DNA of 64,000 bases from Blasia pusilla (Eukaryota): positions 41,478,001 to 41,542,000 of the forward strand of contig CM114271.1 in assembly GCA_050084515.1 (NCBI GenBank), written 5' to 3'. The notes beneath the pieces are model-generated. The model worked only from the letters and a program-made list of their open reading frames with translations, was not told where the DNA came from and did no database searches. Both the position numbers and the translations under genes were made by a program. This document shows positions 1 through 64,000 of this stretch, piece after piece. Position 1 is the stretch's first letter. Each line of letters starts with the position of its first letter.

Positions 1-1250
1 AGATTTTTTCGAACGATGATGGTGTTTGTAAAAGTTTTCTGAATATCTTTTTTTGTCTTGTCGATTATGATCGTCTATGTACTCCGACAGTTCAAATTGC
101 AACCTGTCGGATTGCCACACGTTGCAACTTTTCACTTTTTGACCACTGCACCTTTTTAACCACTTCCAGGCAATCTGTTGGATTCCGACAAGTTGGTTGC
201 GTGAGTGATCAGACTCTTTCTCTATTAGTCCAACTTTAGAGGCATTCTAGCGGGCTTCTTCACTTTGGCACCTTCCCCTAGTTTCGTCAAACAAGTCTTA
301 GGCTTCCTCTTTTCTCTAAGACGTGTTGGATTCCTACTACCTATCGGATTGCCATGATTGTGTCTCCAAGGACAGAGCACATATTGATACTTGATGGGTG
401 TCACCTTGTAGAGCGTACAAGATTTACTGCCAAGGAAGGCGGTGGGACTCAAATCAGGTTACATGGGACCGTTATGGTGTACCTAGGGGGGTGCCAAGGC
501 TCTCGAATTCGCCAACATTTTCGATCCCCGTCTACAATCGGCCAAAGGAGCCACTTGTATCCCACGACATTCCTTTTGTACAGGAACCTATGAGAGTTAG
601 GAGTAAAATTGTAGATGATGAGGCTAAAGAAATCATAGACTAGATCAAATGTACATTTCTGAGCAGCTTCGGATGTAATAAAGGACAAAATTTTTTCAAA
701 CGATAATAGTGTTTGTAAAAGTTTGCTGAATATTTTTTTTTGGACTTGTCGATTTTGTTCGTCTAGCTACTCAGAATTTTTATTTTGCAACCCGTCGGAT
801 TCTGACGGGTTGCAACTTTTCACTTTTTCACCACTACAACTTTTTACCCATTTCCAGGCAAGCTGTCAGATTCCGGCAGGTTGGCTGCTTGAGTGATTGG
901 ACTCTTTCCCTATGAGACCAACTTCTGAGGCATTGTGGTGGGCTTCTTTACTTTTGGCTCGTTCCCCTTATATCGTCAAACCAGTCATAGGCTTCTTTTC
1001 TTCTCTAAGAGGTGCTGGATTCCTACTACCTGTCGGATTGCCGTTTCGGATTCCCAACCAGTTGGATTTTCGTGGGTGCAGGATGGAATGGAATCACTTC
1101 TCAAAATCTTTCCTTTGTTATGGTGAGTTTTCTTGCAAGGGGTGCAAGCCATCTGAATTCGACGGGTTGCAAGAGTTGCAACCTGTAAAATTCCGACGGA
1201 TTGGGAGGGGTGCAGCTTCTCAATTTCTCAGATTTAGGATCTGAATGAAG
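1..1250. repeat. Degenerate ~690-bp direct duplication (1-350 vs ~690-1050) rich in GCAACCCGTC...GACGGGTTGC palindromes; probable subterminal region of a DNA transposon
   Basis: 'ttttttcgaacgatgatggtgtttgtaaaagttttctgaata' at ~4 recurs as 'ttttttcaaacgataatagtgtttgtaaaagtttgctgaata' at ~692; hairpin gcaacccgtc-ggattct-gacgggttgc at 787-813. Confidence 0.6.
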
Positions 1251-2838
1251 GGACATCAGTTCCTCTTTACTCCAAACAGCTAACAATCTTTTGGTTCAAT
1301 TATCGTCTCGTTTGTTCACATTTCACAAATTTGGTCTTGAGCAGACACCATTCATTATGGGGCAATTCAAGGGAGGCCATTATAGCAAGCAAAAAAGACG
1401 TACGCATCCGGGTGAGGTCTCATGACACATTAACACTTTAGAGACACTTGGGAATGGGGGAAGCTCAACAATTCTCATTCTGGTACTGTGTTGCCAATGG
1501 TTTTCCATAATGTATGATGAGTATTGATGCCTGGTCAAGAAGAGTCAACAATCATTTACAGGCATTTCCTTGTGCCTTTCTTTTGCAAGAAGAGATGTCA
1601 ATCCATAATGTCAACCAAATATTCCGAGAAGTTAAACCTTGAAAAGCACCGCAGTCTGTTGAGACCATCGTTAGAGTCTTTATTTGAATCTTTCATTGAG
1701 ATGAGATTGCTACTTTTGGTCAAATTATTTGCCAATGGTCCTCCAAAAAAAATACCCTTCGGCACAGCTTATTGTAGACTGAGACAAGCAATGTGAAGAA
1801 ACTTAGGCTCACATGGAGAGTGATGGAAAAATGTTTGTAGTGGTCTTATGATATCTACTTGTTTTTCGCCCCTTGGAAAAAGAGGTTTCTTTAGGCCCGA
1901 ATGTGGACTACTACATACTCTCTTCTTAAGATTTCATGAATTTGAAAGCAAACAAAAATTTCAAATATGTCAAAAAGTTTTGAAGAGAGAAGGCGGATTT
2001 GGCCCTTTTTTTTAAAGAGAGACTCTCCTCTCTTCCTCCTTCCTGCCAGAATACCAGCCCCCCGTCGGAGGTCGACGGGTTGCACGCTTCCCTCATCTTG
2101 GAAAAATAGGCGAGGTATCTAGGCAACCCGTCGGTTACAGAAAATTTGCACTCTTTTCTATCCCTCGGGTAACAATGCGACAACGGATAGTTCGGAGGCA
2201 ACCTCTTGCAATCCGACGGGTCACAAGGTCTACCCTGAGTTGGACAATCCCGTAACAATCCCCAAGAATTAGTTACCTTAGCAAATGCAAGCGATGTCTC
2301 GTGTTTGATGTTAGCAAAATCGTCTCAAAAGACCATTGTTTGGCATGAAGGGGGTACCAACCCAACGGCCTCAGACGGCTTCCAATTTGCATTGGGACAC
2401 GGAAACAAAAAACGGAACTGGATGTTTCGAAACCCACGTCTCTGATTCCCAAATTCTGCAACCCATCGGACTCGGACACGTTGCAATAGAGTTGAATCCA
2501 TCTTGTCAGACAATCTCACCTACCAAACTTCATCTTGTTAGTCAAATTTTGTCATGAGAATCTGAGTCCCTATTCACTATAAATTGAACATTCTCATTCC
2601 TATTCTCATTCTCATACCCATTCTTATCCTCATTCTTATTCTCACTCTCCTCTTGGTGGAATCTTCTGGGAATGGATAATTATGTGAAGCTCACTTATGG
2701 CAGTCATCTAGCGGCCCTTCCTCAATCAGAAATCGTTTGACCGCAACCTTGTGAGTCTTTCATACTAGTGGATGAAAATTTTCTCTCAGTTCGATTTCTT
2801 CTCCAAATTGGAACCATCTTTGTGTCCAAGGATGTTGG

Positions 2839-5800
2839 GTGGACGGTACGGAGGACATAATAGGTGAGACAATCCAGCCAGTGATTGCAGACCGTAAAGT
2901 ATGGAATCTCCTACCTCTAACAAATGGTCAATACAAAGTTTACGGCTTGCTTCTGAATTCCTCAGTTTCCCAAGTAGACGGTCGAGAATTTCCTAGTGCA
3001 CCGAGCTCTACTTTTGCAACTCCTAGCTCAATAGATCTGGCATCGACTCCAACTTCACACGTTCGTTACAATGTTGTACTTCCTGAAGAAATTCTTGATG
3101 TTGTCAACCTCAGTGGATCTGTCGGACACCAACCGGGCCCTCTGTCCGCCTACTCGTTCCTCTTGCGAATATCAGGCAATAGTTTGCTATCGTCTCTGGC
3201 CTTGAAAATTTTCAAGCACATTCTTGTCGACCAGTTGCCGCCCACATATGATGGTAATTGCATTTTTGAGTTGCCTCCACTTGCTGCTCCTGCTCAAAAG
3301 AAAGATGGAGGACGCTTGAAGGGTATGGACAGAAAGTCTGATTGTCATCGATGGTACACAATTCAACGGACTAGTGCTTCAACTCCTGATGGTCCTTGGA
3401 TTGTCTCCCGCCGCCAATGCGTTGGAGCCTTGGAGTGTAGAAGTCCAGCATGCCCGTATCTAGAGCGCAACGGGCGGGTCAATACGTCGTAATTCCCTCC
3501 CAAGAATGCAGAAACTCCATATGAGGTCGGTGCCACCATACCGCCGGGAGGCCATCGATGTCCTCATTGTCAGGCATCCCCTTCCCGCGTTGGAGCGTGT
3601 CTTGCATGCATATTTTTAATTGTCCACGACTTGGGTTCCACGTCAGAGTACACAAGGTTGGCAGTTCATGTTGGCTCCCAAACTCATCCTGTGACCGATT
3701 CAATTCAGAGACACATCAAGGAGGATGTGGCAAAGAAAGTGGCCGAAGTCTACAGAAACTCTCCGGGTTCAAAGCCCGGAGTGATCAAGTTAACAACATC
3801 ATCACAAGTTTGTGAACAACTGCTTGGAATCCCTAGACAAGGCGAGATCACGGTTGTTGAGGAGAAACAACTTTGGGAAAATCTCGCATTACTCGCTGAT
3901 CCTAAATGCTTCCGGAATTTGCTGCGTCAAATATGGGTACTAGATGGACAGACGGACGAAATGGATGCCATTTCCAGAATCAAGGCCAACTCCAGATTTC
4001 CATTCATTCAGAGATGACATTCATGGGCCAAGGAGGTGAAGGATCCAGGGCCTATGTCTTCAAAATGTCAACGACAGGTCCGTCGAGTGGCCTCGATCTT
4101 ATAGATTGAATGAGGGAAGGGGAAGATCTTTACGGCAGGTGGGTAAGCTTTGATATTTGCTACAGAGTGTTGAACGAATGGTTGACAATGGGCGCTCACA
4201 TTTATGACCATGTGGAGAAGGGACTCAAAAATATATTTGTCTGTGAAGTAAAAGCAGAAGACGTTGGCAGTTTGAAGATGTGTTGGTTACTCTTATTGGA
4301 GGTGCTGAAGGAAAACAAAAGGCCACCTCCGGAAATTTATGGGTTCATGGCGGACAATGCACAACCTGGGTGGATTGCTATCAGGGAAGTGTTTTTAGGT
4401 GGGGAGGTTCAACTGGAGAGAGAAAGGTCGGATGCTTTCCATTGGCAACAGTCTGTGACCCAGTACACCAAATCTTGCATCAAGGAGCATAAGAGGATGG
4501 AGCATGTCACTCTACTCCAACGCTGCAAGGACATCAAAACCTTGAAACAGGCCATGGAATGCCAACAATAAATTCATGGATGATGGAGGAAACATGCAAT
4601 TGAGAGGAAGTACAAAGAGTTATGCTCTTGGCTGTGTTGGTGGACTGTACGAATGAGACAATGGGGAAACTTCATGCGGAAGGTGAGTTCACTAATTTGT
4701 CTCGCTGAAAATTGTTTGAAGAGTTGCAGCTAAAGTTGAGAAGTGTGGGCACTATAGGGATTTCAAACCAAAGAAACCAAGAAACTTGTCAGAAATGACA
4801 GGTTGCGTGAGTGTTCAACCCGTCGCTTACCAACGAGTTGCCTGAGTGTGCAACCAGTCGGAAACCGACGGGTTGCAAGTCGCATGGACAAATTTACTTG
4901 CAACCCGTCGAAATCGGACGGGTTGACGGGTTCCTTGAGAGTGCAACCAATTGGAAAAGGACGGGTTGATGGGTTGCTTGAGTATGCAACCAGTTGGAAA
5001 AGGATGGGTTGCAAGTCGCATGGCCAAATTTACTTGCAACCTGTCGAAATCCGACGGATTGCACTAGGGAGTTTCTAGGTGTTGCAACACGTCAGGAACC
5101 GACAGGTCGCAAGGTTATTCATGGGATGCCTTGGCCTTGCAACCCGTCTGGTTCTGAAAAGTAGCTTATTTCTTTGACTTCTGAGCTATTTTTGTTCCCT
5201 TCTCACATTGGGGTCGTTGCAAGGATTGAACATTCATGAAAATGCCCTCTGCCCCAACACAAGTGGAGCAGAAAGTGTTCATTCCTCTTGGAGGTCGTCA
5301 CAAGCATGCCAAAGAATTTCACTTGTGGAGGCATGCCAACAAGACCAAGCAAGAGCAATGCTTCAGTGTGCAACATCCCATATCTTCCTCATAAAAGCCA
5401 TAACAAAAGGAAGGGGGCCTTCGATCTACGAGCTCTATGTCAGGGCAGCTGTGAGATCGGGTGATGAGAAACTCTATGTGGAAGCCTTCAACCGGTGCAT
5501 AGCAAGAACTCCCCTCGAGCAAGACGTACACATTGGTGGGGATATTTGTGGGCGCGTTTCAAGACGTCCCATACAGATGGTGGTAGAGCAGTCCGAGCAA
5601 AACTCGTGGAGACCACATAAGTATCTTGACTTCACGCAGGTGAAGAGACAGCATCGAGGAACGAATCCGGTGATTGATTTGGATGAGGAAATTACACCGC
5701 CCAGGTATTGGGGGACCCCGGATTGCTCCCAAATCCGTGATGCAGTAACTTCTCCCAAATCAGTGAATGTTTTATTTCAAAAGCCCTCCGTTGCTAGAAG

Positions 5801-6700
5801 TTCGCAACATCCGATTGCTGGGGTGGTTCAACAGTATGGGATTCCGGTCATGGAGGTGGATTGCAACCTGAAATGGTGGCATATATCTCGGAGCAACCCC
5901 GGACGTGGATCCACTTGCAGGGCAGGATCTGATGGCATGAGGAGAGCATACGTCACTTTCCTAAATAAGAACTGTACAAGGACTAGATATATGACCACTG
6001 CGTGGGTTTTGGGGACTCAAAACCTTTGATCGTTTCACGAGGACCGTGGATCAAGTGAAGTACTTCTTCTGCCCAAATGAATCTTGGGATTTCCGCAAGT
6101 CTTATCCGGCTGCCACTAGAGCTCCGGGGAATACCCCCATGATTTGGCCCATTGCCGCAGGTACAAATTGCACTCAAGACGAAGTGGACAATCTTACAAG
6201 TGCCGGTTTCAGACTCATAGACGGAGGAAGTTCGGAGCATGTTCGTATTATAGAGACCTTCGCATTTTATATTCAACCCAAGATTGATGTCAACATGTAC
6301 CCGGAGAAGGTGGATGATCTCAATCCACTATTTCTGTTTGAGTCTAGAAATGGGGTGAAGAGAAACAGAATGTGTAGGCCAACAGTGGAGAGAGCAAAGC
6401 GAATTGCATCAGCTCGAGAGGCAAAAATGGAGATCATCGCCACAAAAGATGTCCACAGTGGCAATGGAATAGGAAGGATGTATTGGGTCAGGAACAACAC
6501 TGTAAATTCAAGTGTCAAAGGGGTGTATGTGATGCACATCCGTTGCTTTCCCACATGTTCATGTGATGACTTTGTCCAAAGAGAGACAAGTAAGCAAAAG
6601 GTATTTCCCTTGTAAGCACATGTACTATGTGTTGCTTGTAGTTTTAAGAGAGTGGGAGGTAGGAGTAGGAATCCACCAACCAATTCTGTCCCTCAAAGAA
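2839..6700 (+). mobile_element. Mutator-like (MULE) transposase pseudogene with GCM-like Zn domain, DDE core and SWIM finger
   Basis: Frameshifted ORFs 2839-3492, 3631-4017, 4110-4571, 5208-6029, 6046-6615. Motifs: RRQCVGALECRSPACPY (GCM-like), WVSFDICY...FMADNAQ (MULE DDE-like), CFPTCSCDDF...(frameshift)CKHMYY (SWIM). Confidence 0.7.
4683..5217 (+). repeat. Probable intron of the MULE gene, filled with palindromic CAACCCGTC/GACGGGTTG repeats
   Basis: Donor AAG/gtgagt at ~4683; pyrimidine tract ~5165-5205; perfect 15-bp stem 4866-4880 / 4896-4910; tandem units at ~4847 and ~4982. Confidence 0.55.
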
Positions 6701-7124
6701 GTGCGAAGTATTCTAAACAAACCACTTTGAGGATGCAAAATGAGGTTTTAGATTGTACTTTCATTTTTCCAGAACCTTCACTTTGAGTTTGAACTCTATT
6801 CAGCCCAAGGCAAATGATAGATTTTTTCCAGACCTTGGATGGAAAAAGTGATTGGTTCCACACTTATGATTCCACTGATTTTTCAGTTTTCTAAATTTTG
6901 TGCAATTTGCAACTGTCGGAGTCAAAGGAGTTGCCAAAATGTGGAAGAGGAAAAAAAAAACTATGGGGGTGCTTAAGAACTGAGCAGAAAAGTGCAAAAA
7001 AATTCACACCAAAAGTTTCCTCTCTTCAACCCAACGGAAACTCTCTTCAAATCGCAGGAAACTCTCTTAAAAAAAAGTATCTCTTTCGGTTGAAGGTAGT
7101 TTCCTCTCTTCCTCTCCTCTTACC

Positions 7125-8673
7125 GCACCTTGATTGGAGCATGTTGGGGCTTGGAGCGGTGCTCACCCAGCATGATGATGAGGGTAGAGAGTTCGTGGTG
7201 GCTTACGCTAGCCGCTCGAACAACGTTGCAGAGGCAAAGTACAACTCGTATGAGGGTGAGTGCTTGGTTGCAGTGTGGGCTGTCACGCATTTCAGGTGTT
7301 ACTTATTTGGAAACCTCTTTACCATCATCACTGATCATCAACCAATGAAGTGGTTCATGGAGTCCGACAATCTTATAGGGAAGCTTGCGAGATGGGCTTT
7401 GTAGTTGCAGGAGTATGATTTTCAGGTGGTACAAAGACCTGGGACGCTCAACCAGGATGCAGATGGGTTGAGTCGTAACCCATGCCCGAGTGAGCGAGAT
7501 GCGATTGGAACTAGATGGCATGGAGAGAGTGATGAGGAGTCAGTGCTAGGATGGCACGCGTCAAACTATTTAGGCATGTTGGCTATGGAGAGCCAGAGTG
7601 TGGAGACTTTGATGGCGAGGTCTAGTGGAGAGTCCTTGGATCCCGAGTCCAGTGAGGAGATGACAGGTGGCCGAGATATTCATGATGATGGAGTAGTCTT
7701 GGAGTACCTTTGTACTAGCAGCATTGCGAGTATCGTGGGTGCTAGAGAGCGCGATCAGATCCTACAACGGGCCACACGGTTCTGTTGGGAGGGGACATAT
7801 GTTTTGAGTTTGGGAGGATGGCAGAGTACGCGTAGTGCCACATCCTTTGCAAAGAGCACGACTAGTACAACATGCCCATAAGGAGTTGGGTCACTTTGGG
7901 GTGAAGCGGATGTACAGCTTGCTCCAGATTCAGTATTGGTGGCGAGGCATGCAGACTGACGTTCAACAGTTTGTTGCCATGTGCATGGTGTGTGATTGGG
8001 TCCGAGCTTCGTTCAATGCTCCGACTCCATAGTTGCATCCATTACCGATCATGGGCTTAGGGTATAGATGGAGTTTGGATTTTGCAAGATCTTTGCCTTT
8101 GATGGAGCGTCACAGTCATTATGTGTTGGTGATGGTCGAGCACTTTTCGGAGTGGATCAAGTTGGTTGCATTGCCTAACAAAGCAAGTAAGGGAGTAGCT
8201 TATGCCTTCCTTGACAGAGTATTGAGTCATTATGGCGCATCAGCTGAGGTGTTGACACACCAAGGTATCGAGTTTCGCGGTGAGTTCCAGGCCTTGTGTG
8301 ATCTAGCGCTGATCGACCACCGCAAGACTTTGCGAGATCATCCCAAGGCGGATGGATTAGCAGAGAGAGTTGTGCGGACGATGTAGAGGGGTTTACGCAA
8401 GTATGGCTTGCATAGAGGTCACCTAGGAGATTGGGACCTCCAGTTGCACTGGATTGGCGATGGGATACAAATTCAGCAGGCAGGCATCCTTAGCGTCTTT
8501 TTCATCGTACTTGCTACTTCATGGCCGAGAGTGAGATTTACCTGGGGCCATTTATCAAGATGCTGGTGAGGTGCTCGACCTTGATGACCCAGATGTATGG
8601 ATACGAGCATGTTCTTAGAGGGTTGAGTTGTTTCGGAGAGTGATGCCCATGACGTTCGAGAATTTGGCGATTG
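7125..8673 (+). mobile_element. Ty3/gypsy RNase H-integrase fragment, same family as the DNMT-carrying elements
   Basis: HLDWSMLGLGAVL...YASRSNN...YEGECL...TDHQP (RNase H); H..LGHFG...C..C (zinc finger); WSLDFA...DGLAERVV (integrase); several stops and frameshifts. Confidence 0.9.
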
Positions 8674-9175
8674 CCAAGTCCCTGACCCCTACTCCCTTGG
8701 GCCCCAACTCCCTAACTCCTGAGAGAAAACAGGAAAATAAGCGAGCGGCGAGTAGGAGGAGAATGTAGTGTGTGCAAGCTTCTCTGGATTGCAATGGCAC
8801 AAGAATGAGGTGCGAGATCGAGCACATGAGGATTGAGGACCGAGTCCCCACTCCCCAACTCTCTTCCGAGTCCCAAGTCCCGAGTCCCTAACTCCTACAG
8901 CAGGGATGAGGCTTGGATGAGCGTCTAAGACTTTGAGTGAGTCACACTCGCCTGTCCAACTCCCGGAACTCGATGAGGTGTGTCCGACAGCCAATTTCTT
9001 CCACTTTTTGTAACCTATGGTACGGTGGCAGCAAGCAGTACAACTGAGCAACATGGAGCAGCGTGAATTAGCGATTGAGCAGCAAGAGAAATAGAGCATT
9101 GAGCAAACATAATAAGAACTAAGCAATCACGACAATGAGCGCTGACAGCAGTGAGGAGTAAAGACAATGACGAGC

Positions 9176-9347
9176 TAGCAACGAGGCACCGAGGACGAGC
9201 GAGCAAGGAGGCGCCGAGGACGAGCAAGCAACGAGGCGCCGAGGACGAACGAGCAACGAGGCGCCGAGGACGAACGAGCAACGAGGCGCCGAGGACGAAC
9301 GAGCAACGAGGCGCCGAGGACGAACGAGCAACGAGGCGCCGAGGACG
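9176..9347 (+). repeat. 25-bp tandem minisatellite (~7 units of GAGCAACGAGGCGCCGAGGACGAAC) inside an unclassified repeat (~8674-9579)
   Basis: Units start at 9176, 9201, 9226, 9251, 9276, 9301, 9326 with no spacers. Confidence 0.9.
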
Positions 9348-9579
9348 GTGTCACGGTGAGGACTCAAGGAGTAAGCACTAAGCACACCGAGCAGCCACCA
9401 ACGAGGCGCCCAGGACGACGACGAGCAACACGGCTAGCAGAAGTAAGCAGAGACGCAACCACGAGCATTCAGGAAGGAGAGAGGAGAAAATGAAAGCCGA
9501 GACTCGGGTTGCAAATGCCTCGAGCTCAGTCGATCCCTACTCCCCGGCCTCCCTCTCTCCCGAGTCCCGACTCTCGAGG

Positions 9580-9844
9580 TGTGAAGTTGTGAACTGCCGC
9601 TCTAGAGTTGCTCAAAGGTAGAATGCCCTCAAGGCCTCTCCTCTTCCTTTATATACTTAGAGATAGGTACAATGAAGACAAATTAGCTCTACCTATCCTT
9701 ATGCCACATGTCCTACTCTCATAGCATGAGAGAATCTCCTTTGGAGTCTAATGTCCCAACCTCATATTCCTCAACCTCATCCTTATCTCCCTTTTCACCA
9801 ACCTATGGATCCCCTGAGCTGGAGAGTTACAATGGTATCAGAGC
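9580..9844 (+). mobile_element. LTR remnant followed by a tRNA-iMet primer-binding site
   Basis: ...GAGAGTTACA followed by TGGTATCAGAGC at 9833-9844; left boundary uncertain. Confidence 0.55.
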
Positions 9845-12800
9845 AAGGTTGCTCTTCCAACGAGAGTGGATTACCCCTCTTCTTTATCTCATGTATCTTG
9901 TCTGTTCTCTTTTTGGTTGATTCTTTCCCACTTATGCGCTTCATGTCATAGATTCTAACTTGACTATGACTAACAAAGGATGGTTACACTAGGGTTGCTA
10001 CATAGCAACCAAAATAGAGAGTAACGTGCTCTCTTAGGTTCCTTTAATCATCATCAAGTCATCCTTGAAATTTTAAGGTTATCATTGGACTTCCTTGAAC
10101 GCACCCTACAAATACTTGTCAAATCTGCCATAAAAGTTGTGATATATGAGCTCCCATATGTTTTCTCTACTACTCTTTGTGCCCCATCTTACAAAGAGGA
10201 GCTCCTAGTGCTTAATAGAAGGAGACTTGGACATAGCATAAAAAATAGAATATGCTTTGAAAAGGAGCTCTAAAAGTCCTTGTAAACTATCTTTCTCAAG
10301 TGAAGCTAAGGGCAGCAAGTTTCCTATTAACGCTGTTTCCTTAATTAAGATTAATCGATGTCATTGAGCTTGCAAACTTAACAACTAAATTTTCAGATTT
10401 TATTGCAAGCTTAGACATTCATGATGATACACGTAACTGTTGGTTTTTGACCTCTTAGGATCTTGCCCCATGGACCTGGACTTTGCAAGGTCGTAGCAAG
10501 TGTACTTGTGGATAGTCGGTAACGTAGTCTGACAACGAAATTCCCCCTTCTGTCGACTTTTTGGTTACTCTGTAACTGGAACTGGGAGGTAGCAGCGTCG
10601 AAGTACTTGCACCGTGCTTTCTCGTGGCGCGAATCCCGTCGGCGTCCCATTTGGATGCTATTTTTTGTCCGACGGAGCCTACAGATTTGGGACAATAGAG
10701 TTGGATCCATGCGAGCTCGGCCGCATGAGAGTGTCATGTGAGTTGGCAGCTGTGGCCGCCTTCGACGGGAGACCTCTTAGACGGGATGTCCAGAGTCAAG
10801 CGTTGGTTGCCATTAGCTGGTTCAAAAACTTCATAGTGTGTCTGCAAGCTGGCAGATACGTTTGGCGCGCTGCATGACGCCTCGTCTATTTGATGGTGCG
10901 AGAGTTGTGACCCGTCCGAATTGAACCGCTTCTCTGCTCAACAATCTTGCTTGCCGCCCGCTCAACTATTTTTTAGGCGCTGTCTACTTGCGGAATCTCT
11001 CTGCTCACTTCTGTGGTCGGACTTCAGAGGTCACTACCATTTTAGTCGTGTGGAATCTCTTCATTTATCGACGTTGGCTCGCTTCAAATTTCAAAGCCCT
11101 GTGCACTTTCGTTCGCTGCATTGTGCTACTGTGATTTAGCTGTACTTGATCGATCTCATCAGTGCGTCAACACTCGTTGGTATCTTCATTCGATTACAAA
11201 TTCATCGTAAGTAATGGTAGCTGGCTAGGGCCGGTTCTACCCCTGATCTTTTTGAAAGCTCGTGTTCACCCCGGTCTTTAATTCGCAACTTACAGGGGTC
11301 TCCTTACGCCATCGCAAAGGGTGGAGCATTTGTCTATGCATTTATGGTTCTGGTGCAGATTTGCTGTCCAGAGATATCCGATTCGCGTGATTCAGACAAC
11401 TGCGTGCTGAAAAATTGGCCTACGGGCTTGCTCAAGCCATTGTCCTCCAATCACTTGAATTTTGAGCTAGTACGACTTGAGTGTCTTTGTGCTCTGCACA
11501 TCTCGTGTCCCGTCAAAACTAAAATGAACGCGCTGAAAGCAAGTCAAAATACCAGGGCACGTCGCGCCGAAGTCATAAAGTTTGACGTGGTTGCGATTGT
11601 CACGATTACCTGGACAATAGTGAGACGCATGTCAAAGGAATCATGTGGGCATTCAAAAATGACTAGTTCGGAAGTTGTAAACCTCTCGCAGAGTCACTTC
11701 CAAACCCTGCTGCCCAACGTGAGCGTAGTTTTGCAGCGAGGTTGGAAGCCACTGGAGCGGAGAACCTTCTTGGAGCGACCATCTACTACCACGACAAAAT
11801 TATAACTCGGTCAGGAACGCAAGTTAGGCTCTAGTCATATGCCGAGAACACTTGCGGAGCGGCAGGTTCAATCGTGCGCAGGCTCTTAACTACTCCTCTT
11901 CACAAGAATGTGCAACCTTTCTTGCTTCACTGTCGATGTTTTCCGAGTGCTCTCGTTTCAGATGTTGTTCCACCAAAACTCATAGTTTGTCTCGGAAACG
12001 CATTGAAGTCGCGTAGGGTAGCGGCTACGTCGGGCGTGGGTTTTAGGCTCCGTGCCCGGCTCTCCACCGTGGCACCGTCCAACCGGACGTCGTTTGGCCC
12101 CATCCCTTTCCCCTCCAACGGACGGGGATGGGGGCAAACGACGCCGTCGCGACCTTGCTCGTCCTTCTTCGCCGAACCTAAACTATGGGCTTCAATCATC
12201 GAAACTATCGGGCTCCATTAGAGGGCTTCCCGATTAAATGAACACACGGTACCCAAAGAGCGTCGTGTTCATTAGTTTTCTGGTAATTTACCGATATACA
12301 TTTACTGACTGTAGCAGTCTACGGATATTCCAAGCACTTGACCTTAAGCGATTCTACCACTGTGATACCCAAGCAGGTTGATGAATACGCCCCTGATGGC
12401 TTGAAATATACGTAGACTGCTACTGTCTTAGCAGTCACACTGCTATTGCTTTCAGGGCTCGGGAAAGTGATAGTGGGTCGCTGGAAATGCGAAATGGAGA
12501 ACAGCTCATGCAACGTTCTACGGGGGAAGTGATGCATCTAGCACCATGGGTAAGCACGCAAAAGGACTTTAAGTAAGACAACCTAAATTTAATAACTAGA
12601 ACCAACGTGTGCATGTCCAGATCTTTTCATTTCACCGCTATGCACTATAGTTAATTCTGAGGGTTTGTCGTTCTGGACTGTCGTGATGAGAGTCCTGAAA
12701 GGTGCCGCCGATATGAATGTTGATTTTAGAGCCGTCCGGAATCTACAGTTACCGTCCGAAAGCAGTTACCGATCCTTATTCGTTCTACATTCTGATGCGA

Positions 12801-13439
12801 GTGAGTCTAAGAAAGAGGAAGGATAGGAGGAAATCGCTCACCTGTCTGCGAAATCCGCGCGACCGCTAGTGGAGACCAGTTGTTTTCGAATCGGTATTCT
12901 TAACTCTGAAATTGTAGAAAGGCCCATTGAGGAAATTCTTTGTCCCAGTTTTCTTTGGTAACTTCTGGCCGATTGGAGTTTCTCCTCCTCCGATGATTCA
13001 CTTTTGAGCGGTTTGGCGTATTCGTATCCTATCGTCCCCAATACATATAGTCCCCCTTCCTTCTTTCTAAAAAAATAGACCTCTTGAGGTCTATTTTTTT
13101 TATTTCCATGCCCCCTTTTGTATCGTGATGGGCTTCATCCTTTTTCTACATATATATGTATTTTTTTTATTCTCCATACATATCCGTTATATAACTATTT
13201 TGCGAACGAGTTCTTTAACACAACAAATGTATAATACAGTATTGGGTGGGAGGAAGATACAAGAATGCATTTCCTTCCTCCGACTGAGATGGGGGGGGCC
13301 AATAGAGAGCCAAAAGTCCCGCGGGCTTAATCGGCTCAGGAGACACATAAGGGGGCTTCCTTATCTAAAGACCAAAATCACCAACAGCATGTATAATATG
13401 AGTAACACATGTAGAAATGTGGCTAGTATTAAATGAGCC

Positions 13440-13790
13440 TCTAGCATTGGCGTTTGCAACCACCTGAGTCCGTCGCAAAGGCCCATTTGTCTGGGCACGC
13501 TGCAAAGCTATGGAGACACGTTGCCTACAATAAAGTATCGCATTGGCTAAAGACAACTCATTTCTCGACTGGAGATGATGGGCGCAATCCGTAAGGAACG
13601 AGTCAAACCACTCTCCCATGACCCCATATAGAGATAAATCAATGTCCGTCATGAAGTTGACTATAAATGTGGGTCTACTTTACCGCGGCGGCTCTTGCAG
13701 TAATCTCCCTTGTGCCACCACTTGGGCCCGCACCGCCTCCCACGTAAGATCCATCACTACAACATCCTCTACCACCACCTCATACTCCTT
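13440..13790 (-). mobile_element. 3' fragment of a non-LTR retrotransposon resembling the restriction-like endonuclease (CRE/RLE) type
   Basis: Frameshifted translation DVVVMDLT...ARAAA.K..IY...YGVMGEWFDSFL...RQRVSIALQRAQ resembles RLE-type C-termini. Confidence 0.5.
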
Positions 13791-14254
13791 GGGATAGAAC
13801 AGATTACCCGAAGTTTTTAATGCTTGTCTTGGTAATGAGATTCTCCCTTCCTTTGTATTTATTCACCATGTGCTATGTCCATTGGCCCCCCTTTTGATTT
13901 GTAAATTTCTTATTTAATAGTTTTGCAAACGCTGCCGATCTAAACACTCGATTTGGATTGGTATGGTGAAGTTTCACAAGTGCGATTATGTCATCAGGCT
14001 CTATGAAATTAGGAAGCCTAAGGATAATTAATGATAGCTTGGGAAGCAAGTGTGAGTAATAACGCGCTCGACGATTGGAGTCGACCACGTATTCCGTTAT
14101 TTACCGCGTAAATAACGGAAAGCCTCTCCACAAGATAAGAATGAAACCCAAAGGCATACCAACGTAATTGGTGTTGTCAAGGCGACTACCATGGAAGGGC
14201 AGGAAAAACTCCCAGCTTGTAGAAAGGAGTATTCTTAACCCTAGTGTCTTCCCT

Positions 14255-14553
14255 GGCGGGGCATTTGGTAATGGGAACCTTTATAGCCAAGATACGGAAC
14301 GGAAACAAGTGCATTGAGTGCAGCTTTCTTTAGCAATGGAGTGAAGCATGTTTTGTAATCACTTGCCACAGATCTAAATGGTGCTTACCGAACAATACTT
14401 TTCTCCAGATCATGGCCACCATATTCTTTCCGTCAAATCGAAATTTACTTAGTGACAACGGTGGTTGGTGTAACCCTCCGCGACGCCACTGTGACCTGTC
14501 CCAACCTTCATTTACTCGATTAGCTGAATATCGAGCTGGTATAGTTCCAGTCA
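14255..14553 (+). pseudogene. Alpha-expansin fragment (DPBB domain, roughly one exon), frameshifted
   Basis: GGAFGNGNLYSQ/(fs)YGTETSALSAAFFSNG..ACFVITC..KWCLP...NGGWCNPPRRHCDLSQPSFTRLAEYRAGIVPV matches the EXPA consensus; HFD motif changed to HCD. Confidence 0.85.
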
Positions 14554-15991
14554 ATATCCGGGGAGAATCGGGGTTACCTAGCCGGAAGAAATTTAGAATC
14601 AACGGCCAAAAACCGGCAGAATACAGGTTTTCCTTTGTAGTTGTATCTCTTTAGCCAGCCGGATTCAGGAAAATATAAAAAATTACCGTTAATGTACCGG
14701 TTCTGGTTCCAATCCTCTTCAGAAGGTACGCATCCATCCTTGGCTACGTTTCACGGAAAATGTCCTCTTGTTTTACACGATTTTATATTGGAATGTCGGA
14801 TAAAGTCGACAAAAACTTATCCTATGAAGTTACGTCGAATAAAGACACTCATCATAGGAACTGAAAGATGGGCTTAAAGGAACTTTTTGGACTCGACAAT
14901 AATGTTGGTCGTTGGCGAATATCAAAGTCCTTGAGAGATGTCAAGATCTTCCTCTGATACTCGGTCTTTATGTATGCTACATTGCGGTTGCAGAATTCCG
15001 TGCGAAATCACGGAATTCCTTAAGGTATTTTAACGTGATCCTCATTACGACGTAGACGTAGGAGGCGCAGGGGATGTAACCGCCCTCGGTGAAAGAAGGG
15101 TAAGGCGAACCGCTGGGAGCCGATCAGAAGAAACTGGGGTCAGAATTGGCAGAGCAACACCCTTCTCATCAGCGAATCTTTACCTTTCCGAGTGACTTTC
15201 AGCGATGGTAAGACCCACGGCTCACAAGTTTGCGGAGGTTTGATCTACCCGACGGACGATTGGTCTCACTTCCAATGCAACTCTGACTTTCCATCACTTT
15301 CCCGTCTGAAGTGCAGAATCGCGTTGACAGTTGAGGCACATTTGCTTTGTAAAAGTTGCTTCGGTTGAGTATAGAACCAAGTCATTTTTAGTGAGCTTTC
15401 CGAAGGAATTCATTCCATCTTTTCGAATACATATTTTTCTTCGAGTTGCGATGAGATGGAATGACGAGGGATTCGTTGGCAGTTCCGTATATAATATAAT
15501 TGCACTTTGCAAATTTCGACGTGACTCCATCAGGCGTCGTTTTTTTTCCTCTTCCACTCAAGAGTAATATTTGAGATTGATGTGTGCAGTATAATTTATG
15601 AGTTACCCTTCGTCTTGATACTGCATCACCAACTCGCATTCGGAGCTACAGAAATGCAACGTAAATATACAAGAATCACATCGCCTTGCGCAAAGTTCTG
15701 TGACATAATTCCGAAGTACTCTAGAAGGCCATTTCTTTATTTCTTTAAGGAGCAAAGAAACATTTCACTGTTAATTTATGCTATCTATCAACCTACCTAC
15801 TCATTCTCCTACACTCTCCCATGCGAAGAATGCACCGAGCCGGCCTATCAGTTAGCCAGTCAACTCAGCCGTTTCCACAGTATCGAATATGCATGCAGTA
15901 GCGAATAAAACCTTACGGCTGTTTTTATATTCCGAGGCTCCAGTCGACTCCAACTGCACACCGAGATCAAAATTGTAGTGATACTTGACTA

Positions 15992-18014
15992 TCACAAATT
16001 GGTACCGCACAATTGAATCGACGGCCGACGACTGGGAATGACCCGCAGACAGTTTGCCATTTCGCACGATAGCTTAAGCTCCTCTGCCAGGTCGACAGGA
16101 TGCGCGGGAGATGAAGCCCATGAGAAAGCCTGCAAGAGACGAGCCAGCCAAAGGTGTGTTGTGACCATCCCCAACGATCGTCCAGGACACACCCGTCTTC
16201 CGGCACCAAAAGGAGCGAGTCGCAGATCTCCTCCGCGCACATCTACGTCCAGGCCACCTTCATTACACAGGAAGCGACTAGGATTGAACTTTTCTGGATC
16301 TTCCCAAATCTCATGGTTGTGAGTGATGGCCCACATGTTCACCATCGCCGTAGTACCTTTCGGTACGTCAAAGCCACCAAGCTTCACGTCCTCTACCGCC
16401 ATGCGAGCCCACGAAAGCAACGGACCCGGTGGATGTACGCGTAGAGTCTCCTTCACGAATGCTTGGAGTGATGGCAGATTCTCCACGTCTTCGTCTACGA
16501 CCAATCGACCGTGTTCCACAACAGCATCCAACTCGTCCTGCATTTTCTTTTGCCACTCGGGGTGTAATACGACTTCAGCTAACGCCCACTCAGTAAGAAC
16601 GGCAATTGTATCCGTGCCTCTGAAAATCAGCTCCTGAGAATTCAATACAAGATGGGAAGGTGAGTAACAGCTGAACAAGTGACATCTAGAATTCCAATTC
16701 CTATAAATGCACTGTAATCTTGTGTAGCCGCTACAGAAAGTTGCAGCTTACCCAAAGAACGGAGACCATGTCTGAGTCGGACATTTTATCTTCTCCGCTG
16801 AGGTTTAGGAGGACGTCTACAAAGTCAAGCTCGTTTCCAGTCCTGCTAGGCGAGCTCCGGTGATCGTCGATGATCTTCTGGACGAAATCTCTTACGCGAG
16901 GGACGAGATTTGCACACTTAGTTCCGACATCGAACATCTCCAGGTGGCGGAGGCCGGGAAAATGATCAGACCAATTGAACGCGCCAAGAACATCGAAACA
17001 CTCACGGATCATTTCCTCCAGATGGCATGCCTCTGAACATTGGTCACCGAAGTCAAATCTCCGGCCGAAAACAATCCGCATCATGTTGTTCACCGCAGCT
17101 CGTTGCAGGAATGAGCGCACACGAACGGGCCTAGCCTCTGAAAAGAGGCTTCCGTTCAACTTGGTGGTCGATGCGTTGAATATCGCCTCCACCATGAGGG
17201 AAGTTTCCTCGTAACGCACCTGCCTGTGCGCAGTTATCTGCTTTGGGCAGAACAAACTGGTGGCCGCGATTCGCCTTAATCGACGCCAGTAAGGACCTGG
17301 CGCTGCGAACCCCATTGCTCGCTCAAAGAGTAATTTCTCCGCAGCCTGTTTGAGAGGCCTCTCCGCAAAAGCACTACTCATGAGCATGTCCCTCGCAATT
17401 GCTGGATCTGACGTAATTACAACGCGGGTACACCCAACACTGAATGCCATAAGCTTATCGGCGTCATGTTTGAGTGACAAGGCCGCGAGTTTCCTGTGAG
17501 CGTTGCCTTGCATTTCTTTAGCGCAGCCGATGATGGGCAGTCCAGCCGGGCCAGGAGCAATTCTTATTCCCCTCCTGGAACGCAAGCGGACAGGGCTCCA
17601 GGCACTACCTCCTGGTCCTGCCCAGGTCACAAAGACGGTAACAACCGAAATAAGAAGAACAAAAAGGATTGGAAGCAAACACGCGGCTCCGTCGACTTCT
17701 GCACGGATTACGTCGAGAGATGAGCTGAGAGGAGTACCGAGCTCGGCCTCTACCCAGCGACTAAGCCCCGGCAGTAACACAGGGACGACACCACTATCTG
17801 CAATGAAGCACAATGTGCCAGTTGCACACACAACCAGGAGAGAAAAGATGACGCACAGCCTCATTAGTCTGAGACCTCCCGACAGGGCTTTGCCCGATGC
17901 GAAGGTAATGAGACCCATTAGGAATTCGGACACGAATTCACCAACAGATCCAAATGCATCCACTCTGTGAACAAAGGGCGAGGCAGGAGACGAACTTTGG
18001 CGCTCACGATCCAT
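15992..18014 (-). CDS. CYP78A: Cytochrome P450 of the CYP78A (KLUH-like) subfamily; exon 1 18014-16752, intron 16751-16634, exon 2 16633-15992 (~634 aa from the first ATG)
   Basis: [44 protein letters not shown] split by a 118-bp GT-AG intron, [16 protein letters not shown], heme motif [11 protein letters not shown]; no stops. Confidence 0.93.
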
Positions 18015-21000
18015 GGCTGCGAAAAGTGCGGAGGATCAACTATCTAAGATCGATGGTACGCTGTAAATTAGGATGGATGAGGGTAAGGACCTTCAAACGG
18101 CGAATGCCGCGTGCGCGGAGCGATAAGCTAGCAAGCTGTCGCGAGCCCGGCCGGAGGTAGTGGAAGAAGGAGTCTATACACTCGAAGACCGAGATGACTA
18201 TCTTCACAAATCGCCACTATGCTGAATACGTTGCGGTAAGGTTTCGCACAAGCGATGGTAGGCACGCTAGAGATCCACATTCAAGACCTCTCGGGCGTCC
18301 TCCGAGCACAATTCAATTAGCCGGCAAGGGGAAAGAGGTGATTGATGACTGGGCCTTGAGGATTATAAAGGAGTAAGGAAGGCGGCTCACGCACAAGACA
18401 GGCCACAGTGATACCCAACGCACTAGAGAAGCCTACGGTGCAGGCTTAGGTGTGTCTATATAGTATAGGCAAAACGGTTACCCTGACAAAACTGGCATCG
18501 TGTCATCGACCGCTACTCAACCCCGTAATCGCACAGCAGTCATGACTCATGAGAGGAGGGTGAGGAGAGCGACTCTTGTTTCAGTTCCGGCGGTCCATCC
18601 ACAAGGACAACGTCTACTTCATGCTGCGACTCGCGGGCAGACATGGATGGATGGCCTGCGCTCTCTGTTGGCTGTGCCCAACACAGTACTGTCGGTGCCA
18701 AGTTGGTCTTCGAAATCTGAGCCGGAGGGCCTCCAGTGGTGGGCTAGTTTTCACTCAAACCTGAACTGGGGCACACTGCACGCCTGCGGTAGCAAAGCGC
18801 AGTGCGCTGTCTCGCGCTGATTTCGGTTGGTGATGACGGCCGCGACGGGGGAATGTTCAGTGTGGGCTTTGGGCCGCGGGGGTCCCGGGTAGGGGGCGCC
18901 GGGCGGTGGGAGGGTGTTATGAATGCCACCATTAAGTTCCAGTGGGCATAATAAATAATAAAAAGCTACACAACACGCACCCTAGTGTAGGTTTTCGGAT
19001 TTTTCTTTGAGAATGCTGAGTTACATATCATAACCATAACCATCTAGCTACAATCTGCTAGAGAGAGGGTGTACTGAAAGTACCGTCACGGACTTCTCTG
19101 GTTGTGATATCTTACCGTTTTCTGTTTGTTTCGCTAAAATGATCAGAAGCTATGTTCACGTAAAGGCCATTGCAGAAACCCAACCAACGATGGGCCTACC
19201 CGGATACTGTAGTCATAGCGTGCGGTTGAATTCCGGAGTGGTCAGGAAGGGGGAGGATACTCGGGCGATATCTAGATTTCCCTCCTGCAAGACTGCGATT
19301 TTGGAATCTCCGACTTCGACGCCCTCGCTGGTTGAGAAAAATGAGAAAATAAAATGTCTCATCACTTAAGCCTTTGTACCCAAAAGAAGTTCTTGTCACT
19401 TCATGACGCGTACAAAAGTGTCTTCGGCAATATTATTTCATAGAATACTCACTGTGGGAAAAAGTGCATGAGCATGGAACTATGATTGTCGTCACTGTTC
19501 CTGGATAATATGAGCTGGTCGGTTCTACGTTGCTCATAGAATCTCTAAGAAAATGTAGAGGATAGTGGTACAGTTTAAGATTTCGTCGCATGTCAACTGT
19601 CGCGGTTGTCGTCTGCCCCATGCTTCGGATCTGAAAGGATGTTCCGGAGAAAAAAAATCCGAGACGGGGATGAGACTGGTTCTGATTTCGTGATACTGCG
19701 GCTTGTAACTTTTCCCCAGGATCGCATCTCCGGAAAGATGCTTTAGGTGGGGGGAAATTGTGGACAATCTTGTCCAGGACTGGAAGCGAAGGACGTTGTC
19801 CTGTTTCTCAACGACATGACAGCAAGAGCGATTGGAAAGACTATTCGGCGAATAAACGCCAGGCGATAAACAAGGAGGGCCTTACAAACCTACACGCTGC
19901 TACTGTAGTCATTAGCTGCGGGTCCTGACCGGCAGCCCGACAGTGTCTTCTGCACAGTGAGACAGGGAAAGAAATTAAACGCTAACCATGACGTTGACAC
20001 TCACGCGAAGGAAGAATTTAAATCTCAAATGCGAGGCCATCAACACGAAGTTTGTGCCCATAGGTTATCCTTTCACTCTCTTGGACGGTATTCCTACGAG
20101 TAAAATTGTTCGCGTCTGCAATCCGTAACGAACGACAATGGTACCGTGGGTGCTCAGGTGATACTGGACCTGGTATTTGCATGAACCTGGTCACCTGAGC
20201 ACCCTTGGTACCTAGTGGTCCAAGGGTGCTCAGATGAAAGAGTTTGAAAGCAGAACATCAATTGCCACGAAAAAGAACTTTTCTGAGCGTGAACGTCGGA
20301 TGCTGTCGTTTCGCTATCATAAAGACAGTTATTTCATTAGTCTCTGGTTGCGTAGACGACCGTAACTGCTGGATGGAAGTCGAGGAGTCTCTCAGGAGAT
20401 TTGGAAGCAGAGAAACCTAGAATGCGATCGGTTTCAAGATGCAAGGATCGAATTCGATAGCTTGGAAAACTTACGAGAACTGTACAGATTTGAATCACGG
20501 GTGCGGGCTGGCCGTGAATGCGATGCAACTTGTGATTCAAGCGAGAGGATCCCCATAGTTGTTGGGCGCCTTCAAGCCACATTCCACTAGGCAAGCCCAG
20601 CTGCCCAGGACCACAGTGATCACACATTTCTTGTGAAAGGTAGGCGCCTCGGCTGCCGAGCTCCTGTCACCACTAGAAGGCGCTGCTCGCCGCTCAGACG
20701 GTCATGAGTAGCGAAGTATATCGTGTAAGTCGCTCACGATTGTTTACAATCTGGCAATGGCTTTGGAGAATAGTATGGCTGTTCGCGTTTATTTCGTGTT
20801 CATGAAACATTCCGGGGGTTGGGCTATCACTGTGACGGCATGGCAGCTGTCATGGCCCCAATGGGCCTCACTCCACGAATCGAAATACCGGGCTGAGCTA
20901 CTAGTATCCATCCAAGCATGTGAAAGGCCTCTGGGTTTTACAGACCTGACTAAGCGCCACGTATTCTGCGGTTGTAGATGGTGCTACCAGCTGTGGCTCA

Positions 21001-24000
21001 CGGCGGGGATCACTCATTGTTTGTGCTTCGTTCGCGCAGAAAACAGTAGTTGATCAGAGCGAACTCAACAGGGCCCTACAATGTGCAGATCAAACAGACT
21101 TGCGGAATGGTACGATCTGGTGACGAAAGAACAGGTCGCAACGATCCACCCTCTGATCGAAATAGTTGGTGAGACTGACCACAATTTGCTTCCGTCCTCA
21201 GAACTCCAGACTCTATGAGCTATTTGGGAATGGGTGCATACGCCACTTTCAAAGGCGTAGACACTGCCCGCTGGCACGCAGCTCGGCATCTTTTGCCGCG
21301 GAGTACGAAAACTGCTGCGTCTGCTTTTCAGTCCATCCCAACAACCGCTGTCTGTCGACGTAGTTTGCATGCTTGTATAACGACTACTAAATGCATTCGA
21401 TCATGTACAAGCAGGTGGTCTCTGAGTTGGCCTCCGGCACAATTAGATAATGCCACCGAGGCTACCTCGAGAAGAAATTGGACAAGATTACCGTACGGTT
21501 CAAAAGAGGGGTACCGTATCCCCTCTAGGACATATCATGATTCGAATGCGTTTAGGGTCGTTTGAATAATTCACGATCAGTAAAAAGAAAACATTTGCAG
21601 TAACTGCCGTCCTTCGACTTTCCGTCCGTAGTAGCAGATGAAGGTTATATGCCGATGGTGCATCAATGTGAGCCTTATCTTCAGACAGATCAGTCGCCTC
21701 TCGGCTTGCCATAGACAAGATCCGTAGTCTAGACCCCTGCTACAGTTAAGGAAATGGATGAGCCGCTCAGGAGCCCTGCCTCCCTCCTGGACCAGACCTG
21801 ACAATTAACAATTAACAAACCAACCCTCCTGAACGGACTCTACGGGACTGGACCTTACCTCATCCTCTCGTACGAGCTTCGGCAGTTCATCCGCGAGCGG
21901 TGCAAGCCAGTCCTCTTCACCTGGTAAATTCTCTTACGTAATTACATTGTGTCCTATATGAACTTACGACTTCGTTTACACACCGGCCTTACACTGCCTG
22001 CAATGGGAAGGCTCTCCCGAACAGAAGCACATTTTTAGCCTGTGGTTCGACATTACCCGAACAGTGCACATGGCTGTTCCATTCAAAAGCGGGACAGTCT
22101 TTTTAAACTTCTAGGTTTCTCTTCCCTATTACACCCACCTTTATTTAGTTTTTTAAATTTGACGCAGCAGTTTCATCCTCTCCATTTTTTTCTCCTCTCC
22201 GGCGGATAATAGTTCTCTCCCGTATGTTTTGATTTTTTTTAATAAAGTTTTTTATTAATTAATTAATTAAATTTTACTTAAATTAAATTTTATTAAAAGA
22301 ATATTTTTTAATGAATTTCCATTAAAATTAAAATTTCAGAGTGACGGACTGATTTATAAATAATTCTTACACTTGGAAAATCGGACCAAATTAAAAATTT
22401 TAAATACGATTAATCGTGCACGACAAAGGCTCCCCACAAATTCCTTGTATTGTAAAACAGTAAAATCACTGGAAGATATATTTGGATGAACTCGTCTTCC
22501 AGAAAGCAATATCGTTTCCGGTTGCTCTTCCGTCATTGCAATCCAATTCGATAAAATACGTATTTGAACCGACAACTTTCACAAAAAATTGCCGGTTGTG
22601 TCCTAACCTTGAGCGGGACGGAGGAATGGGAGCCCTGGGACGTGGGCATTTAAGGCACCTAGATGCCATTGTGGCGTTGTATTGGTGCCAGCCAAGACGC
22701 CGGACGAACAAGTTTGGCGTGCGTTACAGAGGGACGGGATGGCGTCCTTGTCAAGACAAAATTATGGCCGACGGTGTCGGAATGTCAGCGGGCGCCTGGC
22801 CTTAAGTGTGAGTCATCATACAAACATTAGCAGCCTCTACTCCATTTCCCGACTACTGAGCTGCGTCGCTGCGAGCGAGAATACCTATTCGAGTACTACG
22901 CGCACTTCGGTTGCGGCGCTGTACCTTTATTGCAACATCCTGTACGGTTGCCGGCGCCGCAACCCTGACCCCTCCTTTCGACCTTCCGACAGCTAAAAGA
23001 GGCGGCACGAAGGGTCCGAATGGGAAACGGAACTTCCCGACTTCACGTGAGAATTGCGATGGAATTGCATACGTCCGTTTAGGTATTCCATCCCCTTCGA
23101 CAGAAAGGCTGGGAGAATCCCCAACTTTGGGACCATTCCACCGGCTGCCTGCCCTTCTGGTCGCATCGTAGCCGATGTCCGCTCCAACAGTGCAGCCAGT
23201 TTGCAGCCGACTGTTTTCCTGTCGTGTCGGCCGCCATCGCCACCTTTCCTACATGCTCGTACTTCCAGAACTTGACGCTCCGCTGCAACTTGCGTCATTT
23301 TTTTCCGCCCTCTGCTTTCTCATCGTACTAAAGCGGGATTAGTTATGTACTATACATTAAACAAATCTTCCTCTACCTGCCACTCTCACAAACCCTACTT
23401 ACATTTCACGAGCGCCAACGGATTTCAAATGCTCCGCAGCCAGTTGGCAAAAGCGTGCGTGACCTCATTATTTGTATGCCAATATTCATTACTCACTGGC
23501 GGCGGACAAGCTCCTATCCGTCTTTGGGGGAACAAACTTAACGGAGTCGCTGCCCGAGACTACGTTTAAATTCACCATTCATAAGATGATTTCATGATGA
23601 TGCAGCAGCTACTCTGTTCGCTGGACCTACACCGTCCATCTCTGCGTCCGATCCGTCGTCGGCCGTCGCTTTGACTTGCGTCTCAAAAGATACTGATGTG
23701 GCACCCGGCGAACTACTGATCCAATTACGACAGATCGCCCCAACCACGTACATTATCTTGTCGTTATTACTACAACATCATCGATACACCTTTGTGGATT
23801 GTAACACTGGCCGCCATGTGTTGCATACGTTTGTCTTCTAGCAAGTATGGACTTTGCGTCGTGAATGCAGAATGGCCTGGGGCCTAAGCCCGAGAGCAGG
23901 CGCTTTAATACTTTACCTATGACACATAACTCTCCGGCCAGCACTTTCCCGTATCGAAAGGTATCGGGTTTTCTATGAAGTTGGTCAGGTAGCGCCGGGT

Positions 24001-25655
24001 GTCGCCTGTTTTCTCGGATTTCCTCAGGCCCTACTGTAACCAGACCTACGAAAGTTACCGAAGAAGACAAGTTTTGGAAAATTCTAGTAGGTGAGAAGCC
24101 TCGAGACGATGTTTTCGTCATATTTATTTATTTGATCATGATGTAAATACTTTATTCAAGATGTATTGGGTTATGAGGATCCTAATGGTCTTTCATGAAC
24201 AATCCATACTAGCCTCATATGAGTTTTCCAACTTGATGGAATAGATGATTCCCTTATCTTCTTTTTTCTTGCGGGGATGTGGTCTTCCCTCATTCTATCA
24301 TTAGGGCAGCTCAAATCCAGATAGATTAGGGCCAAGTTTGGAGGCCGCCGATGCCCGGGTTATCGTGGATTCCCGTTTGAAGAGACGGGCACCTATTTTG
24401 GTTTGCCATTTTTCCAATTGTGCTTTCGTAGAAACATCCAAAGGAGGATTTTGTCCTCTTTCGGATATATTAAATCTTTTCCTTTATAAATCTTTTAAGA
24501 AATCAATAATGTTACACAAAGTCCACTCGTATGAACTCAACGACAATTTCTAGCTTGCCCGAACCTTTTCCCCGAGGAGGAAACTTGAGTGGCCCTATTT
24601 GACTCCCTTTTTTAAATTTCCGATGGGTTATCCCATCACCTATTTATGAAGGTTTTCTCTCTCTTTTCTACTTTTTCAAATTTTTTTATTTTATCATGAT
24701 CTAAATATTTTATTCAAGGTGTATCGAGTTATAAGGATCCTACATGTCTTTCATGAAAAATCCATAATACCCACAGAGGAGTTTTGTGGGATGGATGATT
24801 CCCTTACCTTCTTTCTTCTAGGGTGAGATGTGGTCTTAACGTATTCGATTACTTGAGTCCCTTTTGTAATTTCCGATGGATTATCTCATCACCCTTTTAT
24901 GAATGTTTTCCCGCTCTTGTCTACCTTTTTCATAATTTTCTTAATGATTACTCCATGAACTTGAGAGCATGGAGGGTTTTGTGGAAAGGGTTGGAAGAAG
25001 GCGTGTATGTTCCTCCCCTCCAAATATCTTAAGTTTGTCATGAGTTTTTGCATCTACTTTTGTGTGATTCTAAACGATGGAATCCTATAAATTATGGCAA
25101 ATTCCTCAGAATTATGCTTATTAGCCTACTCCTAATAGTGGCCATTTAATTTTTTAAAGCAGTCATCTAATCCCATTCCTTTGGTACTTTTAGTTTGAAG
25201 TGACTTCTAGCATAAGATGAGTTGTATCTAGAAAACTACTCTATCACTTTGAAAAGATAAATTTTGTCCCTCCATTCTCCCATTTTTCCCTAGATGTGGT
25301 CTCTAGAATCATATTCTTGATTTTCAAAGAGATCAAGGTGGTCCAATAGCTCTCCCTACAATCAGAACTTAATTCGTCTTGGCAAGGTTACACACTATTA
25401 CACTCTCAATATAAAATACAAGAGTAGAGTCAGTAGCTGTATTATGAGAGCATTTGTAAAGCTTAGATATGAGAATTGTATGAATGAAATTTTAGGGAGA
25501 TGCCAAGATGACGTACATCAAGCCCATCTAGACTTGCTTGGCCTCTGTAATTGAAATTCTAAACCTTGGACCTTGCACAAACCATCTTTTATGTTTTCAT
25601 TTTGCCTTCCTTTGAGATCCAATAATCTAACAATCATCCTTAAGACTCTTCATTT

Positions 25656-27300
25656 GTGTCGGGGTGGTCCCGAGAAAAAAATAGGGAAAGTGTGAGCGTG
25701 CTCGGTTTTCAACAACCTACTATTTTTCTCCCGAACTCGAACAAAAGAGATGAGGTACCTACATACGTATACGCCTCAGGGATATAATTTTGCATGGATG
25801 CCAAACTGATTGCATTTTCCTACTAATCTCTACACGTGACATGTCAATATATCTCATCATCCATACCTTCAAATCATTCAACCAAGGTTCATAACCTCAA
25901 ACCTTGGTACATGGATGGTCATTCGGCATTAACTCGCAACGAAGCTTTAAATTCTACTGCTTACAAGGAGATACATCACGTGACCATAAATTTCATTCCG
26001 TTCAACTCCTCTTTTCTCGCGTTTGAAGTCCAACCAACCCATAAACCCTTGAAGGTCCCTCCTCTTTATATACTCACAAGGGATCCACAAGAGTTCAAAA
26101 TAAGGCTAATCTTATTTTGTGGCTTCCTCTCAAGGCTTATCCAATCCCATGTTGACGCAAGTAGATTACTTTTTATCTCCTCCTAAAGTCTCCTCATAAA
26201 CCCACTCAATATCCTCCCCAATATCCCAACTACCCTAGTCTCGACTTCTTCATCAACCAAGGGTCCGGGACTACTTTAGTTTTATTTTTATTAATACACT
26301 AACCTAGGACTTTACTTTTGTATTTCCCATATCTCATTTATTACCTCATTTCCTAAAATTATGCTTGTACAAATGAAGCATCATAAAGAGGTTTAAACAT
26401 GATATTTTATTTTCCTAAGCTATTTTACTTAATACTTATAAAACTCTCTCTAACACTAATAAGAGTGGAATATCTTGGTGGTGGATCATTTTATCACATG
26501 AAAACGGATTCCATTACAATACCTACACATATCATGCTCCGTAGCTCTCCTCTCTCAACTTCTCTCCAACCTACTCTGCAAATTGTGTTGTCCCAATACC
26601 ATGTTTGGACCAACAACACGATGTTTGTGGCTCCTTGCTCTAGCCTCGCCATACCAACGCGGCCCCCTATACAACCATTCCTTTCATTTTGTTTCCTTCC
26701 ATTACAACTCTATGCTACACCCAAACGCTACTTCCATTGCAATGCCATTGCCATTGCCATTGCCCTACGTCATCCAACTATAAGCGAAACATAGCGAAAA
26801 ATAGGAAATACTTCCAAGCATTGCCTTTGGAACAAAAAAATGACAAGCAAATGTAAACTTCCGTCTCTAGGGACTCCCCATCGAGGCAACTAGGCTACCC
26901 ATCTACATCCATCGAATTTCCCCGTGCCCCCTACCATCTTTCTCATGTAAAATTGAAGTAAAAATACTTACACAACCATATCCACTCTCGAATCTACATC
27001 GGCACATTGAGCCACATCCAACCTCCACCATGAACGAATCCGCACTTCAACATACTAGCTCTTACCAAACCCTAGCAATAGAGCTGCTCCAACGCCTCAA
27101 CATAAATAAGGTGGCTCATGAAATCCTTCTCCCTCATTTTTATACCCTTGGGAAGAGCCAAAAGAGCTCTTCCCCAAAAAATAGCGTAAACTGGTAACCT
27201 ATGCACAAAAGTTACCAAATGACTATAGACTTGGTCAAGAAGTTATCTCACCCAAAGTAGAAAAAAGGGGAAATTTTCCTCGAGGAAAATCCTGACACAA
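25656..27300. mobile_element. Degenerate LTR-like repeat; ~26980-27215 recurs in direct orientation at ~37850-38080
   Basis: Shared blocks gaatctacat...gctccaacg...ctcttcccc.aaaaatagc...tatgcaca. Confidence 0.4.
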
Positions 27301-27409
27301 TGGAGTAATCTCCAATCTCATTTGTTATCTAGGGATGAAGTTATATCCAAAACAACCTAATAACCCTCTACGCAGTGAACACGGTAGAACTCTACCTATC
27401 GGATAACTA

Positions 27410-28990
27410 AGATATGATAGAGACCTTATCATTTTTGGGCTTTGGATTGGACTTTACTTTTCATTGAAATTTTGCAAGGAGATAAGATAAGATTCCACCA
27501 ACATGTGAACATCATATAATGTGGAGATGATATTTTTGGATTAAAAAAAAATGCATACCTTCTTTTACTTCGGAACATTTTATCATGTAGGTCTAAGAAA
27601 ACCTTGTCATTTTTAGGCTTTGGGTTGGACTTCCATTTTCTTTGAATTTTTTCAATACGTTTAAATAATTTTCCAAAAAAGAATGGGCATCACTTTATTT
27701 CAAGATCATATTTTTGGATAAAATAAAAAATTATAGACCACCTTTTTCTTATGAATATCTTATCGTATGGATCTAAGAAGATATTTTCATTTTAGGTTTT
27801 ATTAGAATTTTTTTTTTTGGAAATTTTGCAAGGAGGTAAGATATGCTTCCACTGACAAGTTGAAAAAAAATTCATGTCGATATCATATAGTTGGATTAAA
27901 ATTCAACGTAAAAATGCACACTCACTTTATCTTTAGAATATCTTATCGTGCAAGTGTAACTCATCATTTCCGAGATTCGGGTTTGATTTCCATTTTCCTT
28001 GGAATTTTCTTAAGAGGTTAGATACACTTCCATAAATAGGAGGAAAAATCATCTCAAGATCATCTAGTTGGAATTAAAAAAATGTACACTACATTTTTTT
28101 CTTAGTAGGTATACATTATGGCTCCGGTCTAAAGTGATCTTAGCATTGTGGGTTTGGGTTGGAATTTCATTTTCCTTCAACTTTTTCAAGGTGACTAGAT
28201 ACACTTAAAAAAATACATGGACATCATTTCCAAATCAAGATCATATTTTTGGCCAAAATAAAAAATGAAGACCATATTCTTTTCTTTAGAACATCTTACC
28301 GCATGGGTCTTTGAAGACCTTGTCATTTTTTGGTTTTTGGTTGGACTTCCATTTTCCTTGAAAATTTGGAAGGATTTTAGATACACTTCCATCAATAAGT
28401 TAAAATAATTTTTAAAGAAGAAAACATATTTGGATTAAATTAAATATACATATCACATTTCTTTAGAACATCTTAATATCAAGTGGATCTAAGAAGACAT
28501 GGGTTTATGTACACTTTCATGAACAAGTGGAAAATATTTAATATGAAGATTATATTTTTTGGATAACATGAAAAATGCACATCCACTTTTTCTTTAGAAC
28601 ATGTTATTCCATAAGTCTAAGAAGACCTTATTATTTTTAGGATTTGGGTTAGATTTTCATTTTCCTGAAAATTTTGCAAGGAGATTGGATGCACTTTCAT
28701 CAAGTGAAAAACTTTTACTTTCAAGATCATCTAGTCGGAGTAAATTAAAAATGCAACCCACATTTTAATTCTACTTTTCCTTAGTAGATATTTGTGGGCT
28801 TTGGGTTGGACTTCCAAATTCCTTAAAAGTTTACAAGGAGGTTAGATACACTTCCATGAATAGTTGGACAAAATTTAGTGTCAAGATCATATAGTTAGAG
28901 TAGATAAAATTTACGTACCATATTTTTTTCTTAGTAGATCTTATCTCGTGGGTCTTAAGGGGCTTTATTATTTTTAGGCTTTGGGTCATA
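27410..28990. repeat. Degenerate AT-rich tandem array, ~180-bp period, about 8-9 units
   Basis: Motif gacctt.tcattttt.ggctttgg.ttggacttccattttc.ttg recurs near 27421, 27601, 27781, 27960, 28135, 28317, 28622, 28795, 28961. Confidence 0.75.
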
Positions 28991-28992
28991 CT

Positions 28993-29326
28993 CAAGGTTG
29001 CATGTAGACAAAGTCCGTGTCCGTGGACATATTTATCTCTATGGACTTACGTCTGCTCTATGGAAGGACTTGTCCATATAGGCCCCACCTCGATCCCCCT
29101 TCTTTCTCAACCCTTCCACTTCCCTCTATGTTCCGCACTTTCTTGTTTCTTCATGCCCCTACCTCTACTCTCTCCCTCCTTATTACCCCTTCTCCCTCTG
29201 CGTTGCTTTCCACCATAAGCTATAAGTGTGGGCCCCACCTCTTGCAATCCATGTTTTTTGACACTTCTAGACTTGTCCATCCATGTCTATCATAGGGATG
29301 GACTTGTTTGTTTTTATGCAACCATG
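28993..29326. mobile_element. hAT-type MITE, copy 1
   Basis: TIRs CAAGGTTGCAT / ATGCAACCATG; flanks GTCATACT and GTCACTCT (6/8, degenerate 8-bp TSD). Confidence 0.7.
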
Positions 29327-30899
29327 GTCACTCTTCCAATTTCCTTGAATTTTTGTAAGGGGGTTATATAAAATCCCATCATCAAATTGACAACATATAT
29401 TATATATATCCATACTATTATTTCCAAACGGTAAACCTCCTCCCCATCTGACACCTGTCGTTCTCGGCCACTTCTAATTTTACACGTGTCTTGCTCTCTC
29501 ATGTTCATAAAAAAATTATTTTCAAAAGCCTTTGTAGCCCTTAGGTGATCCATTTTGTGCGACTCCTTCATTATTTAGAGCAACGTTATAGTGGACAACT
29601 CTTATCACTTCTTTCGGTTGTGTAATGATGAGAATTTCAAATTCAAAAACTAACTCGATAGTTAGGATCTAGCCGCCATGTTAGGTGGCGGCCTAGATTT
29701 TAGGGTTTAGGGTCTCCTGTGAAAGCTCATTCACCGACGAAGTATTTATTGGGACCCACATGCAATGTTAGAGCGCAAAATAGTGACATTGGAGGTAAAA
29801 TTTGCATTCGCATCCAAGTAAGAACTCTTCAAAGCTTTCATTCAAGTATGCAATCGCATTTAGACATTGGCAGCTCCAAATAGCTTCTTTGAGTTGCTTT
29901 AACAAGTGCAAAGATTTAGAGAATGTCTACTTCAATTACTACAGTAGATTTCTAATACAATTCTTGTTGATGATCCTGTCGTTGATGTTTTCAATTGTTG
30001 ATGACAGATGCTATACTTCTATTGAAACAATGACGTATTGGCCAAGGATAGCGGAACTTTTTTTTGACGGCTCCGTTGGTGGATTGCTCCTAGGTTACGC
30101 CATTGGTGAAATCTGCTGACAGCTCCATTGCTGGATTGCTCCCAGGTTACTGGAATGCTGAATTCTCCCAAATTGTTGTCCGTTCACAGACCTCTGTAAC
30201 ACCTCCTTGCCACTTGCTTCCAAATATATCTTCTACATTCACCTTGTTAACAACAAAAGAATCTTCAAAGCAACTCATAGCTACGGAAATGGTGACAAGA
30301 AGAACAACAATGAAAAGCACACATGGAAAGGGAAAGATTGTCCCAAGGGTTGTAGCCTCATCGAAGAAACATTACGGGGTGAAGCATGTAGATGCTACAC
30401 CTTTGGAAAGAAACAAGTGGTCTCCCACCTCTCATGATAAGTGTGTAAGATTGAGTGACTGTAAAAAGCCACTCGCGGATATAAGCCCTACTTGGGGCAC
30501 TCGGTTGAATCCCTCACAAGTTCCAGACATTGGAGATGCACGAAGGAACTCCATTCCTTCTTGTAATGTTCTTGAAGACTCGAGTAAGGGGTACTTCCCC
30601 AAGCGTGTTCATGATCTAGAAGAATCAAAGAAAGACTATTCCTTATCCCTAGAATATCAATTGAAGAGAACTAACGCTCGGAGAGGTAGATCCACATCAG
30701 CCAAAAAAGCGCGGAACACACCTGTTACGGACACTCAACATCAAGATGTTCCAGTGTCAGCAATTCTCTCCCCACCCTTAGAGGATCAAGCAACCAATCC
30801 TCTCCCACGAGTAGCAATTTCATCCCGTAACAGTAATAGGGAAAGTCGCATGCTGCTCAAGATTGAGATTTTGTTTAGGGTTCATGTCAATTGAGTGTT

Positions 30900-32570
30900 T
30901 TTCCTCTCAATGATGCAAGTGGAAGAAGTGCTAAAAAATTTGTACTCTGTGAGGATGTTGCCAAGAAGCAGCTGCAAGAATTCATGGTTTTCCTTCGTGG
31001 ATGTCGAGCTCTGTTGCAAGCTGTAAAATGTTTTGAAGATGTCTTGCATGCTCTGGCTTCGAGTAAATTGAAGAAGCTTGTGGTTCCAGGTGTGTGTTGC
31101 TTGCTGCTATTGTCTCTCTCCCGGGATCTCCATATAGTACCCTCTATACTTTATGATCTATTTTTTTATTATTGTTGAGTGATAAGTTTTTGTCTTTCTC
31201 CTTTATCACTTCTGAAAGTGACTTTTCAATTGTAGATAATCCTTCCTCCAGGGTCATACATCTTGCAATAACCTTATGGATTTTCCTTTTCCGTGTGTGA
31301 TATCCAAGTGATGGAAGTGTTGACATGACGGAAATCATAGAATACTTTGAGACGACCTTTGATTACAAGGAAGCAGAGAAGACAGGCCGTATAGTATCAC
31401 GTGAAGGTGTGGATGAGGATTTTGACGAGGCTGCTATTGTCTCTCTCCCGGGATCTCCATATAGTACCCTCTATACTTTATGATCTATTTTTTTTATTAT
31501 TGTTGAGTGATAAGTTTCTATCTTTCTCCTTTATCACTTCTGAAAGTGACTTTTCAATTGTAGATAATCCTTCCTCTAGGGTCATACATCTTGCAACAAC
31601 CTTATGGATTTTCATTTTCCGTGTGTGATATCCCGGTGATGGAAGTGTTGACATGACGGAAATCATAGAATACTTTGAGACGACCTTTGATTACAAGGAA
31701 GCGGAGAAGACACGCCGTATAGTATCACGTGAAGGTGTGGATGAGGATTTTGACGAGGCTGATACAACTTTCAGAGATGTAACTAAGAAATTGATGGACT
31801 ACATTGACAAGCAGTGCAAAATTTTTGGGAATTCATCAGAGGTGGACTAAGTAGATCAATTGAATTCCATCATTACATTCCACCTTGGAATGTAAAGTCT
31901 CAGGAACTTCCATCTGATATGCTTCCTTGCCAACTTTTACTTCATTGATCAATACGTTACCAGCTGGCACTTCTTGGGAAATGATCTTTTTTCAAGTCTT
32001 TTATAAGCAGACTCGTGCATGATTTTCCCAAATAGGACACACTTGTGTCTTATAAATGGAATGCTAATTGAACCTCACAAGTTGCCATATGGATGTAGAT
32101 CAATTAAGTAACAGTTGGCAAGGAAGCATATCAGATGGAAGTTCCAGAGACTTTACATTCCAAGGTGTTGAATAGCTTTGAAGTGCGATCTTCTTGGAAG
32201 CTTTGCTCCCTACATCACTATGCTTGGCCAGTATCTAGCCCAAGGTTTTTGCAATTCTTGTCAGTTTGAATCCAGAATGTTGATTGGAATTGTTTAGAAT
32301 TCTATGGATATCTTAGAGGTCCAAATGATTTTGGAGACTAATCGTGACGGTTGAGAATTTATATGCAGCCGTTGGAATTTGTCAAGGCTACCAAAGGTAC
32401 TGGACTCCAAAAATCAATGAACTATTACAAGAACTGGGTGTTGGAGAGGAGCAGCGGGAGCTTGCACTTCAAGAAATATTTTAGGGTCTTGTGAAACATT
32501 TTTGTCGACATTATCAACATTGGATATTTTTTATTAAATTGGTTTCTAGTGAGATGCTTTCATGAGATGG
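30900..32570 (+). pseudogene. MSH6: MSH6 (MutS homolog 6) internal fragments, about four exons with introns
   Basis: ASGRSAKKFVLCEDVAKKQLQEF...LRGC; FETTFDYKEAEKTGRIVSREGVDEDFD; VTVGKEAYQMEVPE; GYQRYWTPKI match the plant MSH6 core; contains stops and rearrangements. Confidence 0.8.
31105..31760 (+). repeat. ~325-bp tandem duplication of an MSH6 intron plus partial exon
   Basis: gctattgtctctctcccgggatctccatatag... at ~31106 repeats at ~31433; both units end ...gatgaggattttgacgaggctg. Confidence 0.9.
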
Positions 32571-32764
32571 ATATTTTGTAGGTTGGATGCAGTATGAGAT
32601 AAAAATATCAAGTCATCCTCAAGTAAGCAGCTTCATGGGATTAGTTGATTTTCAGTGGGAGCTCTCTCATATGATTATCCTTTCACTAAATGGGGCTTTG
32701 GTCTCGAATTCTTACAAATATATTCATAATTTCTGTAGAGATCGATGTTCTCATTCATTTTTAG

Positions 32765-32856
32765 GTTGGACGACGCAAAAGATCTTGTAGATCCCAAGCT
32801 CGAAATTGAGGAGTCATGCAAGCCGAAATATGTGAAACAACTTTGTCAGTACCAAG
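32765..32856 (+). pseudogene. Cytochrome b-c1 complex subunit 6 (QCR6, hinge protein) single-exon fragment
   Basis: After a ttttag acceptor: DDAKDLVDPKLEIEESCKPKYVKQLCQYQ resembles plant QCR6 (VDPK..LEESCKPKCVK.L..YQ). Confidence 0.7.
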
Positions 32857-34895
32857 TTTTCCATTTGCGTTCTCTCTTTCTTATGGAAGTAGGCATAAAT
32901 CTAGGATCATCTTGGAACTCGTCAAAATTTATATTTTACCCTTGCTCGTCATCTAATGGATTTAAAGTAAGGGGATTAGCTGTATCCAGTATATTTTTGC
33001 GAGGTAAACTCTATTGTATGTGGTGATGTATCATCCTAATGTCTGATGATTCTCACATCCTCCAAGGTTCCACAATACTTTCCACCAAATTCACCTTGAT
33101 GGGTACGATTTCTCTCAGGGTTTGTAATATACTGGAAAAAGTGTTAGATCCAGACCCGTCAATGTTTTTGTTATAATTAGGTTTTTTGTGAAGTAGTAAG
33201 CCCTAGCTTCAGAGTTGGAGAGCGTAGAAGAATCTTAAATTATTCAATAACCTAGATTGCAAGTTACCAAAGTACGGGTCCAATTAGAGACATTGTCCAT
33301 GACAGTGAGTCATGAATTTGTTTGTAATTTTGCGCTCTGAAATAGCATGGTGCAATTTCAAATATTCACATGTGGCAATGTGTTATTGTCTTTAGGCTGC
33401 TAGATCGAGTCCAAGTAGGACTCAAGACTTGGTCCCACCCCGAGAATCCTTTCTAAGGGACTAGATACTAAAGTAGTGGTGGGTGATATTGATTCTTAGC
33501 ACTGACAAAAATGACGGCCAATGCTTTCGAACATACTGCTAAAAATGACTATTCTTGATTTAATTCAAGGATATATTGCAAGAACAGTCGTACTTGATAT
33601 CTGGATAGATGCGATCCATCTTTGGACAGATTTGGAATGTACATTCTACAACTTGTGGCATTTAGGTAAGGCACCCTGATTTTTGCAGAGATACCTAAGT
33701 GTCGGAAATGCCTCATTGAGCATTGCAGACTCTGATGACCATTGTTGAATACCTTCTATCAACTTAAAATTAAGCGTGCCACTCGTAGATTTAGCAAAGC
33801 ATCAATCCAATGCCTACCAAATGCATCAAAGAGTAGATCTCTCTCCTCTATTTCCACACATATTTTTAACTGATATGACCACCCATCGGAATAAAAAAAT
33901 CTTGGCTTTTCCCCACTAAAATTTGTAGCAAGTACCATCATATAAATGCACCCAATGCTTTCTACTAGCAGGGTTGCAAGTAGTGTAGTGTATATTTGTC
34001 TCATCACCATGTGTTCTTGTGCACCTTGTTGTTGATAGTCTTGTGTAGAGCGGGTTAAGGGTCATGACACAGGTTCTAAACATCACTTTGACTATGCATT
34101 ACATTTCAAATTATTGGTGGAACCAATCTATCTTTTGTAACCTCCGTTCTTCCTTGCATACCTTGTCACGAATAGGCTTGTGCCAAGCGGGTTAAGGATG
34201 ATGACATTGGATCTAAACATTGTAGTAATCAATATTTTGACTACTGGGGTTGTATTGATAAATGTCTAAGTTTGTATTCCTTTGTTCAATGTCTATTCAA
34301 CTCTTACCATGTTATCCGCAGATTACATGTCATGTTTTGAAAGTTCTTGTATCTAAATTTTGTTGTTGAGTTGTGGAAGTGATTCGCTTTTGATAGTATT
34401 TATTACCCTCCACGTGTGACCAACCCTCACGTTTGGCTTCTCTGGGTATTGGCTTGTACATGCTGCAACAAAGGTCTCTAACAAGCTGAAGTAAGTGCGG
34501 GTTAGGAGTTCATGGAGCAAGCTCAAAGATGGTCAAAACCCCTTGATGCTTGTATACCGTCAACACAGGAAATTTCCAACATCAAGCAATATTATTCAAA
34601 CCCGTTCTTTTTATAATGGAAAATTTCAAAAGAAATGTGCTGCAAAAACTCACACATGAGTCATGTTTCTTGTCCTACAACATTGTGCCAAGGTAGTTCT
34701 AAATAGCAATTTTTTGGCTTAAAGAAAAGTGATTCCTTCATATTGTTAGTAGCACATCACCTATGTATGCTAAGGTGAACGCTTATGTGTTCAAAATATA
34801 AATGGATATAAAGATTTCACTAATTCAGATACATTAATTCTTGCACCATTCAAAAGGCATAAAAAATAGCCCAAGAAATCCAAAATTGATATTAC

Positions 34896-35583
34896 CACTA
34901 GCCATATCGATATAACTGGCACAGTAAGATTCATTCACTGAAAGCAATAAGTTTTGAATGCTATTTAGTCATTCAAAATTACAACTCATTCAGTTATGTT
35001 GCTAGGACTACATTCTTTCCATGACTCATCTAGTCATATCTTCGCGACTAAATCGGTTGTGCCAGCTTCTACAATGGTCATATAACTCTACTTTTAGAGT
35101 CATGGTACATGACTACATGAGTCCGTACTAAGATTTGAATAAAATAAAATGACTACATGAACTACTAACTACAATTGAATGGAGTATACTTGTTGCATTG
35201 TGATTGGATATTGTGAGTTTTGCACACCAAACATGACAAAAGGAGTGGTTGGTGGTAGCTAGAGGAATATACAAATATGACTAGACAAGTTACATTCATA
35301 GTCCATCTCATCGGTGACACGTCACAAAAAATAGTCCACGTCATTAGTGACGTGTTATTATTCCACGTCATCTAAGTGATGTGTCACTCATGCCCTCATG
35401 ACATCCTCAAGTCATATACCAACGTCCATCTAAGCCAACCATCCTAGTTAGCCTAGTCGCCAAACAAATATGACTTGGCTTTTGTGTCTGAAGTAGTTGT
35501 CAATCATTGTTAGTCATGGTATGTAAAATATGACTTATATGAGTCATATAACCTAGTCATAAAACCATGGATTTCTTCTAGTG
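34896..35583. mobile_element. CACTA-like non-autonomous element or element end
   Basis: CACTAG at 34896 and CTAGTG ending 35583; many ATGACT (left) and AGTCAT (right) subterminal repeats; flanks TAC/CAC. Confidence 0.45.
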
Positions 35584-37247
35584 CACGCTCCTCCTCCTCC
35601 CCATTTTTGTTGGGAATCTAGCGAGTCATTAGATGAGCGTCACGTACTTGGGTCTGAAAATATCTGCCGCCTCACCAAACCATGAGCAACTAAAAATTGC
35701 TACACTTAACCAAATCCTTGTGAGGAGTTCTCCTGTATGCCCTCCAACACTATATCCTATAAATAATACGAGAAGAATGTTAGTTCGTTCATCTCACATA
35801 TGCGAAGTTTTACAATATGAAAGAGGGATTGAGACTCATCCCCCAATCCAAGTCATCCAATTGTTGAAAAGTAAGCCCTTGGGTTTCTATCTTTGCCTTC
35901 TTGATCTCCTCCACTGTTTAGTTCATTCCAAACCATTACACATGCAGACAAGAAACATAAAAACTTGAGAATAATAAAAAAACAAAGCGAGGAAAATTCC
36001 ACAAGAGGATGGCAATAAATAAATTCCATAATAGAGGGGGGAAGGGGAAAAAATCTCCTTCGTTCATTTACAACGTTATAGAAGATAGAAAGGCCTTGTA
36101 AACCTGCATATATGATGCTAGAGAAAGCGATTGGTGGCATGAACTCACATTGGTCATGAAACTAATCACTCTCCTATGAGCCAGAAGCAAAGGAAAAGAG
36201 GAAGACAAAACTTATCACCAATTTCAAGAAATTGGAGTTGAATTTTACTTATGCAGCTATGCTTGAGGCCATTTCATGGAGTACAAATTTGGGTGATTTA
36301 GCAAGTATGTACATGGCTACATTGTGAAATAATTTCTTTTGGATTCATCCTCTAGTGGCAAAATGGTTCAGTAGTAAATTTCTATTGGCAAGTGGAGGTC
36401 TAAACACGTGTACCCCAGTTTTCTTCATGACGCTGTCTCAAAACCACATTTGACATTTCATGACCATAATACTTACTGCATATGACCCTGGGTTAAATCT
36501 TAACCTAGGTTTGGAGGTTTTCATATTTTGAAAGTAAAAGCTTATAGTAACTCAAATTTTTGGCCCAAAACGAAAATTTTGGGAAATGGTCGACATTTAT
36601 TTCAAAAATATGAAAAGTAGTCTACCATGCACTTACCAATTTTTGGTGTTAAATAAATCATTAGTCATACTTTTATTTTCATTATGGGTAATTTAAATTA
36701 CCCATCATTAAATCTTGCATCACACGGACATCCGCCAATGTATTTTAATAAAATCTTTCCATAACCCTAAGATCCTATTGGCTAAGAGGGTCACATGTCA
36801 ATATAAGAGAAGTTTTAAAATTGAAGGGGCCCGGCCCTTTGCAATTATAATATATATGTGTGCTCAATTTTTTTGATTTCCACCTTATATCTTACAAGTG
36901 TAGGCCCGTGTGATACACAAATGTTAATTATCTCCCAAACTAATAATTAAATCTCAAAGTTTTCAAGTGTCATTATGGAGCAATCCTATTGGCTAAGAAG
37001 ATAAGCGCTTTTACTGGCTAAGAATTCTAAGTGTAAAGAGGTAAGGAGTTTGCAAAATGAATGGCACTGTCAAGTAATAATATACATTATGTATTATACT
37101 ATATCATATTGATCAATGATAAATTAACATATGGTGGTGGAGAGTTTCAAACTCGTCTGGTATTCACTTAATTTTGAAATTTTGCCCAAATTTTATGAGG
37201 TGGCAAGAAAAAATATAGCCTTAGGTTGGATATACCTAGTTCTTGAC

Positions 37248-37575
37248 CATGGTTGAAAAAAAACGGGCAAGTTTGTCCCTTGGACGGATATGGACGGATA
37301 AGTTTGGACATCTCCGCGGATATGGATTACAAGAGATGGGGCCCATACTTATAGTTTATGATGGAAGATAGGGCAAGGGCGAATGGGGCAATAAGGGGGA
37401 AGGAAGAGGGGTGGAGGGAGGAAGAAACGAGATAGTGCGGAACATATAGGCAAGTGGGGAGGATGAGAAAGAAGAGGAAGGTGGAGCCAAATGCACAAGT
37501 CCTTCCATAGGTTAGGCGTAAGTGCATGAACATGGACATGTTTGCGGATACAGACTTTGTCTAAATGCAACCTTA
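37248..37575. mobile_element. hAT-type MITE, copy 2, inverted relative to copy 1
   Basis: Reverse-complement similarity to 28993-29326; ends CATGGTTG / TGCAACCTTA; flanks TTCTTGAC and TTCTCGAC (7/8 TSD). Confidence 0.75.
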
Positions 37576-38198
37576 TTCTCGACTTTTCCCTTAGTGACAT
37601 CCCCTAGCCAAAGGCTCAACATGAGAAAGATGGCTTGTGAAATCCATCTCTTTCCTCTTATAACCCCTTGGAAGAGTGTCATGCGCATATCTGTATTGTT
37701 GTAGAATATAGATAGTTGGTCACATCTATGCATCATACAACACCGACCATCCCAACACACGAATCGATCCATCCCTAAAAAAAATACACTCACACATAAA
37801 CATCGAGATCCCACAAAAAAATCAGAGTTGAAACGGATCAACTGGCCTAAAGCTCTACCCTTGAATCTACATTAGCATATCGAGCTTCCGATATGAGGGA
37901 ATCTAGACGCTAGTATCCTAGTTTCTACCTCAGACACGAGCAAGAGAGATGCTCCAACGGTCCAACATGAGAAAGATGGTTTGGGAAAGCCATCTCTCTC
38001 CCTTATATAACCTTGGGAATAGTTAAAAGGCTCTTCCCCTAAAAATAGCCAATCCATTGGTAAGTTGTATGCACAAGTTAATGTTTGGCCCCATATGTGT
38101 TTAGTAGGTTATCGGATTGCAAAGACCAAGAATATGGAAATCTTCTGAAATGAGGTTCCTTACACAACGGACCTAACATCAACTTCATCTGATATCTT

Positions 38199-41100
38199 TG
38201 TGGAAAAGTGCTAAAGAAGCATAACTGGTGGAAAATGGCTCTCACACTCACACACCACCATTGAGAATGAAATTTGCAATGAGAGAATAAGTGGAGGCTG
38301 ATTCCCTTCTCAATTATATAGGGTATGTACAAGCAATCCTAACCCTATCCTTAACCATAGTCTCGAGTTAGACTTATTATGATTAACTAATCCTAGTTAA
38401 GATAATCGCGCTTAATTGACTACCAAGATTAAGCTTCCCTACTTCGTGTGAGTACCAAATGTAGCAGTTTAGGTGTCTCATGAGCTTGAATGTAACTCAA
38501 TCTTCAATACTCCCCCTCAAGCTCATATCGATATCTCTAACACCAAAATCATTTCTAAACATCTCAAACTTATCTCTAGACAATGCCTTTGTAAAGATGT
38601 CAATAATTTGTTGATCAATTTCTCATGTAAGCACTTTCTCTCTAATAAAATACTAGTGCACCTCAACATGCTTTGTACGAGAGTGAAACACAAGGTTATT
38701 AGCAAGCTTGATGCTACTAATATTGTATGCATATTTTACACTAGGTCCTAAGTTACTAACACCAATCTCAACAAGTAATCGATGAAGCCACACCGCCTCA
38801 CATGCTGCATTGGTTGCTCCTCTGTACTTAGCCTTTGTTGAAGATAAAGCAACTGTAGGTTGCTTCTTTGAAGCCCAACTTATAACTGCGCTTCCCAAGG
38901 TAAATGAATAACCAGATGCGGAGTGTCGATCAGACACGCTTCGTGCCCAATCAACACATTTGAATCCCTGTAATTGAAAACTCGGAGAAGGTTCAAATTG
39001 AAGCTCAAATTGAATAGAGAATTTCACATACCGCATAATCCTCCTCACAACATGAAGGTGAGGTTTTCGAGGTGCTTGCATAAATTGGCTCACTAGGCCA
39101 ACAACATAGCTCCAATCGAGTCTAGTTATAGTAGATAGATCAAACTTCCAACCATGCGCAAGTACATATTAGAATCTGCAAGCAACTCTCCTTCATCCAC
39201 TCTTAGTTTCATACTCCGGTCCAACGGTGTAGAGATTGGCTTACAAGTCGTCATATTATATTTTGAAAGCATATGAAGAGCATATTGTCGTTGTAGTAAC
39301 CAAATGCTCTCTCCAAACTTGATAAACTCAAAACCAAGGAAGTATTTTAGTTCTCCCAAGTCTTTCATATCAAATTCTCCTTGTAACTTAAGCTCGACTT
39401 GTTGTACTATTTCTTCAATATTCCCAGTAATCAAGAGATCGTCAACATACAACACAATGAGAACCTTATGATCTTGTCCTCTCAAGACATATAATGAGGA
39501 GTCAAAATGACATACCCTAAAACCCAACTCTTATAGGACGTATGTAATCTTGCCATACCAAGCTCTTGCAGCTTGTTTGAGCCCGCATAGAGCTTTCAAC
39601 CTGCATACGCAAAATGGAAACTTGGGATGCTCCAAGTAGTTGAATCATATATACCTCCTTCAACCACTATTCCCGTAGTCGCCATCTTTGCAACACGGCT
39701 AAATGTTTTTTCATAATTGATGCCATATTGTTGTGCATAGCCCTTAGGCACCAATCTCGCTTTATATCTTTTAATTGTATCATCTTGATTGCGCTTGATT
39801 TTATAAACCCATTTGCAACCAATAACTTCCTTACTAGAAGGTATATCAACATGCTCTCATGTCTGTTGATGTCTTAATGCAGCAAGCTCTTCCTCCATAG
39901 CTTCAATCGATTCAACTTTACTCGGAGCTTCAAAACCATTCGGCTCATGTTCTTGAAGGGTAGTCATCATATATGCATGATGTGTCGCAAGAAAACCTTC
40001 ATTTATGAATCTATGAACGGGATGTGTAACTCTACTTGATCTACGAAGTTGTTGTTTAGAGGTAGATGCCTCCTACACTTGACTCGAGCTCTGACTAGTG
40101 TCAACAGACAAATTACGTACTCTTTTTGTCCATGGACTCACAAATTTAACAAATGAATCTAGGACCTCTCTTAATCCTGCACTAGTACTTGGGGAAGTTG
40201 TAGATAATATTTATTGGTTTACAATCATATTCTCCTCCTCAACAGACGAGTTTAGAGGTGGAATAGGCTCAGATGGAGCATACCATGACTTTAGCTCATC
40301 AAAGACAATATCACGACTAATAATAAGTTGCCTAGAGGATGGACTATAGCACTTTTACCCCTTAGTTTCATCAGCATAGCCAATGAAGATACATCTTTCA
40401 AACTTGGGGTCTAATTTCTGACGTCTCTCAGAAGGAACATGAGCAAAACAAATACAGCCAAATACTTTCAAGAAGGAAAAATCAGGTTTACTTCTTGTGA
40501 AGACTTCGAATGGAGTTTTATCATGAACTTCTCATGTTGGAGTTCGGTTGATTAAGAAGATTGTACATGCTACATCCTTTGCCCAATACACCTTAGGCAT
40601 GTTCTTCTCATTCAACATAGCTCATGCCGCTTCAGCAATATGTCGATTCTTCCTCTCAGCCACTCCATTTTGTTGTGGAGTGTAACGGCAAGTCACTTGA
40701 CCTTGGATGTCATTTTGACGTAAATAGTCATCAAACTTTGTTGAAAGATACTCTCCTCCTCCATCACAACGCAAATTCAAAATGTGTTGTGCAGTCTGCT
40801 TTTCTACTAGAACTCTGAATGTTTGGAACACTAAGAATACTTCTATCTTGGCTTTCAGAAAGTATACCCATATATATATAGAGAAGTCATCAATAAATGA
40901 AACAAAGTACTGAAAACCACTAAGGCTATATTGTAATGATGTCCACACATCACTGTGGATCAACTCTAATATCGTGGATGCTTTTCTACCTTGCTTTGGA
41001 AAAGGAAATCTAGTTTATTTTCCAAAATGGCAAGAAGGACATACCTCAAACGTAACAGGACTCGCTAATTTAGGGAGTCCTATTACCATATTAGATGATG

Positions 41101-42700
41101 AAAGATTCTGTAATCTTTGAAGATTCATATGTCCAATTCTTTTATGCCACACATTTAGATATGTGACTTGTTGATCGGTTTGACCATATATTTCTGTTTG
41201 AATCTCTGGCATAGAAACATCTAATTTGAACATTCTGTCACATCTAGTTCCTTTGGCTATTATAGTCTGGTCATCAATTATTTCCATGAAACAACCATTT
41301 ACGTTAAACTTCACTTCATAATCTTTTTCTACTATCGGTCCTACAGAGATCAGGTTTCTTGCAATGGTAGGAACATAGAGAACATTTCCAAAAGCACAAA
41401 GACCAGATGATGCTATTGGAACTTTACCGATATGTGTGGTATGATGTTGAGTGTTATCTCCTATAAGCACAATTGCTGGATCTTTCACCGGCTCCAAGCT
41501 ATTGAACCATTTAGCTTGTGAGGTCATATGATTTAATGCACGGGAGTCAATGTACCAATCTGCTATCGAGTCTTTCTTGACCATTACTCCCATATGATGA
41601 AACATGACCAAGAGATGCTCCATTTGTGAATGTTGTTGTTCTTGGTACTGCTTTTGGTGTTGTTGCTCCACATAGTTTTGTTGTTGTAAGGCTCCTGTTC
41701 TCATATCTGCCTTCTTCTTGAAGCAAAAATTTGCATAGTGACCGTTTATCCCACAATAATTGTAAGATCCAGGGACCCTCTATTGCTGACCTCGACCCCA
41801 ACGATTTCCACCATTACCACCTTGTAATTGTGTCTGGTACTGGTTCGTTGTTGATTGAGTGACGTTATATTGAGTGCCTCTTCCTCCATATGCTTGATAT
41901 CCACCACAACCACGGAAGCTTTTGCCACGACCTCTGCCTCTATTTGATCCATAACCTACAAATAGCACACTCTCTTACACACTAGACGAGCTACCGTTGC
42001 CTACTAGGCGCATCTCTTCACTGATTAACAATGGGACTAACTCTTGAAAGGTTGGATACTTCTCTCTCACAGAGATGGACGTCTCAAAGCACTTGTAATC
42101 CTTTGGAAGGCCTTAAAGAGTGAAAAAAATCAGATCATCATCTTCTACTATCATTCCAATGCTATTCAACTGATCAACAATATGTCTGATACTCAAAATA
42201 TAATCATTGATGCTCTACGATCCTTTCCTCACTTTGTTCGATTGTTGTTTCAATTGTAGCTTTCTGGCCTTTGTAGATATCTGGAATAGCTTTTCCAATG
42301 CATCCCAGGTCTCCTATGGATTATCAACATCTTGAATATGACCTATCATTGGGCAATTGATTGTTATTGAAATGTACTAGATTACTTGCCTTGCGCGTTT
42401 GTTCCAGGCGTAAATATTCAAGTCACCTTCTGGCTTGGCCTCATCACCTATGACAAGCTCCCATTGTTCTTGACCCATGAGAAATTGTTTTATGCGAAAC
42501 TTCCAGACATTATAATTTTGCTTATCTAGCTTCTCGCATGTGATTGCTACTGAGGAATACTCCATGACGAACAATTTCACTCCCAAGAAACCTAATTGCA
42601 GGCTCTCTATTGCTCCAATTGAAGCATAGATCACTCCTACACAAAAATCGACCTGAAATTTTCCAAAATCAATCAATTGCATGAAAGAACTAGTCAGAAT
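38199..42700 (-). mobile_element. Degenerate Ty1/copia element (gag-PR-INT-RT-RH), 3' LTR ~38199-38509, 5' end truncated
   Basis: gag MEYSS..EKLDKQNYNVWKFRI (ATG 42565); WYIDS; WHKRIGH; IHSDVW...PQQNGVAERKNR; LYVDDLL; SWASKKQPTVALSS; PPT (CTCCCCCTCAA on +) at 38510-38520. Confidence 0.92.
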
Positions 42701-42821
42701 TGGCCTGTAGAGAGCTGTCGTGCGAATCCACATCGTCATACAACATACATCGTTGACATACCATACTCACATATATACATAACATAGACGAGATCATACA
42801 CAAACACAAGTGTACCACAAC

Positions 42822-43295
42822 TGAAATCCGTGAAAGACCTATTGTCATAAAATACGTATAGAATCACATACAATCGAGCCAAACCCACTCCACGATGGGA
42901 GAATCCAGGTCGAAGCTTGCGGGAACCACCATAGCCAAGAGCTCTACTCACTACCAAGGCTAACTCCCAACACAATAGGCTCAACTCAAAGAACTAACTG
43001 TTGTTTGAGTACACTCCACACTATACCCTCCAACCTAAGGGCGGGCCCTACTGGAAAAGTCACCCTTAACGGAGTAACCCCCAACCCTATGTATGAAACC
43101 GCATCCCTACCTAGACACTATGGCCCGACATAAGGTATGGCCTCTACTAGCACATTATACTCTACGACATAATCCGTATGGTCATGACAGCTGTCGTGCG
43201 AATCCACATCGTCATACAACATACATCGTTGACATACCATACTCACATACATACATAACATAGACGAGAGCATACACAAACACAAGTGTACCATA
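42822..43295 (-). repeat. 3' LTR (~474 bp) of DNMT-gypsy copy 1, with a partial second LTR copy at 42713-42819
   Basis: PPT GGGGGGCGAGT (minus) at ~43296-43306; 43189-43298 nearly identical to 42713-42822. Confidence 0.7.
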
Positions 43296-43456
43296 ACTCG
43301 CCCCCCAAACTGGCAGATAGGTCCTTCTAACTCCCAGGTAGCCCTATACATCTACTACATGCTATACACCTTCGTGGGTGCACGAATCAGAAGGCCGGGT
43401 GCGAGGTTGCCCCATCTGTAATCCATATCATGCAAAGATCAAGTCATCTACCCCTC

Positions 43457-43684
43457 CTAAGTACATCGAGGACAAACCCACCTTCCAGTAGGAACAACAT
43501 CCATACATGGAGTCAAACACATCATGTGCCAACCCCTAGAACACCGATCACACACCAACATACGGGCTGCGTTACCAACAGACCCACACAACATGCACCT
43601 CAAGCTAGCACGTATCATGGCTAAGCTTGGGTCAACAGTACCATCCACATTTGGAAGATGACATGACGCACATGGCCCTTCCAA
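43457..43684 (-). pseudogene. PHD finger at the integrase C-terminus
   Basis: CMLC...MLVCDRCSRGWHMMCLTP...VPTGRWVCPRC is a canonical C4HC3 with the conserved W. Confidence 0.92.
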
Positions 43685-46069
43685 ACAACTCCGTCACGAC
43701 CCTCCAACATGAGAACTCCAGAAGCTAACACCTCTCGCACTCATAAAATAGTGCGTCATGCCGTCACATCCAACGTTGTCAGTGTAACCTGCTGCAAATA
43801 GACATAGTCCCCCACATGGAACCTACAAATCGATGGTTGATAACTTCCACCTCGAATGGTTGCATACCGCAACGTATCCTTGTGTTGAGCAATGCAAGAT
43901 TCTCAAAGGCTATTGGCATAACTCTCCGAAAGAGCTCTGCCCGCTGAGAACACACTCTCATCCACATCTCTGGGTCATCAAGGTTCACCACCTCACTAGA
44001 CTCCCAACAAATTGCTGTTGGCAAGTCTGGATCTCGACCGTATAACAGAAAATAAGGTGAGAAGGAAGCCAAGGATGCTTGGCGATTGAATCTATACCCC
44101 ATGGCTAACCATGACAACTGAATATCCCAGGCTCCAAGATGCCCCTTGTGTAGGCCATACTTGCGCAATGCCCTCTTTACCGTCTGAACCACACGCTCAG
44201 CCAAACCATCCGCCTCTGGATGATCTCAAGACGTGGTTTGATGATCAATCAACGCCTTGTCACACAAGACCTGAAACTCACCCTGAAACTCTGTACCCTG
44301 GTCGGTCAGCACCTCAACTCGTGCACCAAAATGACTAAGCACTCTATCAAGAAATGCATACGCCGTTCCCTCACTTACCTTGTCAGGTAATGCCACCAAC
44401 TCAATCCACTTGGAGAAGTGCTACACCATCACCAACACATATCGATGATACCGTATAGTCAACCACTTGAGTGGCTGGTGATCAGTAACAAGGGTAAATT
44501 GTGTGCCAAACAAGTAACACCTAAAGTGTGCCACAACCCACACTACTACCAAGCACTCTCCCTTATATGAACTATATCGCGACTCCGCTGAATTATTCGA
44601 ACGACTTGCATAGGCCACCACAAACTCCATATGCTCATCATCATGTTGTGTCAACACCACTCCAAGTCCCAACATACTCCAATCAGTGTGCAACTGAAAT
44701 GGGCACCCTCTGATAGGTCTCCTCAAGATGGGCGTGGCCACCAATTGGGCCTTGAGCTCCACAAAAGCTCTCTACTGATCATCTCCCCAATGCCACTCCT
44801 GATCTGATTTCAGCAATTGGTTCAGAGGCTTTGCCATAGCACTAAATCCCTTCACATACCTCCAATAGTACTTCGCCAATCCCATGAATGCCCGAACTCT
44901 ACTACATCTACCGCATGAGGAATAAGTGCAATAGCCTCCACCTTTGCTTGTTGAACTCCCAAACCACCTGGATAGATCACATGACCCAAGTACTCAACAT
45001 CCTCATGGAAGAACTTACACTTTCGTGGATGCAAAGGTAGACCATGAGCTTTCAACCGCTCAAACACAATCTGCAAATGTATCTGATGCTCCTCCACCGT
45101 GTTATTGAACACCAAGATATCATCAATGTAACACCAAACAAAATCCAACCCTACTAGGATCCTGTCCATCACTCTCTAAAACGCGGCAGGTGCATTCTTC
45201 AACCCAAAGGGTAAGAATTTCCACTGGTACAAACAATCCTTGCCATGAGAGTTGACACCCGAAAATGTTGTCTTGGCCTGGACACTCTCTCGAATCGGCA
45301 ACTGATGGTATCCTACCCGAAGATCCAAAGTACTGAAAATATTTTCCTGTCCCACCATATCAAAGATCTCCTCAGGTGTAGGCATGGCATACCTATCGTC
45401 GTTGGTTTGCCTATTGATAGGACGGTAATCTCCACACATCCGCCTATCCGTGTAGTTGCCATGCACATCCTTTTTAGCAGGCATGACAATGGCTGATGCA
45501 TACTCTCCATGCGAAAACTCCACTAATCCAGCCTCCAAAAGGTCCAACGTCCTACTCTGAATCAGGTCCCTCTCCATATCACTATATCGGTAGGGACGAC
45601 GGAAGATTAGCGTATCACTAGCCAAATCAATCCGTACACCGGGTCCAACCAAAGCACCCAACTCCTTCATGCTAAAGGCAAAACAACTCCTATAAGCACG
45701 TAGGAACTATGTCAAGCTTCATTTCTCACCTCCCGTAAGCTTGGGCCCAAGTAATGGCTCCCAAGTCTCCTCCACTCCCACACTAGAGGGAGAGGACGAC
45801 GCCACTGGCTGCTATGCAACCCCCTCACAAGATGGTACACCCTTTGCTACACCATCCTCTAAGCAAATAACTCCTCCACCAGCATGAGCAACCAACTCCA
45901 CATGCCCAGCCATTACATCCCATTTACTCCAAGGATGCAAAATACTACTTTCCTCGCCCCCAGCTGATGCCTCTACCGTCCCGGTAGCCATCGAACTCAT
46001 CACAAGGGATGGAAGATCCATAGACATAGTCTGAAGCCGACGCTGCTCGGCCATACCAAGACTCAAAAT

Positions 46070-47360
<1,291 letters not shown>

Positions 47361-48540
47361 CCTCGGGCGGATACTGCCATACAATGGGTGTAGTATCCAA
47401 AGGGGATAACCCAACTGGACCAGAAGTAGGAGTCCGCCATGGAGCCTCCTCTTCCTCGTGAGGTATAATAGCCTCACACCAAGCCTCCTACACTAGGCGA
47501 TCAGCCCTGCCGTAGTGCCCCGCCTGAACTCCAAAGTGGCACATCCAACGATGAGGATACCACTACTGCAAAACTAGGGACCTCCTCTACCTCCTCATGC
47601 ACAGGATAATCCATAGCAGAAAGGTTACCCTCCAAAAAGTCTCCCGGCCAAGTGACTACTAACACTGTTGGGGAAAACCCCCCGGAGTGCCAACCAGGTC
47701 TATACGATGTTGTCTCAGTCCAGTAGTTCATCTGAAAACCCATCGGGTACAATACTGCTCCTCCAACTAGTACATCATACGACTCGGCCGATGTGACCAC
47801 TGCTGGTACTCCCAACTTGGAGCTATCAATCGCATGATCTGGTCTCAACTGTACAAACAACTTCCCCCGTGTCATGAAATGAGACCTATCATTGGCTCCT
47901 CCAAGTGATGTCTCAATCTGGAATGGACAAGGCTCAAGCTCAGACCTCCGAATACCCAAACCAATACATGCTGCCTTTCCGAACATCAAAGGTTGGGCAC
48001 CAGAGTCTAACAAGACTCTATCTGGTCTATACACATGTCTTGTAGGACTCACCAATTGGAATATCCCACTCCGGTTGTCCAACATACAAACCAGGTGTAA
48101 GCCTCTCACAATCAATGGCTGGCCTGGCTGGTAATGCATCCATCTTCGCCCCTGTTGCTTGCCAAGTAGTAATGGTACTCAATGTTACACGTGACATAGA
48201 GGGTTGCTCCACTGCAACACCCTCATCCACCTCAGGACATGTAGCAGTAACACTCTCACGTTCACACAACGTGGCTGCTAGCTGAAATACAAGAGCTAAG
48301 TCAACTCCTAAGGCCATCAACTTAGTGGCTGAAAATAATGGGGATCCCAACACTAAAGTTGCCATCCGCTATACTGCACTAGATGATGCATGTGTGTCTA
48401 CTACACGCGATGTAGATGCCTCAGTCCCCACTGTAGGCTCAATAGGCTTCCTATGAACCATGGATGGAGTCCTAAGCACCTCAGACAACAAGAATGACTG
48501 GGGGACCCTAGCGTGCCTCCCATCCTCACCCCTCTGTGGG

Positions 48541-49130
48541 TCAACATGCTTTATATGAGCATGAAACACAGGGTTATTAGGAAGCTTGATGCTACTAATA
48601 TTGTCTGCATATATTACACTAGGTCCTAAGTTACTAACACCAATCTCAACAAGTAATCGATGAAGCCACACCGCCTCACATGCTGCATTGGTTGCTCCTC
48701 TGTACTTAGCCTTTGTTGAAGATAAAGCAACTGTAGGTTGCTTCTTTGAAGCCCAACTTATAGTTGGGCTTCCCAAAGTAAATGAATAACCACATGTGGA
48801 GTGTCGATCAGACACACTTCCTGCCCAATCAGCATCTATGAATCCCTGTAATTGAAAACTCGGAGAAGGCTCAAATAGAAGCTTGAATTGAATAGAGAAT
48901 TCCACATACCGCATAATCCTCCTCATAGCATCAAGGTGAGGTTTTCGAGATGCTCGCATAAACTAGCTCACTAGGCCAACAACATAGCTCAAATCTAGTA
49001 GTCTGGTTATAGTTAGATACATCAAACTTCCAACCATGCGCATGTACATATTAGAATCTGCAAGCAACTCTCCTTCATCCACTCTTAGCTTCTTGCTCTC
49101 GTCCAACAGTGTAGAGATTGGCTTACAAGC
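48541..49130 (-). mobile_element. Second Ty1/copia RT/RNase H fragment, near-copy of ~38665-39250
   Basis: FIDADWAGSVSDRHST..SWASKKQPTVALSS; long nucleotide identity with the first copia element. Confidence 0.9.
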
Positions 49131-51180
49131 CGTCACGATGACGGTGGTGGCCAAAACAAAGTACGTGGTGGCGACCCAAGTCAGAGAATCAACGAACGTC
49201 ATGGAAGACCCTCCACTCTGTAATGGCGGCAATGGAAACCAAAGGGTGGACAACGGCCGAATGAAGCTCTTAGCAACAATGGGCAACAACAACGGCCGAC
49301 AATGGCCGGTGGACAGAGGACCGTTGACCGTTGACGGTGACGGTTGACCATTGATGGTGACGATTGACCATTAATGGTGAAGGTTGACCATCGACGGTGA
49401 CTGTTGACTGTTGAATGGTGACAGTGACTATGACGGCGATGGCGGCCGCCGGCGTGGCGGCTGGTTTAGGGTTTGAAGAATTTTAACCCTAAAAATCGCC
49501 TAGCAATGGCAGATTTGCAAGATTGACCATAACTTTTTACTTGCAACTCCAAATTCTGTATTGTTTATTGCACAATGTGCATAACTTCACGATCTATGAC
49601 AAAGAGAAAAAATATTTGGAATTGGAAATTCCTGTAAAAACTGACAGGGATTGTCGTAAAGCCCAATGTCTCTTTCTCCTACACAAAATCCGGGAGCGTT
49701 TCCGCGCTGATTTCTCCCAACCAAAATGTAGAACCTATAAAAATCAGCAAGCTGCATGGTCCTCTTGAGACTATCGGCATGGGGCAATCCTTTCCCATAA
49801 TCAATCCCTATCAAAAATTGGGCAGTGCTTGCGCGCACCACTCTTCCACACAAAAAATCGGCAAATGCAAAGAACAATCAAAGCAGCCCTTACTCCAGTG
49901 AGCACTCCCATGAGCTTTTGAATAGGGAACACGGTCCCCAACCTGCAAAAACAGCAAGTGACCAGCGAGCTCTCCCATGAAGCTCTCTCACTCTCTCACT
50001 CTCTCATTCTCTCATTCTCTCATTCTCTCTTTGTAAAGTAAGATCCAATCTCTCTCTTTACACCATCTCACACCATAGCTCTCAAAGGTGTGCATTCTCT
50101 CTCATGTCAAACCAAACCCACTCTCCTAATGAGAGGCTTGGATTACACTCACAAGGCAAGGGACCATAGCTCGGCCGCCTCATGCCAAGAGGTCCAACAA
50201 AGAGAGAATGAGCTCTCAAACTCTCTCTCCTTGAGGTATACCCCTCTCCTCTCCCAAGCTCTCTCCATGGTTATCTATTCTCCCAAGTCATCTCCTTGGC
50301 CCTTGACCTCCTACATCAGGTCAAGGGCCACTTACCAAAAATAAAAATTCAATCATATACTCAAAATGGTACTTACCTAAAATAGTAACTTATTAATTAT
50401 GGCTCCAAATGAGCGGAAACGAAGGGGAAACCTGCTCTCTCATGTTTCCCTCTGCCTCAATAGGTCATCCTCGACCTCCTGGGCCTGTCCCCCACTACTC
50501 GTGCAGACGCTCTGCTAGATCCCACCGATCTATCCTAACAATTGTGACTTGGCGGAGCTATGGCCCTCCTTGCCTTGTATGTGTAACCCAAGCCTCTCAT
50601 TAGGAGAGTGGGTTTGGTTTGACATGAGAGAGCTTGGTGTGAGACCTTGTTATTGTGATGGAGAGATTTGATCGATTTACAAAAAGAGAATGAGGATTTG
50701 AGAGTTACAATGCAAGAGCTCGCTGATGTTCACTATTTTTTGCAAGTTGAGGACCGTTTTCCCCCCTTCATGGCTCATCAGGTTGCTCACAGGGGCAAGA
50801 GCTATACAGTTTGATGTTTTTCATTACTGGTTTTTTGTACGAAAGAGTGGCGCACGGAAGCGCTGCCCAATTTTGTTAGCAATTGAGTATGGAGGTAGAT
50901 TTCTCCATTCCGGTGCTCTCAAGAGCACTATATAGCCCTCTCATTTTTTTTGTCACAGGTTTTCAAATTTTGTTGGGAGAAATCAGCGCGAAAGCATTGC
51001 CAAATTTTTTGTAGAAGTGCAGATTGAAGGGCTACATGATAGTCCCCATCAATTTTTATTGGAAGGTCAAATGAAGGAACAAATCTATAGATGTTGTAGA
51101 TCAAGAAGTTCTGTACGTTGTCAAAGAAACGATGCGCAATTTGAACATTTGAGCACAAAGTTGTGACACTTTTTGTCACC
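49130..51180. repeat. Two inverted partial copies (~49130-50460 minus, ~50570-51180 plus) of the LTR family seen at 58662-60679
   Basis: ctcatgtcaaaccaaacccactctcctaatgagaggcttgg (50101) is the reverse complement of ~50589-50628 and resembles ~59360-59400. Confidence 0.8.
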
Positions 51181-54100
51181 ACGTGAGGAAGGAGAAAATT
51201 TCAAAATTCTTCGTACCTTCTTAGTTAAGGTAGAAAAAGTAAAAAATCTTTACTATTAAAGAAAGGACAAGTGAAACTTAGGACCTTGTCTCTAAATTTT
51301 GCCTCTTGTTCTTTTGATCCATACAATTAAGGTGCTCTATCTATCTATAAGTTTCCCGGTTAAACCCGAATCCACTCTCGATTTCTTTGCCCACTCTTGA
51401 TTTCTTTGCCCAATTCTACGCGCTAGTTGGCCTTGCGAATTACTCAAGCCACTTGAAGAAAAGTGCAACATATTCATTCATGCGTATAGATCTTCATGAC
51501 TCGTGATCGCACCCTTGAGAATCCAATCGCCACCTCATGATCCCCTATGTGCTCAAATCATATCCGAGGTTGGGTTAGAAATAAAACTAATTATATAAAA
51601 GACACCTACATTCCTCCTTGAAAATGATGGAGATCCTAGAAAGTTGGCTAGGGTAGTATGTTGCCTCCTTGTAGGTCGCGGGCTCGATATCGCGGAGGAG
51701 GAGGTGGAGGTGGAGGCAGCACGCAGACGGGATACTGCAAGATACGCTATGTTATGTTTGGGTCTTATCGAGGCAACCGGGCGGAGTTGTCCCCTATGCT
51801 TGCGGATGATCCAAATCGGCCAAGCCACAGGAGGGAGAAAACTGACCATGATTACTGACACATTTGGGGATAAAATACTACTACTAAATAACATCTTGAA
51901 GTGTAGCAATGTCGGCGAGGTCTAGTCAGATGAGCGCCGACTGAGATAGGTTGGTCTTGAATGGCGTGGTGGTTTCGTGGCTCGTGTCCCTCTCCCTTCC
52001 TACCCAACCACCTTGCCCTCCTAGCCTGTTTAGCCTCCACTTTACTCGCTCGATAACAAGGTCATGTATTTCCGAGCGACGGGCTTTGAACGAGAGTGGG
52101 ATGGGAATGTTCACGTTGTTATCCTCTTATTTGAATAAGTTAGTATTTTTATCAATTTTTATGTAAGAATTTGCTATAGTTTTATTTTCTAATCTTGGTT
52201 GAAGTATTATTGAAAATTTGATAAGATTTTTTCATTGCAGCCAATCATATTGCAAATACAACTGTAGAGATTGGGAATCTTGAAAATATGGTAGAGAGAG
52301 ATGAGGAGCATAAATTTTCTTTGTTTTGCTTGTAAAGGAAAGAAAATTATTTCATTGTCCTGTCCTCCTAATGTTTTCAATAAGATTGAGGAAGTTAGAG
52401 AATTTGGCAAAGGCCAGGAAGTTGTGGGTACTCCCAATAGTAATAGGAGATATTCCATAGAAGTATGCATTGGTCTGAAGAACATGACGATGTAGAATAC
52501 TCTTCCACCTCTCTTTATGATTTTTAGGGATGGTATGTCGGTGATAAGTTTGATAGGGAATATAGTAATATCGATAACAGTGGTGATACTAATGAGATTG
52601 GAAATTTGATGTTTGATACTCTTTCTCCCAATCATGAGTGAAATGGTGAATATAGCAGTGAGCGTAATTAGTCATGAGAGCCCATTTTTTGGTAGGGACC
52701 TATAGGTATACTCATATTAAAAAAACTTTGAAAACTCTCTACTATCTTTCTCTTTTTGTTATATGTGAAAATATTTAAATGTTATGATTTCTTGCAGATT
52801 TGCAAGTTGTGGCGGAGAAGTGTAGTAGCAAGCGAGGATTTTAAAAATGATGAGACAAGGTAGTGATGGTGAGTCGTATGTTCCTCTTGGTGAAGAAACA
52901 TATGAGCCTATGTCTACAAATCTTGAGCGAATTGAAGTTGTACAAGTTTCGAGTGATGGCTATATTCCAACATCTATTTTTTATGAGGAGGTAGATAATA
53001 AGTAGATGATGCTACCAATTGAAGATGTAAGGTAATTGTGCATAGGGAATGTATCTAGAGTTCTATCAACGCATGTAGTAGAAACTATTAATCAAGGTAT
53101 TAACGTTGTGTTATCCCAAGATGAGGAGGAAGAAGGAGATACATGTTCGACTAATGAATGCATTCCTTGCTCTCAGCCTATATCTTTGGGCCATTCTTTT
53201 TTGTGGGATGCCTTAGGGTTTGGATCTAGGATTCTTGAGGATTCTTAGTAGTGGTCATTCCCATGACTCTGATGACTCAAGTGAAATGAGTAGTGTTGAA
53301 TCTCATTGGATAGTAGATTCATTGTCTTTATGAAATATGATATAAAAAACTTACCATTTTTGGGATTGCTATCCATGTATTTATCTTTTTTTTAAAACAT
53401 ATATAGCTGTATTTATTTGAAAAAGAAATTGTAGAAAAAATTATCATATGATGGATATGGATCAAGTATCATGGAAAAATGATAAAAGGTATTTCATTGA
53501 CATTACTAATATTGAGTGGAACACGCATCTTGTATATGAAAAGGCTAAAAAGGCAGAGGCTTAAAGGAAAAGGCGGTTCAAGATACGGGCTTTGTACTTC
53601 CTTTTACAAGGACAACGTGGAAAATGTAAGGTTGTTTAGCACTATTTTAATTTTTGATGTATATTATGGGAAAAAATAATAACTTTTTACAAAATTGTAT
53701 TCTTTCTTTTATCTTGTAGACTTCCAAATCCAACATGAGTATGTTAAATCCTTAAAGTTGCGAGAGCTTAAAGAAAAATTCGAAGACATGTGAACCTTGA
53801 TCTGAGGTATCATTTTACTTTCTTTCTTTTGTGTATCAAGATTATAATGTCTAATTTTGGCTTACGTAGTTTATATAGTGAGAATATTTGTTTTGCAATT
53901 GAGTAACAATTGTATCAAATGTGGTTGAGCCTTCTAATGTTGTGGTTACGTCTTCTCTTATGTACGTTTCTATTCTATGATTCTCTTTTTATCTTTTTTT
54001 TTTTTTATTCTAACGTGAAAGTCTCATGACTAATGCTATAATAAATTTTTTTATTGTAGTATTCCTTTTCCTTCGAACCCTCTACGATTACATGACATGC

Positions 54101-54564
54101 TTCGAGTTGCGCAAGCGCAAGGCCAAAGACGTGGACATGATGATATGCTAGAGCTAACTAATGGGGCGAGTATTGGCGATTCATCGATAAGGACGAATGT
54201 ATCTACAAGGCTATACAACCTATACTCCACTAGAGTAGGTTGTGCTCCACTTGAGGAAGTAATAGCTCCTACAACTACATTTCAAATTGATGGCATTGAT
54301 GTTGAAGATAATATAAGGTAAAGTTTCTATGTTTTTTTTTTCTACCAAAAATTTTATGTATGTATATTTTTTAGAATATTGGTTTTTCTTTTTCCAAAAT
54401 TTGGTTTTTTTATAGGCCTGTGATAAGGATGCATGATGTGGTCCCTAAGTTGATGGCTCTTATTATGCTATCTCCAGTGTACACTTCTTTTCTATAGCCT
54501 TTTATTTATTTCTTGATATTTTATTATCATTTTCTGTTAATTTTACTTTGAAAATTGTATTCTT

Positions 54565-54720
54565 TGTAGCTTTTGTCGAGGTGAAGTATAGCTTGTATGA
54601 GGGTGAGTGCTTGGCTGTAGTGTGGGCTGTCATGCATTTCAAGTCTTATTTATTAGGAAACTCCTTTAGCATTATTACTGATCATGAGCCACTTAAATGG
54701 TTGATTGAGTCCGACAAGCT
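54565..54720 (+). mobile_element. Short gypsy RNase H fragment of the DNMT-gypsy family inside the Helitron region
   Basis: EVKYSLYEGECLAVVWAVMHFKSYLLGNSFSIITDHEPLKWLIESDKL matches ~7230-7375. Confidence 0.8.
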
Positions 54721-55029
54721 CCTTCCAATCCTCAAAGACTACATTATATGCTTCGAGTTGCACAAGCTAATGACCAAAGACGGTGACATGCTCATTTGGT
54801 TGGATTACCTCACGGAGGACATTTTGGCGATTGTTCAAGAAGGAATATTATACTTGAGAATAATGGTCATGAGATGCACACGGCAATAAATGAAGATCGT
54901 GTTTTTTTTTAATGTTCCAAATGTGATATATGGAAGGGTGGTGGACTTGGGGGAGTTATTGAATATTGCACATATTCGTGAATTTGAAGAGAAAAAATTT
55001 TTTCCTTGGTTGAGAGATCGTATTGATTG

Positions 55030-58000
55030 TATGATTGGCCATTATAGCATTGGACGTATGAATGATGTGTGTCTGACTTGCGAAGTGCTACATTGGAAGT
55101 GCAAGAGAGTTAAGTCATCAAAGTCTCCATGCTCTCCTTTTGGGATGTGTTGTGAGCATCGTAAGGTTCAATTATCATATTTGAAGGCTTCATCTCCTTT
55201 TCTAATGGAGTTAATTTCGAGTACGTCAAATAGTCTGCATTTTTTACGTAATACATATACCTATAACAGTGCTGTCCAGTTGGCATGGCATCTACTGGAG
55301 CACATGTTATAGAGCATGGCGGTGGTTTTGGGAGCTTAAGGATTCAAGGTGGTATCTATCATGCCACAAGACCACTTAATGCAGAGATGGGTGTTTCTCC
55401 GTAATTTCCACAGATTTATATTCATGATGATGAGTATTAGATTGAACAAAGGAGAAAAATCATGAATCGAGACAATCGTGATCGATTGAGGGTTGAGATC
55501 TTGAGGGGATTACAAGACATGTTACATGTTCATGATCCATATGTCGCTATCTTTGGATATGTGGCCATGGACTTATGTAATGCGGATTTTCATATTGTCT
55601 TCAAAGGTAGTAAGCAGGGGCTTGATGGGAAACGATACACATTGCCTATTGCTTTGGAGATTGCTACTCTTTTGCTTGGAGATGGAAGTGAGCCTAAAGA
55701 AGGACGTGATATTATTGTTCATTTACATGGAGGAGGGATCCGTCAAATGTTTGACTTGAATGATGACTATATTCCATTACAATTTTTATTGCCTTTTTTA
55801 CATGGTGAAGTTGGTTGGCATCTTAACATACCTACTCGTGTGGGAAATCTTAGAGGGAGTGCAACGAGAATAGGGAATGTTGTGATAGAGAAAGATGGAG
55901 ATGAAAATGTTTACCATAATGCTTGAGAGGGAATTGAAGAAGAGAAACTTCAAGGTGGAGAGAAGACTTAGGAGGCAAGTTCAAAGACTATCACTGCTCT
56001 ACAATTTGCTTCATTCCGACTCCAAATGAGAGCTAATGCAAAAGATCATAACATGCAAATAATTGATGTTTGTTCATCTTACTCAATAATATATGGTAGA
56101 TATATACGCAAGTATTGAGATCCAAAGATTAACATAGATGCGGCTACATCAAAAGGAGTTGAGACCTGATTTATACCAAGGTGTGAGAAATGTTATGATT
56201 GAACATGATAACGATGGTCATGCTATAGGGAGACGTGTCATTTTTACCTTCCTCATTAATTGGAGGACCTCGAGACACACATCAATTGTATCATGATGTT
56301 ATGGCAATTGTGAGATATTTTGGGAAGCATGACTACTTTTTTACTATGACTTGCTATCTTAAGAGGCTTGAGATCATTTCTGGCTCTACTTCCTAGTCAA
56401 ACAACCTAAGATCGTCATGATTTAGTTGTACATATTTTCCAACAAAAAGAGAAAGATTTCTTGAGGCTAATAGTGGAGAAGCATATTTTGGGGCAAGTGG
56501 TGGGATGTATTAATGTCGTGGGGTTTCAAAAGAGAGGTCTACCACATGTGCATATTCTGATAAATCTTGCCTCGGAGGATAAGTGAAGGACAACCTCTAA
56601 TTTTGATAATATTATATTTGTTGAGATTCTTGATTCGACTACTCATCCAAAACTTCATGCCATTGTGAGAAATTGCATGATACATGGACCATGTGGAGTA
56701 CTTCATCTTAGTGCGACGTGTACTGATAAAACAAAAAAAATGTGCTCTAAGGGCTACCCAATGCGATTTAAGTTGATGACAATGGAGGATGAGGATGGAT
56801 ATCCTATTTATAAGCGGTAATTTTCTTGACTTATGTTTTAAATTTTTTAAATATTATAGCAGTATATCTTTCGAAGTTTGTTTTAAGCACCTAACATCTT
56901 TTCTATATGTGTGTTTATGTAGATGTGATAATGGTAGGTCGATTCACAAGTTGAATCATGACTTTGATAATCGGTGGGAGGGTCTGCATAATCCGATGTC
57001 ATGTACCTTATATGATTGCAACATCAATTTGGAGATTACAAATAGCATATATTCAGCGAAGTACTTCTATAAGTATGTATATAAGGGATCAAATGCCATA
57101 TCCTATACATTGGCAAAAAGTACAATTACGGAATATACTACTGATGAGACATCCTTATATCTTAATGTAAGGTACTTGACTTTCTATGTTTGTTATGTTA
57201 CTTTACAATTATTTTAGAATATTGAAAGATTAGACTCTAACTATATTTACTTTTTGGTTTTAAGGTATGTTTCCTCTTCAGAAGCTTGTCGGAGAATCTT
57301 CAAGTTTAGTCTACACGTTGAGAAAGCAAGTATTGTTCGATTGATTGTTCATCTCCACGATAGCCAAACGGTACATTTTCATGATCAAGACTCTTTGGAT
57401 AATATTCTAGAACAGAGTAAGGAGATCGCTCTAACTCAATGGTTTGCAACTAATATATTTGATCCTACGACTCGACAACTCCTTTATTTGGAATTTCCTT
57501 CTTATTACTCTTCGAATAAGAAGACACAGGCTCGACGTAAACATGGAAGAAAAGGATGTGGACATACTATTGGAAGTTCGTATATTACTAACCCATGTGA
57601 ACTTTCTCTTTTGTGTTTATTTCTGATTTTCAAAACAAATGTTTAACTTCATATAATATTATTATCTTATTTTCTGTGGTCATTTAATATTTTAATTGTA
57701 TGTAACATTATATAGATGAAGGAGAGTATTATTGGCTTTTATTACTTCTTCATCATGTGAGAGGATCTCAATCTTATCAGGATTTGAGGATGATTGATGG
57801 TGTGTTCTACCTTTAAGGAAACGATTATTCAAATGGGACGATTAGAAGACGACATGGAGGTTTTTAATGTTTTGAAGGGGCGGTTCAAATTCGTACAGGT
57901 TACTTATTACGTTTGCTCTTTGCTATTATTCCTCAGTACAACACGCCTTCTGTACCTGGTATGGTGTGGGAGCATTTCATAGTTCCACTAATTGAAGATC

Positions 58001-58661
58001 TTTACATCAAAGGCATGAGGTAATATTCATGTCTTCTATATTTTATTGAGTTTTTAATTTTTTTATTAAAAATTTCTATTGATTTTTATGTTTGTCTTTA
58101 AGATTTTTGTATTTTTTTGTAATTTTGATGTAGAGAATTGGAATTTCTATTCTTGCTTTGGACCCTCAAACTATTAATGTTACATTATTAGAGATCCACT
58201 ACCATCTTCAAGATCATGGTAAAAAGTATGGCGGATTTCCTTGATATGCCTCAACATGACTTTTGTACTTAGGATTTATCGATCTCGTGCTTAGAGGAAG
58301 AAGAGTTGTGCTATGATCGTGAAATGCTTGCTGATCGTGTTCAACGAGGGGAGATTTCTTTGAATGATGGACAACGAACTATATGGGATATTTTCCATCT
58401 TCTCTTGGAGGATGTATAAAATGATGCGCCACCCTACGTAAGTGCATTTTATATAAATTATGCTATTTGTAGATTTATTTCTAAGTTTTCATTATTTAAT
58501 ATCTATATATTGTGCCTAATTTGGATCTTATTAGAAAAAGTTATTCTTCATTGATGGTCCTGGTGGAACTGGAAAAATCTTTCTATAAAATATTCTTCTT
58601 CCTAGTGTGCGAAATAAAGGTTATATTGCTCTTGCAGTTCCATCTTCTGGTATTGCTACTT
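55030..58661 (+). mobile_element. Helitron Rep-helicase pseudogene with several introns; the element probably extends upstream to ~52.8 kb
   Basis: C..C..LHW..CC Zn finger; YNS; FTMTC; GFQKRGLPHVHIL (HUH); KYFYKYVYKG; PIF1-type FFIDGPGGTGK, cut off by an LTR at 58662. Confidence 0.88.
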
Positions 58662-60679
58662 TGTTACGGCCCCAACTTAAAGGCCTTAAATTGCGGTTCT
58701 CCCGGAGGTTTGTGCACAACTCCATATTTTCTACAGAGATACCAGAGTGATCCAACGAATCCCTACAGTGACGTGGACCAATAGAACTCACGTTTCCGGT
58801 CAATTGCCAACACTACGCAGATTCGTATTGAAGTCTCCTTCTGGCCGCCGTTACTTATCTTTCAATTCATCCGTGATCTATCACACATCAGAACCTGAGT
58901 GTTCATCGGAACATATTTGGTGTCTATTATTATAAAGGTTTGTATTGATTATGTCACGTCTTTTAGGATAGATTGGTGAGATCTAGTAGAGCACCTTGGC
59001 GAGTAATGGAGGACTAACTCAAGAGGTTGAGGATGACCTATTGAGGCCTCGAGAAACCTGAGAGAGCAGGTTTCCCCTTCGTTTTGGCTCATTTGGAGCC
59101 TTATCGAGGAACTTACTATTTTAGGTAAGTACCATTTTGACTATATGGTCAACTTTATATTTTTGGTAACTAGTCCTTGATGTCCTACATCAGGTCAAGA
59201 GCCAAGGAGGTGACTTGGGAGCATAGGTTATCATGGCGAGAGCTTGGGAGAGGGGAGGGGTATACGTCAAGGAGAGAGAGCTTGAGCTCATTCTCTCTTT
59301 GTTGAACCTCTTGGCAAGAGGCAGAAGAGCTATGGTGTTGCTTGCCTTGTGTGTGTAACCCAAGCCTCTAATAAGGAGAGTGGGTTTGGTTTGACATTGA
59401 GAGAGACATGTGAGAGTGCACAAATTTGAGAGCTATGGTGTTGAGAGAGATTGGATCTTGATTTACAAAGAGAGAATCAGATGAGTGAGAGAGCTTCATG
59501 GGGGAGCTTGCTGGTCACTCGCTGGTTTCGCAGGTTGGGGATCGTATTCCCCATTCAACGGTTCATGGGAGTACTCACCGGAGCCGGAGCCGCTCATTTT
59601 TAATGTTTCCTTTGCCAATTTTTCATGTGGAAGAGTGGCGCGCGGAACCGCTGCCCAATTTTTTATAGGGATTGAGTATGGGGGAGAATTTCCCCATGCC
59701 GATGCTCTCGAGAGTACCATATAGTTTGTTGATTTGTGTTTTCATAGCTTATATATTTTTTTTGGGAGAAATCAGCGCGGAAGCGTTGCTAAATTTTGTG
59801 TAGGAGAAAAAGATATTGGACTTTACGACAGTCCCTGTCAGTTTTTACTGGAATGTTTGATGCAAAATATTTTTTGATCAATCTTGCAAAATTTCCATTG
59901 CTAGACAATTTTTAGGGTAAAATTTTTCAAACCCTAAACAAGCCGCCGCACCGGCGGCGGCTATTGCCGTCATAGTCACCGTCAACGGTCAACTATCGAG
60001 TACCGTGCCGTGACGCCTATAGCCGCAACGTGTCACCGATTACCGTGTCGTGCCGCTCGTGACCGCACCACACGATCTCAATCACATAGCCGCTCCTTCA
60101 CTAAGGATCAGGCATGTGTATTGCTGATTGAGGAGGGTATGCCATGGAGTGCCGCATCCCATTATCGAGTGTCGTGCCGTTTTGTAGCCACCAGTGCTGC
60201 ACCGTACTGTTGGATCCGCACCGCATATTGAGGAGGTTTGAGCAGCGTCTGTACGAGAAGAGTACGACTTGCTGCTTGGAGGAGTTGTCTTCACGACTAA
60301 GTTGGGGTCGAGATTTGTAGTTGCCGAGGAGCGACATCGATATTATTTCCATGTTACCCATTATGGCCTCTTACCTTGCACGTGTGAGGGAATTCCGGGT
60401 ATTGGGAAGTTATTTGGGATATTGGGTTTTGTATTGATGCTCAGAGCATCAATGAGGTATGGGTTGAAGGGACATAGACGTGTGTGGGATGTCCAGAGTT
60501 GAGGATGGTTTATCGATGAGATTATAGATCAGTTGATTTGCCGTACCACGCCGCTTGTTGCCGCACAACACACGTCTCGGTGAGAGAGTGTAGCTTGAGC
60601 CGCATGTTAGATTGAGTGATTGCGTGATTACTCGCGAGGTTGAGAGTGATCGTGTGAGGGGGACACGAGGGTCATCACA
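58662..60679 (+). mobile_element. Long (~2 kb) LTR-like unit inserted in the Helitron helicase
   Basis: Begins TGTTACGGCCC and ends GGGTCATCACA (imperfect inverted ends); homologous to 49130-51180; no matching TSD seen. Confidence 0.6.
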
Positions 60680-60888
60680 ACGTCCTTTCGTGACTTTGAG
60701 AGGCAAGGTGGTGGACCGGAGAGTAGCTCTAGAGGGTTTACACGGAGTGGCGCGAGGTTTCGAGGGTCTCCACATGCGGGACCACCCCAACCTCCTTCTG
60801 TGTCATCTTCACACAAGGAGGAGGGCGTAGAGGAGTTGAGTAGTGCTTTGCCACTCACATTGAGTAGTCCTACTGCTTGGGAGTACGA

Positions 60889-63800
60889 GATGGACGACCG
60901 GGGTAGAGGACCGCATAGGTTCTCAAGTGTAGTAGGCACCATAGAGTTGCACGACTTCATCGCGGAGTTTTGGAGTCGATGCGACTCACAGCGGGCTAGG
61001 AACTCTAGAGAGTTCAACTCGTTCACAACATGGAATGGTATGTTCCAGCATTTAGAGGGGGCACCCATGGATGATTACCATGAGTTCTCCCACAGATATG
61101 CCCAAGAGATTGAGGCATGGTGACTCTACTATAATCCACACTATGTGTCATGGACGGAGCCGTTCCCAGATGAGGAGGAGGAGTCAAGAGAGGCTACTTC
61201 CTCTTCCACTAGTGATGTTTTAGGAGGGGTAGCTTGCACTAGAACAGTTGCACGGTCCAGTTGGGTTTGTCCCAGGTTCAACCGCGTGGTTGAGTTCTTC
61301 ACTGAGTTGAGGGCGAGCAATCAAGGGGTACAGACGGAGAAGTTGCGGAGCATCCACGACTTCCGGAGCGCTCGGGTGAGAGTTTGCGCGAGGCTTACAC
61401 TCGCTTGCGCCGGTTGATCAACGTCACTCAAGGGGTGACACAAGCTCACGCTATCCAGTGATGGTACACGATGCTAGATCGGACCTTACGGACACGGGTG
61501 CGAGAGGGGGTACTTATTATAAACACCTCACCTACATTGAGAGATGTTTTGGTCATGTGGTGGAGCCCATCATCAGCGTGATTGCACTCGGCAGGGTTAT
61601 GGATGTGTGCCTCAGCATGGAGGAGGAGATGGTGTTGCACCATGAGGTTATCAGTGTGACTATTGTCATAGGTATGGTCATACACACGCCAGGTGTTTCA
61701 GTCTACATCCTGTATTACGTCCGGACCGAGGGCCAGAGAGGGCACCAAAGCAAGTAGCCGATTTGGATGGGCCTAGAGATTGTGCACCAAGTGGTCACAT
61801 CGGGGGACGAGGAGGTGGAGTTTCTCGACACAATGGTGGAGTTGCCCATGGGGGAGGTAGAGTCCCACCACCTAGACGCGTTGAGGGAGACGCTGGGCGT
61901 GAGGCTGGGATGGCTGCTCATATACAATAGCTACAAGAGCAGATTGCCACGATAGCGTTGAGGTTATCGGATGCCGGATGGATGGCATCGACATCATATG
62001 GAGCAGCCACATATATGGAGGATCCAGGTTGGATATGCGGGGTTGCCCACATGGAGGCCCCCGCAATTGTGATGCGTGGAGTACCTGTATGTGGAGATTG
62101 ATGATGTTGCAAGGCGCGCTTCACTTCACCTGTGGCATAGTAACGCCCCTGTTTTCCGGACTTGTTGTCTGCGTCCGCCATTCAGGGTTACCAGAGTTCT
62201 CTATCGAGGGACATTTCATTATTGGGGACGCAGGACTTGGAGCGAGTAGGGACCAAAGACTTGGTCATTGCTGGTTGGCCATGTCAGGGCCAGTCAAGTG
62301 CTGGACGGCGTAGCGGATTAGCTTACTCTCGGTCCAGGTTGTTTTGGGAGATGATGCGGATCTTGCGACACTTGGAGGAGCATCAATCTCGTCCTCCAGC
62401 ATACATTCTAGAGAATGTGCCAATTTTGGGCAATTAGAGGTCCCGTGTGGTGACAAGTGCACATCAGGTGTGCGCATAGATCGGCCCGGAAGTTTTGTTG
62501 GATGCGGCAAGTGTGGGTTCACGAGCACATCACCCGCGTCTTTCGTGGACCAACTTGGTGCCACATGAGGCGTTGTGCATGGCTTATGCGAGAGTGGAGC
62601 GCCCCTTCGATTTTTGGTGGATTCTATATTGGATCTGGGCCGTCGATCATAGGAAATGAGGCACAATGATCGACCGCCGTTGACTATGGTCAACAGGATT
62701 GGCATGCCACGAGGAGCCTTTCCCACATTGGTAAGTTTTCTCGCTTCCTATGGATTCAAGGAGGCGGGACCTGGCTTGGTTTGGGATGACCTGGTACAGA
62801 GGTTGGTGGAGCCCAACCCCGATGAGCGAGAGCGAGCGATGGGATTCCCCACAGGAGTGACGATAATACCATCACTAGCAGAGGCATCACAACGTCATGT
62901 CTTGGGTCAGGAGATGGACCTGAACTACTTGACATGGATTTTCAGGTTAGGAGTAGCCAAGCAACATCGTTTGAGGATGCGACATATCACAGCACTTGCA
63001 CTGGTGAGCCTCATCCGTACCGAGACGGTTGAGGCAATGGCTGGGGACGAGACCCGAGGAGATCGACACACCAAGGCTAATCTGGAGAGACACTCTTGAA
63101 CTTCTCGGGATGTTTTGCAGGTACCGAGACAGGGTTGCACCATAGCAACCACCTACACCTACGCCAGAGAGTCCTATCGTAGTCACGATGGAGGCTTGGG
63201 AGCCAGATATGGGCCCTAAGCTGACAAGAGGAGAGCAGCGCTGGATACACCAATTCCTTAGGAGTTATAAGAGTTTTTTTGGATTTGGCATGCATGATTT
63301 GGGTATGTTGAAGGGTCCAGGGATCCGCATTGAGTTGTTGAGCGACACGCCAATCTTTCGAAGATCCTACAAGTATAGTGACATGGAGAGGGCTCTGATT
63401 CAGAGTAGGAGCCAAGACTTGGTTGAAGTAGGACTAGTGGAGATGTCACATGGGGAGTATATATCTGCCACTATCATGCCTGCCAAGAAGGATGTGCATG
63501 GCAACAGGACGGATAGACGGACGTGTGGAGATTACCGACCTATCAATTGGGAGAAAAAGTCCGATAGGTATGCCATGCCCACCCTTGAGGATGTCTTTGA
63601 TGCGATTGGGCATGCAAAGGTCTTCAGTTCATTTGATTTGCAAGTCGGATACCATCAACTGCCTATGAGATTGGAGGACAGGCAGAAGATGGCATTTTGG
63701 GACTTCAATCCTCACGGGAAGGATTGTTTGTACCAGTGGCGGTTCTTACCATTCGGGTTAAAGAACGCCCCGGCTGAATTTCAGAGGGTCATGGATAGGA

Positions 63801-64000
63801 TCTTGGCAGGTCTGGATTTTGCTAGGTCTTATATTGATGACATCGTAGTCTTTAGCGCCATGGTTGAGGAACATGAGAGACATCTAGAGGAGGTGTTTTG
63901 ACGATTACAGTTGCATGGGATGAAGCTACATCCAGGCAAGTGCAAGTTCTTCTATGACCAGATTGAGTGTTTGGGTCATACGATATACCCAGGGGGCCTT
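60889..64000 (+). mobile_element. Ty3/gypsy retrotransposon copy 2: gag-like - (protease largely deleted) - DNMT - RT; runs off the window
   Basis: gag-like ORF at 60889; DNMT 62080-62940; RT 63188-64000 (CGDYR, LPFGLKNAPAEFQR, YIDD). Confidence 0.9.
62080..62940 (+). pseudogene. DNMT3-like methyltransferase domain (copy 2), catalytic PC retained
   Basis: YLYVEIDD; DLVIAGWPCQGQS; YILENV; EPNPDERERAMGFPTG...QRHVLGQEMD; motif I apparently deleted; frameshifts. Confidence 0.85.

Follow-up and report, generated by a model that had tools for sequence, protein, structure and literature searches.

A PHD finger behind the integrase of DNMT3-bearing Gypsy elements in bryophytes, and its possible role in the choice of chromatin

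Chromodomains are the textbook chromatin reader that a retrotransposon carries for the choice of its landing site. In a 64,000-nucleotide stretch of the Blasia pusilla genome (hereafter the window), a sequence-only reading had described a retroelement that encodes a DNA methyltransferase and whose integrase ends in a PHD finger rather than a chromodomain. Is this finger a part of the integrase, and, if so, what could it bind and what could it do for the element? In the present study, we analyzed the window copy, its relatives and the nearest solved PHD fingers.

The element in the window

The whole copy lies at positions 42710-48548 and is 5'-truncated; all of its coding features are on the minus strand. 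By Pfam and tblastn, the order of the Pol domains is protease, DNMT, reverse transcriptase (RT), RNase H, integrase and PHD. The protease-like region, together with the sequence next to it on the upstream side (47507..48548), was located by tblastn with residues 459-830 of P0061, and the relative P0081 has an Asp_protease_2 domain at the corresponding place. The DNMT3-like C5 cytosine methyltransferase (46557..47505; PF00145, E 3.7e-8) is frameshifted, and its motif IV is TCQ where the family has PCQ. A (GT)n/(GA)n microsatellite (45815..46555), seen as CV/ER-repeat translations of ORFs, separates the DNMT from the RT. The RT (44855..45763; Pfam RVT_1, and tblastn with residues 696-943 of P0063) is spread over two frames, and the RNase H (44424..44771) was detected as RT_RNaseH with an E-value of 2.3e-27. 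The integrase catalytic core (rve) extends over 43878..44462 with 87% identity to residues 51-245 of P0012 (tblastn; the Pfam match to PF00665 is at 44229-44420), and the integrase C-terminal SH3-like (GPY/F-type) region, located with residues 241-318 of P0012, over 43660..43893. The latter region forms a beta-strand barrel in the homologue model; in the window, it is interrupted by stops and its frame differs from that of the PHD. The family integrase matched the window by tblastn in three pieces (44462-43878, 43893-43660 and 43744-43451) in three frames, which indicates two frameshifts in the integrase-PHD part, and in-frame stops are present at 44226-44228 (in rve) and 43779-43781. No gag was found in the window copy by tblastn, and homology to the family ends at 48548. 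This copy is an old, dead, 5'-truncated and frameshifted relic that makes no protein.

Same-genome copies were surveyed within the 64-kb window, which contains three. The second, on the plus strand at 7132..8678 (tblastn), comprises RNase H and integrase and is cut off before the PHD; the third, more divergent one (60884..64000, plus strand, tblastn) has gag, DNMT and RT and overruns the window end. From the Pol order and the Ty3-related integrase, we classify the family as Ty3/gypsy-type; the family integrase profile matches Ty3 Gag-Pol (7q5b) with an E-value of 2.7e-25 over profile positions 3-293. A direct repeat (38663-39253 and 48541-49135) was considered as a pair of LTRs and rejected, as it represents the RNase H of two flanking copia elements. 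The TE-rich surroundings of old copies may equally reflect selection after insertion.

The finger is encoded in a 78-aa ORF piece on the minus strand (43460-43693), of which it occupies residues 33-77 (43463..43597). Its assignment as a 45-residue C4HC3 PHD finger and the C-terminal module of Pol is based on Pfam, the zinc ligands and the model of a homologue. In the Pfam search of window ORFs, it matches the full profile of PF00628 (1-47) with an E-value of 1.5e-9 and a score of 38.2 bits (cut-off 24), and all eight zinc ligands are there with canonical spacing. In the AlphaFold model of the Marchantia homologue P0001, pLDDT is 91-96 across the finger, and the model was superposed on the PHDs of DPF2/3, BHC80, BAZ2A and UHRF1 with rmsd of 0.6-1.3 A. 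By profile score and predicted fold, the finger is thus a PHD. It is preceded in the same ORF by the conserved linker between the integrase barrel and the PHD (43598..43693), which in relatives contains a Cys-Ala-Pro-Cys-His motif that is nearly invariant (C318, A319, P320 and C321 in P0012 numbering). The reading frames of relatives stop 1-4 residues past the last PHD Cys, and compared with them the TAG that closes the window ORF (43457..43459) is probably premature by three codons. The sequence-only reading had placed an intact C4HC3 PHD after the integrase, about 150 bp before the polypurine tract. This placement is borne out, on the minus strand and with 150 nt to a run of six G; the word intact applies to the finger alone, as the integrase-PHD frame is broken in the window copy.

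The G6 polypurine-tract-like run (43301..43306, minus strand), downstream of the TAG, abuts the first terminal repeat, and in 27 of 33 relative loci a run of at least five G follows about 170 nt past the last Cys codon. The 3' terminal repeats on the minus strand (42710..43298) have the layout X-Y-X, with X at 43186-43298, Y at 42823-43185 and X again at 42710-42822. The pair of X was found in seven of the 33 loci. In L003 and L028, Y is seen again at the 5' end; L003 has Y alone there and X-Y-X at its 3' end, X-Y-X being also the 3' layout in the window and six further loci, and L028 has the Y pair without the X pair. Two identical bounding LTRs were not found, the repeats being split and the window copy having no 5' end. 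The layout Y...X-Y-X is compatible with a split direct repeat of the type A1...B1-A2-B2. It also fits, when compared by description, the layout of KnitGypsy-Dnmt3 from Klebsormidium nitens, whose terminal repeats are arranged as in a DIRS retrotransposon (de Mendoza et al. 2018, PMC5890265).

Fusion of the finger to the integrase and pairing with a methyltransferase

In the window, the PHD is encoded by a short ORF of its own that is not in the integrase frame, so that it might be a functionless passenger, either an exon captured from the host or a Cys-rich stretch present by chance. The relatives make this very improbable. Single proteins with both rve and PHD are P0012, P0022 (Sphagnum) and P0026 (Calypogeia), and the two domains are in one frame in proteins of Marchantia, Calypogeia and Sphagnum; Marchantia P0019 joins pieces of DNMT, integrase and PHD, and L003 contains a 374-aa ORF with the integrase-PHD fusion. 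Among the metagenome loci, the PHD is kept after the integrase in 67 of the 70 that were testable; all ligands are intact in 43 loci, and in 42 of these 43 the frame ends 2-4 codons past the PHD. Furthermore, among the 150 best clusters at 50% identity, 135 have the C4HC3 motif, and in nearly all 150 the stretch with the best score covers the part of the query that holds the PHD. The members with an organism name belong to Haematococcus, Volvox, Tetrabaena, Chromochloris and Klebsormidium. Between subfamilies, dN/dS of the PHD is 0.11-0.38 where dS could be estimated, many pairs being saturated, and from these values the finger appears to be under purifying selection between subfamilies. Within the main subfamily, dN/dS is near or above 1 (0.38 in one pair), and values of about 1 or more are as expected for dead copies. 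A chance stretch or a passenger would hardly combine an in-frame, terminal position in relatives, such a recurrence, such dN/dS between subfamilies and a Pfam score above the curated cut-off.

Judged from sequence, the PHD is a C-terminal module of the integrase in the relatives, and it is these, not the window copy, that demonstrate the in-frame fusion. The chromodomain (PF00385) was absent in Pfam scans from the window ORFs, the family proteins and 23 relatives, as well as from the Pfam lists of the 120 listed matches. The claim that the integrase ends in a PHD rather than a chromodomain is therefore valid for relatives (P0012, P0022, P0026 and L003, in all of which the fusion asked for in other copies was found), and it fails for the window copy, whose frames are split. 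An intact full-length copy was sought among 80 metagenome loci and none was found, the longest ORF being at most 467 aa. Since decay was observed in all 80 of these loci and in all three window copies, these sequences do not reveal activity or target choice.

The nearest PDB chains of the family DNMT are DNMT3A/B (E about 1e-6), ahead of M.HaeIII and DNMT2, and its motifs I, IV (PCQ) and VI (ENV) are intact in relatives. In P0063 and P0065, the DNMT is in one protein with RT and RNase H. Every PHD copy complete enough to be tested carries the DNMT. Of the 71 relatives in which 1000 or more residues precede the PHD, 63 carry the same DNMT, with 35-42% identity in the matches viewed and E-values down to 1e-70; these long relatives include green algae and Klebsormidium. 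Eight PHD loci seemed to lack the DNMT and were considered as DNMT-less full copies. This was rejected, as three (L015, L016 and L046) are internal deletions that fuse the DNMT to the integrase and five (L042, L061, L062, L073 and L074) are 5'-truncated or internally deleted. The co-occurrence of PHD and DNMT across relatives, which the sequence-only reading had suggested as a check, is seen in all testable copies and in most of the long relatives. The position of the DNMT varies: it precedes the RT in streptophyte-type elements and lies between RNase H and integrase in chlorophyte-type elements, so that the algal-type order is DNMT, integrase and PHD with no RT between.

This pairing raises the possibility that the PHD serves the methyltransferase, guiding or gating the DNMT3-like enzyme on chromatin in the manner of an ADD domain, with methylation of the element, or of the site where it lands, as the outcome. 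The joint inheritance of PHD and DNMT, with no testable copy lacking the latter, the proportion of long relatives that carry it and the preserved catalytic motifs are consistent with such a role, and in the algal-type order one processed protein could hold DNMT, integrase and PHD. However, in the bryophyte type the RT, RNase H and integrase separate the DNMT from the PHD. The finger is always directly behind the integrase barrel, connected by the conserved linker, and the DNMT is the partner that has moved within Pol. Nor does the finger itself resemble an ADD: it is a single, plain PHD of 45 residues, no DNMT3 or ATRX ADD chain was among the 60 PDB matches listed, and we reject an ADD-like reading of it. 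What the animal DNMT3 ADD shares with this family is the concept of encoding a DNMT3-type catalytic domain along with a zinc-finger reader, and the resemblance is one of logic only. We therefore consider a primary role in serving the methyltransferase improbable.

Parts of this arrangement have been described previously. KnitGypsy-Dnmt3 has a DNMT3-related methyltransferase inside the Gypsy Pol ORF (PMC5890265); streptophyte Gypsy-DNMT3 elements thus have in common with the window family the Gypsy domain set with a DNMT3-related domain in that ORF. The hosts differ, being bryophytes (Marchantia, Calypogeia and Sphagnum) here and a charophyte alga for KnitGypsy-Dnmt3. A PHD is not mentioned in the text, the legends or three supplementary files of PMC5890265. 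In an unrooted tree of 42 sequences, a K. nitens protein with rve and PHD (P0314) groups with the bryophyte family (SH-aLRT support 98%). Craig et al. (2022, PMC9940879) describe Gypsy-7a_cRei, a Chlamydomonas Gypsy with a PHD-bearing Gag-Pol, in which the PHD is proposed to limit harmful insertions; its intergenic insertions are 2.6 times as frequent as expected by chance, its LTRs are drawn as sub-parts, and Perez-Alegre et al. (2005) are cited there for PHD-bearing transposons of Chlamydomonas. The likeness of this element to the bryophyte family is one of description, and its figure legend names the PHD before INT and gives no DNMT. According to PMC2774666, all that REM1 retains is a chromodomain and a GPY/F module in the reverse frame. 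The EpiLTRs of Cymbomonas and Euglena are also LTR retrotransposons that unite a chromatin reader with DNA methyltransferases; as described in the preprint (bioRxiv 10.64898/2026.05.21.726589), their reader is a chromodomain and their methyltransferases are an adenine methyltransferase and a DNMT sister to DNMT4, the streptophyte Gypsy-DNMT3 is treated as a separate acquisition, and PHD domains are not mentioned. As a PHD in Gypsy Pol (PMC9940879) and DNMT3 in streptophyte Gypsy (PMC5890265) are both in print, the idea is less new than the sequence-only reading supposed.

The probable type of ligand

Among the 60 PDB matches listed, the chains nearest to the finger by sequence are PHF12, CHD4, KMT2C/D, KDM5A/B PHD1 and PHF21A, followed by DPF2/3, ATXR5, BAZ2A/B, UHRF1 and AIRE; no ING, BPTF or TAF3 chain was among the PDB matches listed in the sequence and fold searches. 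BHC80/PHF21A, BAZ2A/B, UHRF1, ATXR5, KDM5 PHD1 and DPF2/3 PHD2 have 34-46% identity with the finger and rmsd of 0.6-1.8 A over 45-53 columns, the range in which the model superposes on BHC80 and on BAZ2A, UHRF1 and ATXR5, the last three in entries whose titles name complexes with unmodified H3. In H3K4me3 readers, the Trp of the aromatic cage is located two residues before the zinc-binding His. At this position the family PHDs typically have Gly instead of Trp, namely 31 of the 32 bryophyte fingers and about 185 of the 207 fingers of the algal type, and the unmodified-H3 readers likewise have no aromatic residue there. Furthermore, the best conserved positions other than the ligands are in the strand that leads to the third Cys (MLxCD) and in the loop P-x-G-x-W-x-C, which form the H3-binding surface in solved relatives. 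In sequence and predicted fold, the finger resembles readers of the unmodified H3 tail (K4me0). If the PHD reads K4 at all, Gly in place of the cage Trp leads to the prediction of K4me0 rather than K4me3; we infer both the binding to histone and this preference from these resemblances.

The charge of the bryophyte finger complicates this prediction. Bryophyte PHDs are net basic, with a median of three more K/R than D/E (n=32), whereas those of algal relatives are net acidic, with a median excess of four acidic residues (n=207). The algal-type consensus has E after the first Cys and P-D in loop 1, acidic positions of the kind by which unmodified-H3 readers hold R2 and K4 of H3, and the first loop of the bryophyte finger is without acidic residues; in this, in its net basic charge and in its fusion to an integrase, it differs from the unmodified-H3 readers. 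The H3 tail is itself basic. Thus, the bryophyte lineage may bind another ligand, and histone-tail reading is the weaker proposal for that lineage. One possible explanation is that the PHD binds a non-histone ligand (DNA or cDNA ends, RNA or a host protein) or has a structural part in the intasome, and that its likeness to H3 readers reflects shared fold ancestry. The loss of acidic loop residues relative to the algal relatives and the net positive charge would suit such a ligand, and selection on the finger continued after the charge change. In addition, the fold search ranked first the PHF1/MTF2 Tudor-PHD in DNA complexes, with a poor global fit (TM 0.3, rmsd 14 A). On the other hand, it is the H3-binding strand and loop that are best conserved, and the closest solved fingers among the PDB matches listed are nearly all histone-tail binders. 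We regard a non-histone or structural role as unlikely, yet serious enough to be kept beside the histone reading, in particular for bryophytes.

Possible role and meaning

Our preferred explanation, to which we assign about an even chance of being correct, is that the integrase-borne PHD tethers this Ty3/gypsy-type bryophyte element to chromatin without K4me3. In active elements, a role as a tether seems most likely for the PHD, which would ride on the integrase. It may dock the intasome on nucleosomes via the H3 N-terminal tail without K4 trimethylation, and new copies would thereby land in silent, gene-poor chromatin. This would be the job of chromodomains in chromoviruses, which reportedly steer Gypsy integration into heterochromatin. 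Chromoviruses and the bryophyte family have in common a domain of the chromatin-reader type on the integrase C-terminus, past the SH3-like barrel; this domain is a chromodomain in the former and a PHD zinc finger, a predicted reader, in the latter. The sequence-only reading had proposed integration guided by the H3K4 state, possibly coupled to the methyltransferase. Of this, the domain arrangement and the co-occurrence with the DNMT are supported; an influence of the PHD on where the element lands and a cooperation with the DNMT are, as is the histone binding, predicted.

A wider proposal, which we put forward as tentative and rather doubtful, is that the PHD reader and the DNMT3-like writer are one co-inherited epigenetic module of a Gypsy clade that spans green algae and land plants, and that it was kept despite the moves of the DNMT within Pol. 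The PHD would pick K4-unmethylated chromatin, and the DNMT would then methylate the DNA of the element itself or the landing site, so that the logic of ADD plus catalytic domain in animal DNMT3 would have been rebuilt within a transposon. The bryophyte finger would later have changed its charge and possibly its ligand.

The relic in the window is of interest only because it leads to the family. Beside the chromodomain, this family presents a second, predicted type of reader, the PHD finger, fixed at the same place of the integrase, and every testable copy pairs this predicted reader with a cytosine methyltransferase. With it, the streptophyte Gypsy-DNMT3 elements known from the literature are extended to liverworts and mosses, and the sequences of integrase-PHD and DNMT tie the bryophyte family to many elements of green algae. 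Should the PHD read the state of H3K4, the family would offer a natural setting in which to study how target choice is coupled to DNA methylation in a mobile element, and how such coupling shaped plant heterochromatin.

Window copy, its repeats and its neighbours

In the window copy, the integrase is followed by a PHD finger at 43463-43597 on the minus strand (Pfam PF00628, E 1.5e-9), in which all eight zinc ligands are kept in C4HC3 spacing. The full-profile match of the 78-codon open stretch at 43460-43693(-) reached 38.2 bits (E 1.5e-9), the curated Pfam cut-off for PF00628 being 24 bits. By translation, a TAG stop follows at 43457-43459(-); it looks premature, because the frames of the relatives extend three codons beyond it. 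A run of six G residues (43301-43306, minus strand) lies 150 nt downstream of the stop and touches the first terminal repeat. Thus, the sequence-only reading was right in placing a C4HC3 PHD after the integrase and ahead of a polypurine-like run.

The other domains on this strand, assigned by Pfam or family homology and listed going upstream from the finger, are the integrase core (rve, 43878-44462), RNase H (44424-44771), reverse transcriptase (RT, 44855-45763) and a C5 cytosine methyltransferase domain (DNMT, 46557-47505), and family homology adds a protease-like region up to 48548. Since this homology ends at 48548, the window copy is without gag. Between DNMT and RT, a (GT)n/(GA)n microsatellite occupies 45815-46555, a place taken by ordinary coding sequence in the relatives. 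The window copy is a dead relic. Its integrase core, C-terminal barrel and PHD lie in three separate frames, the integrase has in-frame stops at 44226-44228 and 43779-43781, and methyltransferase motif IV reads TCQ versus PCQ in the family.

The terminal repeats have the layout Y...X-Y-X, not that of two equal LTRs. In the window, the first repeat after the G-run is X (43186-43298), followed by Y (42823-43185) and the last X (42710-42822), all on the minus strand. In the metagenome locus L003, Y stands on its own at the 5' end as a 337-nt segment (2705-3041) and is repeated at 11458-11794, with a matching pair in L028; the 3' repeat region of L003 spans 11339-11908. A pair of X (about 113 nt each, about 455 nt apart) immediately after the G-run was found in 7 of 33 loci, including the divergent L061. 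This layout is compatible with the split direct repeats known from some DIRS-type elements, although the family encodes a DDE integrase. A DIRS-like repeat structure with Gypsy domains has been described for KnitGypsy-Dnmt3 (de Mendoza et al. 2018, PMC5890265).

Two further family copies lie on the plus strand, one at 7132-8678, which stops within the integrase before the PHD, and one at 60884-64000, which continues past the window end. Beyond the former, at about 8700-9600, a charged peptide pattern recurs in translation and suggests a short tandem repeat. The relic is flanked on one side by a Ty1/copia element with gag to RNase H (38656-42766, minus strand) and on the other by a copia RT/RNase H fragment (48372-49370, minus strand), which share 93% identity across about 600 nt. 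This direct repeat was considered as part of the Gypsy relic and rejected, as it lies in the flanking copia pieces. The copia/Gypsy junctions suggest that transposons here inserted into one another or recombined. Elsewhere, the window holds five direct-repeat copies at 27386-28929, whose units measure about 116-140 nt and are 60-78% identical, and at 31161-31764 a direct-repeat pair of 276 nt with 96% identity.

Integrase-PHD fusion and the methyltransferase in bryophyte relatives

The search with the PHD stretch matched 59 proteins, the labelled ones being from Marchantia polymorpha, Calypogeia fissa and Sphagnum fallax. In three cases (P0012, P0022 and P0026), a single protein holds both rve and PHD, in the order integrase zinc-binding region, core, barrel and finger, and ends 1-4 residues later. 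Metagenome contigs yielded 151 relatives when scanned, and 80 loci among them were retained. Of the 70 that extend far enough downstream, 67 show a PHD match behind the integrase; the remaining three are L045, L070 and L071, yet L070 holds an intact motif by ligand-motif scan. In 43 loci all ligands lie in an open stretch, and the frame closes 2-4 codons past the last Cys in 42 of these. The integrase-PHD fusion is therefore real and in frame in copies other than the window relic, as the sequence-only reading supposed.

Every metagenome copy is decayed, the longest ORF being at most 467 aa. Within the main subfamily, dN/dS of the PHD lies around or over 1, apart from one pair at 0.38, in line with decay of the copies after insertion. 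Between subfamilies it is 0.11-0.38 where estimable, dS being otherwise saturated; thus, purifying selection acted on the PHD as long as its lineages were active. That the finger is a functionless passenger is, in our estimation, extremely improbable.

These elements form a Ty3/gypsy-type retrotransposon family that encodes a DNMT3-like domain and bears a PHD at the C-terminus of its integrase. In the family DNMT, motifs I, IV (with the catalytic PCQ) and VI (ENV) are all retained, and the closest solved structures are DNMT3A/B (about E 1e-6), with M.HaeIII and DNMT2 ranking lower. Under the first rule applied, both domains were present in 21 of the 30 metagenome loci testable for PHD and DNMT. 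Eight loci initially scored as PHD-only are internal deletions that fuse DNMT straight to integrase (L015, L016, L046) or 5'-truncated or internally deleted copies (L042, L061, L062, L073, L074). The first three keep gag, protease, DNMT and the integrase C-terminus with PHD, and are without RT and RNase H; the deletion break is identical in L015 and L016. No DNMT-less copy complete from gag to integrase was found among the loci testable for both domains. The divergent subfamilies, with integrases 49-61% identical to the reference P0012, have the order gag, protease, DNMT, RT, RNase H, integrase, PHD.

A wider clade in green algae and streptophytes

When P0012 was scored against 1.84 billion cluster representatives, 601 clusters had E <=1e-30. 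The best 150 of these all had E <=1.3e-85, the top stretch covering the whole integrase-PHD in nearly all, and 135 of the 150 contain the C4HC3 motif. Labelled clade members come from Haematococcus, two Volvox species, Tetrabaena, Chromochloris and Klebsormidium nitens. One relative with rve, H2C2 and PHD (P0275) is labelled as a Spirochaetia metagenome bin, probably a mis-binned eukaryotic contig.

Pfam scans of 23 relatives gave as the commonest order RT and RNase H first, next a gap of some 650-750 residues, and then Integrase_H2C2, rve and PHD. The gap scores as PF00145 in 4 of the 23; departures are P0207 and P0216 without the gap, three short integrase-PHD proteins, and P0084 with two integrases. 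The bryophyte DNMT matches 115 of the 232 relatives in the set (34-42% identity and E down to 5e-70 among the matches listed). Of the 71 relatives in which 1000 or more residues precede the PHD, 63 contain it, and in these 63 its median end is 514 residues before the finger, i.e., between RNase H and integrase. The eight long relatives without it include the chimeric model P0084 and P0085, whose protein begins in RT. Together with the metagenome loci, these counts bear out the co-occurrence of PHD and DNMT across relatives, and the reader and writer proposed for one element stand as a description of its domains. One possible explanation of this pairing is that the PHD serves the DNMT, which we regard as unlikely.

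In an unrooted tree built from 42 integrase-PHD stretches, the bryophyte family, P0314 (K. nitens) and seven others (P0085, P0086, P0088, P0098, P0123, P0146, P0207) form one group with 98% SH-aLRT. These seven others end 3-15 residues past the finger, and in P0207 the DNMT lies ahead of RT, as in bryophyte elements. In the algal type, the DNMT lies between RNase H and integrase, and the protein runs on past the PHD for about 340 residues, in tails that are mutually homologous in 103 of 104 cases; the arrangement was seen in relatives within P0087-P0315, e.g., at residues 577-940 of P0090. The tails have faint matches to adenine-methyltransferase families (E 0.03-0.18, below Pfam cut-offs) and resemble small phage or bacterial SAM methyltransferases in language-model and structure look-up. 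They may, as a lead only, represent a second methyltransferase.

Possible ligand of the finger and relation to published elements

The solved chains nearest to the finger by sequence are PHF12, CHD4, KMT2C/D, PHD1 of KDM5A/B and Lid, PHF21A (BHC80) and DPF2/3, and further ATXR5, WSTF, BAZ2A/B, UHRF1 and AIRE. The Marchantia homologue P0001, modelled on the basis of 46 aligned rows, has a beta-barrel and then the PHD (mean pLDDT 82.9; 91-96 in the finger). With Foldseek, its finger superposes at 0.6-1.8 A on those of DPF2/3, BHC80, BAZ2A, UHRF1 and ATXR5; the PDB titles name complexes with 'unmodified H3K4 histone peptide' (BAZ2A), 'unmodified H3 N-terminal tail' (UHRF1) and 'histone H3' (ATXR5). 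The best-ranked whole-model matches, PHF1, MTF2 and UHRF1 Tudor-PHD, have a poor global fit (TM about 0.3, rmsd 12-14 A).

In H3K4me3 readers, the cage tryptophan lies two residues before the zinc-binding His. Among 32 bryophyte fingers, 31 have Gly at this position, as do most algal fingers; therefore, if the finger reads H3K4, the unmethylated state (K4me0) is predicted. For the bryophyte finger this prediction must be more guarded, since its basic charge counts against it: K/R exceed D/E by a median of three (n=32), and the acidic residues of the first loop are lost. In the algal type, by contrast, the finger has a net acidic charge, with a median of +4 (n=207). The bryophyte changes would also suit a changed ligand, or a non-histone one, the latter being in our view rather unlikely. 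We give an even chance to a putative tethering mechanism, in which the PHD would dock the integrase on H3 tails without K4 trimethylation and steer insertion to silent chromatin. The H3K4-state-guided integration of the sequence-only reading, possibly coupled to methylation, is likewise putative, and its sharper form is the K4me0 prediction.

De Mendoza et al. (2018, PMC5890265) place a DNMT3 within a Gypsy Pol of K. nitens and regard it as gained in that lineage; a PHD is mentioned neither in their text and legends nor in three of the supplements. Streptophyte DNMT3-bearing retrotransposons are mentioned in a 2025 paper (PMC12344493) and a 2026 preprint (bioRxiv 10.64898/2026.05.21.726589), the latter also naming 'EpiLTRs' with a chromodomain and adenine and cytosine methyltransferases. 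PHD fingers are termed widespread in retrotransposons (PMC6673714; bioRxiv 2021.11.30.470311) and common in Chlamydomonas transposons (PMC8557442), intergenic insertion of the PHD-bearing Gypsy-7a_cRei is 2.6 times commoner than chance (PMC9940879), and REM1 retains a reverse-frame GPY/F module and a chromodomain (PMC2774666). Our literature searches found no bryophyte Gypsy with both DNMT and PHD. Most likely, the family belongs to the streptophyte Gypsy-DNMT3 elements already in print, as their bryophyte branch. Each component is already known singly; new are the occurrence in bryophytes, the charge switch of the finger, and the finding that PHD and DNMT are strictly co-inherited throughout a clade that reaches from green algae to land plants and has the DNMT in two placements.
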